This document shows positions 1 through 61,930 of a stretch of DNA of 61,930 nucleotides, one piece after another. Source of the stretch: Rhodothermales bacterium (GTDB taxonomy: Bacteria > Bacteroidota > Rhodothermia > Rhodothermales > Bin80); NCBI GenBank assembly GCA_022820435.1, contig JAJEFL010000191.1, positions 1 through 61,930 of the forward strand, read 5' to 3'. The notes beneath the pieces were generated by a model, which searched no databases, had not been told where the DNA came from, and was given only the letters and a program-made list of their open reading frames with translations. Position numbers and translations under genes: made by a program. Positions within the stretch are counted from its first letter, which is position 1; each line of letters begins with the position of its first letter.

Positions 1-240
1 GAGCCGCTTAACGGCATCCCGCTCGGCATCCGGGCCGGCAAAGGAGCATTCCAGAATGACCGGCGGGAACACGCCGTCGTTGATCAAAATGTCGGGCTTC
101 AGGCCCGGCTGCCCGTGCAGGAGACGGGTCTCTTCGACCTGGACGCATTCCGGAGATTCCGACCAGCGCACGCAGGTGCGCCGCAGTGCGTTTCCAAGTG
201 CGCTGTTAAACGATTCTTCTGTGGTTCGTCCGGTCCCCAT
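1..240 (-). CDS. 5' part of a probable restriction-modification enzyme (N-terminal PD-(D/E)xK nuclease domain); runs off the window edge
   Basis: Not in the ORF track. My translation from ATG at 240 is open for 80 codons: MGTGRTTEESFNSALGNALRRTCVRWSESPECVQVEETRLLHGQPGLKPDILINDGVFPPVILECSFAGPDAERDAVKRL. The TEESFN helix, KPDILI and PVILEC resemble the N-terminus of type IIG-like enzymes. Confidence 0.55.
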   Translation of the reverse strand, partial: MGTGRTTEESFNSALGNALRRTCVRWSESPECVQVEETRLLHGQPGLKPDILINDGVFPPVILECSFAGPDAERDAVKRL

Positions 241-510
241 TATGCGGCTTTCGTATGAAATTTTCGGAGGATAGAGGAAAAATCCAAGATAATGATTCTG
301 TATTACATCAAATTTCCAATACTCACTATGGTTCAATGGGATTGCGCCGATTCATCCGCTGGATGAATTTCGACAGTATCTGCATACATGGAATGTATAC
401 TCATGTTTCTTGACAATTCGTCGCGGGGAAGAGGAGAATTCTGAAGTATTATGTGCGGAACGGATCTGCCGGGTAAGAGTTTTGACGGACAGTTCAATTT
501 GGTTTTTACC

Positions 511-984
511 ATGCAAAAATCCTTTTATTTTCTCTCGTTTGGCTGTGTAATCGTGATTGGTATGATGGAGACACCAACGTATGCCCAGTCCGATGAAGCC
601 GATGTTCGAGCTGTGATTGATCGTTTATTTGACGGAATGCGTGCCGGCGACAGTACGATGGTGCGCAGTGTACTGCATGACGAGGCGTTGATGGCCCGGG
701 CCGGTTCACAGGGTCTGCGTATCGGGCCTGCAGATGGATTTGTCCAGGCGGTTGGTACACCGCATGATGAGATATGGGATGAGCGGATCTGGAATATTCA
801 GATCTCGGTGGATGGACGACTGGCTTCGGCATGGATGGAGTTCGCCTTTTTCCTTGGAGACAGACTCAGCCACTGCGGGGTGAACTCAATGCAGTTTTAT
901 CGGACTGATGAGGGCTGGAAGATCATTTATCTGGCGGACACGAATCGTCCTCCCACCTGTGAAGTGTCCCCCAATGGATCCTAG
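511..984 (+). CDS. Secreted NTF2/SnoaL-like (lumazine-binding-type) protein
   Basis: Signal-peptide-like N-terminus ending AQ; motifs VRAVIDRLFDGM, VDGRLASAW, HCGVNSMQ, GWKII. ATG 511 preferred over 451. Confidence 0.75.
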   Translation: MQKSFYFLSFGCVIVIGMMETPTYAQSDEADVRAVIDRLFDGMRAGDSTMVRSVLHDEALMARAGSQGLRIGPADGFVQAVGTPHDEIWDERIWNIQISVDGRLASAWMEFAFFLGDRLSHCGVNSMQFYRTDEGWKIIYLADTNRPPTCEVSPNGS

Positions 985-2477
985 TCGTAGGCCTCTTTTG
1001 TGACATGATCGCCCACAGGTACGGGGTAGCAGCCGGTAAAACATGCATCACAATAGCGGTGCGGACTGTCGTGGGCATCCCCGGCCGCTTTTTTGAGGCT
1101 TTCAATACTCAGATAGGCAAGTGAGTCTACGCCCAGCCATTCTCCTATCGCTGATACATCATCAAATTTGCTGGAAAGCAATTCCTGCTTGCTGGGGAAA
1201 TCCATCCCATAGAAGCAGGGACTCACAACCGTTGGGGAAGCAACACGGAAATGAACCTCTTTCGCACCGGCTTCCCGGATCATCCTGACCAGAAGCTTTG
1301 CCGTGGTTCCCCGAACGATGGAATCGTCCAGAACAACAACAATGCGGTCTTTCAAGACTCCGTCCACCGTATTGAATTTGCATCGAACCCGTAGTTCACG
1401 GCTGTCCTGCCCCGGGGCGATGAAGGTGCGGCCGACATAGTGATTGCGGATCAAACCGATATCGTACTTGCAACGGTATCCAAGCTTCTGACATTCGCTC
1501 ACATAGCCAAGTGTGGCGGTGTTGGAAGAGTCGGGTACCGAGATCACAAGCGGTGCCTTTTCTTCGGTTGGCACACGGGGAACCGGGGCATCATGGGCCA
1601 GCTGCTTGCCAAATTTTCGGCGCACCTTGTCGACCATCTCCCCGTAGATCCGGGAGTCCGGACGGGAAAAATAGATATACTCAAAAATACACTGGCTCAC
1701 CCCATAAGCACCCGAGAGATATTCACTGTGCGGGACCCCTGTCTCACAGGCTTTCCGGTCAATGATGATGACTTCGCCGGGTTCCACATCACGGATATAT
1801 TCAGCGCCAATCATGTCAAAGGCACAAGTCTCACTTGCAATACAGTAGGCAATTCCTCCGCTGCCTTCCTGATTGGGTAATTGCCCCAGTGCCAGTGGTC
1901 GGAATCCGTTTGGATCCCGAACCGCAATCAGACGATTGTCTGTGAGCACGGTTAATGCATACCCCCCTTCCACTTTTTCAAGGGCATCCAGAATTTGATC
2001 CACTTGATTTTTTTGACGGCTCTGGGAGATCAGATGCAGAATAAGTTCGGTATCCGAGGTAGACTGAAAGAGCGTGCCCTTTTCACTGAAGGAGCGCCGG
2101 AGGCCGGTTGCATTGGAGAGATTTCCGTTGTGGGCAACCGCAAGGTTTCCGTCACGATACTGAACATGGAAAGGCTGGATATTGGCGCGATTGACAGAAG
2201 AACCACTTGTAGAGTAGCGGGTGTGACCGATTGCCGATTTGCCTCTAAGAGGGTTCTGGAAAAGATCAGGATTATCAAACACATCCAGAACAAGGCCAAA
2301 GTCACGTACCGCCGACATGATCCGACGCTGCCGCACCGGATCAAAAGAGGAACTGACAATCCCGCACGACTCCTGGCCTCTGTGCTGGAGCGCGTGCAGA
2401 CCGAAGTAGGTAAGGCGGGCGGCTTCCGGCGAGTTGAAGATGCCAAAAATTCCGCAATGGTCTTTTATGCTGTCCAT
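981..2477 (-). CDS. purF: Amidophosphoribosyltransferase
   Basis: Propeptide followed by CGIFG, then LQHRGQE, GHTRYST, AHNGN, the PRPP loop VVLDDSIVRGTT, and Fe-S cysteines (CFYGMD, CDACF). Confidence 0.97.
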   Translation of the reverse strand: MDSIKDHCGIFGIFNSPEAARLTYFGLHALQHRGQESCGIVSSSFDPVRQRRIMSAVRDFGLVLDVFDNPDLFQNPLRGKSAIGHTRYSTSGSSVNRANIQPFHVQYRDGNLAVAHNGNLSNATGLRRSFSEKGTLFQSTSDTELILHLISQSRQKNQVDQILDALEKVEGGYALTVLTDNRLIAVRDPNGFRPLALGQLPNQEGSGGIAYCIASETCAFDMIGAEYIRDVEPGEVIIIDRKACETGVPHSEYLSGAYGVSQCIFEYIYFSRPDSRIYGEMVDKVRRKFGKQLAHDAPVPRVPTEEKAPLVISVPDSSNTATLGYVSECQKLGYRCKYDIGLIRNHYVGRTFIAPGQDSRELRVRCKFNTVDGVLKDRIVVVLDDSIVRGTTAKLLVRMIREAGAKEVHFRVASPTVVSPCFYGMDFPSKQELLSSKFDDVSAIGEWLGVDSLAYLSIESLKKAAGDAHDSPHRYCDACFTGCYPVPVGDHVTKEAYD

Positions 2478-2546
2478 ATGAGGCTCAGCAGCGTAGCAGT
2501 GGTCGATAAGCCATTGAATCCAGTCCGGTCACTAGGGTTTCATATT

Positions 2547-3917
2547 TCAGGGAATTATTCCGTTTGCTTCCCTGCTGTCACTTCGGATCCGGACACGCAC
2601 CAGGCGGATTCGGTTGTTTTCCACTTTTTCCACCAAAATATCCAGCAGATCGTGAGTGGCTGTAAAACCGGGTTCAGGGATATCTCCAGCCAAATGAAAA
2701 ATGAGTCCCCCCAGGGTTTCGAATGCATAGGTGTCTGTCGGCAGCGAAATATCCAGAGCATCATTGAGATCGGTGAGAGGGATCCGTGCATCCACACGGT
2801 AGTCCTGTTCGCCCAGTTTATCAATAAGCGTGTCCCGTGCCTCGTCATGCTCATCTTCAATTTCGCCAACGACTTCCTCTAACACATCGTCAAGCGTCAC
2901 CAGCCCTGCCGTTCCGCCATATTCATCCACGACAATTGCAATATGGGTTTTACGATGTTGAAAGTCCTGCAGCAGGTCATCTAGTTTTCGTCCAAGTGGC
3001 ACAAAAATTGGAGGACGGATGATCTGGTCCCAGTTCACGCTGGTATCAGGTCGGTTAAGGAAGGGGAGCAGATCTTTTGCATAGACAATGCCCTGGATGT
3101 TATCCAGGTGATCTTTATAGAGCGGGAGTCTGGAGTGACCGCAGGATCGAATCAGGTCTAATGCATCTGCCAGAGAGGCGGTGACCGGAATGGCTGACAT
3201 ATCCAGGCGGTTGACCATGATCGTCTGCACGGTGGTTTCCCCCAGATCAAGCAGGGACTGGATCCAGCCATGCTCATCTTCCTCCAGAGATCCATGATCT
3301 TTGCCGATTTCGGCCATTACGCGCAGGTCGTCCGAGGAAAGCAGGTCCATATCCTCGGAATCCCCCCAATTGCGATAAACACCTTGAACACTGTGCGACA
3401 TACGGGTCAGCACGAAGATGACCGGGTACAGGGGGCGGGAGATGATTGCAAGTGCACCTGCAACCGCACGACTGTAGGCGATGGAATGTTGGGATGCGAT
3501 CAGTTTGGGGGTGATTTCGGATACGATCAGCAGCGTGAGCGTGAGCGCAATCACCTCGACGGCAAAGACAACCTCAATGCCGAGGTCAAGGGCTTCGGCG
3601 ACATTTTTTGTCACCATCGCTGCAAGAATTGCGGCAGAAACATTGATCAGCGTATTGAGCAGCAGGATGATGACCAGTAACTGATGCGGTTTTTTCAGGA
3701 GCATCAGAACCCGCCGGCTACGGCGATCTCCCCGTGCAGCGAGTGTTTCCCGGTCTGTGGCACTCAGCGAAAAAAGTGCCACCTCGGAACCGGATACCAC
3801 TGCGCTGGCAAGTAGCAGCAGCAGAAAGACAATAATCTCAGTCGGTGATACCGGCATACCAAACGTCTGGAACAGGAGACTAGGTATGGCCGGAGTGGGG
3901 CCTTCAGGAGGGTCCAA
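2547..3917 (-). CDS. gldE: CNNM/CBS/CorC hemolysin-family membrane protein (GldE-like)
   Basis: [47 protein letters not shown] and ETLGG motifs; MDP- start typical of GldE. Confidence 0.8.
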
Positions 3918-3969
3918 ACTGTAAAAGTATTTGGTGCATACGAATCAGACAGGGATGTGTGAATTCACA

Positions 3970-5376
3970 TTAAAAATATTGTCCGGTGACCACAATGAAG
4001 ATCAGAACAATCAATACGGCCAGAGGGCAAATGATTTTGACCAGGAAGCCAACGACCTCACGTCCAGGCATCGGGAATGTTCGATTCCCGCCATCTTCAA
4101 GCGCTGCCAGAAACCTGGGAACGCTCCAGACCCAGGCGACTCCGATACAAATCAGAAATGCCCCGATACTCAATGAATAATTTCCCCAGATATTGTTGTT
4201 CAGAGTCAGAAAGTCAAGATTGAACGGCAGAATGGAACCCTCGCCGCCGCTGAATGCCGGTGCTGCGCCGAATGCGAGTGCGGAAGGTATGGCCAGCAAA
4301 AAGCAGAACCCGGAAACGGCGACGGCCGCCTGATTCCGCTTCCAGCCTTTTTCATCCACAAAGTACGCGACAACCACCTCCAGAAGACTTACGGTTGAAG
4401 TCAGTGCAGCAATTGCAAGTAATGAGAAAAACGCACCGGCAAAGACCGTTCCCAGAGGCATCTGATTGAAAATGGTCGGCAGTACCACAAACACGAGTCC
4501 GGGTCCGGCGAGCGGGTCTGCGTTGGCGAAGAAGAGAGTTGGGAAAATAATGAGACCGGCCAACAGGGCAATCCCGGTGTCTGCCGTTGCAATGAAGATG
4601 CCCGATTTCCACAGATTCTCCCGTTTCGACACGTAGGATCCGTAGGTGATCATTGCGCCCATTCCCAGACTCAGGCTGAACAGAGCCTGTCCGAGTGCTC
4701 CCATGACCACATTCAAACTCAGTTTTGACCAGTCAGGTGTAAACAGATAGATCAGCCCGTCCATGCCTCCCTGAAGGCTGACCGCCCGGATTGCCATGGC
4801 AATCAGCAGTACAAAAAGTGCCGGCATCAGCAATGTGGTCGCCCGTTCAATTCCTTTGGAAACGCCTCCCCGCACAACGAACAGGGTTAAGAGCAAAAAC
4901 AGGCCGCTCAGCAGGATTGGCCAGAAAGGATCGGCTACGAACGAGTTAAAAATTTCTCCACTTGTTTCCCCGTCCTGTGCCTGTATCAGGGCTCCAGAGA
5001 CTGCTTTCCCCAGATATCCTAACGTCCAGCCAGCGATGACAGAATAGAATGCAAGGATACCTGCCCCCGTCAAAACGCCAAGCCCACCCACATAAGGCCA
5101 CATTTTTCCGGGGATCAGAGCCTTGAATGCACCGACCGGATTGCGTCTTGATTCGCGGCCTAGACTGAGTTCCGCCAAGAGTACCGGCAGCCCGATTGCA
5201 AGAACAAAAAACAGGTAGATCAGAACAAACAGGCCACCACCCCCCTCGGCCACTGAGTAGGGGAAACGCCAGATGTTTCCTAGTCCGATTGCACTTCCGG
5301 CGGCCGCCAGAATGAATCCCATCCGTCCGCTCCACTGCCCGCGACTCTGATTGCCGCTTTGTTGAATTGATGCCAT
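3970..5376 (-). CDS. Sodium-dependent transporter, SNF/NSS family
   Basis: GSAIGLGNIWRFPY, QALFSLSLGMG and GPGLVF signature motifs; many transmembrane helices. Confidence 0.93.
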   Translation of the reverse strand: MASIQQSGNQSRGQWSGRMGFILAAAGSAIGLGNIWRFPYSVAEGGGGLFVLIYLFFVLAIGLPVLLAELSLGRESRRNPVGAFKALIPGKMWPYVGGLGVLTGAGILAFYSVIAGWTLGYLGKAVSGALIQAQDGETSGEIFNSFVADPFWPILLSGLFLLLTLFVVRGGVSKGIERATTLLMPALFVLLIAMAIRAVSLQGGMDGLIYLFTPDWSKLSLNVVMGALGQALFSLSLGMGAMITYGSYVSKRENLWKSGIFIATADTGIALLAGLIIFPTLFFANADPLAGPGLVFVVLPTIFNQMPLGTVFAGAFFSLLAIAALTSTVSLLEVVVAYFVDEKGWKRNQAAVAVSGFCFLLAIPSALAFGAAPAFSGGEGSILPFNLDFLTLNNNIWGNYSLSIGAFLICIGVAWVWSVPRFLAALEDGGNRTFPMPGREVVGFLVKIICPLAVLIVLIFIVVTGQYF

Positions 5377-5651
5377 AACTTTGGTTTCTGATTCGACCTA
5401 CCGTGAAGATAGGCGTTTGATATGAATAATGACGCAAGATAAGCAACGGTAAGGATCACAGGCTCTCTCAGGGGATTTCGAAAAATAGCACGAAGCAATC
5501 CAGACAGGCATTGCGCACAGAAAACAGTGACGAATTCATATCCCTTTTACAGGCAGGGAAGCCATGAGCGGTGAGCATGCCGTAGGTGGACTCATGGGAA
5601 ATGCAAATTCTCTATATCCCGGATCAAGTTTGGAGGGGTTCGCCCGTGTCC

Positions 5652-6317
5652 CTAGAAGGGAAGGTCATCTTCTGGTGTCTGTGGAGGAGATGCACTTTCC
5701 GCAGCCGGTGCCTCCGGTTGAGCCGGGTTCTGCTGTATTGGATTCTGCCTTGCTGCGGGAGCAGACTGCGGGGTTGCCGGACCAGGTTGTTGTACTGCGG
5801 GAGCAGGCTGCGGGGCTGCCTGACCGGTTTGTTGCACTGCCGGAGCAGGTGGCTGGTGTACCTGTCCAGGCTGCTGTACGACGGGACCGGGCGGCTGGAC
5901 CACCGGCTGGGCACCGTAGGTCTGCCCCTGTTGAGGCTGTACATAGCCGCCCTGTGCCCCCTGATAGGCTTGTTGTCCGCTCGCGACTCCCAGCACGATG
6001 GCGGTTTGTGCGTTGATTTCGGTAACCCACTTCGTATTTCCCTCACGGTCCTCATACGAACGGTTTCGGAGACTCCCTTCCACAAATACACGAGAATTTG
6101 CATGGGCCTGGTTTTTGAATGCCTCTCCCTTTTGTCCCCAGATGGTGACGCTATGCGTGGATTTGCTCTCTATGAGATTTCCCTCCCGGTTCGTGAACGT
6201 CTCGGTGGTGACCACACGCAGTGAGCAAATCGCTGTATTGGTCTGGGTATAACGAAGGACGGGTTCTTCCCCGATGCGTCCAATAAGGACGACTTTGTTT
6301 ACATTTATGTCTTGCAT
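5652..6317 (-). CDS. ssb: Single-stranded DNA-binding protein with a long Gln/Pro-rich linker
   Basis: NKVVLIGR...VFVEGSLRNRSY OB fold and acidic tail EDDLPF. ATG 6317 preferred over 6392. Confidence 0.92.
   Translation of the reverse strand: MQDINVNKVVLIGRIGEEPVLRYTQTNTAICSLRVVTTETFTNREGNLIESKSTHSVTIWGQKGEAFKNQAHANSRVFVEGSLRNRSYEDREGNTKWVTEINAQTAIVLGVASGQQAYQGAQGGYVQPQQGQTYGAQPVVQPPGPVVQQPGQVHQPPAPAVQQTGQAAPQPAPAVQQPGPATPQSAPAARQNPIQQNPAQPEAPAAESASPPQTPEDDLPF
5753..5878. repeat. Three degenerate 42-bp tandem units within the ssb linker
   Basis: Units begin at 5753, 5795 and 5837 with ctgc(g/c)ggagcag and encode PAPAVQQ-type 14-aa repeats. Confidence 0.75.
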
Positions 6318-6442
6318 GGATTGGATTGTGTTAGATTGTAAGCCCCCTGGCTGCACATCAAACGCATCAGAGCGAGAAACGTCTCCGTGCAACCAGAATG
6401 TGTTCGTTACGAAGTATAAGGATAAATATAAGTCTAGATTGA

Positions 6443-7243
6443 ATGTCCAGAGAAATCTACAACCAGAAGTATTCCGAAGTTAACGACTCCGCTCCTCAGT
6501 GGATCCTTTTGGTCAATGTTATTCGGCAACTCAGAAAACTTTGTCCATGGGACAGGAAGCAGACCCATGCTTCCCTCCGGCATTTGCTGATTGAAGAGAC
6601 CTATGAAACCATTGAAGCACTTGATCAGGGGGATATGCATGCGCTTAGCACCGAACTGGGGGATCTGTTATTGCAAATCATCCTGCACAGTATCATTGCA
6701 GAAGAGAACGGTCAGTTTAATCTGGCGGATGTGCTCGTAACCGTCACGGATAAAATGGTCCGGCGCCATCCGCACGTATTTGGTGAGATTCAGGTATCCG
6801 GGGTGGAAGAAGTGCTTCAGAACTGGGAGTCTCTCAAGGCAGAAGAGCGGGAGGGGCGGTCTGTATTGAGCGGAGTTCCGGCCGGTTTGCCTGCACTCCT
6901 GTCCGCGTATCGGATGCAGGAAAAAGCTGCCAGCGTCGGGTTTGATTTCCCGGATCAGGACAGTACATGGGCCAAGGTGGAAGAGGAAATTCAGGAATTC
7001 AAGTCATCCGAATCCGATGACGAACGTGAACGCGAGTTTGGAGATTTACTGTTTGCACTCGTCAACTATGCACGAAAAAATCACATGAACCCGGAAGATG
7101 CTCTCAGAATTGCAAATCGCCGTTTCCAGAACCGGTTTGAATACGTAGAAGCAAATGTCCCAGATATGAAGACAACGCCGCTGGAAGAATTGGACAGGTA
7201 CTGGGAGGCAGCGAAACGAATGGACAAAGGGACTGGAATGTGA
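6443..7243 (+). CDS. mazG: Nucleoside triphosphate pyrophosphohydrolase MazG
   Basis: CPWDRKQT, EETYE, ELGDLL, RRHPHVF and a second domain with EFGDLLF. Confidence 0.95.
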   Translation: MSREIYNQKYSEVNDSAPQWILLVNVIRQLRKLCPWDRKQTHASLRHLLIEETYETIEALDQGDMHALSTELGDLLLQIILHSIIAEENGQFNLADVLVTVTDKMVRRHPHVFGEIQVSGVEEVLQNWESLKAEEREGRSVLSGVPAGLPALLSAYRMQEKAASVGFDFPDQDSTWAKVEEEIQEFKSSESDDEREREFGDLLFALVNYARKNHMNPEDALRIANRRFQNRFEYVEANVPDMKTTPLEELDRYWEAAKRMDKGTGM

Positions 7244-7600
7244 GCGGGGAGGTTCATAGAGATGGCCTCTCTGTCGTTACACCGCAGCAGTGATGAACTG
7301 GAGTAGAAGGTTTTGGCTACAGTGTCGAAAATACGCTCTGCAAGGATGGGGGTGATAAAATAATCGGTGCCAAAATGACGCGCTGCCGGAAAAGTGCAGG
7401 AAGTCAGGGTAATGGCGGAACAATCCCGGATCAATTGCTGTGAACGGGGGGTGACCTGAGGCGCAGCGGGGAATCCGATTTGGATAGAATCTAAGGGCAG
7501 ACAGCAACCAAATCCGAATCCGTCAGTATACGGTCTCACTGTTGTCGCATACTGGAGTTCCATTGCGCAGGTTCTCAATGAGTACGGGCATGGGAGATTG

Positions 7601-7632
7601 TTTGACTTTTTTCCAAAAGAACCTTATATTTG
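7601..7632 (+). promoter_or_regulatory. Probable housekeeping-sigma promoter of the TonB-dependent receptor
   Basis: TTGACT (7602-7607), 17-nt spacer, TATATT (7625-7630). It also fits TTTG-N20-TAnnTTTG. Confidence 0.55.
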
Positions 7633-7789
7633 TCCGATACTGAACTGGCGTGCATCTGAAGATGTGGCTCACTTGTTGTATAGGTGCTTTATTTTTTCAT
7701 GCAACAGTCTTCCCGTTTTTTCGGGAGGTTCCCCGAGGTTGGGGTGTGCGTATGCGTTCGTCTAATTTCAAAAACAAATTTCATTCAAA

Positions 7790-10702
7790 ATGAAACAAAT
7801 CGTTACTTTATCAACACTAGCACTTGGTTTGCTGGTCGCCCCCCTTGTGGCGGCGCAGGTTACCATAACCGGCACGGTAATGGATGCTGAGACAAATCAG
7901 CCATTCCCGGGTGTACAGGTAATTGTTCAGGGTACCCTGGAGGGTACGGTCACGGATTCTGATGGCATGTATTCTATCTCGGATGTTGTTGTCGGCAGCA
8001 CATTGGAGTTTCGCTTTGTGGGGTATAGAACCCACGAAGTGCTCGTTCTGGAGGATATGAGTGAGGTCAATGTGCAACTGAGCGAGAGCATCCTGGAGAT
8101 AGATGAATTCGTTGTGGTCGGAACACGTCGATTGCCAAGGCTTGTGAAAGATTCTGCGGTTCCGGTTGATGTGTTTGGTCCCAGAGACCTGGCTTCCCAG
8201 ACCAGTTCGGATCTTGATGAGATCCTCCGTACCCAGATTCCTTCTTACAATGTGCAGCGCCACGGGATTGATGATGAGGCCACATTAGTGCGTCCCATTA
8301 CGCTTCGCGGGCTTTCCCCTGATAATGTCGTGGTATTAGTCAATGGTAAGCGACGTCATCGTTCGGCATCCATGGCCCTTCTTGGCAGTTCCCTGAATAC
8401 GGGATCCCAGGGAGCGGATATGAATATGATTCCGAGTATTGCACTGAAGCAGGTTGAGGTACTCCGGGATGGCGCTGCTGCACAGTACGGTGCGGATGCC
8501 GTAGCCGGTGTGTTCAATATGCAGCTTCGTGATAATAATCGCGGGGTACACGTACGGTTGCAGGGTGGCCAGTATGCCGGTGGAAGTGATTTAGTCCCGA
8601 CGGGAATTAACGCTGCAAACGGGCTCAGTGAACATGACTATTCAGGGGTTGGCAGAAATTTCCTGGCCGCCGCAAATGTGGGACTTCCTCTTACAGAAAG
8701 AGGCTTTCTCAATCTAAGCCTTGAGTATCGTGATGCGGATCCAACCATTCGCAGTGGACTCCGCCGGGACGAAGATGCTTTGATTAAAGGGGGGTATCCG
8801 GTCAATAATCCTGCCCAGGTATGGGGAAGTCCAGACGTAAGTAATTCAGTGGTTGGCTTTGTTAACGCTGGAATTGACGTAGGTGAAAATGCACAGGTCT
8901 ACGCATTCGGAGGCTATGGAAATCGCACCTCCGAAGGCGGGTTCTATTATCGTGCTCCTGGGACAGGCAGCGCCAGAGGATCTGTATTCCGGTTTGGGAG
9001 CGGTGACAATGCGGTAAGAGCGGTGGCGGACCTCAATGAAAGCGACGATGTAGTCTGCAGTGAGGTCGTGCCCGGTTTAGATTCGGATTTTGCATCGGTC
9101 AACAATTTCATTTCCCAGTACAAGGGCCAGTGCTTCCTCTTCAATGAATTGTTTCCCGGCGGCTTCACCCCGCGCTTTGGTGCAGACATCTACGATTTGA
9201 GTGTCACCACAGGGGTTCGCGGCGGGGCCGATGCCGGGTTTCGCTGGGATCTGAGCTTTTCCTATGGAAACAGTGACATAAACTATTTTATCTACAACAC
9301 GATCAATGCGTCTATGGGGCCGGACACGCCCACCTCGTTTAAGCCTCGTGGATATGAGCAGGAGGAGATTACCATTTCTGCATCCGGAGTCATCCCGGTT
9401 GATGTAAATGCTTTTGCTACTCCGCTGAGTGTAGCGTTCGGACTGGAATGGCACACCGAGCAGTTCACCACGGAAGGTGGAGATGAGGATTCCTACCGTG
9501 TGGGGAAATATGGAGCGCAGGGATTTAGTGTCGGTTCCAATGGCTATCAGGGGCTGAATCCAAAATTTGCCATTTCAGAGGATCGCCCGAATGTCTCTCT
9601 TTACCTTGACCTGGAGACAGACGTAACTTCTAGTTTAACGTTAGGGGTTGCATCACGCTATGAGAATTATTACAATGACTTTGGACAAACGCTGACGGGG
9701 AAAATTGCCGCGTTGTATCGAGTGACCAGTGGGTTCCGTCTTCGTGGGACGGTTTCAACGGGCTTCCGCGCTCCCACACCTGGTCAGGCAAATCTCTGGG
9801 CGTTACAGACAGCACTTTCCGGTACGGGGGACCAGCTGGTGGAAACAGGACAGCTTCCGCCAACCCATGCGATTTCTGTTGCTCTGGGGGGAGAGGAACT
9901 CACCGAGGAAACCGCTCGCAGTATATCATTGGGCACCATCATTGATCTTTCATCAAAGTTGACGCTGACCCTTGATTACTTCGACATTTCGTTGCAGGAC
10001 AGGATTTCTCTTACCGGTAACATTGCCATCACCGATGAGATTCAGGATATTATAGATGGTCAATCGGAGGATCTTCTGGGTGGTGTAGAAAATTTGAAAG
10101 AAATAAAATTCTTCTCGAATGATTTTGATACCCGCACCCGCGGGATTGATCTTCTCTTGGCGTACGACACAGAGAGCGAAGCAGGAAATGCAACCCAGGC
10201 ATCCATTGCCTGGAACTGGACAGCGACTTCCTTAGAAAAATTCTCTGCACCCCGGCAGATCAACGAATTTCTGGGAAAGACGCTGAGCAGTCCATTTACG
10301 CTCAGTCTTCTGACACCGCGGCGGCAGTTGGAAACTGAGGACCTGAATCCGAAACACCGCATCGTTGTTATGGGACGTCATATACGCGGTTCTGCCAGTG
10401 GAATGCTGCGCCTCAATTATTATGATGGATGGTTTGCCTGCCGCAATAACAGCAATTCATGTGTTAATGGTGGAGTAAGTCTGTTGGATGAGTTTGACTC
10501 GGCGGTCATTGTTGATGCTGAGGTTGGGTATCGTTTTCTTGACAATTATCGTGTCTCTCTTGGGATAGACAATCTGTTTGATACGGTGCCGGACTCACAT
10601 TCCGATGAGACCGGAAGTCAGGGCAATATCCGCCCGGAAAGTACTCCATGGGATTATAATGGACGTGCTTATGTGCTTCGTCTGAGCGCAGATCTATTCT
10701 AG
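7790..10702 (+). CDS. TonB-dependent receptor with N-terminal carboxypeptidase-regulatory-like domain
   Basis: Signal peptide; plug motifs LRGLSPD, VLVNGKRR and VEVLRDGAAAQYGADAVAGV; C-terminal Phe. Confidence 0.95.
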   Translation: MKQIVTLSTLALGLLVAPLVAAQVTITGTVMDAETNQPFPGVQVIVQGTLEGTVTDSDGMYSISDVVVGSTLEFRFVGYRTHEVLVLEDMSEVNVQLSESILEIDEFVVVGTRRLPRLVKDSAVPVDVFGPRDLASQTSSDLDEILRTQIPSYNVQRHGIDDEATLVRPITLRGLSPDNVVVLVNGKRRHRSASMALLGSSLNTGSQGADMNMIPSIALKQVEVLRDGAAAQYGADAVAGVFNMQLRDNNRGVHVRLQGGQYAGGSDLVPTGINAANGLSEHDYSGVGRNFLAAANVGLPLTERGFLNLSLEYRDADPTIRSGLRRDEDALIKGGYPVNNPAQVWGSPDVSNSVVGFVNAGIDVGENAQVYAFGGYGNRTSEGGFYYRAPGTGSARGSVFRFGSGDNAVRAVADLNESDDVVCSEVVPGLDSDFASVNNFISQYKGQCFLFNELFPGGFTPRFGADIYDLSVTTGVRGGADAGFRWDLSFSYGNSDINYFIYNTINASMGPDTPTSFKPRGYEQEEITISASGVIPVDVNAFATPLSVAFGLEWHTEQFTTEGGDEDSYRVGKYGAQGFSVGSNGYQGLNPKFAISEDRPNVSLYLDLETDVTSSLTLGVASRYENYYNDFGQTLTGKIAALYRVTSGFRLRGTVSTGFRAPTPGQANLWALQTALSGTGDQLVETGQLPPTHAISVALGGEELTEETARSISLGTIIDLSSKLTLTLDYFDISLQDRISLTGNIAITDEIQDIIDGQSEDLLGGVENLKEIKFFSNDFDTRTRGIDLLLAYDTESEAGNATQASIAWNWTATSLEKFSAPRQINEFLGKTLSSPFTLSLLTPRRQLETEDLNPKHRIVVMGRHIRGSASGMLRLNYYDGWFACRNNSNSCVNGGVSLLDEFDSAVIVDAEVGYRFLDNYRVSLGIDNLFDTVPDSHSDETGSQGNIRPESTPWDYNGRAYVLRLSADLF

Positions 10703-10717
10703 ATTTTTCATTATAAC

Positions 10718-10753
10718 AAAAAAAAGCCCCAGACTCTCTGGGGCTTTTTTTTT
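10718..10753. terminator. Intrinsic terminator, potentially bidirectional
   Basis: A8-GCCCCAGA-ctc-TCTGGGGC-T9, 15 nt after the TBDR stop. Confidence 0.92.
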
Positions 10754-11147
10754 GCCGCGGGCGGACGGCGGGACTGGCAGCAGCCGAGAGCACGGCCTGC
10801 CTTCCACCGGTGGACAAATTTTTGCAGAGATGTGTCTTCCTGATTCGCAGAGTAAGGGCAGTTCTGTCGGTCCAACGTTTTGACCATGTTGTCCAATAAA
10901 CGGATTCAGGCACAGAGTCTCTTCAGGGGCAGGTAAAGGAATGCCGCTCCGCTGCCAGATTCTATACGGCTTAAATGCCGCAAGCCGAAATTCCCGCAGG
11001 ACAAGCGTGACAAAATTTCGGTGAGCGCGTATGATGGCCTGTGATCGGGGTTTTAATCTGAGGCAGCCAGCACAGAACGTAACGCTGCACAGATAAAAGT
11101 GAAACGGTGGAAGTAGGGAGTTAGACGGATCATGATTTGAACATAGA

Positions 11148-11675
11148 ATGGCCTTGAGCAAATTTAGTCCAACCCTTGTGAAGCGTGCTCAGGACGGCGA
11201 CGAAGCCGCCAGGAATTTACTCCTTGGACGGTTAGGGAAGGTGTTTAAGAATTACTTTCAGGCGAAAATCGGTAATCAGGCGGTTGCAGACGACTTGGTG
11301 CAGTGTTCGCTGTTGCGGGTTCATTCCGGCCTGGCTGCATTAAAACAGCCGGATAAGTTCAAAGCATTTGCAATGAAGGCGGCCCTGTTTGAACTGCATG
11401 ATTACTATCGGGGACGGCATTCGTCCAAGGAAAAGACCTATGAGCCGCAGATGCTTCCCGAAAAACAAAATTCATCGGATGAATGGTCCGGGAGCAAATT
11501 TGATGTAGAACGGGCGCTGGAGACGCTCACTCCACACGCCAGACGCATCCTGGAACTTCGTGAGCATGGATACAAATACAGAGAGATTGCCGAGATACTC
11601 GAAACGACCGAAACCGCCGTCAAAATGCAGGTCAAACGCGCGTTTGAGAAAATGAGATCTATATTTGCAGATTAG
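11148..11675 (+). CDS. ECF RNA polymerase sigma-70 factor
   Basis: AQDGDEAA, ADDLVQ (region 2) and YREIAEILETTETAVKMQVKRA (region 4); lies next to a FecR gene. Confidence 0.9.
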   Translation: MALSKFSPTLVKRAQDGDEAARNLLLGRLGKVFKNYFQAKIGNQAVADDLVQCSLLRVHSGLAALKQPDKFKAFAMKAALFELHDYYRGRHSSKEKTYEPQMLPEKQNSSDEWSGSKFDVERALETLTPHARRILELREHGYKYREIAEILETTETAVKMQVKRAFEKMRSIFAD

Positions 11676-11729
11676 CTGTTACCTTTCGTACCTTTCCTGC
11701 GTCCTAGGCGTACGGATCCCTGTTTTGGA

Positions 11730-12842
11730 ATGGACAAATCTGAGTTAATAAAAAAAGTGCTTTGTGAAGAAGCACTCACCGCCGAAGAAAGAAAGGCGCA
11801 CACCGAGAATCTGGAAGCGGATCCGCGGTTGGCGCGTTCGCTGGCGGGCTGGCAGCGGCTCCGGACCTCTCTGCGGAACCGAATTCCCAGCGCCCGTGAT
11901 TTTGTGCTCCATGCATTTGCACTTGGAGGGCATGCAGAGGATTTGAGTGATGAGGAGGCGCAAGAGGTAAGTGAGAAGTGGAAAAATCTTGATCCGGTGA
12001 TCCAGTCGCATCCAGGCTTTTCGGAAGTCTGCACTCAGATTGAACAGGATCGGGAAGATTTTCTTGAGTGCTGGGAAGCTGAGGATCAACCGTCCTTTTC
12101 CGGCGTGTTCCCGCTGCGGATGCCCCGAATGTCTCGGATCGCCGCCGCCATTACTGTGCTGGTGGTCTCTGCGATTACGGTTATTTTTTTGCTGAATCGG
12201 GGAGATACAACGCTCCAGATGGTGGACGCAGATCCAGGCGAATACGAGCGTGTCCTTCTTCCGGATGGCTCGGTTGCACATCTCAATGGACCGGCAACGC
12301 TCCAATTTGAGGATGGAGAGAGTTTTGCGCGTTCGGTCGCGCTGACGGGGAGCGCATTTTTTGACATTATGCATAAGCCGGATCAATTTTCGGTCCAGAC
12401 CGGGGAGGCGGTTGCCCGAGTGCTCGGTACACGCTTTGGAGTGCGTTCAATGAGTGGACTGACCCAGATTATTTTGGAGAGCGGACGGCTGGAGGTCGCT
12501 TCCATCACCAAAACCCCGCAGAGTGTTGTGCTTGTACCCGGACAGATGACGAGCGTAGCACAGGGAGCCACCACGCCAACTTCGCCCGTAAAGGTGAGTA
12601 TAGAAGATCAACTGGGATGGACCGGGTTTGTTTTTTTCAGGGAAACCCCGTTGCGGAAGGCGGCGGTCCTGCTTTCTTCAAGCCGAAGTGTGCGAGTTGA
12701 GGTGGCCCCGTCTCTGGTTAATGAAATGGTCACCGGCACTTTCGCGCCAGATATGACGGTGGAAGAGATCCTGAATGCACTTGCGCTTGCCCTGAATGCC
12801 AGAATTCTGTCCGAAGCGGGGACCTATCACATCGTTCCATAA
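11730..12842 (+). CDS. FecR-family anti-sigma/sensor protein
   Basis: Single transmembrane helix, then LPDGSVAHLN, LTGSAFFDI, VLGTRFGV and FRETPL. Confidence 0.88.
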   Translation: MDKSELIKKVLCEEALTAEERKAHTENLEADPRLARSLAGWQRLRTSLRNRIPSARDFVLHAFALGGHAEDLSDEEAQEVSEKWKNLDPVIQSHPGFSEVCTQIEQDREDFLECWEAEDQPSFSGVFPLRMPRMSRIAAAITVLVVSAITVIFLLNRGDTTLQMVDADPGEYERVLLPDGSVAHLNGPATLQFEDGESFARSVALTGSAFFDIMHKPDQFSVQTGEAVARVLGTRFGVRSMSGLTQIILESGRLEVASITKTPQSVVLVPGQMTSVAQGATTPTSPVKVSIEDQLGWTGFVFFRETPLRKAAVLLSSSRSVRVEVAPSLVNEMVTGTFAPDMTVEEILNALALALNARILSEAGTYHIVP

Positions 12843-12910
12843 GGGTCGGTTTGGAACATGAATGGCGGTAACGTGTAATGCGCACATGAAATGCACATTA
12901 CACTTCGGCA

Positions 12911-15580
12911 GTGTTTTTTTGGAAGCAATCCCTTTGTCTGTATCTGGTCGCGGTCTGTGCAGGTATTAGCCTGATAAGGACCTCCTGTGCTCAGGATATT
13001 TCGGTGGATATATCCGGAGAGACGCTCTCGCAGGCTCTGGATGACTTTGCAAGTTCATATCGCGTGAACCTTGTCTACGCCCGGCGGCAGGTAGACGGGC
13101 TTCGGGTTACATGTAGCTATCGCGGCACGGATCTGCAAGCCGCATTGATGTGCATTCTGTCTGGACAGAATCTTCGCGTGATCCGGTTAAAAAGGCGGCA
13201 GTATGTACTTGTGGACACGGATAGAGGAGAGTCTGAGAATTCCGCAGAAGTCCGTTTGGGGACGCTAAATGGATTTGTGGTGGATTCCCTGTCCAAAGAG
13301 ACGCTGCCGGGGGCGCACATATATCTGCCCAGACTTGCTATTGGTGGAGCAACCAATGAAGCGGGATACTATGCAATCCCATCCCTGCCGCCCGGTCAGT
13401 CTTATCAGGCAAGGATCTCCTTTCTGGGCTATACCCCCCTGGATACACTACTTGAAATTTCCGGAGAGCCAGCCACGATTCAACTGCGCCGTCAGACATT
13501 GGAGGGGAAAACCGTTCTGGTCAGTTCAGATCGCCGCATCCCGTATGAGGTAGCACCGGGTATTCGCCAGATTCCAGTGAACCGGATCAGTAAGCTGCCG
13601 GGTTTCCCTGGAGAGGCGGACCTGCTTCAATCTCTTCGCTGGCTTCCCAGTGTCCAGCGGGTACGCACCAATCAGGGGGGCTTGGTTGTTCGCGGTGGAG
13701 AGCCGGATCAGGTGCAGTATTTGATTGACGGTGCTCCCATCTATCACATGTGGCACATTGCAGGCCTGCTCTCAGTCTATCAGTCCGAAGCGTTCAAAGA
13801 TGTGCGGTTATACCGGGGGACCTTTCCGGCGGAGCACGGCGGGCGCCTGTCTGCAGTTCTGGATGCAGAACTGAAAGATGGGTCCATGGATCAGATCACA
13901 GGACTGGTCGGCGTAGGTCTGGTCAGTGCACGCGCATTTGTTGAGGGGCCAATCACGAAAAAACTGTCCTTTATGGTATCAGGACGGCGATCCTATCTGG
14001 ATCGGATTATTGGGCACACGCATGTGGTTATTGATGGGGGGGCACAGGATACCATGCGTACAGGTGTCTACCTGTATGATATCAGTACGAAACTGGCATG
14101 GCGCCCCTCTCCAAGGCAGCGGCTCACCGTGGGAATCTACGGGAGTTCGGATGATCTGGATATTCGGCTGCCGGTAGATCTGACCGCTTTGGGTTCCGCC
14201 AGTTCGATCCTTCCCCTAGGCAGTTGGTTACGCCCCTCAAATCTTTTTTTTGAGTTTGATACCCGATGGAGTAATCGCCTGATCAGTGCACGCTACCGGT
14301 ATCTGCACGCAGATCGTCTATTCGTGAGCGCAACATCGTATGCGACCTCCTATCGGGCGCATGAACGCATCTTTGTTCGTCCAACGACCAGTTCGTCCGT
14401 GAATTCGGAGTATGGGGTGAGTATACTGGATATTGGCGTGAAACTGGACATTGATTATTATCTCTCTCTGGCAAACCATATTCGGGCAGGCATCTCACTG
14501 GTCCAGCGTACCTTCTCCAGTGAATTAGATGCATTTATTTTGCAAACCAATATCATCTCCGAAAGTATAGATGAGGACAGTTCACTGGATAATACCGAGA
14601 TTATTCTGTACGCACAGAATACCTGGACTCCAACGCCCAGATTACAGATCCAGCCGGGAGTTCGTGTCAGTCAATTGCGGGGGCGTAAAGACTTTCGACT
14701 AAGCCCCCGTCTGGGCATTCAATATGACCTGAATCAGGCGAGTATCTGGGTGGCAACCGGTGTGAATGTACAGTATCTGCATCAGGTGCGGGATCGTTAC
14801 TCGGTACTGTATGATTTGATTTCCTACCGCTGGGTGCCTGCCAGCCGTTCCGTAAAGCCTTCCTACAGTTACCACGCCTCCGCGGGCGGCAGCATATTAT
14901 GGGGAACCTCCTTTACGGCAGATATAGGCCTTTACCTTCATCGGACACATGGGCTTTTACTTCCGCGGAATGAAGGGCAGAGCGGAGACAGGCTACTTGG
15001 CCCCGGTATTGAACTGGGTACGATACTCGGCCAGTATACCCGGGGGAAGGCAGTGGCACACGGACTGGAGGTCAATCTTCAGTATGAGCGGGGGAGTTCT
15101 CTCGTCTGGATCAGTTATGCTGCCGGCAGATCCCGCAGCCGAGCACCTGAACTCGGAGAAAGGCAGTTCCGTCCGGGACGGTTTGATGTCCCTCAGCAAT
15201 TTCAGATTGCCCTGCAGCGCACGAAAACAAAGTGGTCGTACGGGGTGAACGGGAACTGGCGCAGCGGGTATCCCGTTACAGTTCCCGAGGCCCGCTATGC
15301 AGTAGGGGATCCCCTGTCGGAAATACCAGAGCGGTTTCTTTACTTCCCCACCATTAATAATGGCCGATTGCCCGCATATATAAATTTCGGGGTACAGGGA
15401 GGCTATCAATTAAATGTGGGCAATGTGGCGGTGCAATTCCGGCTGGAAGTCAATAACATCACCTTTCGCCGGAATGTGATTGGGCGTGTATATGATCCCA
15501 CCCTCCCCGACGAGGTCTTCGTCACATCCAGAAAGGGACTCCCCCTGTATCCACTATTTGAAATCACTGCACGATTCTAG
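12911..15580 (+). CDS. TonB-dependent transducer-type receptor (STN-like N-terminus)
   Basis: TLSQALDDF N-terminal signalling domain; VRGGEPDQ...LIDG, FPAEHGGRLSAVLD; C-terminal Phe. Confidence 0.88.
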   Translation: MFFWKQSLCLYLVAVCAGISLIRTSCAQDISVDISGETLSQALDDFASSYRVNLVYARRQVDGLRVTCSYRGTDLQAALMCILSGQNLRVIRLKRRQYVLVDTDRGESENSAEVRLGTLNGFVVDSLSKETLPGAHIYLPRLAIGGATNEAGYYAIPSLPPGQSYQARISFLGYTPLDTLLEISGEPATIQLRRQTLEGKTVLVSSDRRIPYEVAPGIRQIPVNRISKLPGFPGEADLLQSLRWLPSVQRVRTNQGGLVVRGGEPDQVQYLIDGAPIYHMWHIAGLLSVYQSEAFKDVRLYRGTFPAEHGGRLSAVLDAELKDGSMDQITGLVGVGLVSARAFVEGPITKKLSFMVSGRRSYLDRIIGHTHVVIDGGAQDTMRTGVYLYDISTKLAWRPSPRQRLTVGIYGSSDDLDIRLPVDLTALGSASSILPLGSWLRPSNLFFEFDTRWSNRLISARYRYLHADRLFVSATSYATSYRAHERIFVRPTTSSSVNSEYGVSILDIGVKLDIDYYLSLANHIRAGISLVQRTFSSELDAFILQTNIISESIDEDSSLDNTEIILYAQNTWTPTPRLQIQPGVRVSQLRGRKDFRLSPRLGIQYDLNQASIWVATGVNVQYLHQVRDRYSVLYDLISYRWVPASRSVKPSYSYHASAGGSILWGTSFTADIGLYLHRTHGLLLPRNEGQSGDRLLGPGIELGTILGQYTRGKAVAHGLEVNLQYERGSSLVWISYAAGRSRSRAPELGERQFRPGRFDVPQQFQIALQRTKTKWSYGVNGNWRSGYPVTVPEARYAVGDPLSEIPERFLYFPTINNGRLPAYINFGVQGGYQLNVGNVAVQFRLEVNNITFRRNVIGRVYDPTLPDEVFVTSRKGLPLYPLFEITARF

Positions 15581-15582
15581 GG

Positions 15583-16482
15583 ATGAAGTTCAGGTGCCTG
15601 CTGCTTGCAAGTATGATTCTGGCCGGATGCGATGCCATTCAGCCAGAGGCGACTTCGCTTCTGGTTGTGGAAGCCTTTGTGGTGTCTGAGCGGCCGCTGC
15701 CTGCAATCACACTGAGGCAGGCAGTTCCCATTCAGGACCCCTATTATCTGGATGCGTCTACGGCGGCCACGGGTGCCCAGGTAGCACTCGTGATGCAGGG
15801 GGCGAATATCCCGTACACAATGCAGCGCCCCGGGGTGTACGTGCCGTTCGATTCGGTGTTGGCGGTTCCTGGGGCCGAACTTGAATTAAGGGTTGTATGG
15901 AATCATCAATCGGTCACCGCCCGGAGTCGAATTCCTCCGCGCATCTCTCTGGACAGCCTTGATATTGTGGTTTCGGACACTCCAATGCCCGGATTACTGT
16001 TGGAGTCGTTATTCATTGATCCATCCCTGGTGGATTCTCTGGGGCTGCGGGCGCTCGGTCAGATTGCGCAGGAAGGATTGATTCATCTCATAGAGGCGAC
16101 GCTGTACTGGGAGGGGAGTGCGACACGGGCCGGGGATGACTGGTGGATGCGATTGCAGCTGCTTCCCGCACTTGGAGGGGATCAGCGGCTCGGTAATTAT
16201 TTTTTGAGTCCAGAGGTGTTGCGGCGGGAAACCGAGATTCCCTATATCTATACAAGTTTTCGGTCCTGGTCGGGATCCTACGCGGTTCAGGTAACCAGCG
16301 AGACGGATCCCGTTCCCGCGCATGCTCTTCGGGTCAGTATTATCCGATGCACGCAGGCATACGCAGACTTTGTGTCGGGCAGTTTGAATCCAGGCGAGGT
16401 TGAGCCTCCATCTAATATTTCGGGGGGGCGCGGGATTTTTGCGGGGATCGCTCTGGATACAATGACCGTACAAATTCGATGA
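15583..16482 (+). CDS. DUF4249-like lipoprotein partner of the TBDR
   Basis: Lipobox LAGC, LVVEAF and PSNISGGRGIFAG; immediately downstream of the TBDR. Confidence 0.75.
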   Translation: MKFRCLLLASMILAGCDAIQPEATSLLVVEAFVVSERPLPAITLRQAVPIQDPYYLDASTAATGAQVALVMQGANIPYTMQRPGVYVPFDSVLAVPGAELELRVVWNHQSVTARSRIPPRISLDSLDIVVSDTPMPGLLLESLFIDPSLVDSLGLRALGQIAQEGLIHLIEATLYWEGSATRAGDDWWMRLQLLPALGGDQRLGNYFLSPEVLRRETEIPYIYTSFRSWSGSYAVQVTSETDPVPAHALRVSIIRCTQAYADFVSGSLNPGEVEPPSNISGGRGIFAGIALDTMTVQIR

Positions 16483-17162
16483 TGGGCAGCATGAAGAGAC
16501 ATTCCTGTAAGACCGGCACGATCACTGCATTAAGTCCACAGGCCGGGGATCGTAACCGGACCTCTGTCTTTATTGACGGAGAGTTTTCCTTTGGGATATT
16601 GACGGATCTGGTTGGTCAGAATAAATTATATGTAGGCAGAGAACTGGATGAAACGCAGATAAGGACCCTGTTGCGGGACGAAACGGTACTTCGGACAAGA
16701 TCCACAGCATTGGCTTATCTGGCGTATGCGCCGCGGACGGTTTACCAGATACGAAAATATTTAGTGGAGCGGGGATGCCCGGAGCACGACATTCAGCAGG
16801 TACTTCAGGATCTTATGGAACTCGGCTATTTGGATGACCGCAAGTATGCGACGGATTATGCGACTGCGCGGTTTAATCATAAGGGCTATGGGCCGGAGCG
16901 GATTCGCCGTGAATTGTCGGCGGACGGGGTTTCACCGGAGGATATTTCGGAGGCAATTAACGCCAATATCCCCCTGGAGGTCTTTGAGGAGCGTGCAAAA
17001 AGTATGGTGGAGCGATTTCAGGATCGGGTGCAGGGCAGCGGTCCGAAGCGAAAAAAGAAACTGATTGATTACCTGACAAGGCGGGGATACGGGTATACAA
17101 TGGCAAGGGAACTAGTTCAAGAGGTACTGTATCAAAGTGAGTCAGGTAAAAATCGCAGGTAA
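16479..17162 (+). CDS. recX: Regulatory protein RecX
   Basis: ALAYLAYAPRT, GYLDDRKYA, GPERIRREL and YLTRRGY. Confidence 0.88.
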   Translation: MMGSMKRHSCKTGTITALSPQAGDRNRTSVFIDGEFSFGILTDLVGQNKLYVGRELDETQIRTLLRDETVLRTRSTALAYLAYAPRTVYQIRKYLVERGCPEHDIQQVLQDLMELGYLDDRKYATDYATARFNHKGYGPERIRRELSADGVSPEDISEAINANIPLEVFEERAKSMVERFQDRVQGSGPKRKKKLIDYLTRRGYGYTMARELVQEVLYQSESGKNRR

Positions 17163-17910
17163 CGCACTACGGGATCATCTCGGCGGAGTCCAGCCTTCAG
17201 TTGCGATGATTTTGGGATCAGGGTGCGGAGCTGAACTGGACCATGTTCACTGGGAGTTTGCAGTTTCGGGCATTCCCGGATTCGTATCTCCTTCGGTTGC
17301 CGGACATCTAGGGCGGATCACCGCGGGAACCTTTGCAGGCCGGGAAGTGCTCTTAATTCAGGGGCGGGTTCACTGCTATGAGGGAATATCCATGGATCGT
17401 GTGACCTTTCAGGTAAGACTTATCCATGAATTGGGGATTCGAAACATTATTTTCATCAGTGCGGCAGGGGCAATACGGACAACATTGAACGCGGGCGAGA
17501 TGATGTTAGTGGAAGACCACATCTGTGCGCAACCCCTGACTGCAACTTATCGGACACGTTCGGTGTATGATGCGTTCTGGAGGGAGCGCGTGATTGAAGC
17601 TTGTAACGGTTCGCCTGTCTCCAGCGGTGTCTATGTTTGGACCATCGGGCCGAGTTATGAAACTCCAGCAGAGATTGCCGCATTTGAACGTAGAGGCGGG
17701 GACGCAGTTGGAATGAGTTTAGTACCCGAAGCGATGGAAGCTTCCGCTTTAGATATGCATGTGCTGGCAGCTACGGTGATCACCAACGGTGCGGCCGGTT
17801 TGGAGGGCAGGGAGTTAAAGCACGAAGATGTTCTTCGTGCTGCCGGGGCTGCACATGCGAATCTTACAGATTTACTGATCAAAGCCGTAGTCCAGGCACC
17901 TCAGTTCTGA
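17137..17910 (+). CDS. punA: Purine-nucleoside phosphorylase (trimeric family)
   Basis: ILGSG, GH.G, QGRVHCYEG, GPSYETPAE, DAVGMS and ITN. Confidence 0.9.
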   Translation: MSQVKIAGNALRDHLGGVQPSVAMILGSGCGAELDHVHWEFAVSGIPGFVSPSVAGHLGRITAGTFAGREVLLIQGRVHCYEGISMDRVTFQVRLIHELGIRNIIFISAAGAIRTTLNAGEMMLVEDHICAQPLTATYRTRSVYDAFWRERVIEACNGSPVSSGVYVWTIGPSYETPAEIAAFERRGGDAVGMSLVPEAMEASALDMHVLAATVITNGAAGLEGRELKHEDVLRAAGAAHANLTDLLIKAVVQAPQF

Positions 17911-17969
17911 AAAAACAGTTAACTTACCGCTAACATGATATTTTTATCACAAAACCAAATTGCAGCGCA

Positions 17970-18329
17970 ATGAACGACGATTATGGGCATAGCAGTGGCG
18001 ATTGGGATGATGCGCCGCATTCAGGCAGAGAATCCCGGTACCGCGACGAAGTATTTTCAAGAAGGGTCCCCGCAGGGCGGCGTACCTATTTCTTCGATGT
18101 TAAGGCAACCCGCTCCGGTGAAGATTTTTTCATCGTCATCACCGAAAGCAAGCGGGTTGGTGAACATCGTCACGAGAAGCACAAGATTTTCGTGTACAAG
18201 GAAGACTTTGCCAAGTTTATGAGGGGCTTGTATGAGGCTATGGAGGATGTACGGACTGAACGTCTGCCTGACTACGAATTTTACGGCTACCCATCTGTTG
18301 ATTTTCCGCCGAGGGACGACGACAGATAA
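17970..18329 (+). CDS. PUR/DUF3276-family nucleic-acid-binding protein
   Basis: SRRVPAGRRTYFFDVKATR, ITESKR and KHKIFVYKEDF. Confidence 0.88.
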   Translation: MNDDYGHSSGDWDDAPHSGRESRYRDEVFSRRVPAGRRTYFFDVKATRSGEDFFIVITESKRVGEHRHEKHKIFVYKEDFAKFMRGLYEAMEDVRTERLPDYEFYGYPSVDFPPRDDDR

Positions 18330-18341
18330 CTTGATGGAGCC

Positions 18342-19607
18342 ATGATCCGCTTGATTGCACCTGATCAGTGGAGACGCAAGCCGGTCAGTTTGGATTCTGC
18401 ACTGGAAGCGCAGGTTGCAAAGGTGATCAAGAGGGTTGCAGAACATGGTGATGCGGCGCTCTTGGAGTACACGAGCCGGTTTGACCGTGTTCAGCCCAAG
18501 TCTATCGTGGTTCCCGCAGCGGCCATGGGAGCGGCATGGGAAGAAGCATCACCGGCGTGGCAGACCGCGTTCCAGAACGCTTCAAACAACATACGCCGGT
18601 TTCACACGCGGCAGTGCCGTGAGAGCTGGTATATGGACGACGGCGATGGGGTCCGTCTGGGGCAGCGCATTCTGCCGATAGATACTGCGGGTCTGTATGT
18701 GCCCGGTGGCACCGCGGCCTATCCGTCCAGTGTTTTGATGACCGCAATCCCTGCGCAGGTGGCCGGGGTCGGCAGTCTTCATCTTGCAAGCCCTCCGGAT
18801 CCCTCTACCGGACTCCCCCGACAGGAGGTGCTGGCCGCTGCCTGCGTGTTAGGGATTGAACATGTGTACGCAGTCGGCGGCGCACAGGCGATTGCCGCAT
18901 TCGCATTCGGGACGGAGTCCGTCCCCCGTGTGGACAAGATCGTCGGGCCCGGCAGCGCATATGTTACCGCCGCCAAGAAATTGGTCTATGGTCATGCAGA
19001 TATTGACAGCCTTGCCGGTCCCAGTGAACTGGTGGTGCTGGCGGACGCAACGGTCAGGCCGGACTGGATTGCCCTTGACCTGCTCGCTCAGGCCGAGCAC
19101 GACAGGCTTGCTTCCGCAATTCTGGTCACCCCGGACGAAGCGATTGCAAAAGCAGTTTGTCAGGCACTGGAAGAAGTGCTGCCGATGATTCCGCGCAGTG
19201 AGATTGCAGGTTCGGCACTCAGGGAACATGGGGTTGCCGTGATTGCTTCATCCATGGAGGAGGCAATCTGCATGGTGAATACCATTGCTCCGGAGCATTT
19301 GGAACTCATGGTGGCAGATGCATGGGAGGTTTTGGAGAAGATTCGTCATGCCGGTGCAGTCTTTGTCGGTCCCTGGTCTCCGGAGGCGGTCGGGGATTAC
19401 TATGCAGGCCCGAACCATGTGCTGCCGACAGGCGGAGCAGCAAGATTTTCATCGGCCCTGGGAGTTGACGATTTTATTCGGCAGCAGAGCGTGGTCGGCT
19501 ACAGTAAGCAGCGTTTGGGGAATGCTGTACATGAGATTGCTCTGATGGCACACAGTGAAGGGCTTCATGCACACGCACGCAGTATAGAAGTTCGGGTGGA
19601 AGATTGA
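18342..19607 (+). CDS. hisD: Histidinol dehydrogenase
   Basis: GLYVPGG, KIVGPG, AGPSE, QAEHD, APEHL and GPNHVLPT. Confidence 0.97.
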   Translation: MIRLIAPDQWRRKPVSLDSALEAQVAKVIKRVAEHGDAALLEYTSRFDRVQPKSIVVPAAAMGAAWEEASPAWQTAFQNASNNIRRFHTRQCRESWYMDDGDGVRLGQRILPIDTAGLYVPGGTAAYPSSVLMTAIPAQVAGVGSLHLASPPDPSTGLPRQEVLAAACVLGIEHVYAVGGAQAIAAFAFGTESVPRVDKIVGPGSAYVTAAKKLVYGHADIDSLAGPSELVVLADATVRPDWIALDLLAQAEHDRLASAILVTPDEAIAKAVCQALEEVLPMIPRSEIAGSALREHGVAVIASSMEEAICMVNTIAPEHLELMVADAWEVLEKIRHAGAVFVGPWSPEAVGDYYAGPNHVLPTGGAARFSSALGVDDFIRQQSVVGYSKQRLGNAVHEIALMAHSEGLHAHARSIEVRVED

Positions 19608-20701
19608 TGGCAATCACAAATCGCGCACTTCCACAGGTCAGGCGTGAAATCCAAAGGCAGCGACCGTACAAGGTCGGTGTCCCGTCTGGGCAGATCACGG
19701 TTAAACTCAATCAGAATGAAAGCCCATTTGATCTGCCGGATGAACTCAAGGAAGCGGTATTTGAGAACTGGAAAGAGATCGCCTTTCACCGGTATCCGCT
19801 GGAACAGCCGGATAAACTTGCAAAGTTGACTGCAGCGCAGATTGGATGGGACCCCGAAGGGATCATTATTGGGAACGGATCCAACGAACTGACTTATACG
19901 CTGGGATTAACCTTTATTGCACCCAATGCCAAAGTGGTACTGCCCCGCCCTATGTTTTCGTTTTATGAGCGGGTTGTAGATATTTTCGGGGGGACTGCGG
20001 TATCCATTGCTCCCCGGGAGAACCTGCAGTTTGACACCGAAGGGATTCTTCAGGCAGTGCAGCAGTCGGCTCCTGCAGCTGTGGTCATCACCTCGCCCAA
20101 TAATCCCACAGGCCTGGCACTTCCTCTGGCGGAGATTAAAAAGATTGCCGGAGCAGCACCGGGACTGGTGCTGATTGACGAAGCATATATAGAGTTTGCG
20201 GATGAACCAAGTATGTTGACAATATTGCGAGATTATCCGCATGTGATTCTTCTAAGAACATTCTCCAAGGCATTTGGCCTGGCGGGGATACGTATGGGCT
20301 ATCTTGTCGGGGATCCTGCATTAATGCGGGAGGTGATGAAGGTGCGGCCCCCGTTCATGATTGATCGCTTCAGTATTGCCGCAGTCAAAGCAGTTCTTTC
20401 GAAACCCCGATTGATTCGTGACCGGGTGGACCGGATTCGTTCCGAAACGAAGCGCTTAATTCAGGCGTTGCAGCGGATAAAAGGGGGGCATGTGCTTGCC
20501 GGACAGGCAAATTTTGTTACCTTTCGGGTTCCTGGCAACAGTAAAGAAATGTTTATGAAACTTGCAGAATGCGGTATCTTGGTCCGTGACATGAGCGGGT
20601 ATCCGGAATTGGCGGGGTTTTTGCGCGTGAGTGCAGGGACACCGGAAGAGAACAGTGCGTTTCTACATGCGTTAACGCAGTTATTGAGCATTACAGTCTG
20701 A
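19604..20701 (+). CDS. hisC: Histidinol-phosphate aminotransferase
   Basis: KLNQNE, GNGSNE, PNNPTG, DEAY and RTFSKAFGLAGIRMG; overlaps hisD. Confidence 0.93.
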   Translation: MMAITNRALPQVRREIQRQRPYKVGVPSGQITVKLNQNESPFDLPDELKEAVFENWKEIAFHRYPLEQPDKLAKLTAAQIGWDPEGIIIGNGSNELTYTLGLTFIAPNAKVVLPRPMFSFYERVVDIFGGTAVSIAPRENLQFDTEGILQAVQQSAPAAVVITSPNNPTGLALPLAEIKKIAGAAPGLVLIDEAYIEFADEPSMLTILRDYPHVILLRTFSKAFGLAGIRMGYLVGDPALMREVMKVRPPFMIDRFSIAAVKAVLSKPRLIRDRVDRIRSETKRLIQALQRIKGGHVLAGQANFVTFRVPGNSKEMFMKLAECGILVRDMSGYPELAGFLRVSAGTPEENSAFLHALTQLLSITV

Positions 20702-20706
20702 AAACG

Positions 20707-21273
20707 ATGGCAATGCAGGAAGAACTTATTCCAGTGGAAATTGTCGGGTTGTCAACCAGCCCCAGGAGTGGCGGTGCGTTTGTTTTGATGCTGGGAGAAA
20801 TATCTGGAACACGAAAACTCCCGGTCGTGGTCGGCGAAAATGAAGCCACCGCCATTGCAGTTGGTGTTGAGAAGAAAACCCCGCCCCGTCCTATGTCGCA
20901 TGATCTTCTGTGCAATCTGATGAGGCATGTGGGGGCAGAGGTGAGTGACATTCTGATTGACGGGTTGGCAGATGGCACTTTTTTCGCCAAAATTCGATTT
21001 TTTTTGAATGGAGAGCATCTTGCGCTGGATTCTCGTCCAAGTGATGCGGTTGCGATTGCAGTGCGTCTGGATGTGGACATTTTGGTGTCCGAATCCATCC
21101 TTGAAGAGGCGGGAATCCCATTAGGCGAAGGGGAGTCTGCCGCCCCTGTGGAGCCCGCGGTGCCGGCATCTCCAGTCGAACAGCTGGAAGCAAAACTTGC
21201 ACGGGCCATTGAGGAGGAGGATTATGAGGAAGCGGCACGGGTACGTGATGCTTTGGCGAAGTTGAGAGAGTAG
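20707..21273 (+). CDS. Bifunctional nuclease family (DUF151) protein with C-terminal UVR domain
   Basis: PPRPMSHDL, DSRPSDAVAIA and AIEEEDYEEAARVRD. Confidence 0.9.
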   Translation: MAMQEELIPVEIVGLSTSPRSGGAFVLMLGEISGTRKLPVVVGENEATAIAVGVEKKTPPRPMSHDLLCNLMRHVGAEVSDILIDGLADGTFFAKIRFFLNGEHLALDSRPSDAVAIAVRLDVDILVSESILEEAGIPLGEGESAAPVEPAVPASPVEQLEAKLARAIEEEDYEEAARVRDALAKLRE

Positions 21274-21285
21274 TTCAAGATCGGA

Positions 21286-22908
21286 TTGCCAGTCAGTCAT
21301 TCGGTCAAAATGGCACAAAAAATGATTCCCTCCAAGGGAATAAAGGGCAGATCACGGCTTTTCTCTGCGTACATAACGGACTATCCCCGACTGGCGGACT
21401 ATTATGCCGGAGACTGGCGTGAGGACAGCAGTTACAAAGCAGTTGCCCAAAAACTCACTGCAAGCCCCGTGGACCGCCGGATACTGGTAGATGTTCTGGA
21501 GGAGCAGAATGCAAACTGGGAGAATGGGACCCTTGCCGCGCAGCTGCGAGATCCGGATTCACTGGCCGTGGTTACCGGTCAACAGGTTGGAATTTTTGGG
21601 GGACCTCTCTACACATTTTACAAGGCCCTGTCTGCGGTTCGGTTGGCAGAGCGCCTGACCGGAATGCTTTCACGGCCGGTCATTCCGGTTTTCTGGATTG
21701 AGGGGGGAGACCATGATCTTGATGAGGTGCGGCAGATCAGCCTGATCGGTACAAAGATCTGGTACGAGGGGCATCGTCCTCCCGATACCGGCAATCTTGG
21801 CAGCGTCGGTTCTCTGGTGTTCGATGCAGATATGGATCGTGTCCGGGCAGAACTGATCGGCCATTTGCCGGGGAGTGAATTCCGGGATCAGGTACTGGGA
21901 AACTATTATTCTGCATATCGCCAGGGGGGCACCTTTACCGATGCATTTGCACATACCTTAAAATCTCTGCTGGGCAGGGGGACGATGGTGTTCATGAACC
22001 CGGAGGACTGCCGACTGAAAGAATTGACGGCACCGCTGCTCCGGCGTGAATTAAGAGAGTATGCAATTACCTACACCGCCCTGAAGACGACCAGCGATAC
22101 GCTGAAAAACAGTTATCATGCGCAGGTACATGTCCGTCCTGGAAACGTCTTCCGGCTCCGCGGTTCGCTGCGGGAATCACTACATCCGGGCAGCGAGGGT
22201 TATCGCCCGCAATTCTCCGAGGCGGAACTCATTCCCATTGATCAGATCCACAAAATTCCGCCATGCAGTCTGAGTCCCAATGTGGTGATGCGACCACTGG
22301 TACAGGATTCGCTTTTGCCCACGGTGGCCTATGTAGCAGGTCCGGGTGAAGTTGCCTATTTTGCGCAACTTAAAGCGCTCTATCGGTGGGCCAAACGCCC
22401 AATGCCCATCATTTTTCCACGGGCGAGTCTTACGATCATTGAGCCGAGAATTGCGAAACTGATGGAGCGTCACGCGTTGACGGTGGAGGAGTTGGCTGAC
22501 GAGATTTCAGAACTCATGCGCAGACGTGTTCTGGAAGGGTCCGAGTTTGCACAGGCATTTGAGACGGCCGGGCAGATGCTTGATGCGTGTGCAGACGGGG
22601 TAAGACCTGCCGTGACCCAGGTAGAGGTAACCCTGCGACCTACGGTAGAGGCGACGCTGGTGCAATGGAAGAAAGCGCTGGCGAAGTTGCGGCAGCGTAC
22701 CGAGCGTGCAGAGAAGCGGCATCACGAACAACTGATGACGCAAATTGAGCACTGTAAAGCTGCGCTATATCCCAATGGAAATGTTCAGGAGCGGGAATTA
22801 CCTGCACTCTATTATTTGACGAAGTATGGTGACAGTTTCGTTGAGCAGGTACGCTCCCAACTTCGTATTGATCACGACGGAGCGCATCAATCATTGATGC
22901 TGGCGTAA
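21286..22908 (+). CDS. bshC: Bacillithiol biosynthesis cysteine-adding enzyme
   Basis: VVTGQQVGIFGGPLYTFYK, PVFW...DHD, SPNVVMRP, YVAGPGEVAYFAQ and QER. Start uncertain (21286 or slightly downstream). Confidence 0.92.
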   Translation: MPVSHSVKMAQKMIPSKGIKGRSRLFSAYITDYPRLADYYAGDWREDSSYKAVAQKLTASPVDRRILVDVLEEQNANWENGTLAAQLRDPDSLAVVTGQQVGIFGGPLYTFYKALSAVRLAERLTGMLSRPVIPVFWIEGGDHDLDEVRQISLIGTKIWYEGHRPPDTGNLGSVGSLVFDADMDRVRAELIGHLPGSEFRDQVLGNYYSAYRQGGTFTDAFAHTLKSLLGRGTMVFMNPEDCRLKELTAPLLRRELREYAITYTALKTTSDTLKNSYHAQVHVRPGNVFRLRGSLRESLHPGSEGYRPQFSEAELIPIDQIHKIPPCSLSPNVVMRPLVQDSLLPTVAYVAGPGEVAYFAQLKALYRWAKRPMPIIFPRASLTIIEPRIAKLMERHALTVEELADEISELMRRRVLEGSEFAQAFETAGQMLDACADGVRPAVTQVEVTLRPTVEATLVQWKKALAKLRQRTERAEKRHHEQLMTQIEHCKAALYPNGNVQERELPALYYLTKYGDSFVEQVRSQLRIDHDGAHQSLMLA

Positions 22909-22932
22909 TCCGGATTTACAGGCCGGAGGGAT

Positions 22933-24351
22933 TCACTGTGCGCGTAGTGAGTCCAGCGCCTGTATCATTGAAGAGGCAATATCAGGATATGCTTTATACT
23001 GATTGGTTGTCTCTGCCGGATCCTCATCAAGATTGTACAACTGTCTGGGCGGAGCATCCGGGGGAATCTCAACATTGGTGAAACCACCGGATCCCTGCCC
23101 GTCAATCAGTTTCCAGCCCCCCTGTCGAATGGCTAACAGGCCATGGAAGGACTGATGTACGGCTTCCTTGCGGGTGCTGGATCCGCCATATAGAACGGGT
23201 AACATGCTGAAACTGTCTATGGCCCGGTGCCGGGTTCCGGTAAAGTCGGCAAGGGTTGCAAAGAAGTCAGTGTGTACCACGAGTTCATCAGTGGTGGAAC
23301 CGGCCTCTATCACGCCCGGCCACCGGGCAATAAACGGGACGCGATGCCCGCCCTCATGTATATCTGCCTTCATTCCCCGCCAGGGATGATTAGGTTCATG
23401 TTCAAAGATATCAGAAACTGCCCTTGGCCAATACGCGCCATTATCGCTGGTCACGATCAGGAGTGTACGATCTGCCTGATTATTTGCGGCCAGTGCTTCA
23501 ATGATTTGCCCAATTGCATCATCCACCATCACGACAAAATCCCCGTATTCGCCTGCCTGACTGCTTCCAGCAAATTCTTCGGTGGGGAGCCAGGGGGTGT
23601 GGGGGGCCGCTAGCGGCACATAGAGAAAGAAAGGCTCTTCGTTTTGAGAGCGTTCGGTGATGTAATCAGCTGCCCGCTGTGCGATTACGGGTAGCACATC
23701 TATATGATCAAAATCGGGGGCCATTGGGCCGGATCTCCAAAAATTCCCGATGCAGCAGCTATCGGGATTGTCACCATATTCCGTGGGGAGTGCGGTAGGA
23801 TGCTCATTTTCCACCCAGACATAGGGGGCCATATCCAGTGATGCAGGAATGCCGAAAAAGTAATCAAAGCCCAGGGCACGCGGGCCGGGGGCAAGGGGGG
23901 CATTATAGTCTGTAGAGTCGGCATTTCCAAGTCCTAGATGCCATTTACCGATGGCGGCGGTATGGTATCCTGCCTCGGACGTGATATCGGCAATGGTGAC
24001 ACGGCTGGTATCAATGATCAGGGGCGAGTATCCTTCGGTGACACCGGATGCCAACTGCGGCAAGCGCCATGCATAGCGGCCGGTTAACAGCCCGTACCGC
24101 GTAGGTGTACAGACTGCCGAGGGGGAGTGCGCATCGGTAAACCGCATCCCTTCTGCGGCAATGGCATCCATGTATGGGGTTGGCGTTGCCGAGTTGTCGT
24201 TATAACTCCCTAGGTCTCCCATTCCCATGTCATCGGCCATAATGAATACGACATTGGTTTTTTCGGGTGAATTGCAACTTACGAGAAAGACTAGAAGGAC
24301 AAACAGGGGTATACGTGTCATTTGGTGAGTTAGCAGATCAAAGTTGTACAT
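22933..24351 (-). CDS. Arylsulfatase (S1, formylglycine-dependent), lipoprotein
   Basis: MADDMG, CTPTRYGLLTG, GKWHLG, SDNG and lipobox LVSC. Confidence 0.93.
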   Translation of the reverse strand: MYNFDLLTHQMTRIPLFVLLVFLVSCNSPEKTNVVFIMADDMGMGDLGSYNDNSATPTPYMDAIAAEGMRFTDAHSPSAVCTPTRYGLLTGRYAWRLPQLASGVTEGYSPLIIDTSRVTIADITSEAGYHTAAIGKWHLGLGNADSTDYNAPLAPGPRALGFDYFFGIPASLDMAPYVWVENEHPTALPTEYGDNPDSCCIGNFWRSGPMAPDFDHIDVLPVIAQRAADYITERSQNEEPFFLYVPLAAPHTPWLPTEEFAGSSQAGEYGDFVVMVDDAIGQIIEALAANNQADRTLLIVTSDNGAYWPRAVSDIFEHEPNHPWRGMKADIHEGGHRVPFIARWPGVIEAGSTTDELVVHTDFFATLADFTGTRHRAIDSFSMLPVLYGGSSTRKEAVHQSFHGLLAIRQGGWKLIDGQGSGGFTNVEIPPDAPPRQLYNLDEDPAETTNQYKAYPDIASSMIQALDSLRAQ

Positions 24352-24537
24352 TTTTGGTACGGACCAAGGTTACGAATTGGGTATTTGTGGAGCCGTGAGA
24401 CAAAATCCACTGCCATGTTAAGTTACTGCATGCAGCCGATCCAGTGCAGGGGGCATTTTGCAGGAATTTGGATTGCGTCATATTTCATCGAATCATCGTA
24501 TTCAGAACTAGACAGAGACAGATTCATCAGGATACGG

Positions 24538-25335
24538 CTACTTGCACACTACGCCTTGTTCAATCCATCCGAGTGCGGTTGGTGCATTGGCGGCGGGAGG
24601 TTCGATACAGCCGGTCTTTATGGTATGTGGTTCGGATGAAATCGTGCCCCATTGTGTACTCTTGCGGACAGGGTCTGATTTGAGGGGCATCCTGTCCACG
24701 CATTTTGGGCGTTCCATCTCTATGTTCGGGCAATTTCGCAGAATTCCGGATAATGCATCGGCTTCTTTTCGATCCATTGTAAGGCCGTATTTTCGCTTGA
24801 TTTCCACGATCCGGTTCGCATACCAGCAACGGTTGTGACGCGGGAGCCATTCGCTCGCATCATAGGCAATCTTCTGGCGGCGATTGAGCAGCGGGGCGGC
24901 GTGGGTGAGGTTCAGCAGATCTTCTGCAAACTCTTCGCGAACCTGAGATGAAGCGGCACATAGGCCGGAATCGTGCGCTTCGGAACGTGCCACAATATGT
25001 TCAATGTCGGTTTGCCGGATGGAGACAAAGCATCTCATGCTGTAGGGAGAGAACAGTCCACCCTGATAGATGGAAATTTCCGGTTCTATGGATTGAGAGT
25101 AGGGGTAGTCTCTGCTGCTGTAGGAACTGCAGCGATCTTCGGGGCGGATCGGGATTCCCCGGAAGGTGTCTGCGGCAGATTGTGAGATGGCGGCAGACGG
25201 CAGAAAAAACAATCCTGTAAGGAAAAATGCCCCTGCCATCTGCAGGATTCTTTTCTTGCGTATGGTCAGGAAACGAAAACTCCACAGCAACCGCGTATCC
25301 GAACGTATACACATTTCTGTTTGATCAAGTGCCAT
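24538..25335 (-). CDS. Probably exported HNH nuclease (DUF1524-like)
   Basis: DIEHIVARSEAHDSG...DLLNL...N..QK...EWLP..NRCWY...KYGL; hydrophobic signal-like segment. True start probably downstream of 25335. Confidence 0.7.
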   Translation of the reverse strand: MALDQTEMCIRSDTRLLWSFRFLTIRKKRILQMAGAFFLTGLFFLPSAAISQSAADTFRGIPIRPEDRCSSYSSRDYPYSQSIEPEISIYQGGLFSPYSMRCFVSIRQTDIEHIVARSEAHDSGLCAASSQVREEFAEDLLNLTHAAPLLNRRQKIAYDASEWLPRHNRCWYANRIVEIKRKYGLTMDRKEADALSGILRNCPNIEMERPKCVDRMPLKSDPVRKSTQWGTISSEPHTIKTGCIEPPAANAPTALGWIEQGVVCK

Positions 25336-25407
25336 GATTACAGCTGTTTTTTCTTTAACACCGCAAATTTAGTCTGGTAAGATGCCATGGACAGGGGGAA
25401 GACAGAA

Positions 25408-26970
25408 TCATCGTTCACAGGCGATCCCGTCTTGGTCACCGTCGAGTTTCATTGCGTCATCAGAAGTGGCATTGAACCTTCGATAGGGGAGTTTTTTACA
25501 GCCGCCCCAGAAATTTTCAGGGATACACACGAACCAGTCCGGGTAACTGGAATGACAGTTCATGGATTGCATCAGGGGGTAAATTTTCTTCAGATTCTCG
25601 TATTTGTGCGCGGCAATGATCCGATAAGGCGGCAGTTTGGGGAGGGGAGGGCGATCCGTCTGGCACCCAGGGTCCCGGATATCTGCCAGGTTATCAAAAT
25701 CATTGTCAACTCCATCAGTGCATGCGGATCCAGATTCGTAGGATTCGGGGTCCGGACGTGCTCCTTTCTGCATCCACTTTTCGGGGATACTTTGCCAGAT
25801 GTCTTCGTAGTATGTATCAAACTGCCGTGTCAATTCGGGTGAGTTGATCAGGATGGTATTCTCGTCGTTGGCCCATTCTCCGGCAGATGTCCAATTCATA
25901 GAACCCATGACCAGATATTGATCATCAATAGAGGCCGCCTTCATGTGCATCTTGCCGCCCCAGTTCTCAATCTTGACCGGGATTCCAGCTTCCCGCAGTA
26001 TTTCGTGTTTGGAATACTCATTTTTGGCGGAGGTTGCATCAATAATGACCCGAACGTCTACGCCGCGCTGGTGTGCGGCAATCAGATCCGCCGTGAGATA
26101 CTTTGCGGTAAGGAAGAAGACGGCGACATGGATGCGCGTTTCGGCTTTTGCAATCAGTCCGCGTACACCGTAGCGGAGTGATTGATCCTGTGGGGAGAAC
26201 CAGATTGTCACTTTTCCGGATCTGAGTTGGAATTCTTCGATCCCATCCGCGGATTTTGAACAAGTCCCGTCTCTTTCCCAGAGTTGTTCAAATTCCTGTG
26301 TATAGATGGATGCAACCCGTCTGGAGTGAAGGATGACGACTGCATTGGCATTGTAGCCACCCGTGCCGGAATTAGACAGGTTGGCCGAACCGGTCCAGAT
26401 GTGTTCGTTATCAATTATAAAGAACTTGTTGTGCATGATACTTGCAGCGGCAAATTCTTTTCTTGCGGCGTGACCGGTGACGAGGATGCGTTCCTGTCCC
26501 AGATCATAGGCCAGACACTGGAGCGGGCCACTGAATCCGGAGGGCCTTTGCCGCTCACAGGGAGGCACTTGAGTAAACTCATCCCGGCATTTTTTCTCCC
26601 GCACAGAATCATCTCGAATATTCCCGATCTCCCGTTCCCATACATGTGTGGAACTGTAATAGTTTTTGTTCTGGGCATCCTTGTCTACATACCCCCTCAG
26701 GGCGACTCCCCGTTCCCGTGCCCGGAGGACTGCCTGCAGGAGTTCAGATTGCATGCGTGTGCCATAGACGGCAAAGTCAATCGTCTCCTCCGCCTGATCA
26801 ATCAGCTTTACCAGAGACGTACAGAGTTTACTGTCACACTGATCAAGGGGTTGATCAAACTCTCGCGGGTCCTGCAGGACGAGTTCAATATCAGGTTCGG
26901 CAATGCATCCGAGCAGGATGAAAACAGCAAGTGCGGTCCACTTTAGAGGAGCGTTGCCGAACAGGTTCAT
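25408..26970 (-). CDS. Phospholipase-D-superfamily (Nuc-like) lipoprotein with two HKD motifs and an Excalibur-like C-terminus
   Basis: HNKFFIID...GSAN, HMKAASID...GSMN, lipobox LLGC and terminal LDGDQDGIACE. Confidence 0.82.
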   Translation of the reverse strand: MNLFGNAPLKWTALAVFILLGCIAEPDIELVLQDPREFDQPLDQCDSKLCTSLVKLIDQAEETIDFAVYGTRMQSELLQAVLRARERGVALRGYVDKDAQNKNYYSSTHVWEREIGNIRDDSVREKKCRDEFTQVPPCERQRPSGFSGPLQCLAYDLGQERILVTGHAARKEFAAASIMHNKFFIIDNEHIWTGSANLSNSGTGGYNANAVVILHSRRVASIYTQEFEQLWERDGTCSKSADGIEEFQLRSGKVTIWFSPQDQSLRYGVRGLIAKAETRIHVAVFFLTAKYLTADLIAAHQRGVDVRVIIDATSAKNEYSKHEILREAGIPVKIENWGGKMHMKAASIDDQYLVMGSMNWTSAGEWANDENTILINSPELTRQFDTYYEDIWQSIPEKWMQKGARPDPESYESGSACTDGVDNDFDNLADIRDPGCQTDRPPLPKLPPYRIIAAHKYENLKKIYPLMQSMNCHSSYPDWFVCIPENFWGGCKKLPYRRFNATSDDAMKLDGDQDGIACER

Positions 26971-27093
26971 AGGTTTGAAAGGCGGTTTGCACTTCAAAGA
27001 TAAGTACTTTGGGGTTGTCACGGATTCATCGGGATCCCATTACAAATGAAAATCCGGGCATTTACCGCGGCCCATTCCATTGAATCGTGTTCC

Positions 27094-27888
27094 CTAATTA
27101 CTGGAAGCTTTGGCCTCGAGTTCTTCCAGAGAGATCAGCAGCTCCTCGGTTACCCAGCCATATTGCGGGTTAATTTCCAGTGCCCGTTCAAACGCATCCC
27201 GTGCCTCTTCCAGATCTCCCCGATCCATGTATACCACTCCGAGGCGTGCATGAACTTCATCGTGTCCCCACGAGGGCTGGAATGGATGAGTGATGTTTTC
27301 TTCTTCAAAAATTTTTAGCGCCTCATCAAATTCTGCCTCTGCCATTGCCTTGTCTCCACCTACAAAGCCGGGAAGGTTATAGTTGATGATTCCCTTCATC
27401 AATTTGATGCGTGGATTGTCGGGTTCCAGTTCAAATGCTAGGTCTCTAGCCTGACGGTATTTGCGGCTGAGGCCGACGGCCCGAAGTGGTCTTACAGAAA
27501 TTTTATGAACATACGAACTTGAGAGCAGCATCCATGCGTCTGCAAATGCCGGATCAATCGCTACCGCCGCTTCCAGATGTTCAATAGAGTTATTGATATG
27601 GTCTAAGCGGACACGATTACCGGCCTCCTTCACACCTTCCCGGATCATATTGGCCATTGCACTTGAGGCGGCAGCAGCATAGTAGTGGGCCCAGACGGAA
27701 AGGCTGTCATCATCGGTTAAAGGTTCGAGGAGTGATCGAGCTTCTAGAATCTGATCATAATCCCGTTTGTCTGATCCATCATCTAAAACATCCATTCCCT
27801 CTCGCAGGAGATCCCGATTTGATTGTGCCTGAACTGTTGTAATGCAGGGAAAAAAGCATGCAAGCGTAATTATGCCTATGTAGTTCAT
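27094..27888 (-). CDS. Secreted tetratricopeptide-repeat protein
   Basis: Signal peptide MNYIG...VQAQ; TPR motifs AVAIDPAFADAW and AFERALEINP; GGDK motif. ATG 27888 preferred over 28038. Confidence 0.78.
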   Translation of the reverse strand: MNYIGIITLACFFPCITTVQAQSNRDLLREGMDVLDDGSDKRDYDQILEARSLLEPLTDDDSLSVWAHYYAAAASSAMANMIREGVKEAGNRVRLDHINNSIEHLEAAVAIDPAFADAWMLLSSSYVHKISVRPLRAVGLSRKYRQARDLAFELEPDNPRIKLMKGIINYNLPGFVGGDKAMAEAEFDEALKIFEEENITHPFQPSWGHDEVHARLGVVYMDRGDLEEARDAFERALEINPQYGWVTEELLISLEELEAKASSN

Positions 27889-28046
27889 CGGATTCAGGTG
27901 GATACAGTGACGTTCTTGTTTAATCAACTCAAACCATGTTCTACTCATTACCGGTTCAAAGGTTAATTGAGGGGCCGGATATGTGAGTAATCTGATAATG
28001 TTAGATGATCTATATTGTAGTTGCATTTTAACCTGCACAACTTCTC

Positions 28047-29032
28047 ATGCCTCGAACTCCTTGCTCAAGCCAGCCCCTTATGGATCTCATTCGTGAACGA
28101 AAGGTCGTCATGTATGCCGACCTACAAAATGCACTTGGTGCCGTAAGCCGACAAACGGTATACCGTAAGATGCTTGAGGTCGGAGTCCGATCCAGCTATT
28201 CTCACGGAGGGCGCTACTATACCCTGGATGAATGTGCAGACTATGATGCGAATGGACTTTGGTCGTATGGCGAAATTCATTTTTCCCGTCACAATACTCT
28301 CAATGATACCTTGGTGTATTTGGTGGATCAATCTCCCCGCGGTTTGCGTGCACGGGATCTCAAGCAAATCGTGAAGCTTGAGGTCTTAACCATATTGCAC
28401 CGGCTCGCCAAAGCCGGTCGCATGTTCCGAACCAAAATCGGTGACCATTATGTCTACTTTTCGACGAATGCAGATCGGCGAAGGCGGCAACGGCATCGTC
28501 CTGCTGCTCCACCCATTCTCGGGACGACCACCTTTGTGGAGGCGGTGCAGCGGTTTTGTGGAACCCTCAATGAAAAGCAACGGCGATTGTTTGCTGGATT
28601 GGAGGCACTTCGTGCGGACAGTGGAGGGGACGGGAAAGTCGCGGATCTACTGGGGATGTCTCGTACAACAGTGACCAAAGGTCGGAAACAGCTTTTGTCG
28701 GGAGACTTTGAGGAGAAGCGCATCCGCAAACCCGGCGGCGGCCGGAAAAGCATTGAAAAAAAACCGAATTCAACGAACACTTTGTGTGCATAGTGGAGAG
28801 GGAGACGGCGGGAGATCCAATCCATGGAACCTGTTGGGTTCGAAGGACCGCCGCCAGCATTGCAGAAGAACTGGGACTTTGGGGAGTTCAGTGTTCGGAC
28901 ACTACGGTGCGTCGAGTCTTGTTAGATTGGGGGTTTAAGCAGCACGTGAATCGAAAAATGATTGCGACCGCAATGCATCCAGACCGTGATGGGCAGTTCA
29001 AATTGATTCATATTGTTCGGAATTCCCCCTGA
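28047..29032 (+). mobile_element. Truncated ISAzo13-family transposase, split by a -1 frameshift
   Basis: orfA has LNEKQRRLFAGLEA...RIRKPGGGRK; the -1 frame has TAGDP...W...SDTTVRRVL...NRK...HPDRDGQF. The frame stops before the DDE domain. Confidence 0.8.
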
Positions 29033-29322
29033 GCAAATTCATCTGAATACACACCTTTTAGAGTCTCAAAAAGAGCGAAAAATAGATGGTTTGGCTATCT
29101 ATGATACGCAGGTGTGCTGTCTAACTCTGCGATCATATTTTACCCACGGGCCGCTAGGCCCCCGGCGGACAAGAGAATAATCTAGGCCCGTAGTGCAAGT
29201 GACTGTGAAGTCTTGGTTCAACCCCGAGACAAGAAAATTTTTTACTGATTAAACATTTTTGATACAAAATACTAGTAATCTTGAAATTCAGGAACTATCG
29301 TACGGTTTTAGTGCAGTAAAAA

Positions 29323-30468
29323 TCATGAATCACGTAACAGTTCAACTGACAATACACGTACAAGAGGTACTCCACTACGGTAATCTGTGATAAACAGTCT
29401 ATCACCCGAACCAGGATATATCAATACTGGAACGAAAGGGGTTTCGTTTATGGGATCGGCTAACCAGTCAATGCTGTGCCCTCCGACAAGATTTCGGTCC
29501 TTGTCAAACATTTCAACAAAAATGATTTTACCACTCCCCCTCTGGCGTACAGAGAAATGAGCAAGTATATCATCATGTGTTACACTGAGACCGACAGACC
29601 AGCAATTTACCAAAGCCACATCCCTTTCATGAGAATAGTTCAACTCAACAGCAGCGGGATTGCGATCAATTTCTGATTCGCTAATGCTAACGATAGGTGG
29701 TTTATTTGGGGGCGTTCCCTTTAGCCGATAGCTGGGTTCAGGAGCCGCTAAATCAAGGTCATATGCCAATAGATTCCCGTCACATACGGGTGGAGCCATG
29801 ATTAGGTGTTTACGCCATACTATGATTCGGCCAAGGTTAAAATAAGTTAGTGTATTCATAAAAGACATATTTGAGAGCGGCCAATCTTCGAAATCTACAA
29901 ATCGGTCTCGGAGGGTAGAAAAAGTGGAATCCCAACGATGAACGAGTCTGCTAGTTGAAGAGATACGGTACAGGCCAAGGTAATCGCCATTATATGGGAC
30001 AAGGTCACGCAACCATAGAATAGAATTCGGCGAGGTGCGAATAGTTTTAATTTCTCCCGTTGGAAAGATTGTTGTAATCCTAGTATTGAATTGATCATAT
30101 ACGAGAATTTTTCCCTGTGGTGTAACCCAGCCTGCAGAGATACTGTGGAATTCTCCGGGCCCACTCCCCCTTTCGCCTAGCACTCCTAATGCGTGGCCGT
30201 TAGAGTCAAATACTTTGATCCGCATTGACAACTGATCAAACACGTATATGCTGCCAGAATTGTCAGATCGCACTACAACAGGATCACCAAACATATTAAT
30301 GGGATCTTCTTCAGATGTACCCAGCACGAAATGTTCTTTCAATTCCATGCGAATTTCTTGCGCACCGGCAGGTGCTACACCGCCCTTCAATGCAACCAGC
30401 AATACAGCAGTCAACAGCAACCAATGCTGTAAACATGCTTTATAGTTATTTACCCCATAAAAAAACAT
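29323..30468 (-). CDS. Secreted 6-bladed beta-propeller (NHL/TolB-like) protein
   Basis: Signal peptide, IYVFDQ...IKVFDSNG...GERGSGPGEF; AT-richer than the flanking core genes. Confidence 0.78.
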   Translation of the reverse strand: MFFYGVNNYKACLQHWLLLTAVLLVALKGGVAPAGAQEIRMELKEHFVLGTSEEDPINMFGDPVVVRSDNSGSIYVFDQLSMRIKVFDSNGHALGVLGERGSGPGEFHSISAGWVTPQGKILVYDQFNTRITTIFPTGEIKTIRTSPNSILWLRDLVPYNGDYLGLYRISSTSRLVHRWDSTFSTLRDRFVDFEDWPLSNMSFMNTLTYFNLGRIIVWRKHLIMAPPVCDGNLLAYDLDLAAPEPSYRLKGTPPNKPPIVSISESEIDRNPAAVELNYSHERDVALVNCWSVGLSVTHDDILAHFSVRQRGSGKIIFVEMFDKDRNLVGGHSIDWLADPINETPFVPVLIYPGSGDRLFITDYRSGVPLVRVLSVELLRDS

Positions 30469-30611
30469 TTTAATATATGATTAAACAGTCAAGTGACCCT
30501 TTACTCCCCCATGCCCAATTCATATGATGGTACAAGCAGGGCGTAAAAGTGGGGGCGGATGCCTGGAAAGAACGAACTAATTGAACAAGCAGCAGCCCAA
30601 GAGTATTTCGT

Positions 30612-30803
30612 TCAACGGACTTTTTCACGATCTGATGCGGTACAGCTGCCGCCCCCAAAGACGCAGTGTTTATATCCTCTAGCACAGCCGCTCCAGCCTG
30701 AACCTGAGGACGGAGCACATTTGTTATCGGGTGTACCATCATTCATACAGAAATAGCAAACGCTCAATGCCGGCTGGGTGGGTTGCTCAACCGGTACTAT
30801 TGT
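30612..30803 (-). CDS. Cryptic six-cysteine peptide frame (5'-truncated, or starting at TTG 30767)
   Basis: Open frame TIVPVEQPTQPALSVCYFCMNDGTPDNKCAPSSGSGWSGCARGYKHCVFGGGSCTASDREKVR*; absent from the ORF track. Confidence 0.5.
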   Translation of the reverse strand, partial: TIVPVEQPTQPALSVCYFCMNDGTPDNKCAPSSGSGWSGCARGYKHCVFGGGSCTASDREKVR

Positions 30804-30859
30804 TTAAGATTTGTACGGACTACATCTGTGAATCCGTCAATTTCACCGAGGCATCCATA

Positions 30860-31581
30860 GCAGACTTTAATTCCTAACTGACGGGGTTGCATAGCGGCTT
30901 CTCCAAGTCTGGATACCTTAAGTATCTGGGGAAAGTACACATCAAATTCGGGCGCTTGAAGCAAAAGCATAAAGAGGTATCTCACTTGTATGAGGTGGTC
31001 ATCACGGACAAACCGGACCCTCGAAAAGGGCTGCGGTATGCCAGAAGTCTGACCTTTATCCAGAAAGCAACACATGAACAAAAATGTCGGGCTTCCGGTG
31101 GATATGTGATCCGCACCACGCATCTCGGCTTGAGCGTCGAACAGGTAGCACGAATATACTGGCGACTCACGGAGATTGAGAGTGCCTTCCGTGCCATGAA
31201 ATCGGACCTCGGACTCCGTCCTCTGTATCACCGCAAAAATAATCGGACCGAGTCGCACATGTTCCCCACCATTCTGGCGTATCCTGTCTCCCATTTGATC
31301 CGTTTTCAACTCAAACAGGCGGGACATCATCATAGTTGGGATACAATCCGAACGGAACTAACCAGATGCAGCGGGTCACCACAAGCCTGCCCAAAAGTAA
31401 ACACTGCTGCATGGTCACCGAAATTGATCAGGATTTATCGCCGTTACTGGCGGAACTCTTTCACATTCCCGGATTCTGGTACGACCTGATGAAACCCGAA
31501 CCAAAACCGAATACATCAAAGAACCCGCATGGATATGATTTTTCTTTTTTGGGTGGCCGAATGGTTCATTTTTAACATGGT
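30860..31581 (+). mobile_element. IS1634-family transposase C-terminal remnant (pseudogene)
   Basis: GYVIRT...YWRLTEIESAFRAMKSDLGLRPLYH...H...ILAY. Frameshift near 31360 into QRVTTSL; N-terminal part missing. Boundaries approximate. Confidence 0.78.
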
Positions 31582-31739
31582 GTCTGTGATGCGAGGATGA
31601 TGTCGATGGAACCTTTACGGATGTATTGGGATACATGCCCCGGCCGAGTTCGCATTCTGGGCTTGGCTGGTCTTGTCTCGGCAGCGATGAATGCCGAAAT
31701 GAGGCAGCGTTACACCTAAAACCAATCCATTTATGAACA

Positions 31740-32171
31740 ATGAGCAATCTCGTATTTTCCCATGCAGGTGAAAGCAAAAACGCCACCAAGTTTGTTGGCG
31801 AGTCAAGAAGTTTTCAAATTACCATTGATGAACCCCCTTCGCTGGGAGGAAAGGATGAAGCTGCCAATCCAGTTGAGTACACACTCGCTTCTCTGGCAGG
31901 CTGCTTGAATGTTGTAGCCCATCTGGTCGCTAAAGAGTTCGGGATTCAAATCGAATCTCTCAAAATTAACGTTGAGGGTGACCTGAACCCTGGTAAGCTG
32001 TTGAGTGGGGATTCTGCTGAAAGAGCCGGGTTTTCTGATATTCGTGTGAAACTTGATCTGGAATCTGATGCCGAGCCGAAACTTCTGGATCAGTGGCTGA
32101 CCGTCGTGCGGGATAGATGCCCTGTAACGGATAACCTCGCAAATGCGACCAATGTTGTCATTGCGCTCTGA
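31740..32171 (+). CDS. OsmC/Ohr-family protein
   Basis: DEPPSLGGKD..NPVE...LAGC and RCPVTDNL. Confidence 0.9.
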   Translation: MSNLVFSHAGESKNATKFVGESRSFQITIDEPPSLGGKDEAANPVEYTLASLAGCLNVVAHLVAKEFGIQIESLKINVEGDLNPGKLLSGDSAERAGFSDIRVKLDLESDAEPKLLDQWLTVVRDRCPVTDNLANATNVVIAL

Positions 32172-32220
32172 AGCGTCGGCAGTCATACAGATAATGATGG
32201 CTACGCCCTGATCGTCTATT

Positions 32221-32574
32221 ATGTCCGAAGACCGCCGAATTGACTACATTGAGTTCCCGTCTGGAGATTTTGAACGCACCAAAGGCTTTTACCAAAGTGT
32301 GTTTGGATGGACATTCGAGGATTATGGTGAGAACTATACTGCCTTCAATGATGGTCGGCTGGATGGTGGTTTCTATCGATCTCCGCTGAAATCTGATCCT
32401 TCTCTCGGTGCCGTACTGGTCGTTCTGTATGCAGATGATTTAGAGGGAACCATGGAGCGGATTACCGATGCAGGCGGGCAGATAAGTAGACAGATTTTTT
32501 CTTTTCCCGGTGGTCGGAGGTTTCACTTCCTTGATCCCAGCGGGAATGAATTGGCAGTATGGAGTGATTCGTAG
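32221..32574 (+). CDS. VOC/glyoxalase-family protein
   Basis: IDYIEF, FYQSVFGW and FPGGRRFHFLDPSGNELAVWS. Confidence 0.92.
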   Translation: MSEDRRIDYIEFPSGDFERTKGFYQSVFGWTFEDYGENYTAFNDGRLDGGFYRSPLKSDPSLGAVLVVLYADDLEGTMERITDAGGQISRQIFSFPGGRRFHFLDPSGNELAVWSDS

Positions 32575-32619
32575 CTGGTCAGAGGGATTGGATATCCGTT
32601 CAATGCCTTGAATCACTCT

Positions 32620-33315
32620 CTACAGGGGGGTACAGGAAAGCCTGACTTGAGTGTCTATTTTTGCAATGTGCAGGTCGGCAATTGAGTTTACAATGAGATC
32701 GGCCTCTTTCAGGTCATCAGGCAGATTGGTTGTCTGAACCGCAATCACTTGTGCCCCGGCAGACTTGCCGGACTGGATGCCTGCGGGTGCATCTTCGATA
32801 ACGATGCAGTGCTTAATGTGTTGGCTTAGCCCCCATGCAGCACGCAGGTAGGGGTACGGGGCCGGTTTTCCCTGACCAATATCGTCTCCGCTGACAAACA
32901 CCTTTGGCATCGGCAATCCGACATGGCGAAGCATCCGCAGGGCGGATGTGCGCGGTGCACTTGTTGCAATTGCCCAGCGGTCTGCAGGGAGCTGCCGAAG
33001 CAGGGAGGCAACGCCTGGAAACAATCGCACATGTTCCAGATGACGATTGGCGGCCAGTCCCTCCCGGTAAGCCTCAGCTTCTATGATCGGGTTCAGATGG
33101 GGAGCCACCAGCCGGATCGTTTCCGTAACCGGGCGGCCGTGATGAATTTCCAGAATATGGTCCAGCGATACGCGCCGCTCCTTTGCCCAGATTGCCCAGT
33201 GTGCTTCGTAGACATGGTTGGAATCTATAAGTACACCGTCAAGATCAAACAGTAATGCGTCACAGGTAAGAGTTGTCACAGTGCCATAAGAAAATGAATA
33301 GAGGTGCTTCAACAA
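32620..33315 (-). CDS. HAD-IA family phosphatase (sugar/glycerol-phosphate phosphatase-like)
   Basis: FDLDGVLIDS, ATSA, GKPAP and IEDAPAG. Confidence 0.9.
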   Translation of the reverse strand: MLKHLYSFSYGTVTTLTCDALLFDLDGVLIDSNHVYEAHWAIWAKERRVSLDHILEIHHGRPVTETIRLVAPHLNPIIEAEAYREGLAANRHLEHVRLFPGVASLLRQLPADRWAIATSAPRTSALRMLRHVGLPMPKVFVSGDDIGQGKPAPYPYLRAAWGLSQHIKHCIVIEDAPAGIQSGKSAGAQVIAVQTTNLPDDLKEADLIVNSIADLHIAKIDTQVRLSCTPL

Positions 33316-33397
33316 TCTGATACATTATTCGGTTGGGATGGTATAAAGCGCCGGCTTGAGTATCTTCATATTCCCAGGAACATAAAACAGAACGGTT

Positions 33398-34579
33398 GTG
33401 CCCATACCTTCACGGTCAGAGCGCATGATGTCGGTGCAAATGCCCGTAATGGGATTTGTGGCAGATCTTATGCGGGATAATCCAGGAACCATTTCACTCG
33501 GACAGGGCGTGGTTCATTATGCTCCCCCGGCGGCAGCGCTCAAAGCCGCCGCCGAAGCAGTCAACCGTCCAGATACCCATGGTTATGGGTATGTCATCGG
33601 CAGGCAGGAACTTCGAAGTGCATTTGCACAGAAACTCAATGCAGAAAATCAGTTAGATCCCGGCTATGAAGTTGTTGTGACGGCAGGCAGCAACATGGCG
33701 TTCTTTGCATCGCTATTGGCGGTGACGAGCCCGGGCGATGAAGTGATTCTGCTTGTTCCGTACTATTTCAATCACGAAATGGCAGCGCGTATTGCCGGCT
33801 GCAAACCGGTATTTGTGAAACTTGGCGATTCGTTGATCCCGGATGCAACTGCCATTGAGCGTGCAATCACGCCCAGAACCCGTGCAGTCGTTACGATCTC
33901 ACCGAATAATCCAACCGGGATTGTATACCCCCCGGATGTGCTCAAGTCCATCAATGACCTGTGTGCTGCAAACGGCATCTATCATATGTCCGACGAGGCA
34001 TATGAATACTTCACGTTTGCGGGAGCCAGGCATTATTCGCCAGGGAGTGCTCCCGGTGCACATGCGCATACCATTTCACTTTTTTCCATGAGCAAAGCGT
34101 ACGGGATGGCAGGTTGGCGACTGGGATATATGGCGATCCCGCCGCATATTCTGTCCGATGTCCGGAAAATCCAGGATACGAATCAGATTTGTCCAGCAAT
34201 GCTGAGTCAGGTTGCAGCACTCCAGGCGTTAGAAGAAGGGAGTAACTATTGCAGGCAGTATCTGAGTTCCATGGCCAAAGTACGTGCAATGGTTTTACAG
34301 CGTCTGCAGAACATACAGGCCCCCGTTAAGATTTCTGTTTCAGAGGGTGCGTTTTATTTTCTGTTAACGGTGTGTCCGGACACTTTGGACTCGCCGCTTG
34401 ATGCGAAGACACTCACAACACGTTTAATTCGGGAGTATGGCGTGGCTGTAATTCCTGGAGATACATTTGGGCTGGAAGGGGAGACCAGTCTTCGGATTGC
34501 GTATGGTGCCCTTCAGGAATCAACATTGACCGAGGCATTAAACCGCCTGGTCCGGGGACTTGAAGGGCTGACGGGCTAA
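33398..34579 (+). CDS. PLP-dependent aminotransferase, class I/II
   Basis: SLGQG, PNNPTG, SDEAY and SMSKAYGMAGWRLG. Confidence 0.92.
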   Translation: MPIPSRSERMMSVQMPVMGFVADLMRDNPGTISLGQGVVHYAPPAAALKAAAEAVNRPDTHGYGYVIGRQELRSAFAQKLNAENQLDPGYEVVVTAGSNMAFFASLLAVTSPGDEVILLVPYYFNHEMAARIAGCKPVFVKLGDSLIPDATAIERAITPRTRAVVTISPNNPTGIVYPPDVLKSINDLCAANGIYHMSDEAYEYFTFAGARHYSPGSAPGAHAHTISLFSMSKAYGMAGWRLGYMAIPPHILSDVRKIQDTNQICPAMLSQVAALQALEEGSNYCRQYLSSMAKVRAMVLQRLQNIQAPVKISVSEGAFYFLLTVCPDTLDSPLDAKTLTTRLIREYGVAVIPGDTFGLEGETSLRIAYGALQESTLTEALNRLVRGLEGLTG

Positions 34580-34646
34580 CCAGTGATCCATACGTATGAG
34601 ACTTTTAGGTAATGGCGAACGCCTCTCAAAAACACACCGATCTCCT

Positions 34647-35981
34647 TCATTCCCCGGATTGAATCGGAGGCAGTGCAGGCATGTGATTCATGACCGCCTG
34701 CAGTTTATTTTTTGCTAGTTGAGTCTGCTCGTCAAGCGTAGAGTCCGCCCAGTTCCGTAATTCATCCGGGTCCTGGGCCCAGTTGACAAACCTGCCGTCT
34801 CCATAGAGCTTCCATGTATGGTCCTGCACCCATCTTGCGGGTGTAAACCGCCCCCATCTCGGATCATAATGGCAATAGATCCAACTGCGTACGGTATCTG
34901 CCTGGCCAGTCAACTGGTCATAAAAACTCAGTCCATCTGACCTGAAGTCGTCAGGAATAACCATCCCGGCTGTTTTCATCAGGGTTGGCAGGAAATCTGT
35001 AAAATCTATCAACGCATGATTGATTGTATTCTCCGGGATCGTTTCAGGCCAGTAAGCAATGAGGGGTACATGTGTCCCGGCCGTTACGGGATCGGCTTTT
35101 CTGCCCTGAATAAGACCTGTTTTGTACCGGGAGGAGATGCCTCGGTGCGTTCCATTGTCGGCTGTGAATAAAACCAGTGTATTGCGATCAAGTCCTAACT
35201 CATGCAGTTTGCCGGTGATGCGTCCAACCAGATGATCCACATACCCCACCATGGGAGCGAAGTACGCGGGATCACTATGTGCAGTTCGAACCTCAAGGCG
35301 GTCAAAATCAGGATGATCGGGCGGTGGCAAAAATGGGTCATGCGGCAGAGCCATCGGGAAATACATAAAGAAGGGTTCATTCTGATGCCGTTCAAAGAAG
35401 TCCTCAATATAATCGGTATAGAGATCCGGTCCATACAGATCGGGGAATATTTCAGGTGCCTGTCCAGCGTAATGTATGGTAGGGGACTTGTAGCGGCTGC
35501 CGCGCTCTATATATTGCCAGAGTGCAAATTCCTGAAATCCCGCTTCATCTGGAGTCGCACCGCCCCGTCCTGCGAGTTCCCGCTGATAGGTATTCCCGTA
35601 TAACTGCCATTTTCCTGCAATGCCGGTTTTGTAACCGGCATCCCGAAGCAAATGGGCAAATGTCCGTTCGGCTGGATCCAGCAGCCCAAATCCAATGTAA
35701 TTTCGAAAATTATATTTGCCGGTCATCAACTGCACCCTCGTCGGTGTGCAGAGCGGTGTAGAAAATGCGTGTGTGAAGCGCATTCCGTGTTGGGCGAGGG
35801 AATCCAGATGTGGTGTATCATAACTCAAACCACCATTAATTCCCAGTGTCTCGTAGCCCATATCATCGGCCATAATGAGTACGATATTCGGCGGATGCTC
35901 TGGTGCACAGGCAGCAAGCAGCAGCAAAGGCAGAAAACGAACGACCAAGGTGGAAGGAATAACAGATTCAAAATTCATCAT
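34647..35981 (-). CDS. Sulfatase (S1), lipoprotein
   Basis: MADDMG, CTPTRVQLMTG, GKW, ADNG and lipobox LAAC. Confidence 0.92.
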   Translation of the reverse strand: MMNFESVIPSTLVVRFLPLLLLAACAPEHPPNIVLIMADDMGYETLGINGGLSYDTPHLDSLAQHGMRFTHAFSTPLCTPTRVQLMTGKYNFRNYIGFGLLDPAERTFAHLLRDAGYKTGIAGKWQLYGNTYQRELAGRGGATPDEAGFQEFALWQYIERGSRYKSPTIHYAGQAPEIFPDLYGPDLYTDYIEDFFERHQNEPFFMYFPMALPHDPFLPPPDHPDFDRLEVRTAHSDPAYFAPMVGYVDHLVGRITGKLHELGLDRNTLVLFTADNGTHRGISSRYKTGLIQGRKADPVTAGTHVPLIAYWPETIPENTINHALIDFTDFLPTLMKTAGMVIPDDFRSDGLSFYDQLTGQADTVRSWIYCHYDPRWGRFTPARWVQDHTWKLYGDGRFVNWAQDPDELRNWADSTLDEQTQLAKNKLQAVMNHMPALPPIQSGE

Positions 35982-36067
35982 TGCTTCCAGATATTTGCCG
36001 GATCAGGATAAGAATCAGATATTGGTTCAAACGGACAGGGGAAGCCGTGATGAAAGCATGCTGCGGG

Positions 36068-39004
36068 TTATTCGGATAGCAGCCAGGTTCGTGCATTTGC
36101 AACGATACGTTTGTAGGCAGCAAGGTCATGGGCGCGTTCATCGTGGCCAAGTGTATTCACGACAATTCTGGCATCCCCAACCTGACGGGCCCAGATTACT
36201 GGATACACCTCGCCGGTTTCATGGGAGCGTCCGATAGCAAGAATGCTAGCATTCGCATCCGGCAGGAGTTCTGTTCGGTACAGTTCATCGGTGATCTCAA
36301 ATCTGTCCGGCAATCCATCCATGAGCGGATGATTGGGCTGGAGTACCTCGACCGAAAAAGCTTGCAGAGTTTCGTGGCTGCGGGCACCGCCGCCAACCAG
36401 AAATTCATTGTAGGCAGGCCAATCTTCCCAGTTATACCAGGAGGCAGGGTGGGTAATCATGAGTGGTCGGCCGGCCTTCACATGCTGCATGATTGCCTGA
36501 CGGCTCTCTGGCCTCTCAATCAGTTTATTGTTTGCAAGTGCGAGCAAGGAGGCATTTTGCAGCAGTTCGTCAAATGTTCTGTCGGGAGTTTCAGTGTACA
36601 CATAGGTTCGATCTCCCGCTCCAAACAGGACCTGGCCATCCGAAAAACCAAATACCTTTGAGTGATAATGGGACTGGGAACTGCGACTGGCGCTCCCTGC
36701 CAGATACACAATAGCGGCGAGGTCGGCGTTGGAACCCGCCCATGACCAGCCTGCGTCATTGCGCCGCAACAGTGGAGGATCTAAAATCTCCAGGGTCCCT
36801 TGCATCAGCGCCCAGTGTCCAGGTACGGTACACAGGAAGGGATAGGTCCCCTTGGAAAGTGGTCCAATGCTAAAGGCCGCAGATTCACTTTGCGATAATA
36901 CACCGGTAGATCCGAGAACCTGTTCGGATCGGGAAGGCGGGATATATTCGGTGTCGGCACTGGAAGGGTTGGTCATGTAGCGATCCAAATCCTGCCCGAA
37001 TGCCTGCGCATCGATCCCCGGATGCAGAAGAGCAACATTGTGGAGGTCGGGATGCAGGTTCATAAAATCAATTGTGATCTCCTGCCCCGCAAAGGCCTTA
37101 AGGGTTGAAGTGCTAAATCGCATAAGGCCGTCTGGCGCCGTCAGTATGAGACGGGCAGGGGGGAAGCCGCTCGGCTCCCTTTTTTCAATCGGATCGGGTT
37201 CACGCCTGACCATTCCAATAGGTGCCATGGCATCATAGGCCGCCACAATCCATGCATCTCCACCTTGTATCGCTCTGCGTGCTTCGGTGAGCATTCGGGG
37301 ATGCGAAAAGGGACCAAAATCCCCTGCTGCCAGAAGAGCAGTCAGACGAATATGGAGATCTTCATCTCGAAAAGCACCGTGCTCAATGAGGAGTTCTGCA
37401 CTCTGACGGGTCGGAGGGAGGGTCTGGATTCCAGCTTTGCGCACCGCAGGAGATGGATGGGTCAACGCCGCGGCAGAAACGCTTGCCAGTGCATCTTCTG
37501 CTCCCAGCCCCTTCAGTACCCACAGCGCATGCACTGCACCCGGATCAAAGCCGGTTTCATCCAGAGCATGGCGGGTGACGAACTCAGTCAGATCGTCTTC
37601 CAGCCCCTCTGCGGCGCTTTCAAGCAGCATTCGCTGGGCTGTAAGGCGCCAAAACTGGTTGGTACTCTGAAGGGCTTCCAGTAGACCTTCGGGATCGTCA
37701 TAAGAGAGGCTTTCCGGGGAAGGCGATGCACCAAACGTGATAACATAGACGCGTCCATGCTCCCGGTCACGCAGGGGATTCAAGTGCGCATTACCGGGAC
37801 CGGGGTTGTCGTTCCAGATTTGATTGACCATGCCCCGCCGGTCAGGATTGTGCTGGATCACCGGGTTATACCAGTCTGCAACCCACAGATTCTCGTCAGG
37901 ACCGATATCGGCAAAAACTGGCGCAACCCACTCATCACTACTGGCCAGAATATTCAAAATTTCTCCTTCCGTCTCCCTCTCCACACTTCCATCCGGCTCC
38001 ATTTGATTTGCATGCACGACATGAGCAGTGGGTTCGGCCACCATCAGGGCTCCCCAGTACTGAGATGGAAAGCGGCGACCATTGTAGGGGAATGCCCCCG
38101 CAGCGGCCGTGTAGCCATCCCGAAAATCCACCTGCTGAAGTTGGCGCGGTGATGAATGTCGTACCAGATAATGACTTTGAACATTGGCGACATTCATACT
38201 CGCTTTGTATCGCAACGGGATCCCCACGACAATCGCATGATTATTATTGGCGGTTGATCCATAGATCGTGTTATCCTCCCCGATCCCGAGCCCCCATGTA
38301 TTGTTGTTGAATTCTGCAATAGGTTCCAGTCTGGTTCCATCGGTTCGTACACGGAATACGCCTCTGCGCAGGATCAGTGCCTCTGGATCAGGGGCGCGTC
38401 CAGGTTCAAAGAGTCCACTGTAGCCAACCGCTCCCCAAAGGAAATTGTCAATGCCGATTTTCAGATTACTCATCACAGCGTGGGTATCGTACGTGCCGAA
38501 GGCATTCTCCACAACCACATGCTTTCTGTCCGCGCGGTCATCACCGTCTGTATCTTCCAGGAATACCAGGTCCGGTGCCTGCCCGACGATGGCTCCTCCT
38601 TTGATCAGAGCAATCCCGGTGGTTAAAGGAAGATTTTCTGCAAACCTTATAAACCGGTCCGCTTTGTAATCGCCGTCTGTGTCTTCGCAGATTGTAATCC
38701 GATCCGTACCCGACTCTTCACCAACATGGTCGTGTGGGTAGTTGGTTGATTCCACAACCCACAGTCGTCCCCGCTCATCCCAGGTGAGTGCAATTGGGTT
38801 AATAATATCCGGTTCATGTGCAAATACATGGACATTAAAACCGCTGGGCACCTCCAGACGTGTCAATGTTTCTTCAGGGGTCAGGGGGGCCTGGAGTTCA
38901 TGGGTGGTTACGCTGTTGCTTGTGGAGAAATAATGCAGACTGGCTTCTCCAGAGCAACTGCACAGGAGCAGGAGAATCAAAAGAGATGGTGTGAAGGAGT
39001 GCAT
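36068..39004 (-). CDS. PVC-type membrane-bound dehydrogenase-like lipoprotein: beta-propeller, HEAT repeats, azurin-like blue-copper domain, ThuA-like domain
   Basis: FAHEPDIINP...WDERGRLWV...EDTDGD, ADWYN.VIQHN; type-1 copper ligands HN...CTVPGH...M; C-terminal ITDELY...LGHD. Confidence 0.78.
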   Translation of the reverse strand: MHSFTPSLLILLLLCSCSGEASLHYFSTSNSVTTHELQAPLTPEETLTRLEVPSGFNVHVFAHEPDIINPIALTWDERGRLWVVESTNYPHDHVGEESGTDRITICEDTDGDYKADRFIRFAENLPLTTGIALIKGGAIVGQAPDLVFLEDTDGDDRADRKHVVVENAFGTYDTHAVMSNLKIGIDNFLWGAVGYSGLFEPGRAPDPEALILRRGVFRVRTDGTRLEPIAEFNNNTWGLGIGEDNTIYGSTANNNHAIVVGIPLRYKASMNVANVQSHYLVRHSSPRQLQQVDFRDGYTAAAGAFPYNGRRFPSQYWGALMVAEPTAHVVHANQMEPDGSVERETEGEILNILASSDEWVAPVFADIGPDENLWVADWYNPVIQHNPDRRGMVNQIWNDNPGPGNAHLNPLRDREHGRVYVITFGASPSPESLSYDDPEGLLEALQSTNQFWRLTAQRMLLESAAEGLEDDLTEFVTRHALDETGFDPGAVHALWVLKGLGAEDALASVSAAALTHPSPAVRKAGIQTLPPTRQSAELLIEHGAFRDEDLHIRLTALLAAGDFGPFSHPRMLTEARRAIQGGDAWIVAAYDAMAPIGMVRREPDPIEKREPSGFPPARLILTAPDGLMRFSTSTLKAFAGQEITIDFMNLHPDLHNVALLHPGIDAQAFGQDLDRYMTNPSSADTEYIPPSRSEQVLGSTGVLSQSESAAFSIGPLSKGTYPFLCTVPGHWALMQGTLEILDPPLLRRNDAGWSWAGSNADLAAIVYLAGSASRSSQSHYHSKVFGFSDGQVLFGAGDRTYVYTETPDRTFDELLQNASLLALANNKLIERPESRQAIMQHVKAGRPLMITHPASWYNWEDWPAYNEFLVGGGARSHETLQAFSVEVLQPNHPLMDGLPDRFEITDELYRTELLPDANASILAIGRSHETGEVYPVIWARQVGDARIVVNTLGHDERAHDLAAYKRIVANARTWLLSE

Positions 39005-39009
39005 GTGAA

Positions 39010-39417
39010 TCAGGAATTACGGGGCCGAAGTGTACTCCATGGTTTCTGGTCGGATAAATCTTCAGCGAGCGGTTGGTTAAGTTCCGTCGGGGTTAATGCC
39101 ACAAAGAGGGTCGCAGGGGTATTTCCGGTATTGAAGGAAGCGTGAGGTACTCCTGCGGGGATCACTGCCGCATCTCCAGGGCCTAAACGTTGACAGGTAT
39201 CGTTAATCCATTGTTCAACGGTCCCCTCCAGGATGAGGATCAATTCTTCACGGCCGGGATGCCGGTGAAAGTCATGCCCCTTGCCAGGGTGAATCTCGGC
39301 TTTTGCAGCAAAGAGGCCTGGGGTAACGGGGGCTGGATAATTGATCCAGATATTGGTTCCCTGATCAACAGGTTCCACAAAATGGAAATTTTCAGGTAGA
39401 AAGAATTGTCGGGACAT
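39010..39417 (-). CDS. Cupin-domain protein
   Basis: HDFHRHPGREE and IPAGVPH metal-binding motifs. Confidence 0.9.
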   Translation of the reverse strand: MSRQFFLPENFHFVEPVDQGTNIWINYPAPVTPGLFAAKAEIHPGKGHDFHRHPGREELILILEGTVEQWINDTCQRLGPGDAAVIPAGVPHASFNTGNTPATLFVALTPTELNQPLAEDLSDQKPWSTLRPRNS

Positions 39418-40307
39418 TAGCGTTTACGGGCTGCTGGACACGGGATCTGTTTGAACTCGTTGGTGATCTGGATCAGTGATTCTTCAACCCCCATACGCTC
39501 AAGGCTGCTGGCTCCCACAAATCCAACTGTGTCGGAATGTTCATTGATGTAGGCAGCGTCTGATGGCGTACAGATGGGGCCTCCATGGCTTAGGAAGAGA
39601 ATGTCTGGCCGGATGCTGCGGGCGGCTTCGATAATTTCCTGCGTGCGTGCGGCCGCTTCTTCAAGTGTACAACTGGCATCGGTTACGCCAATAGATCCCC
39701 CGATTGTACAGCCTACATGCGCAATGATCACATCCGCGCCCGCTTCGGCCATCTTTCGGGATTCTTCCGGTGTGGCAACATAGACGATCGAGAACAGATC
39801 AATCCCGTCTTTCTGTGCCAACGCGACCATGTCTATCTCATGTTGCACACTCATGCCGGTTTCCTCAAGAACCTGTCGGAACAGGCCATCTACGATTGCG
39901 TGAGTGGGAAAATTATTGATCCCGCTAAATCCCATGTCTTTCACTTTCAGGAGATGATGCCAGATGCGCCGGCGCGGATCAGAAGCATGGACCCCGCAGA
40001 TTACAGGGATCTCCTTTACCACCGGAAGTACTTCAAATTCACCGATTTCCATGGCGACTGCATTCGCATCCCCATAGGCCATGAGTCCAGCGGTTGATCC
40101 ATGTCCCGACATACGAAAACGTCCCGAGTTATAGATAATCAGAAGATCCGCACCGCCCTTCTCAATAAATTTGGCACTGATTCCCGTACCGGCCCCGGCA
40201 GCGATAATCGGTTCCCCGTGATCCAGTTTGGCATGTAGTCGTTCAAGAACTTCGGTACGTGTGTATGGATTACCAATTCCGGTCCAGGGATTGGGCATAA
40301 GGATCAT
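39417..40307 (-). CDS. Phosphoenolpyruvate-hydrolase-like TIM-barrel protein (Tm-1 C-terminal-like)
   Basis: GAGTGISAK, IIYNSGRFRM, YGDAN, NFPT, HGGPI and GASSLER. Confidence 0.88.
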   Translation of the reverse strand: MILMPNPWTGIGNPYTRTEVLERLHAKLDHGEPIIAAGAGTGISAKFIEKGGADLLIIYNSGRFRMSGHGSTAGLMAYGDANAVAMEIGEFEVLPVVKEIPVICGVHASDPRRRIWHHLLKVKDMGFSGINNFPTHAIVDGLFRQVLEETGMSVQHEIDMVALAQKDGIDLFSIVYVATPEESRKMAEAGADVIIAHVGCTIGGSIGVTDASCTLEEAAARTQEIIEAARSIRPDILFLSHGGPICTPSDAAYINEHSDTVGFVGASSLERMGVEESLIQITNEFKQIPCPAARKR

Positions 40308-40436
40308 GGGTCAGTTGTGGCTATAAGATAAGGGCAGATCAGGATCATTGTGCCCATTTCGCAGGAATATCATTCTTTGAGTAGGTAATCATCAGCGCAA
40401 AATCTTATATTAAAGGTTCGTGCAACACCGAAACAG

Positions 40437-41759
40437 ATGAAATCCAGAACGTTTACCCGTCGCAGTTTTTTGAAAGGTATGGGAGGCGCAGCCGCGCTCC
40501 CCGTCATTATACCTGCATCCGCTCTTGGGCGGGGCCATCGCCCCGCTCCCAGTGAACGAATCAATATGGGGTTTATTGGAATGGGCAGTATGGGGATTAA
40601 TAACCTGCGGGGGTTCATTGAAAAACCGGATGTTCAGGTCTTGGCGGTATGTGATGTGAATACCGCCGGGGATAACTATGCCGGAAGTGGACTGAAAGGG
40701 CGTGAACCAGCCCGGGAGTTCGTTGAATCAACCTATGCCGAGAACCGTGAGATGGCCTCGTATGCTGGCTGTGCCGGGTATAAATTTTTCTGGCAGATCC
40801 TGGAACGGGAGGATATTGATGCCGTGTGTCTCGCACTTCCAGATCACTGGCACGCGTACATGGCCGTGGCAACTGCCAAGGCAGGGAAGGATATGTACAG
40901 TGAAAAGCCACTGGCTCGGACAATTCGTGAAGGCAGGTTGATGGTAGAAGCGGTGAGGAAATATGGATCCGTTTTTCAGACGGGGAGTCAGCAGCGTTCG
41001 GATCCGCGGTTTCGTCATGCATGCGAGTTGGTCCGCAATGGATATATCGGAGAGATTCAGAAGGTGTATGCACAGGTGGGGGGGATATCCCGTTCCTTCC
41101 CGCATGGGGAGGAACCGGTGCCGGATGGCTTTCTGTATGAGTTATGGCTTGGCAATGCTCCACCCGCCCGGTACCACAGTAAGCGGGTCAGTGGGGGATA
41201 CAATACAGAAGAAGGGGCTTGGCGGGCCTGGAGGCCCTATTCTGCAGGGCATATAGCAGACTGGGGAGCACACAATTTTGATATTTCTCTCTGGGGGCTG
41301 GGACTTGACCGATCTGGTCCAATGCAGATTGTTCATGCGAACGATGCCGAAGAAGAGGAACTCACACTGATATATGCGGATCACCCGCCGATCATCAAGA
41401 AAAAGGGGCCGCATGATGGAATGATTCAGTTCATCGGTACCGATGGATGGGTTGGGGTTAGCCGAGGGGATATCTGGGTTTCGGATGAACGTCTGCTGAC
41501 GCTAGAAATGAAACCCAGCGATACGCGCCTCTATCATAGTGATGATCATCGAAGAGACTTTTTAAATTGCATCAAGACGCGAAGCCAGCCTATATGTGAT
41601 GTTGAAATTGGTCACAGTTCATCGGTTGCCTGCCTGACCAGTGAGATCTGTATGCGCCTGGAACGCACCTTGGAGTTTGATCTGGTGAAAGAGAAGTTTC
41701 GTGATGAAGAGGCCAATCGCCTAGTGGGCAGGAAGATGCGGGGGCCATGGTCATTGTAA
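40437..41759 (+). CDS. Tat-exported Gfo/Idh/MocA oxidoreductase
   Basis: TRRSFLK twin-arginine signal; IGMGSMG, PDHWH, EKP, QTGSQQRS and DWGAH. Confidence 0.92.
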   Translation: MKSRTFTRRSFLKGMGGAAALPVIIPASALGRGHRPAPSERINMGFIGMGSMGINNLRGFIEKPDVQVLAVCDVNTAGDNYAGSGLKGREPAREFVESTYAENREMASYAGCAGYKFFWQILEREDIDAVCLALPDHWHAYMAVATAKAGKDMYSEKPLARTIREGRLMVEAVRKYGSVFQTGSQQRSDPRFRHACELVRNGYIGEIQKVYAQVGGISRSFPHGEEPVPDGFLYELWLGNAPPARYHSKRVSGGYNTEEGAWRAWRPYSAGHIADWGAHNFDISLWGLGLDRSGPMQIVHANDAEEEELTLIYADHPPIIKKKGPHDGMIQFIGTDGWVGVSRGDIWVSDERLLTLEMKPSDTRLYHSDDHRRDFLNCIKTRSQPICDVEIGHSSSVACLTSEICMRLERTLEFDLVKEKFRDEEANRLVGRKMRGPWSL

Positions 41760-41926
41760 TCAGGGATGCCGGATATGCTGAGGGTTGCAGTTGGTGCGTG
41801 GTTATGTTCGTCACCTAAATTCCCATCATTTTGATGATTACACAGGCAGCCCCAAAAAGATTGTATTGCGGTTTCGTACAGGCGTGCCGACATTAATTGT
41901 TTCTTGATCTCAACAGGAAAAACTTC

Positions 41927-42331
41927 ATGACGGTCAGGGCCACTCGTCCTCCACTTGATGCGACGGGCATTACTCTTTCAGCCCTCTGTTTTCGGCACTT
42001 CCTTGCAGTGCCGCTCGTTGCTACAGGAATGTTGGCATGGATGGCATCTGAAGTCATTCATATCGGCTTAACCATCGCCCTTGCCGGGGTCATTGTGTTT
42101 GTGGCGCGGCCCAGTTATCAGCGGCACCGCCATGCGGTGGTGCCTGCCCTGTTGGGGGTGGGCCTTACCGTACTCATCGTCGCTATCCTCGGTGAGGATG
42201 TACTGGGCGAATACGCCGAGTCAGGCCTGACGGCGCTTGGCTGTCTAGCGTCAGCAACTTTTTTTCTTGATGACACTTATGCCTCCGTTAATATTTGCAC
42301 CATGGGTGATGAATTTTGCGGACACCGTTAA
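41927..42331 (+). CDS. MerC-like membrane protein, possibly degenerate
   Basis: LDATGITLSALCFRHFLAVP and YQRHRH; about four transmembrane segments. Confidence 0.65.
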   Translation: MTVRATRPPLDATGITLSALCFRHFLAVPLVATGMLAWMASEVIHIGLTIALAGVIVFVARPSYQRHRHAVVPALLGVGLTVLIVAILGEDVLGEYAESGLTALGCLASATFFLDDTYASVNICTMGDEFCGHR

Positions 42332-42469
42332 ATTGGGAATGTCGAACTTGCGAAAAGGAACTTCCATGCTGCATCTTTATCTGGCGTAGTGACAGAGTCT
42401 CTGTCTTGTGTTTTTATGCTCTCTTGATCAGCGAGAAGTCTATGACCTCCGTCTGAAGTTCCGTAGATC

Positions 42470-43690
42470 CTATTCCCTTGCGATGGGAATCTGGGTTAAA
42501 TGCTGCTGAATCGCACCAATCATGCTTTGTGTAAGCGCAAGATTGTTTTTCTCTGCCGTCCATACTTCGTGGAATCTTGCGACTGTCTCGGCAGCTACAT
42601 CCAGTACAAGTTTTTGCGGCAGGCGTGCTTTTGCTGCCAGATGGGAAAGTTCATCCCGCGAAAATTCTGCAAAACGTTTTGTACGGCTGAATTTTAGTGC
42701 AAAAAATTCATCAGGGATATAACAGATGGTTGAGATAAAATCATAGGCGGGAGCCAGAGATGCAGTATGTTGATCCCGATAGATGAGTGACCAATTCTTC
42801 AGATGCGCATCTGCATTACCGATGAGTACATTAAAAACCAGTCGCCGGATCAATTCTTCAATGTCCGCCTGTTGGCCCTCCACGCCCACAATGCCTCCGA
42901 TAGTCCGCATGGAGGCTTTGTCGTATTTGTACTCTGGATAGATTCGGAAAATCTGTGCGAAGTCCTCAACATGAACAGGGGTTCTATCGATCATCCGGTC
43001 AAACCGGTCAATCACAAACGCATGGATACCGAAGGCTTCAATTCCAGAGGGCAGGTTTTCGATCTGATCAACCTTGATCAACTCGGTATGCGGTACATCG
43101 ATTCCAATTGCCCGTGCGAGCTCCATCATGCTATACTCGTTTTGGGGGAGTGCATTGAACTGTTGAGATGGCAACTTAAGGATCCGGTCGCCACCGATGC
43201 CCTGTACGGGAATGGTGATCCCTTTGCCTGTATTCTTTATTGCAGAGAGTTTTAACTGCACGCCTGCCAGAGAAAACCGCAAGGTCTTTTCCTGAAATTT
43301 TTTTTGCTTTGCCCCACTCTTTGCAGTGGGCGGGAATTCCTGCCCGTCAGCAGGTTGCACAATCACTGCACCCGGCAAATCCTGTCCGAGTATCCAAAGA
43401 AGAAAGAACTCACGCACACTCTTGACCCGCGCCTGTTCTGCCAAATAATGACGCAAAGGCCCTTCCGGTAATAGATTAGAGAACCAGGGAATGAGCCGTG
43501 TCTGAATCGTACCAAAATTGGTCATTAACTGCCCAAGCGAGTCCTTGAATCCCAGTCCAAGAAGCGGACGGTGTGGATCGTTGATATAGTCCTGTGTGAA
43601 GGCAAAGAGGCTGCGGTCTGCACCAATGTGAGTCAGCGTTCCAATTTGTTTTCCATGGAGAAGCACTTCCAGGATGGAAACATCAGACAT
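42470..43690 (-). CDS. hipA: HipA-family Ser/Thr kinase toxin with fused N-terminal coupling domain
   Basis: FSNLLPEG, SLAGVQLK, IGNADAHLKN and LAPAYD; ATG 43690 overlaps the upstream gene's stop. Confidence 0.9.
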   Translation of the reverse strand: MSDVSILEVLLHGKQIGTLTHIGADRSLFAFTQDYINDPHRPLLGLGFKDSLGQLMTNFGTIQTRLIPWFSNLLPEGPLRHYLAEQARVKSVREFFLLWILGQDLPGAVIVQPADGQEFPPTAKSGAKQKKFQEKTLRFSLAGVQLKLSAIKNTGKGITIPVQGIGGDRILKLPSQQFNALPQNEYSMMELARAIGIDVPHTELIKVDQIENLPSGIEAFGIHAFVIDRFDRMIDRTPVHVEDFAQIFRIYPEYKYDKASMRTIGGIVGVEGQQADIEELIRRLVFNVLIGNADAHLKNWSLIYRDQHTASLAPAYDFISTICYIPDEFFALKFSRTKRFAEFSRDELSHLAAKARLPQKLVLDVAAETVARFHEVWTAEKNNLALTQSMIGAIQQHLTQIPIARE

Positions 43691-44282
43691 GACCATCCTC
43701 CTCGTCAAGAGAATAGGCGGGTTTTTCGGATAGACTTTGATTGCGCGGTGATTGTGAGCGTTCAATTTGGTTTCGCAGGGCTTCGGTTCGCTTCAAAAGG
43801 GCTTCAAATTTTTCAGCATCAATTGGCATAGCATGAAGCCGTTCCAGATATTTGACCCATCTGGTATAGTTTTTCGTCTGATCCGCCGGAATACGAATCC
43901 GCTCAAGAAAACGGATCAGTTCCTGCAGGTATTGAACCTGCTTTGCGGTTTGATCTAATTGAGTAAGTCTCTGCGTTACATGATCAACGGCAATTTTGCC
44001 CCGGGCAGAGAGTTTACGGCTGATCGTACTCTTTGGCGATGTGGTCCGAATAATTGACTGAACGGCGGGGAGGCATGTTCGGGGCACAAGTTCCAGTTCC
44101 AGTTCCAGTGCTCGAAACAGTGCCACCAAACTCGAAAGCCGCAGATCAACGGCACCGTTTTCAAATTTTGAAATTTGCGCCTGCTGTACACCAGAGATTT
44201 CACTCAATTCCCGTTGACTCAGTCCCAACCTCACTCTCGCTTTTCGGAGAGCAGTACGGAGATGATCGGATTCGTAACTCAT
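43683..44282 (-). CDS. XRE/HipB-like helix-turn-helix antitoxin
   Basis: GLSQRELSEISGVQQAQISKFENG; directly upstream of and overlapping hipA. Confidence 0.82.
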   Translation of the reverse strand: MSYESDHLRTALRKARVRLGLSQRELSEISGVQQAQISKFENGAVDLRLSSLVALFRALELELELVPRTCLPAVQSIIRTTSPKSTISRKLSARGKIAVDHVTQRLTQLDQTAKQVQYLQELIRFLERIRIPADQTKNYTRWVKYLERLHAMPIDAEKFEALLKRTEALRNQIERSQSPRNQSLSEKPAYSLDEEDGHV

Positions 44283-44546
44283 ATCAATAGTTGATCAGAC
44301 ATCAATTCAGTTATTGATATAGTATTGTATGTCAAAAATGCAATCATGTTCCAAGCTTGGGGTCAGACGAAATTTTTGCATGGAGGTCACTTTGATGTAA
44401 GCCGCCGTAATAGGATGGAACTGCTACCAATGCATTTACAGATTTACCGATCTGTTTCACGGCAGTAATTCTTGTCTCTCCTGTTTGCAGAACGGCGCTC
44501 GGAGCGTGATCAACTTCTTTGACTTCTCTCAGGGGAGAGGCTCGGG

Positions 44547-45872
44547 TTACTGCCAGGGTATTCGGCCGCTGTCTCGTATATACTGTCGCAATGCGGCGGC
44601 GAGTTGACGGAAGATCTCCGGTTCGGTTGCGGACAGGTCTGTGGTTTCAAGCGGGTCCCGCTCCAGGTTATACAGTTCCAGTGGAGCATAGGGGCTGTTA
44701 TGCAGCAGTTTCCAGGGGCCTCTGCGAACGGCTTCAATGGTTTTGCCGCTAAAGCGAACTCCTCCTTCACGTCTGGAGAAAAAGATGATCCGATCCCTGT
44801 CTGGCGGGGAACCGCCACGAAATGAATCAAAAAAGCTGAGTCCGTCGATCCTGTGTGGAATCCGAATTCCAGCTGCTTCAAGGATCGTCGGATAAATATC
44901 CATTGTCGTTAGCACAGTATTGTTCTCGCTGCCTGCAGAGGTATGTTCTGGGAAGGAGGCAATTGCCGGAACCCGAATCCCCCCTTCATACACTGTGCCC
45001 TTTCCCTCTCGCAGGGGCCCGTTATTCGCCCCTACATTCAGCTGCCCACCATTATCACTGACAAACATCACGAGCGTATTTTCATCAAATCCGTTTTCAT
45101 GTAAGGATTGGAGAACCTGCCCAATGCCTTCGTCCATGTGCTCAATCAGGGCGACAAGTCTGGCTCTTGTGGTATCGATGCCTGTCTCTCGGCGGAGAAT
45201 GTGATCAACCCATTCATCTGGCGGCTGAATGGGGGTATGCGGAGCATTATAGGAGAGGTACAGGAAGAACGGTGCGGAGGAACTGGTACGGCTTTCAATG
45301 TAACGCACGGCCCAGTTGGAGAACAGGTCGGTTGCGTGTCCTTCCGGGCGAATCGTTTCCTCGCCGCGGCGCATGTAATTGAGACCATGCCGCCGGTGAT
45401 GGTAGTAATCATCCATCATGTCTCCCAGAAATCCCTCAAAATGCTCAAACCCCCGATCTATCGGACGGTCGGGGGCCTCCAGCCCGAGATGCCATTTGCC
45501 GACCATTGCAGTGTGATATCCGTGGCTGCGAAGCATTTCCGGCAGCAGGTTTACACCCTCTGCGAGGTTCCCCCAATTATTTGCGGCATGTGTACGAATG
45601 ACTCCAGGGACACCGACCAGCGGGGGATATCGGCCGGAGAGCAGGGAGGCTCTGGTGGGGGAGCAGACGGGGGAGTTCGCATAGAACTGTGTGAAGCGAA
45701 CGCCATTGGCCGCCAGGCTGTCCAGAGCCGGTGAGTGCAGATCGTCGGCCCCGTATGCCGACAGATCGCCGTATCCAAGATCGTCCGCTACAATGAGGAC
45801 AATATTCGGTTTTTGGGCGACAGCAGCAGCGGTCCAGAAGACTGGCAGGAGGAGTAACAACAGCCTTGGCAT
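44547..45872 (-). CDS. Secreted sulfatase (S1)
   Basis: VADDLGYGD, CSPTRASLLSG, GKWHLG and SDNGG. Confidence 0.93.
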   Translation of the reverse strand: MPRLLLLLLPVFWTAAAVAQKPNIVLIVADDLGYGDLSAYGADDLHSPALDSLAANGVRFTQFYANSPVCSPTRASLLSGRYPPLVGVPGVIRTHAANNWGNLAEGVNLLPEMLRSHGYHTAMVGKWHLGLEAPDRPIDRGFEHFEGFLGDMMDDYYHHRRHGLNYMRRGEETIRPEGHATDLFSNWAVRYIESRTSSSAPFFLYLSYNAPHTPIQPPDEWVDHILRRETGIDTTRARLVALIEHMDEGIGQVLQSLHENGFDENTLVMFVSDNGGQLNVGANNGPLREGKGTVYEGGIRVPAIASFPEHTSAGSENNTVLTTMDIYPTILEAAGIRIPHRIDGLSFFDSFRGGSPPDRDRIIFFSRREGGVRFSGKTIEAVRRGPWKLLHNSPYAPLELYNLERDPLETTDLSATEPEIFRQLAAALRQYIRDSGRIPWQ

Positions 45873-46149
45873 ATCCCAGTCGGTATATGGTGTAGGTTAA
45901 ATCTCAAGTTATGTGCCCAAATCAAGATATCCGGCTAAAATGTCGCAGCAGATATTTTGAGCAAACGTCCGATTTTGGGTGATTCTTCGTGAAGATAGCA
46001 ATTTTAGTTCCTTTTCACTGTAGGCAGTGTCTATGATCTTCATTCGGGATTCAGTCGGGTGGATTTTGAGTCACAGGTCCCCGCACGGCAATGAGTTGCA
46101 AAGTTCGGGTTTTGTTCGTAGTATGGTGTCGTACTAGACTCTGATTCGG

Positions 46150-46647
46150 TTGAATTACTTCACACACTCACCTCGCATACGGGATCCCCAAAAATCCGTT
46201 TTGGTGGCTCGCCAGATATTGTGGCTGGTATACAGACATGGCAAAGTCGTGACACCGTTTCAATTAATTAAACTGGCCTATATCAGTCATGGGTGGATGT
46301 TGGCCTTGCATGATCGCTCACTGTTCCGTGAACCGGTGGAAGCATGGCCTTACGGCCCCATTGTGCCCAAGATATATCATAAATTCAGAAAGTTTGGCGG
46401 GAATCAGATCACGGCTTCCCGGAAGGATTACAGGGATCATTTTGACGGGTGTGAGTTAGACATTATGGAGCAAGTTGTCAATGCCTATGGTGACTATACG
46501 GGCATTCAACTGTCCAGTCTCATGCATAAGCATGGAAGTCCCTGGGACACGACGATGACTATGTTGGGCCCGAAGGCAATAATCTCCAACGATTTAATCA
46601 AACTATATTACCGAAGTCTTGTATCTGCCCGGAGATCGCATCGGTAA
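46150..46647 (+). CDS. Panacea (DUF4065/SocA-like) antitoxin-domain protein
   Basis: TPFQLIKLAY, EAWPYGPIVP.IY and LSSLMH..GSPW. Start uncertain. Confidence 0.82.
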   Translation: MNYFTHSPRIRDPQKSVLVARQILWLVYRHGKVVTPFQLIKLAYISHGWMLALHDRSLFREPVEAWPYGPIVPKIYHKFRKFGGNQITASRKDYRDHFDGCELDIMEQVVNAYGDYTGIQLSSLMHKHGSPWDTTMTMLGPKAIISNDLIKLYYRSLVSARRSHR

Positions 46648-46674
46648 TCGGTAGATAGATGCAGGGAATAAGTT

Positions 46675-47766
46675 CTACGGTTCTATCAGGCAGTTCCAGC
46701 CTGATAGTATTTGTTTTTCGGTGATTTTGTTGGTGATATACGCGCTTCCAATCTCCTGGAGGAGGATGAGGCGAAGGCTGCCAGATTGAACTTTCTTATC
46801 ATAGTACATCGCTCGGAGCAGTTCTTTGGGATCAAGGTGACGGATTGAGTTCCGCACGGGCAGTCGCTGCAGGAGAGAATGGATGATTTCGTGCGGTAGA
46901 TCAGGGTTGAGCATTGCAGACACTCTGGCGGCGGCACGCATGCCAAGGGCAACGGCCTCTCCGTGTGTGAACTCTCCGTATCCTGCAATTCGCTCAATTG
47001 CATGCGCAAAGGTGTGTCCAAAGTTCAGAATTGCCCGTCTGGAGGCTTCCCGTTCATCTTCACTGACCACCTCTGCTTTGATCTTGGCTGCCCGTAGGAC
47101 CATGCGCCGGATGATGGCTGGGTTCCGACGAAGAATGCTGTCCCAGTTCACAGACAATTCCTCTGCAAAATCTGCATCCGCAATCAATCCATGTTTGACC
47201 ACCTCCGCAAGCCCGCTTCGCCATTCCAGTTCTGGAAGACTCTGGAGCAGATCCAGATCGGTGAGTACCAGTTTTGGCTGATAAAATGCTCCGATCAGGT
47301 TCTTGCCCAGAGCATGATTAATTCCGGTCTTCCCTCCGATAGAACTATCCACTTGTGCAATCAGAGATGTCGGCAGGTGCACCAGTGGCAGGCCGCGAAG
47401 CAGGGTAGCCGCAGCAAAGCCCGCCAGATCTCCAATCACGCCTCCGCCAAGTGCAAGAACCGGAGTTTGGCGATCAATACCTGCTCCTAAAGCTTGATCA
47501 TAGATACGCTGCAGCAGGTTGGGCTGTTTAGACGACTCCCCTGGCGGAAGGAGGATTGTCGTAAGATTTTTCCAGCCAGATTCGTGGAGGATATCCTGAA
47601 GTGTTTCCAGATAAAGGGCAGCCACATTGGTGTCGGTCACAATGATGCAAGGTCCCTTTCGAAGTCCATTTGCATCTAACGAGGACGGCAGTGCCTGCAG
47701 ACCGGAAAACTGAATCGGGTACGCACGCCCATGATCCAGCTGTACCTGCACAATAGCTTCGCTCAT
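46675..47766 (-). CDS. aroB: 3-dehydroquinate synthase
   Basis: GESSK, ALGGGVIGDLAGF, DSSIGGKTG, LNFGHT and HGEAVA. Confidence 0.96.
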   Translation of the reverse strand: MSEAIVQVQLDHGRAYPIQFSGLQALPSSLDANGLRKGPCIIVTDTNVAALYLETLQDILHESGWKNLTTILLPPGESSKQPNLLQRIYDQALGAGIDRQTPVLALGGGVIGDLAGFAAATLLRGLPLVHLPTSLIAQVDSSIGGKTGINHALGKNLIGAFYQPKLVLTDLDLLQSLPELEWRSGLAEVVKHGLIADADFAEELSVNWDSILRRNPAIIRRMVLRAAKIKAEVVSEDEREASRRAILNFGHTFAHAIERIAGYGEFTHGEAVALGMRAAARVSAMLNPDLPHEIIHSLLQRLPVRNSIRHLDPKELLRAMYYDKKVQSGSLRLILLQEIGSAYITNKITEKQILSGWNCLIEP

Positions 47767-47780
47767 AGGATCCGGGTCCA

Positions 47781-47810
47781 AATTCCGGGGCCGGCTGCGG
47801 CCCCGGAATT
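47781..47810 (-). terminator. 13-bp perfect hairpin between the protease gene and aroB
   Basis: AATTCCGGGGCCG-gctg-CGGCCCCGGAATT, with only a short U tract. Confidence 0.55.
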
Positions 47811-47849
47811 CGGTTCATTTGAGTTTGCTCTGTTTCGTGAGCAGGCTGA

Positions 47850-49400
47850 CTATTCAGGCTTCGTGAGTGCAGTCATTAGAGGCAGGAACTCATTCGTATC
47901 TTCGGTGACCGGCTGAATCCGCAGCACCTTGACTAAAAAGGTTGCACCCGGTTTAATGTCTTTGTATGCACGCCGGAAGTCTCGAATATTTTTCACGGGC
48001 TCCCGATTGATTTCCACAATGACATCGTTCGGGCGCAGATCTGACTCATCAAACGCTCTACTGCTTTCATCAATGGATTGAATCCAAACCCCTTCAATCT
48101 CTTCAGAGACATAAAAGCGCTCTTCCAGTGTTTCCTGATTCAGATTCTGAAGCTTAAGTCCAAGTTCGTCCAGATTCCCCTGATCGTCACGCTCCGTCTC
48201 ATCCGGTTCGTCATTGCGCGAAAGATTTTCAGGGAGTGATCCCAGCGTGACTTCAATTTGAATTCGTTCCTCTCCGCGGATAATATCAAGCAGGACCTGA
48301 TCTCCAGGGGCTTTATTTCCGATGGTCGCTCTCAAAAGCAGGTAGTCAGCGAGTTCTACCCCGTCAATGCCTGCAATGATGTCACCGGCTTTCACGCCGG
48401 CCTTATCGGCGGCGGTATCTTTCTCTACCCGTCTGACCTGTGCAGAGCCTGGAGGTGCATCCATTGCGGTGGCGAGGGATTGGGATACACGGTCAAATTG
48501 TATGCCGAGGAATCCGCGCTCTACGCGCCCCTTATCAATGAGCTGAGTTGCTACATTGCTCACAATGGAGACGGGAATCGCGAACCCAATCCCGGCATTA
48601 TTGCCTGTGGGGGAGAGGATCGCGGAATTGATGCCGACCAACTGCCCACTCATGTTGACCAGAGGCCCTCCTGAATTGCCCCGATTGATTGCGGCATCGG
48701 TTTGAATAAAGTCTGAATAAAGGTTGATCCGGGCGAGCCGGTTACTGGTGCGCCCGACAGCGCTCACGATGCCCGCGGTGACGGTATTATCCAGGGCTTC
48801 GTCCAGTGGGGACCCGAATGCCATCACCCACTGCCCGACACGCACATTGCCTGATGGAGCAAGGGTCACGGTTGGCAGGTCGGTTTCATTAATCCGGATC
48901 ACTGCCAGATCCGAATCCTGGTCACGGCCGATCACTTCTGCGGTGAGGGTGCGGCCGTCATAGAGCAGGACCTGTAACTTGTCTGCACTCCCGACTACAT
49001 GGTCATTGGTCACAATGTACCCGTCAGAGCGGATCAGGACACCTGAACCCAGCCCTTGACGGACCTGTGGAAGGCCTGGAATACCATTATTCGGCATGAA
49101 CTGCTCAAATGGAGTGCCCTCCCACGGATTACTATTGCTCTGGAGTTCAAGCTTCTCTGTGGATCGAATCTGTACGACAGAGGGGTTCACCGCCTCCGCA
49201 ACATCCACAAAGGCCTCCTCCCATTCCAGGCGTGCACTTTCAGATGGAGCCTGCAGGATGGTGGAGCTGCCGGCCCGCAGATCTGTGCCGACCTTGTGCC
49301 CCTGATCAAATAAGTTAACCCCCAGGGTTGCCGCAAGGACACCGGCAACAAATACGCTGACGGTCAGAATGATGGTTGGAACAACACGGATTTTGTTCAT
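47850..49400 (-). CDS. Do/DegP/DegQ-family serine endoprotease with two PDZ domains
   Basis: GLGSG, TNDHV, DLAV and AINRGNSGGPL catalytic motifs. Confidence 0.95.
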   Translation of the reverse strand: MNKIRVVPTIILTVSVFVAGVLAATLGVNLFDQGHKVGTDLRAGSSTILQAPSESARLEWEEAFVDVAEAVNPSVVQIRSTEKLELQSNSNPWEGTPFEQFMPNNGIPGLPQVRQGLGSGVLIRSDGYIVTNDHVVGSADKLQVLLYDGRTLTAEVIGRDQDSDLAVIRINETDLPTVTLAPSGNVRVGQWVMAFGSPLDEALDNTVTAGIVSAVGRTSNRLARINLYSDFIQTDAAINRGNSGGPLVNMSGQLVGINSAILSPTGNNAGIGFAIPVSIVSNVATQLIDKGRVERGFLGIQFDRVSQSLATAMDAPPGSAQVRRVEKDTAADKAGVKAGDIIAGIDGVELADYLLLRATIGNKAPGDQVLLDIIRGEERIQIEVTLGSLPENLSRNDEPDETERDDQGNLDELGLKLQNLNQETLEERFYVSEEIEGVWIQSIDESSRAFDESDLRPNDVIVEINREPVKNIRDFRRAYKDIKPGATFLVKVLRIQPVTEDTNEFLPLMTALTKPE

Positions 49401-49479
49401 TGGACTGGATTAAGATGTTAGGATTTTGTTTGTGAGTAGATACGAAATGCAAACAACGGGCCAAAGCCTTTTCGTAGTA

Positions 49480-50871
49480 TTATTGGCCGCCGGGAATGCC
49501 GGGTTGTGTCATATTTCGCACATCAAGTAGTGCATCAAGTGTCGTTTCGTCCAGAATATCCATATCCCGAACGACATCTCGTACCGTACGCCCAGAGGCG
49601 ACCGCTTCTTTGGCAATTTTGGCGGCCATATCATATCCAATTGCACTGTTGAGCGCAGTTGCAAGAGATGGATTCAATTCCAGAAGTTCCTGACAGCGGG
49701 CACGGTTGGCTTCCAGATCAGAGAGGCATTTATCAACGAATGCATTGCTTGCACCGGCGAGCAATGCAATACTTTCCAGAAGCGTAACCGCCATGACCGG
49801 CATCATTACGTTCAATTCCAGATTTCCATGCTGTCCACAAACGGTCAGGGTTGTATGATTGCCCATGACCCGTGCACAGGCCATCATCATTGCCTCACAG
49901 AGTACTGGATTTACTTTCCCGGGCATGATGGAGGAACCGGGTTGGAGGGATTTGAGGGAGAGTTCGGCAATACCACTGGTAGGACCACTGGAGAGGATTC
50001 GGATGTCGTTCGCAATTTTCATGAGCGAAACCGCAACGGTATTGAGTGCACCGGATGTCGACACAATTGCATCCCGTGCAGATTGCGCCTCAAAATGGTT
50101 TTCTGCTTCTCGAAAGGGTACCCCGGTTGACTCACTGACATAGGCGAGGGTCCGTTCGGGGAATTCCAGATGACGATTAATACCGGAGCCGGTTGCTGTC
50201 CCCCCCAGAGGCACCTCACACAGTTCCGCCTGTCCGGTCCGTACACGACTGATTCCCCGTGTCACCTGCATGGCATAACCGCCGAACTCCTGCCCCATCG
50301 TGATGGGGGTTGCATCCATGAGATGGGTGCGTGCACTCTTGACTACATCATCAAAATTTTGACTTTTTTCCTGTAATGCACGCTCAAGTCGGGTGAGAGC
50401 GGGGATGAGATGATCTTCAATCTCACACGCAGCAGCGACCTGTATGGATGTGGGCACCACATCATTCGAGGATTGGCACATGTTCACCTGATCATTCGGA
50501 TGAACCTCCTGATCTGTGAGCATTTTGGTGGCCAGCCGGGCAATGACTTCGTTGGCGTTCATATTGCTGGATGTGCCGCTTCCTGTCTGGTAGACATCAA
50601 TCGGGAACTGATCGTCAAGGTCACCGGCAATCACAGGTTCTGCCGATTTACAGATGGCATCTGCAATAGAGTGATCCAGCATTCCCGTATCTGCATTCGC
50701 CTTTGCGGCCGCATGTTTGATTTGCCCCAGTGCCCGGATGAATGCACGAGGCATGCGTTGTCCGCTGATCGGGAAGTTGTCTACTGCCCGCTGCGTTTGT
50801 GCGCCATAGATTGCATTGGAAGGGACGCGCACCTCCCCAAGCGAATCTGTTTCAATTCGAAAGTCACTCAT
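49480..50871 (-). CDS. fumC: Class II fumarate hydratase
   Basis: QTGSGTSSNMN, QSSND, RTHLMDA and GSSIMPGKVNP. Confidence 0.94.
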   Translation of the reverse strand: MSDFRIETDSLGEVRVPSNAIYGAQTQRAVDNFPISGQRMPRAFIRALGQIKHAAAKANADTGMLDHSIADAICKSAEPVIAGDLDDQFPIDVYQTGSGTSSNMNANEVIARLATKMLTDQEVHPNDQVNMCQSSNDVVPTSIQVAAACEIEDHLIPALTRLERALQEKSQNFDDVVKSARTHLMDATPITMGQEFGGYAMQVTRGISRVRTGQAELCEVPLGGTATGSGINRHLEFPERTLAYVSESTGVPFREAENHFEAQSARDAIVSTSGALNTVAVSLMKIANDIRILSSGPTSGIAELSLKSLQPGSSIMPGKVNPVLCEAMMMACARVMGNHTTLTVCGQHGNLELNVMMPVMAVTLLESIALLAGASNAFVDKCLSDLEANRARCQELLELNPSLATALNSAIGYDMAAKIAKEAVASGRTVRDVVRDMDILDETTLDALLDVRNMTQPGIPGGQ

Positions 50872-51031
50872 GGTGTATAAATGAAGGTATAGGAACAACT
50901 AATATACAACGAAGGCTATGGGAATACTATCCAAAAGCAGCAATGAGGGGAACCTTTCCCATTCAGGTGGACAAAACGGGGACAACCGGGAAGGATAGTG
51001 CCTCCCCGATTGCCTACACAGCACCATCCGC

Positions 51032-52315
51032 TTGATGCTGTGCCCGTTTAAGGATTATAAGACAAAGTTGCTGGTTTGTTCAAGGAAACGGCAGTATGCG
51101 GATATCTGCTTTCGTCTGCGAGGCGACAGGAAGACCTGCCGGTTCCTGAGTGAACCGGCGGGTCTTAACCGGTATCTCTGGAATGCGGCGCTGGCAAAGT
51201 ATCCGTCCGAAAATCTATCTATACCAAGGATGTTCATATATGGATACTGAAGATGTGATCTGTACCTGTCGCTAGACAGTACCAGTATGGAGTTGGATCC
51301 AAAACAATAGGGGATGATCTGCATTGGTCGTCCTGTGATCTGGAAAGAGGCAGGGGCAGGTCTAAATTCCAGAAAGGATCTGGCGGATGCCTACAAGCAG
51401 CTCTTCAAGAAAAAAGGTAAGGCAGGCAAAAGCTTCGCCGTAGACTTATCTGGAGGACGCAGATTTTCAAAGAACGGGTATTTTCGGTTAAAGCCGGGCA
51501 TGTATGTGAAGATGCTGCGATTTTATTGAGTGAACCGTTACACAAACCCCGTGCCCAAGACGGCCCGCATCTTTGAAGAGAAAGGAAACTGGTACATGAC
51601 GGTCGTCTACGAAGTGGACGCGACCCTGCAAGACGCGGACGGCATTGGGGTCGACCGTAATTGCGGGCAGGTTGCGGACAGTGCGGGAAGGATCTTCTAT
51701 CTGACCGACACCTCCGGTATTGAAAAGCGCATTCAGAAGCTTCAACGCCGACTATCGAAAAAACAGAAAGGAAGTCATTTCTGGAGGAGACGAAAGAAAA
51801 CCATCGCACGCCATGAACGCAAGATCAAGAACATCCGAAGGAATGACTTGCGTCATATTGCCTTATCGCTCACCGAAATCTCTGCGCTTGTAATCCTGGA
51901 AGACCTGAAAACCAATGGTATGACCGCAAGCGCGAAAGGAACGGTCGAGAATCCGGGCAGGAAGGTGAAGCAGAAAAGGGGACTGAACCGCTCGATACTG
52001 GGAACAGGATGGGCGATACTGGAGCAGTTCCTGCGAGAGCGAGATGTGGTGATCAAGGTGCCCCCGCATTCTACATCACAGACATGTAGCAAGTGTTCCT
52101 GTGTGAACGCAAAGAACCGGCAAAGGCAGTCCGAGTTTCTATAACTGGCGTGCGGGTATCAAGCGAATGCGGACACGAATGCGTCCGTAAATATCCAGGC
52201 ATCGGGGGATGGCATGCTGGCACGAATTGTGCCGAACGGATTGTGGAGCCTATGGTTGACCTGTCCTTGCGGAGCGCAAGCCTGCAATGACAGGCAACGG
52301 GCGATGAAACACTAA
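51032..52315 (+). pseudogene. tnpB: Decayed IS200/IS605-family tnpB (RNA-guided nuclease), with no tnpA nearby
   Basis: One frame with AGLNRYLWN, KDLADAY, GVDRN, ILEDL, TSQTCSKC and CGY..NADTNAS, interrupted by stops at 51248, 51308, 51527 and 52142. Confidence 0.88.
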
Positions 52316-52350
52316 AAAGACCATGAGAGTTGTTGCTCATGGACATAATT
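52200..52350 (+). ncRNA. Putative omegaRNA/right-end region of the tnpB element
   Basis: Lies at the tnpB 3' end; hairpins CTTGCG-gag-CGCAAG (52266-52280) and CCATGAG-N8-CTCATGG (52321-52342). Boundaries are a guess. Confidence 0.4.
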
Positions 52351-52419
52351 CCCAAGGCTATAAACGAATCCTATACCTTGTTGTAATATATAGATTCAAA
52401 ACAAATCGAAGGGGTTCCC

Positions 52420-53292
52420 GTGAAGATCATTCGGACAGTTCAAGAAATGCAGGTATACGCGGATATGCAGCGTATGCATGGCCGCAAATTAGCATTGGTC
52501 CCAACCATGGGCAGCCTGCATAAGGGGCACCTGTCTCTTGTAAAACGTGCGCAGGCGGAAGCAGATCATGTTACGGTGTCTATCTTTGTCAATCCGACCC
52601 AGTTTGGGCCTAGTGAAGACTTTGAAGCCTATCCGCGTGATTTTCAGAGAGATTGTGCGTTACTGGAGGAGTTAGGCGGGGTCAGTGCGGTCTTCGCTCC
52701 GAGTGAAACAACACTCTATCCTGCGGGATCCGACCAGCAGCGTGTATGGATCACTTGTCCGGAAATGTCCAGCCAACTGTGCGGCAAATATAGATCGGGG
52801 CATTTCAGGGGAGTCCTGACGGTGGTCATGAAACTGTTCGCGGCGTGCAATCCCCACATCGGGGTATTCGGTCTTAAGGATATTCAGCAGTTTGTTCTGT
52901 TGAAGAAGATGATTGAGGATTTGTCGCTTAACATAAAAATTATTGGAGGCGAGACAGTTCGTGAAGCGAATGGTCTGGCGTATTCTTCCCGTAATGAGTA
53001 CCTCACGGCGGAGGAGCGTCATCAGGCAGGGATAATTTCGGAGGCGATCTACTCGGCAGTCCAGATGATTGAAGCAGGGGAGAAAAGTCTTGAAACGGTA
53101 ACCGGCAAAATACATGAGACGATTGGCAGCGTGCCGCAGGCAAAATTACAGTATGCAGAGATTGTCACTGCCGGTACACTCCAGCCGGTTGAACAATTTA
53201 TGCCGGGCATGCAGGTGATTATTGCGCTTGCGGTATATTTCCGGCAGATTCGTCTCATTGATAATGCTTTTGCTCTTGTTCCAGCGCAGTAG
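52420..53292 (+). CDS. panC: Pantoate--beta-alanine ligase
   Basis: VPTMGSLHKGH, SIFVNPTQF, GHFRGV, FG.KD.QQ, SSRN and RLIDN. Confidence 0.96.
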   Translation: MKIIRTVQEMQVYADMQRMHGRKLALVPTMGSLHKGHLSLVKRAQAEADHVTVSIFVNPTQFGPSEDFEAYPRDFQRDCALLEELGGVSAVFAPSETTLYPAGSDQQRVWITCPEMSSQLCGKYRSGHFRGVLTVVMKLFAACNPHIGVFGLKDIQQFVLLKKMIEDLSLNIKIIGGETVREANGLAYSSRNEYLTAEERHQAGIISEAIYSAVQMIEAGEKSLETVTGKIHETIGSVPQAKLQYAEIVTAGTLQPVEQFMPGMQVIIALAVYFRQIRLIDNAFALVPAQ

Positions 53293-54307
53293 GTTTGCGA
53301 TCTATGCATGCCTTGGCTGTCTGATTGCAGCCCATCATCCGGCCTATGGCCAGAAAGATACCATGTATCCAATTCTGGAGGATGGTCTGTTTGGATTTAT
53401 CAACAGCAGCGGTGAGGTCATTATTGAACCGAAATATGACGGAGCGAAAACATCTTCCGAAGGGCTTGCTGCGGTGCGACTTGGCTACTCGTGGGGATTC
53501 GTTGATCTACAGGATTCCGTACGTATTGCGCCGCAATTCTCGTCTGTTTTCCCGTTTTCGGACGGTATTGCCCGTGTACAGTCTGGGCAGTACTGGACTT
53601 TTATTGACAGGAACGGAGAGCGGATTACCGATGAGTATTTCATGTCTGCGTTGGATTTCAGCAGCGGTTTAGCGCCGGTACGTGTGCGACCGGGCACGGT
53701 TGCCGGACTTGAACCCAAGTGGGGGTTCATTGACCGGGAGGGCGAGATGGTTGTACCGGACCGATTTGTTCGTGCGCTCCCGTTCTCGGATGGAATGGCC
53801 GCCGCTGAGGTCACCCGAAAGGTGATTGTGGTCAGCATTAACACGCGTTGGGGCTTACTTGCTCCAGACGGTTCATGGATTGTTGAGCCGGAATTTCACT
53901 CCATGCGGAATCCCTCGGAAGGTCTTGCCCTTGTCCGCAAGGGCCGGCAGCGCGGGTTCATTGATGCCACCGGGGCCTTTGTGCTGGAACTGGACTATGA
54001 ACAGGTTTTTTCGTTCAAAGAAAACCGGGCGCGGGTGAATGAAGGGGGTTTATGGGGATTTATTAACCGGGAGGGCGAGGTTGTGGTTGCGCCCGGTTAC
54101 CAGAGGGCGGATGATTTTTCAAATGGCCGTGCGCTGGTGTTAACGGGGGACGGATATGGATTTCTGGATTCAACGGGAACCATGGTGATTCCCCCTCAAT
54201 ACGAGAAGGCCTCCTCCTTTGACCGGGGGCTTGCCTGGGTTACTCTGGACGGGAAGTCAGGATACATTGATACGACCGGTATTTTCGTCTGGCGAGAAGA
54301 CGAGTAG
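53264..54307 (+). CDS. Secreted WG-repeat protein
   Basis: Repeated WGFID...F(S)EGLA.V units of about 35 aa; start uncertain. Confidence 0.85.
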   Translation: MLLLLFQRSRFAIYACLGCLIAAHHPAYGQKDTMYPILEDGLFGFINSSGEVIIEPKYDGAKTSSEGLAAVRLGYSWGFVDLQDSVRIAPQFSSVFPFSDGIARVQSGQYWTFIDRNGERITDEYFMSALDFSSGLAPVRVRPGTVAGLEPKWGFIDREGEMVVPDRFVRALPFSDGMAAAEVTRKVIVVSINTRWGLLAPDGSWIVEPEFHSMRNPSEGLALVRKGRQRGFIDATGAFVLELDYEQVFSFKENRARVNEGGLWGFINREGEVVVAPGYQRADDFSNGRALVLTGDGYGFLDSTGTMVIPPQYEKASSFDRGLAWVTLDGKSGYIDTTGIFVWREDE

Positions 54308-54458
54308 GTTCGATTAGAACAGAATATTTTTTCTCTGGCTCACTCAACAAAGGCTGTGGCATAACCCCCGGTGACACAAAAGACATGTAAGGGAGCGAGC
54401 ATTGGGTTGTCTTGTTCCCCCCACAGTCCCGGAAACGTATCTTTGTAACCGATCCGTC

Positions 54459-55502
54459 TCACCGCTCGTTACGATTCTGTATGACAGTGTCCACGAACTC
54501 CAATACCGCTGAGCATGCTTTTTCCCATTCTTTACTATTCTTGAAGGACAGCGAGTGGCCGCCGTGCGGCCATTCCCTGAGATCGACTGACTCACCAAGT
54601 CGGCCAAGCGCATCGTCTCCGCCCAACTGCTCGGCTTGCGGCAGTATGCTCACGCTATAGATGCCTTCCCCGAGGTAACCGGCCTGTACGCCGAAATAGC
54701 CTTTCCAACTCTTTGAACCATTGGGCCTCGGATCCATAAACCGGAAACTGATCCCTGTTTTGCCTATCTGCTCCCATGGGCCCTGCTGTGGTAGACGCTC
54801 TCGAATGTCGTTGCACACACGATCAAAGTACTGTTCGTAGCTGTGCTCTTTCAAATAGTGTCGCAAGGCTTGGCGTTGCTCAGCCGCAGTGACGGCACGA
54901 GGGCGCATCTGGTTTCCGCCATCTGGACTTACCTTTATTTGTCGAGCCAACAAGGTCTCGCCATCCCGACGGTACCCATGGAAGGTGATGACCGAGAGTT
55001 CAATTGCCCCTGCTGATACGAATTGCGCCATTCGTTCGGTGGCTTCATCAATGCCAAAACCGACCAAGGCCATCCGCGGCGGTAACAAGCGGGACAGATC
55101 ATCATCTCCGAACGTGTCGGAGTACCACTGTTCGAAGTTCTCAATTCGCGGAATACCAGCTTCCCCCGAGCGATCCGAAATGTGTTTGGCAACTTCTGCC
55201 GGGGTCATGGAATTCAGTGCCGAAGCATAGTCCAGAATCTGCGTCACGGCATCCCGTGCGAGGTTGCCACGCTTCAATTCGTAGACTACCAGGCGTCCGT
55301 CGCCGTCAACCGCAAGTAGGTCCAACCATCCTCCAGCGGTTGGTGTCTGTCGCCCAACCAACTGTAGCCCAGTCTCAATCATTTCCGGGTTGGAAACCAG
55401 AACGTTCTCAAACTCCCATTCGGTAGGCATCTGTGAGAGCTTTGGGACGGGTTCGATTCTGTTTGATCCGTCTACAGCCCACAACTTGAGTTCCTGAATC
55501 AT
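54459..55502 (-). CDS. NucS/DUF91-like PD-(D/E)xK endonuclease domain plus an unknown C-terminal domain
   Basis: LVGRQ...LDLLAVD.DG.LVVYELKRG...AVTQILDY. Confidence 0.75.
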   Translation of the reverse strand: MIQELKLWAVDGSNRIEPVPKLSQMPTEWEFENVLVSNPEMIETGLQLVGRQTPTAGGWLDLLAVDGDGRLVVYELKRGNLARDAVTQILDYASALNSMTPAEVAKHISDRSGEAGIPRIENFEQWYSDTFGDDDLSRLLPPRMALVGFGIDEATERMAQFVSAGAIELSVITFHGYRRDGETLLARQIKVSPDGGNQMRPRAVTAAEQRQALRHYLKEHSYEQYFDRVCNDIRERLPQQGPWEQIGKTGISFRFMDPRPNGSKSWKGYFGVQAGYLGEGIYSVSILPQAEQLGGDDALGRLGESVDLREWPHGGHSLSFKNSKEWEKACSAVLEFVDTVIQNRNER

Positions 55503-55858
55503 CGCTTGGTAACCCGCTGATAAAGTACTTGTTTCGGTGTCGTGTCTCCAATAATATCACTCATGCCCGTACTGACTCTCTTTTCCATCGGTTTAAGGAT
55601 CAAGTGTCACAATATACTTCACTCGTCTGAAAAGATCAGTTGCACCTCCATCAAACTGTACAACCATAGTGTCAACACACAATTTATAGAGCCACTAATT
55701 CAGTGACCACATAGCCTCGGAGGGGGTTTTGAAGTTCATTGCTTAATCTAAGCCGTCAACGTTGCCATGTTGAAAATCTGCCTGATCATGGGTCTATCGG
55801 GAGTGGAACCTTCGAAAAGGTACTATGGTATACAAATTTATAAAGTTAGGTATCTTTT

Positions 55859-57139
55859 ATGCAAAACTTCCATCGTACACATGTCAAACGCTTGATAGAA
55901 TTTATATCAGGTACTTCCGACATGCGGCTTATCGCCATTATTGGTCCTCGTCAGGTTGGCAAAACGACCATTGCGCTTCAGGCCCGCCAGAAGTTGGTTG
56001 AAGCAGGGTTTACATGTCAGTACATTGCCATCGACAATCCACATCTAAATCAGCCGGGCTGGCCTGGAGATGCAGGCATCTCTGATACCACGCTGATCAA
56101 GAAATTTGCGAATCCAAAGACTCTTGTGAACATATGGGAGAGTGCCCGTGAGGCTTCGCTAAACTCTCCCCGGGGGCATGTTTTGTTTCTGGATGAAGTT
56201 CAACTCATTCCACAGTGGTCAAATTATGTGAAGGGGCTGTGGGACAGAGATCGTAGGGACGGCTATCCCCTCCGTGTGGTAATCCTGGGATCAGCAGTCT
56301 GGCAGATGCTTGTTGGCCGTAACGAGAGTCTCACAGGTCGTTTCCGTGAGTTACCCGTCAGTCACTGGTCATTTAGAGAAATGACCAAGGTGTTCGGCCT
56401 GACGGTTGAGGAATTTATGTTTTATGGCGGCTATCCTGCCTCCCTGCCCGACGAATCGGAAAAATCGCCGTTTGACTATTGGCGCGACTATATTGGAAAG
56501 ACAATTGTGGAATCAGTAATTGGTCGGGACATCTTGTTGCTGAAACAGATCAAGAAACCTGCCCTGATGCGCCAATTAATAGACATCGCCCCCAACTACT
56601 CTGGTCAGATCATGGCATACAATAAACTTTTGGGGTTACTTCAAGATAAGGGCAATGCAACTACGGTTAGGCATTACTTAGACTTACTTTCCGATGCAGG
56701 TCTGACGACCACGCTATCTCGATATACTCCAAAACCACACTTGGGCATCGCATCTCGTCCCAAGTTTAATGTTCTAAACACGGCATTGATGACGGCATTA
56801 TCAGGTTATTCGTTCGAGGAGGTCCAGATTGATCGATCCTTTTGGGGCCGTGTTGTAGAGAGTGCAGTGGGGGCCCATCTATGTAACACGCGGAATACGG
56901 CTACCCATATTCATTATTGGCGTGACAAGAATGGCGATTATGAGGTTGATTTTGTTATCTCACGCGGCCCCCATCTTGTCGGCGTGGAGGTTAAGAGCGG
57001 CAAGCAGCAGACACATCGCGGATTAGAGGCATTTAAGGATCGTTTTCCACATGCCAAAACAATGATCGTGGGTCCAGGTGGCTTTCCGTTCCGTGAGTTT
57101 TTGTCGTTGAATACCGACGAGTGGATTGAATATCTGTGA
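55859..57139 (+). CDS. AAA_14-type ATPase with C-terminal DUF4143 nuclease-like domain
   Basis: Walker A GPRQVGKTT, Walker B FLDEVQ, GS...ESLTGR, YGGYP and YWRD...EVDFV...VEVKSG. Confidence 0.88.
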   Translation: MQNFHRTHVKRLIEFISGTSDMRLIAIIGPRQVGKTTIALQARQKLVEAGFTCQYIAIDNPHLNQPGWPGDAGISDTTLIKKFANPKTLVNIWESAREASLNSPRGHVLFLDEVQLIPQWSNYVKGLWDRDRRDGYPLRVVILGSAVWQMLVGRNESLTGRFRELPVSHWSFREMTKVFGLTVEEFMFYGGYPASLPDESEKSPFDYWRDYIGKTIVESVIGRDILLLKQIKKPALMRQLIDIAPNYSGQIMAYNKLLGLLQDKGNATTVRHYLDLLSDAGLTTTLSRYTPKPHLGIASRPKFNVLNTALMTALSGYSFEEVQIDRSFWGRVVESAVGAHLCNTRNTATHIHYWRDKNGDYEVDFVISRGPHLVGVEVKSGKQQTHRGLEAFKDRFPHAKTMIVGPGGFPFREFLSLNTDEWIEYL

Positions 57140-60100
57140 ATCCAACCATGCAGCGTATCTCTCGTACGGTCACACTCATTGAACCCCAGAATGATCTGCG
57201 TTTTGGGAAAGCTGGACTGTCATTGCAGGACTTTGATTGTGATCATGGGTATGTTCTTCTGGGGGAGCCGGGAATGGGCAAGAGCACAGAGTTTGAATCT
57301 GCAATTGATGGATTTGATGGTAGACATTGTATTTTGGCCCGAAGATTTATCCGGGCCAATTTTGACCGTCACCCAGAATGGCGAACCCAAACAATTTTCA
57401 TTGACGGGCTTGATGAAATGCGTGTTGGTGGGGGAGACCCAAGAGCAGTATTGGACAAAATCATTTATGGTCTGGAAACCTTGGGGAGACCCAAATTCCG
57501 GCTGTCCTGCCGCGCTGCCAACTGGTTGGAGGCTGGTGACCGGAATGAGCTCGGTTCGCTTTTAGGCCTAAACGAAATTCCTGTACTTCAATTAGATCCG
57601 CTGAATTATGAGGGCATTCGGGAGATTGTTTCTCTACGGCGGCAGGATGCAAATTCGTTCATTCAGCAAGCCCATGAGCGCGGCATGGATGCCTTACTCG
57701 GGAATCCGCAACTTCTTGACTTCCTGATCACATCCGTCAAGGAAAAGGGCTGGCCTGACAGCCAGTCGAAAATGCATGAAAACGCCTGCCGGGAACTCGT
57801 CCGAGAACGAAATGACGAACATCGTGATGCCCGTTCATCCGATTCACTGCAATCCCAGGAAGCAATCTTAACCGCAGCTGGAAAGCTCTGTGCATGCATG
57901 CTGATCGCAAACAGGACTGGTTGGGCGAGCAATGATACGGATGACTCCGAGATTCTATCTGTCCGTGATTTGGAAAGCGACCAAGGTTTCCCCATCCAGG
58001 CAGCATTTGACTCAAGGATCTTTGAAGGTTCGCCCAGTTCCAAAGTTCCGATCCATCGCCTTATCGCCGAATTCCTTGGAGCCCGCTATCTGCACAAAAA
58101 AATCCAGAGAGGCCTAAGCGTCCGGCGTGCTCTCGCCCTTCTCATGGAGCACAATGGAATTTTTTTACCCGATCTAAGGGGACTGGCTGCCTGGCTCGCT
58201 GCGTTCAACGAGCAGGCAAGAGCAATTCTGATACAGATCGCTCCAATAACGGTGGCTTTCAATGGAGATGCCAGCGGTTTCAGTCCTATTGAGCGAAGTA
58301 AATTACTCGCGAAACTGGAACAACAAATCCATTTAAATTCCGAATGGCCTTCTGCTGTAGCCCTTCGTGCCTTGACCGGCAATGAGGGCGTACCAATTAT
58401 CCAGCATTTAACGAATTCACATGAACGTTCAAAAAACAGGCAAACGCTGGTTTATTTGCTCCTTCGGGGATGCTCACAAATGTATCTTGATACGAGCATG
58501 TCAGACTGGGAGACCGATCACGAAAGCCTGCTGAATATTGTTCGTGATCATAGTTGGCAATCAAGTGTTCGTTGCGAGGCACTCGGTGCTTTGAGCCGGA
58601 TATCTCATCAGATTCCGCAGTGTAGTGCTCTATTGCGAGACCTCCTTGAGGATGTGCAGGAAAAACGTATATCGGACGAAGAGCACGATCTGCGGGGCAC
58701 ATTACTTCATCTTATGTACCCTGACAGACTACGCCCTGAGGAGATATGGGATTATCTCGTGGCGGGGCCGGTTACTGCTTATTTGGGTGGTTATCGAAAC
58801 TTCTTTGCAAGACTCGTTGATAGGTCAAATGAGAGCGATGTCAAAGAATTACTCAACTCTCTTTGCGACCGTGCCTCCGAAGCCATTCCAAAATTAGAGG
58901 ATCAAAAACTTGCAGATGTTGTGCTCCGGCTTCTTGCAAGGGGGTTGGAATTGTTTGGAGGTGAATTGAGTATCCCGGAGTTGTACCGATGGTTTACACT
59001 GGTTGAATTCTACCATAATTCGTTACAACTTTCCCCAGTTCACACTTCAAACTCAAGTTTTAGCCAGCACGATGAAGCGGACAGTGCAATCCGTAATTGG
59101 CTGAATCAGCATAAGCGTATCCAGTACAGTCTTATTGAACATGGTCTATCCATTGAAGAAGCGAGCATTGGGAGCAAAGTTCTTATTGAAACTATAGGAT
59201 GCAAATTCGTGGGCAGGAATGCGCCAGAAGGATTTCGATTGTGGTGTCTTGAGCGTGCGGTACAGCTCTGGGACTCAAATCAAAATGTGGCAGGAGAACT
59301 CGCATCATGGTCCGTCTCTAATCTGATGCAAGTGGGCGGGGAGCCGCCCCTCTCGGATAAGGAGGTCAGTTCCGTAGTGTCTGGTACGCCTGGATTGGTC
59401 AAGTGGAATGATCAACGCCTAAAGATTAGGGCCCAAGATGAACTTGAGTTCAGTGAAATCAGGAAGAAACAGGCGGAAATCCGAAGTGTCCACCAAAGAC
59501 AAAAGCAGGAAAAACTTGAAATTCTTCGTCAACAACAAACTGAGTTGGAAAAGGGGCAATGCATGCCTGTAATTCTTGATGAACTTGCCCATGTTTACTT
59601 TGACAACTCTGGCACAAATGAAAATAATCCAGAGACTTGCCTGCGGTCATATTTTGAAGATGATGAGGGACTCGTTGAGGCAACGCTGGATGGGTTTCGC
59701 AGCCTGCTGGACCGGGATGATCTCCCGGATCTTGGTCAAATTGCCCAGTTCTATGAAGATGGTCATCGATCCTATTTTGCACTCCCTTTTCTTGCAGGAA
59801 TGGAAGAGGCATACAAGGTTAATGAGGATCTGAGCCATCTCTCCGAAACGGGGATTCGGCGTGCATTGGGATTTTATCTGACTACAGACTCTCCTCGTCA
59901 GCACTACTATCATTTAATCAATTATATGGGCGGTGACAGCACATCTCCCGCATGGTATGAGCAGGCATTAGAGCGCTATCCAGAGGCTGTGGCTGATTCG
60001 TTGGTTTCTGTGCACAACGCAACGGTACGCTCCAAAAATCCGCCGAATTCCGAAATGTACAAGATGGTCGATGATTCAGCCTATGCTGATGTGGCAAAAC

Positions 60101-61347
60101 TTGCTGTATCCCGAATGTTTACGGTATTTCCCTCCCGATGCAGTGCCCGTAAACTGGAATCTCTAAGTTTGGTCATCTGGAGTGCGATTCGGAACAACGG
60201 AATGTCTAAAAAAGAATTGCGGAGTATTATTTCAAAACGACTCAATCGTAAGCGGATGGATATAGGCCAACAAGCCCAATGGCTAGGTGCAGGGTTGTTC
60301 GTCGACAGAGACATCTATATTCCAATGCTGATCGACTTTCTCTCTGCCGGAGACGAAATTCGCATGCATCATGTTATTCATTTTCTCGTTCCTACGAACT
60401 ATAAACTGCTGACTCCACAAAACATCAATGAATGGACTTCTGACGAGATTCGCCAGCTTATCCAAACATTCGGGAGACGAATGTACCCATTTATTTCTCA
60501 AGAACGTGCAGGTATTGTTAGGGGCGAGCAGAGAATCAGAATGGAATTTCAGTTTCTCCTCTCACACTGGCTCGGAGAACTAAAAAAGCGCATCTGTGAT
60601 GAGGCAAGGAAGAATCTGGATATATTGGCATCCGATTCTGATCTATCAATATGGGAGCGAGAGATTGTACTCGCTCAGGGAGAACAAGCTAGACATCGCC
60701 GAGCGGCAAAGCATTCGGATCTAAGCTTAGAGAAAATTCAGAAAACCCTGAATTGTGGCTTTCCGGCAAATGCTGCCGATCTTGTCAGTCTGACGCTTGA
60801 TGTCCTTGAAAAGTTAGCAGGCGATATACGTAATGGTCCAGCCAGTGCATGGCATCAATACTGGGACTGGGAGCGGAAGCCTCGTAGGCCCTCACAACCA
60901 AAACCCGAAAACGATTGCAGAGATGTATTACTTTCCGGCTTAGCAACGATACTTGAAGGGTATCAGGTTGATGCACAGCCGGAGGGTCGCTACGCAGATG
61001 AACGAAGGGCGGATATCCGAATATCGTACGGCTCCGATCTAGCGATCCCGATTGAAATCAAGAGAAATTTAAGCATAGATTTGTGGCGCGGCATCTCTGA
61101 GCAACTTGTACCAAAATACACACGAGATCCAAAGTCTCATGGCTATGGAATTTATCTGGTGTTCTGGTTTGGGGCAGACTCCATGAAGGTTGGGGCCCCA
61201 GATGGAGGGATTCCCGAAGAAGCAATAGAACTAAAGGATGCACTGGAAAGGCGGCTTGATCCAGAACTGCGCAAGAGGATCCATGTTGTTATCATTGATG
61301 TGGCTCCGTCTGGAAGATTAGCGGAGAATAAAGGGACGGACACCTGA
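57136..61347 (+). CDS. STAND/NACHT NTPase with long helical region and C-terminal PD-(D/E)xK nuclease
   Basis: GEPGMGKS, FIDGLDE, LSCR, GNPQLL and HRLIAEFLGARYL; C-terminal ENDCRD...RADI...IPIEIK...EQL..KY...GIYLVFWFG. Confidence 0.82.
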   Translation: MNPTMQRISRTVTLIEPQNDLRFGKAGLSLQDFDCDHGYVLLGEPGMGKSTEFESAIDGFDGRHCILARRFIRANFDRHPEWRTQTIFIDGLDEMRVGGGDPRAVLDKIIYGLETLGRPKFRLSCRAANWLEAGDRNELGSLLGLNEIPVLQLDPLNYEGIREIVSLRRQDANSFIQQAHERGMDALLGNPQLLDFLITSVKEKGWPDSQSKMHENACRELVRERNDEHRDARSSDSLQSQEAILTAAGKLCACMLIANRTGWASNDTDDSEILSVRDLESDQGFPIQAAFDSRIFEGSPSSKVPIHRLIAEFLGARYLHKKIQRGLSVRRALALLMEHNGIFLPDLRGLAAWLAAFNEQARAILIQIAPITVAFNGDASGFSPIERSKLLAKLEQQIHLNSEWPSAVALRALTGNEGVPIIQHLTNSHERSKNRQTLVYLLLRGCSQMYLDTSMSDWETDHESLLNIVRDHSWQSSVRCEALGALSRISHQIPQCSALLRDLLEDVQEKRISDEEHDLRGTLLHLMYPDRLRPEEIWDYLVAGPVTAYLGGYRNFFARLVDRSNESDVKELLNSLCDRASEAIPKLEDQKLADVVLRLLARGLELFGGELSIPELYRWFTLVEFYHNSLQLSPVHTSNSSFSQHDEADSAIRNWLNQHKRIQYSLIEHGLSIEEASIGSKVLIETIGCKFVGRNAPEGFRLWCLERAVQLWDSNQNVAGELASWSVSNLMQVGGEPPLSDKEVSSVVSGTPGLVKWNDQRLKIRAQDELEFSEIRKKQAEIRSVHQRQKQEKLEILRQQQTELEKGQCMPVILDELAHVYFDNSGTNENNPETCLRSYFEDDEGLVEATLDGFRSLLDRDDLPDLGQIAQFYEDGHRSYFALPFLAGMEEAYKVNEDLSHLSETGIRRALGFYLTTDSPRQHYYHLINYMGGDSTSPAWYEQALERYPEAVADSLVSVHNATVRSKNPPNSEMYKMVDDSAYADVAKLAVSRMFTVFPSRCSARKLESLSLVIWSAIRNNGMSKKELRSIISKRLNRKRMDIGQQAQWLGAGLFVDRDIYIPMLIDFLSAGDEIRMHHVIHFLVPTNYKLLTPQNINEWTSDEIRQLIQTFGRRMYPFISQERAGIVRGEQRIRMEFQFLLSHWLGELKKRICDEARKNLDILASDSDLSIWEREIVLAQGEQARHRRAAKHSDLSLEKIQKTLNCGFPANAADLVSLTLDVLEKLAGDIRNGPASAWHQYWDWERKPRRPSQPKPENDCRDVLLSGLATILEGYQVDAQPEGRYADERRADIRISYGSDLAIPIEIKRNLSIDLWRGISEQLVPKYTRDPKSHGYGIYLVFWFGADSMKVGAPDGGIPEEAIELKDALERRLDPELRKRIHVVIIDVAPSGRLAENKGTDT

Positions 61348-61432
61348 GGGCGCATTACCGCCGCACATAATACTGGTCTTGTAGATCAATATGCATACCA
61401 TTCGGTTCACCTGCAAAATTTTTTGACGTAAT

Positions 61433-61930
61433 ATGTCAGACGGATTACCTCAGCAAGATGCCCAACTGCTTGACGGCCGTGAGGAGTTTCACGTTCACGG
61501 GCATGGAGTTACGCAATCACTTCAGTTGATTGACTATTGGAGGTAGTCAGGATCCCTCCTTGCGGACAATACAACACGTGGGATTCTTGCGGAGTTTCTA
61601 GTTGCTGCGGCACTGGATCTGCATAAAAAGCCGAGACGGGAATGGGATGAAAGTGACATTCGGACGGCCGGAATTTCCATTGAGGTGAAATGCTCGGCGT
61701 ATTATCAGACATGGCAACAGTCCAAACCGTACACGATCACATTTGGTATCGCTCCTCACAGAAGTTGGAACGCGGAAACCGGAGAGTTTAGAGAGGGAAT
61801 CAAGCGATGGGCTGACCTTTATGTGTTCTGCGTTTTTCGGGGGATCAGTTCGGAGGAATGTCTGGATTTGAGCAAATGGGACTTTTATGTCATTGCCACC
61901 AGGATCTTAGACAGGAAAATTCCAAACCAG
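61433..61930 (+). pseudogene. PD-(D/E)xK-like nuclease gene with an in-frame TAG; runs off the window edge
   Basis: MSDG...IDYWR*SGSLLADNTTRGILAEFLVA...EWDESDI...IEVKCSAY.Q.W...ADLYVFC; TAG at 61544-61546. Not in the ORF track. Confidence 0.68.

Follow-up and report, generated by a model that had tools for sequence, protein, structure and literature searches.

Why should the gene for a large NACHT receptor with a nuclease of its own overlap the stop codon of the gene for a second NTPase-nuclease? This arrangement is found in the window, the whole stretch of 61,930 nucleotides analysed here (Rhodothermales bacterium, contig JAJEFL010000191.1), as follows.

55859..57139, + strand: gene 1, AAA_14-DUF4143 ATPase-nuclease, 426 aa, ATG start (ORF list)
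57136..61347, + strand: gene 2, NACHT receptor-nuclease, 1403 aa, GTG start (ORF list)
57136..57139, + strand: start/stop overlap GTGA (ORF coordinates and sequence)

The junction reads tatctGTGAatcc, with the GTG start at 57136-57138, the TGA stop at 57137-57139 and 4 nt in common. The answer favoured here is that the locus is probably a two-gene anti-phage module, in which a divergent Erebus-type receptor is joined by a captured, co-translated PDC-S01 partner.

Domains and folds of the two proteins

A sequence-only reading had proposed the 4-nt GTGA overlap at 57136-57139, an AAA-DUF4143 ATPase upstream and, in the larger protein, an N-terminal STAND NTPase with its Walker A about 43 aa in, some 900 aa devoid of recognizable motifs and a terminal RADI...IEIK...Q..Y nuclease. 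Coordinates and sequence bear out the overlap, and of the remainder all but the description of the middle region stands as read. For gene 1 the features are these.

55925-56383, + strand: AAA_14 domain, gene 1 residues 23-175 (Pfam, E 7.4e-21, 74.9 bits)
55943-55966, + strand: Walker A, G29-T36 (conserved motif)
gene 1 residues 112-113, + strand: Walker B, D112-E113 (conserved motif)
56525-57001, + strand: DUF4143 domain, gene 1 residues 223-381 (Pfam, E 1.3e-27, 96.9 bits)

Both domain scores exceed the Pfam cut-offs. The nuclease residues, D364 and E377-x-K379, lie within the DUF4143 domain, and among 38 gene 1 partners D364 is nearly invariant, E377 and K379 are invariant and the Walker motifs are conserved. 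A search of NCBIfam with gene 1 matched zero models. In PADLOC the model PDLC04791 (PDC-S01) covers residues 4-423 with model positions 2-394 of 395 (E 6.6e-128), and gene 1 is, as judged by sequence, a PDC-S01-type AAA_14-DUF4143 ATPase-nuclease. According to the accessible text of PMC12988326, PDC-S01 ranks as the fourth most common prokaryotic defence candidate, is catalogued by PADLOC as a single-gene candidate and, as far as that text goes, has never been assayed.

The larger protein is divided as follows.

57136..58395, + strand: NACHT/STAND NTPase module, gene 2 residues 1-420 (AF2, Foldseek and invariant motifs)
57262-57288, + strand: Walker A GEPGMGKST, residues 43-51 (sequence motif)
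57403-57417, + strand: Walker B DGLDE, residues 90-94 (NACHT-type motif)
58396..60768, + strand: all-helical ARM/HEAT-like repeats, residues ~421-1211 (AF2 secondary structure)
60769..61323, + strand: C-terminal PD-(D/E)xK nuclease, residues 1212-1396 (AF2, VIA-align, DUF8371)

Searches with the gene 2 sequence of Pfam, of PADLOC and of PDB sequences, the last both by single protein and by profile, gave zero usable matches, and in the whole of Pfam zero families were matched at E <=0.1. The Pfam NACHT model PF05729 is missed because it is too distant in sequence (even on the solo relative L119 it reaches only E 0.019 and 15.2 bits, where 26.7 would be required); motif and fold are nevertheless those of a NACHT. 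The signature given in the accessible part of the preprint of Kibby et al. consists of Walker A GxxxxGK[ST] and Walker B D[GAS]hDE, and gene 2 has GEPGMGKST at 43-51 and D90-G-L-D93-E94, with G46, G48, K49, D90, D93 and E94 invariant in 38 sequences. The AF2 model of the N-terminal half (pLDDT 84.5) retrieved NOD2 (5irm, E 4e-9) and NLRP9 (3.6e-8) in Foldseek, then NLRP3, NLRC4 and Avs4 (8dgf, E 7e-6), among 78 matches at E <=0.001. In the model this part is a NACHT NTPase with the NBD-helical-winged-helix fold of animal NLRs, and no effector precedes it.

For the middle of the protein, the earlier description gives way to about 800 aa of helical repeats, whose VIA matches (Z up to 8.3) are to helical repeats only. 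This region, the presumed sensor, is the most divergent among the paralogues, at 44-47% identity, compared with 54-61% for the NBD and 55-59% for the nuclease.

In the C-terminal half (AF2 pLDDT 86.7) Foldseek returned helical-repeat rows only, at E 0.016 or weaker, and the nuclease was detected only by VIA-align, with BstYI (Z 7.7, rmsd 3.6, 132 aligned), Can2 (7.3), BamHI (7.2), McrC (6.8), PaqCI (6.6), LlaBIII (6.4) and BglII (6.4), values of 6.4-7.7 being middling on the tool's own scale. All seven of these PD-(D/E)xK matches fall on residues ~510-700 of the C-half model. The motifs are RADI at 1291-1294, IEIK at 1306-1309, Q1323 and Y1328, their residues being invariant or nearly so in sets of 14 and of 38 homologues, and the nuclease residues are E1283, D1293, E1307-x-K1309, Q1323 and Y1328. 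DUF8371 (Pfam 38.1) is assigned to the domain at 0.97 from Atlas features, and PF28130 is a precomputed annotation on most homologues. As modelled, the domain is a PD-(D/E)xK nuclease of restriction-endonuclease-like alpha/beta fold.

Gene 2 and the Erebus/Avs10 receptors

The NCBIfam model NF058535, 'antiphage EruA', matches gene 2 collinearly over its full length (residues 30-1389, model positions 18-1317 of 1318) with 742.3 bits and E 1.4e-222, under the curated cut-off of 1000 bits for this equivalog model; HyoA gives 137 bits. Two other copies in the same genome score 734 and 753 bits, proteobacterial paired relatives lie above the cut-off at 1028-1039 bits and the top-scoring genes (1205-1422 bits) are solo. 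Since the scores are below the cut-off, gene 2 is filed as belonging to a related subfamily and not as an equivalog, and function is thus transferred across ~30% identity. A literature search on the names EruA and HyoA found no defence paper. EruA is presumably the Erebus/Avs10 gene, an equation made from the likeness of the names and checked in part against a Nature paper of 2026. Gene 2 is likely, from its sequence, a divergent member of this Erebus/EruA (Avs10) family of bacterial NLR-like receptors. It shares with it the N-terminal NACHT, the long helical sensor, the C-terminal ExK nuclease and relatives located in defence islands. It differs in its score and in its identity to members that pass the cut-off, and in that its clade always has the upstream ATPase-nuclease whereas the best-scoring members are single genes. 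Solo relatives adjoin Ppl, Abi, HsdS and DUF4011 helicase-REase genes, and the copies that plasmids carry next to Ppl and Abi likewise stand alone; a top-scoring solo EruA gene (L119) had no match by blastn in E. coli genomes.

The naming paper for Erebus is cited in PMC12803255 as Cell Host Microbe 2024, and the Avs10 family is equated with Erebus/Hypnos/bNACHT64 in the accessible text of PMC13581612. As far as these two sources are accessible, Avs10 senses phage major capsid proteins (MCPs), EhAvs10 being activated by one (PMC13581612), and effector mutations abolish cell death. The mutant tested was EhAvs10 E1263A-K1265A (PMC13581612 supplement, accessible part), positions from which it follows that the ExK motif of Avs10 is C-terminal too. 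The ExK residues of gene 2 are E1307 and K1309, both conserved and set in a predicted PD-(D/E)xK-like fold. Some bacterial NACHT proteins have effectors at the extreme C-terminus according to the Kibby et al. preprint, again in its accessible part. The inverted NTPase-sensor-nuclease order, which had been proposed as new, is therefore a known layout: the full-length EruA match, Avs10 and that preprint all precede it.

Compared with Avs1-4 (AVAST) and other NACHT/STAND proteins, a STAND NTPase, a helical sensor and a nuclease effector are held in common (the Avs4 match belongs here), presumably together with the logic by which a phage protein leads to oligomerisation and so to nuclease activation. 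The effector is C-terminal here and N-terminal there, and the NTPase here is of the NACHT type (DGLDE). Further differences are the obligate ATPase-nuclease partner here, and the absence of a sequence-level PADLOC match for gene 2.

By analogy with tested Avs10, the helical repeats of gene 2 would bind some conserved protein of the phage, the HK97-fold major capsid protein being the likeliest, whereupon the N-terminal NACHT NTPase would drive receptor oligomerisation. Oligomerisation would unite the C-terminal PD-(D/E)xK domains into an active DNase that would halt infection, the cell itself probably being sacrificed. That the two genes instead serve DNA repair or the maintenance of a mobile element, and merely resemble those of defence proteins, is very improbable. 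A truncated IS605 OrfB gene 3.7 kb upstream of the pair would suit that reading; against it, the loci listed show neither a transposase nor an integrase in linkage with the pair, and the receptor is a full-length match to a family named as antiphage, one member of which has been tested (PMC13581612, accessible part). The receptor's relatives, moreover, have defence-island neighbours and the patchy distribution (10/401 and 23/401 genomes) of genes prone to transfer.

Linkage of the two genes

All three copies of gene 2 in this genome have the ATPase gene upstream with the 4-nt overlap. Beyond the genome, 78 related loci were gathered by two peptide patterns taken from gene 2's own clade, and are for that reason a biased sample of the family. 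A full ATPase ORF lies directly upstream in 66 of them and a partial or split one in 7; it is lacking despite room in 1, and in 4 the space upstream is too short to decide. The two-gene unit proposed from the window alone is thus upheld, with pairing in 73/74 evaluable loci spread over three phyla. At the ATPase stop, ATG, GTG or TTG is fused to TGA in 55/65 paired loci, so that the overlap is non-random, and the GTGA of the window is consistent with translational coupling of gene 1 and gene 2. The pairwise identities of ATPase and receptor co-vary (r 0.95, 65 pairs). In a receptor tree of 35 paired and 15 solo forms a single branch (support 99) separates all the paired ones from the solo ones, likewise in an ATPase tree of 35 paired and 20 solo forms, and for both trees 0/500 shuffles were as low. 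The pairing is real: it arose once, in one Erebus branch, and was then retained.

For gene 1, the likeness to PDC-S01 extends from the full-length PDLC04791 match and the two domains to an upstream palindrome as in solo relatives (below). Unlike the catalogued single-gene candidate, it opens a conserved pair, as the receptor gene that follows it in its own three copies and in the evaluable loci makes plain, and it belongs to a clade of its own, paired ATPases scoring at least 347 bits and solo PDC-S01 relatives at most 314. ATPase homologues are present in 63/401 genomes of the phylum, as against 10/401 for EruA, and most are without a large neighbour. As the best EruA genes and most ATPases are solo, both partners work, or are taken to work, by themselves elsewhere, and either may be able to do without the other.

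The solo forms are also what would be expected if the pair were two independent single-gene defence systems on a common transcript, passed on together as a small defence island and interacting neither physically nor functionally. Each type does occur alone, the receptor as solo Erebus genes that include the best EruA matches and the plasmid copies, the ATPase (39-47% identity) in some 50 more of the genomes sampled from the phylum. Each protein here retains complete NTPase and nuclease motifs, and clustering of defence genes is common. Loose clustering would not, however, predict a single origin with retention in nearly every evaluable locus of three phyla, nor the frequency of start/stop overlaps or the degree of co-divergence, and three paralogous copies in one genome each keep their own ATPase partner. 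Independence is therefore unlikely.

Contact between the proteins, which would also speak against independence, is hinted at by complex prediction. With the ATPase and receptor residues 830-1403 a score of 0.56 was obtained (best control 0.00), at least 37% contact agreement between runs and partner pLDDT of at least 77, and the ATPase may contact these C-terminal 574 residues. The mark for this score is reached by 116/157 solved complexes and 2/215 mismatched pairs, with 18/157 solved complexes and both passing mismatches lying between it and 0.60, counts that are only rough because own alignments were used. Among paired-specific receptor insertions that might serve for docking, only segments of 4-5 aa were found, none longer than 5 aa.

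A literature search found no description of an ATPase paired with an EruA-type receptor, and this conserved partner seems to have gone undescribed so far. The sequence-only reading had held that the novelty would go if some described system matched over the full length; such a match (EruA, sub-cutoff) exists for the large protein alone and not for the pair.

The upstream palindrome and the part played by the ATPase

Directly before gene 1 there is a further conserved element.

55818..55855, no strand assigned: imperfect two-tier palindrome AGGTACTATGGTATACAAATTTATAAAGTTAGGTATCT (alignment with 67 other loci)

It is ~38 bp long and centred at 55836/55837, with 3 nt between its end and the start codon of the ATPase gene; its canonical form, of the TGAGTAA/TTACTCA type, is TGAGTAAATTTACTCA. 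Its dyad symmetry is maintained by coordinated changes, 73.2% of cells being paired as against 37-44% with the partner slid (a level reached by 0/500 shuffles), a score that is favoured because the structure string came from a single member and was then filtered. The same motif family lies upstream of 19/21 solo PDC-S01 ATPases and of 0/10 solo Erebus genes; the element thus follows the ATPase lineage. It may serve the module as an operator or as a 5′ hairpin. As RNA, the window copy gives -9.1 kcal/mol (z -2.3), and shuffled sequences fold as well as the C21 copy.

In the two-gene module favoured here, one branch of Erebus would have captured a PDC-S01-type ATPase once and kept it since. The ATPase would be co-translated with the receptor and probably bind it, either adding a second effector directed at DNA or gating the receptor, and it would most likely set the expression of both genes through the palindrome, which its own lineage brought to the front of the operon.

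The ATPase could instead chiefly regulate or restrain the receptor and not be a second effector, whether as transcriptional autoregulator at the palindrome, as antitoxin-like inhibitor of the receptor's nuclease or as a guarded protein that triggers the receptor when a phage disturbs it. Guard-type logic is known for eukaryotic NLRs, the palindrome keeps to the ATPase lineage and abuts the start codon, and an upstream position with translational coupling suits a stoichiometric partner. Such a role is quite unlikely all the same, as the conservation of the ATPase's nuclease residues and Walker motifs among the 38 partners argues for continued nucleic acid cutting and NTP hydrolysis.

A bolder form of the module, rather doubtful at present, makes PDC-S01 an autoregulating, sequence-specific DNA binder that is the obligate subunit of a capsid-sensing NLR, or else has the NLR guard PDC-S01 against phage inhibitors. 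With an obligate subunit the module would be a two-input complex whose two different PD-(D/E)xK nucleases fire only if both inputs arrive together, a protein signal by way of the receptor and a DNA signal, or NTP-driven DNA engagement, by way of the ATPase-nuclease. On this reading the paralogue families, which number three to five pairs in a genome, would amount to a small NLR repertoire in sponge-associated bacteria.

The locking of PDC-S01 in this clade to a receptor whose family has a known trigger gives a concrete handle on its function, and a defined DNA motif is now available for probing its binding. For the Erebus/Avs10 family it means that a second enzyme is required by one branch, or is at any rate always retained there.

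A scan for sigma-70-type promoters was at chance level (7 sites, 7.8 expected). The divergent neighbour of the pair is a NucS-like PDC-S11 candidate.

The two genes and their products

The pair lies on the forward strand, and the two ORFs with their GTGA overlap are as the sequence-only reading had described them.

55859..57139, + strand: gene 1, ATPase, 426 aa (ORF listing)
57136..61347, + strand: gene 2, receptor, 1403 aa (ORF listing)
57136-57139, + strand: GTGA overlap of gene 1 and gene 2 (read from the sequence)

The two genes probably form an anti-phage module, with an Erebus/Avs10-type receptor acting together with a PDC-S01-type partner. The receptor would sense a phage protein, its NACHT module would drive assembly and its C-terminal DNase would be the effector; the partner ATPase may be a co-effector, a gate, a guarded protein or mainly a regulator.

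Gene 1 matches Pfam AAA_14 and DUF4143 and, over its full length, the PADLOC PDC-S01 model PDLC04791 (E 6.6e-128), while no NCBIfam model matched it. Its Walker A (G29-T36), Walker B (D112-E113) and nuclease motif (D364 with E377-x-K379) are invariant or nearly so across 38 partners. PMC12988326 describes PDC-S01 as a candidate made of one gene and ranks it fourth in frequency among prokaryotic defences; most such candidates still await validation. Though catalogued there as a single gene, it is here the first gene of a pair.

PADLOC, proposed earlier as a check, recognises the first gene and not the second: the receptor sequence found no match in Pfam, PADLOC or PDB sequences. Its motifs are all where they had been read, with Walker A GEPGMGKST at residues 43-51, the NACHT-type Walker B DGLDE at 90-94, and RADI, IEIK, Q and Y within 1291-1328. 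The full-length match is to NCBIfam NF058535, "NACHT domain-containing antiphage protein EruA" (residues 30-1389 on model positions 18-1317 of 1318), at 742 bits and E 1.4e-222, a score under the curated cut-off of 1000 bits; HyoA is a second, weaker match (137 bits). EruA is presumably the gene of the Erebus system. The order NTPase, sensor, nuclease, which had been thought novel, is already that of a named family and a known minority layout.

The receptor structure was predicted as two halves, each from a 46-row alignment (pLDDT 84.5 for the N-half and 86.7 for the C-half). The N-half model resembles the NACHT modules of animal NLRs (NOD2 at E 4e-9, then NLRP9, NLRP3 and NLRC4) and also matches Avs4 (7e-6). 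The middle is all-helical, with structural matches solely to ARM/HEAT-type repeats. Residues ~1212-1396 match PD-(D/E)xK nucleases in VIA-align, with Z of 7.7 for BstYI, 7.3 for Can2, 7.2 for BamHI, 6.8 for McrC, 6.6 for PaqCI and 6.4 for both LlaBIII and BglII; though these values are middling by the tool's own note, they agree on a single region and a single fold. E1283, D1293, E1307, K1309, Q1323 and Y1328 are conserved among homologues. This domain corresponds to DUF8371 (PF28130) of Pfam 38.1 (Atlas features, 0.97), which is also the precomputed label on most receptor homologues. The last ~250 EruA model positions, which cover the nuclease, are matched by themselves in shorter frames (225-534 aa, at G403:C3:56472-57239, G485:C115 and G524:C86), and Atlas DUF8371 proteins of 148-228 aa are listed, so the nuclease module also occurs outside the receptor.

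According to a preprint (PMC12803255) and its published form (PMC13581612, Nature 2026), Avs10 (Erebus/Hypnos/bNACHT64) sensed major capsid proteins, and mutations in its effector abolished cell death. The mutant is named in the source data as EhAvs10 E1263A-K1265A; E1263 and K1265 form a C-terminal ExK motif like E1307 and K1309 of the receptor. By analogy a capsid trigger might be carried over to the receptor, which shares ~30% identity with the relative whose capsid trigger is known, the sensor being the most divergent part.

Conservation and origin of the pairing

Three receptor gene copies are present in the source genome (734-753 bits against EruA), each with a 421-426-aa ATPase gene upstream and a 4-nt overlap. 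Two lie outside the window, which spans an entire contig.

Source genome (G000), contig C21:12296-17745, + strand: complete ATPase-receptor pair
Source genome (G000), contig C17:1301-6768, - strand: complete ATPase-receptor pair

Against the window pair, their receptors have ~50% identity and their ATPases 55-59%. Five related loci (L016, L020, L046, L052, L064) are found on one Rhodothermales chromosome. Several pairs in one genome resemble a small repertoire of paralogues.

A scan of one genome per species, biased towards the paired clade from which its two peptide patterns came, found 78 related loci in Rhodothermales, Gemmatimonadota and Proteobacteria. With an HMM built from the source genome's own three ATPases, a full ATPase ORF was detected directly upstream in 66, a partial or split one in 7 (3 cut by a contig end, 4 split) and none in 1, with no room in 4, which bears out the gene linkage put forward earlier. 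At the single ATPase-less locus with room, L078, the receptor match starts only at residue 340. An ATGA, GTGA or TTGA start/stop junction is present in 55 of 65 pairs, and the partners' pairwise identities correlate (r 0.95, 65 pairs). At L015, L018, L041 and L078 the tblastn receptor match covers 5.9-6.3 kb, against the usual 4.2 kb, and the ATPase of L041 is broken into three pieces. Interruption or decay of the copies may account for this, or extra fragments downstream.

Two less biased samples of 401 genomes each mark the limit of the pairing. In that of the window's phylum, EruA is matched in 10 genomes (E 1e-50 or better) and the ATPase in 63 (E 1e-30 or better). Receptor-adjacent ATPases there score at least 347 bits and all others at most 314, the latter having no large neighbour among those listed. 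In the Pseudomonadota sample, 23 genomes have an EruA match. Near-full-length L123, L124 and L132 are paired, as is the fragment L134. The best EruA model matches, L119-L122 (1205-1422 bits), have no ATPase; none was found at L125-L127, L129, L130 and L133, where the upstream sequence is just 770 nt for L126 and 304 nt for L130. The L128 receptor gene comes after an HsdS-like gene, and L131 is cut. On plasmids of Pantoea, Vibrio and Bradyrhizobium, the relatives are solo. Another solo EruA gene (L086, G098, 8849-13999, - strand, 1111 bits) follows a protein longer than 1716 aa that carries DUF4011, SF1 helicase, REase MTES_1575 and DUF3320 domains and may be another defence-type neighbour.

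FastTree trees were made for the receptor (53 rows: 35 paired, 15 solo and 3 outgroup; the tool warns of long branches) and for the ATPase (35 paired and 20 solo rows, all solo rows from one phylum). In both, a single branch (support 99) separates all paired forms from the rest; one change of state suffices per tree, a count matched by 0 of 500 shuffles. From this placement we read one capture of PDC-S01 by one Erebus branch, which would then have been kept through much divergence and transfer between phyla. The main rival, two independent defence systems that share one operon, fits the solo forms of both genes but not a single origin with near-complete retention, and is unlikely.

For physical contact, the ATPase was modelled with receptor residues 830-1403, chosen because conserved patches (~850-900, ~1000-1050) and the nuclease lie there. 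The complex scores 0.56 and the best control 0.00; the runs share at least 37% of contacts, with partner pLDDT at least 77. For calibration, 116 of 157 solved complexes and 2 of 215 mismatched pairs reach the mark; at scores no higher than 0.60, only 18 of those 157 and both of the passing mismatches do so. With custom alignments as input, these counts hold only roughly. The model gives weak support to an ATPase-receptor contact.

A palindrome before the ATPase gene

Upstream of ATPase genes, 68 loci (anchored on the Walker A codon) align to AAAAAGTACTnTnTTGAGTAAATTTAnTCAnTAnAGTAnnTT.

55818-55855: palindrome, window copy, ending 3 nt before the ATPase ATG (alignment of 68 loci)

Under a pairing scheme that favours the palindrome, being derived from one member and filtered at 50%, 73.2% of cells in 16 symmetric column pairs are complementary, against 37-44% with the partner column slid; double-change cells number 110 against 32-58. 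The observed value was reached in 0 of 500 shuffles. The arms co-vary between subclades (GAGTA/TACTC, TGAAC/GTTCA, TTTATA/TATAAA). As RNA the window copy folds at -9.1 kcal/mol (z -2.3), three relatives at -17 to -23 kcal/mol (z -6.4 to -8.3) and the C17 copy at -12.7 kcal/mol; the C21 copy folds no better than shuffles.

The canonical form, GAGTA-N2-8-TACTC with one mismatch allowed, precedes 19 of 21 solo ATPases, while the rest of those loci holds 4 matches in 79.5 kb. Among paired ATPases it precedes 23 of 68, compared with 96 matches in 882 kb of background; the remaining paired ATPases carry variant arms. It precedes 0 of 10 solo Erebus genes, which assigns the element to the ATPase lineage. 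Most simply, it would be a candidate autoregulation site for the ATPase protein, or a translation-limiting 5′ hairpin. Many solo ATPase loci (L096-L118) have 2-3 TGAGTAA/TTACTCA half-site pairs in a row just before the start codon, in place of which L106 has three direct TTTGAGAATTT repeats. The repeated half-sites look like a family-wide candidate operator of the widespread PDC-S01-type ATPase.

Neither the receptor family nor the ATPase candidate is new. No paper in the literature searched joins Erebus or Avs10 with PDC-S01 or DUF4143 (the Erebus naming paper and the PMC12803255 supplements, either of which might bear on this, lay outside its reach), and the fixed pairing and shared palindrome appear absent from that literature.

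Surrounding genes

54459-55502, - strand: protein with a NucS_C-like endonuclease domain, 347 aa (Pfam E 3.4e-9), divergent neighbour of the pair
51530-52144, + strand: IS605 OrfB (TnpB-type) remnant, 204 aa (domain match)
46150-46647, + strand: SocA/Panacea antitoxin-domain protein (domain match)
42470-44282, - strand: HipA-like kinase (HipA_C, Couple_hipA) overlapping an upstream HTH_3 ORF (ORF and domain matches)
61685-61930, + strand: ORF of at least 82 aa downstream of the receptor gene, running off the contig end (ORF listing)

The first 200 residues of the NucS_C-like protein match PADLOC PDC-S11 (E 5.9e-32), and it is a second defence candidate beside the pair. For the ORF at the contig end, Pfam, PADLOC and NCBIfam gave no match. 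Further upstream are panC, a WG-repeat gene, the truncated IS605 OrfB gene, the SocA/Panacea gene and the HipA/HTH pair, the last arranged as in a HipBA-type toxin-antitoxin pair, with fumarase, protease, DHQ synthase and sulfatase genes interspersed. The sequencing runs that contain the window stretch are all DNA runs labelled sponge metagenome.
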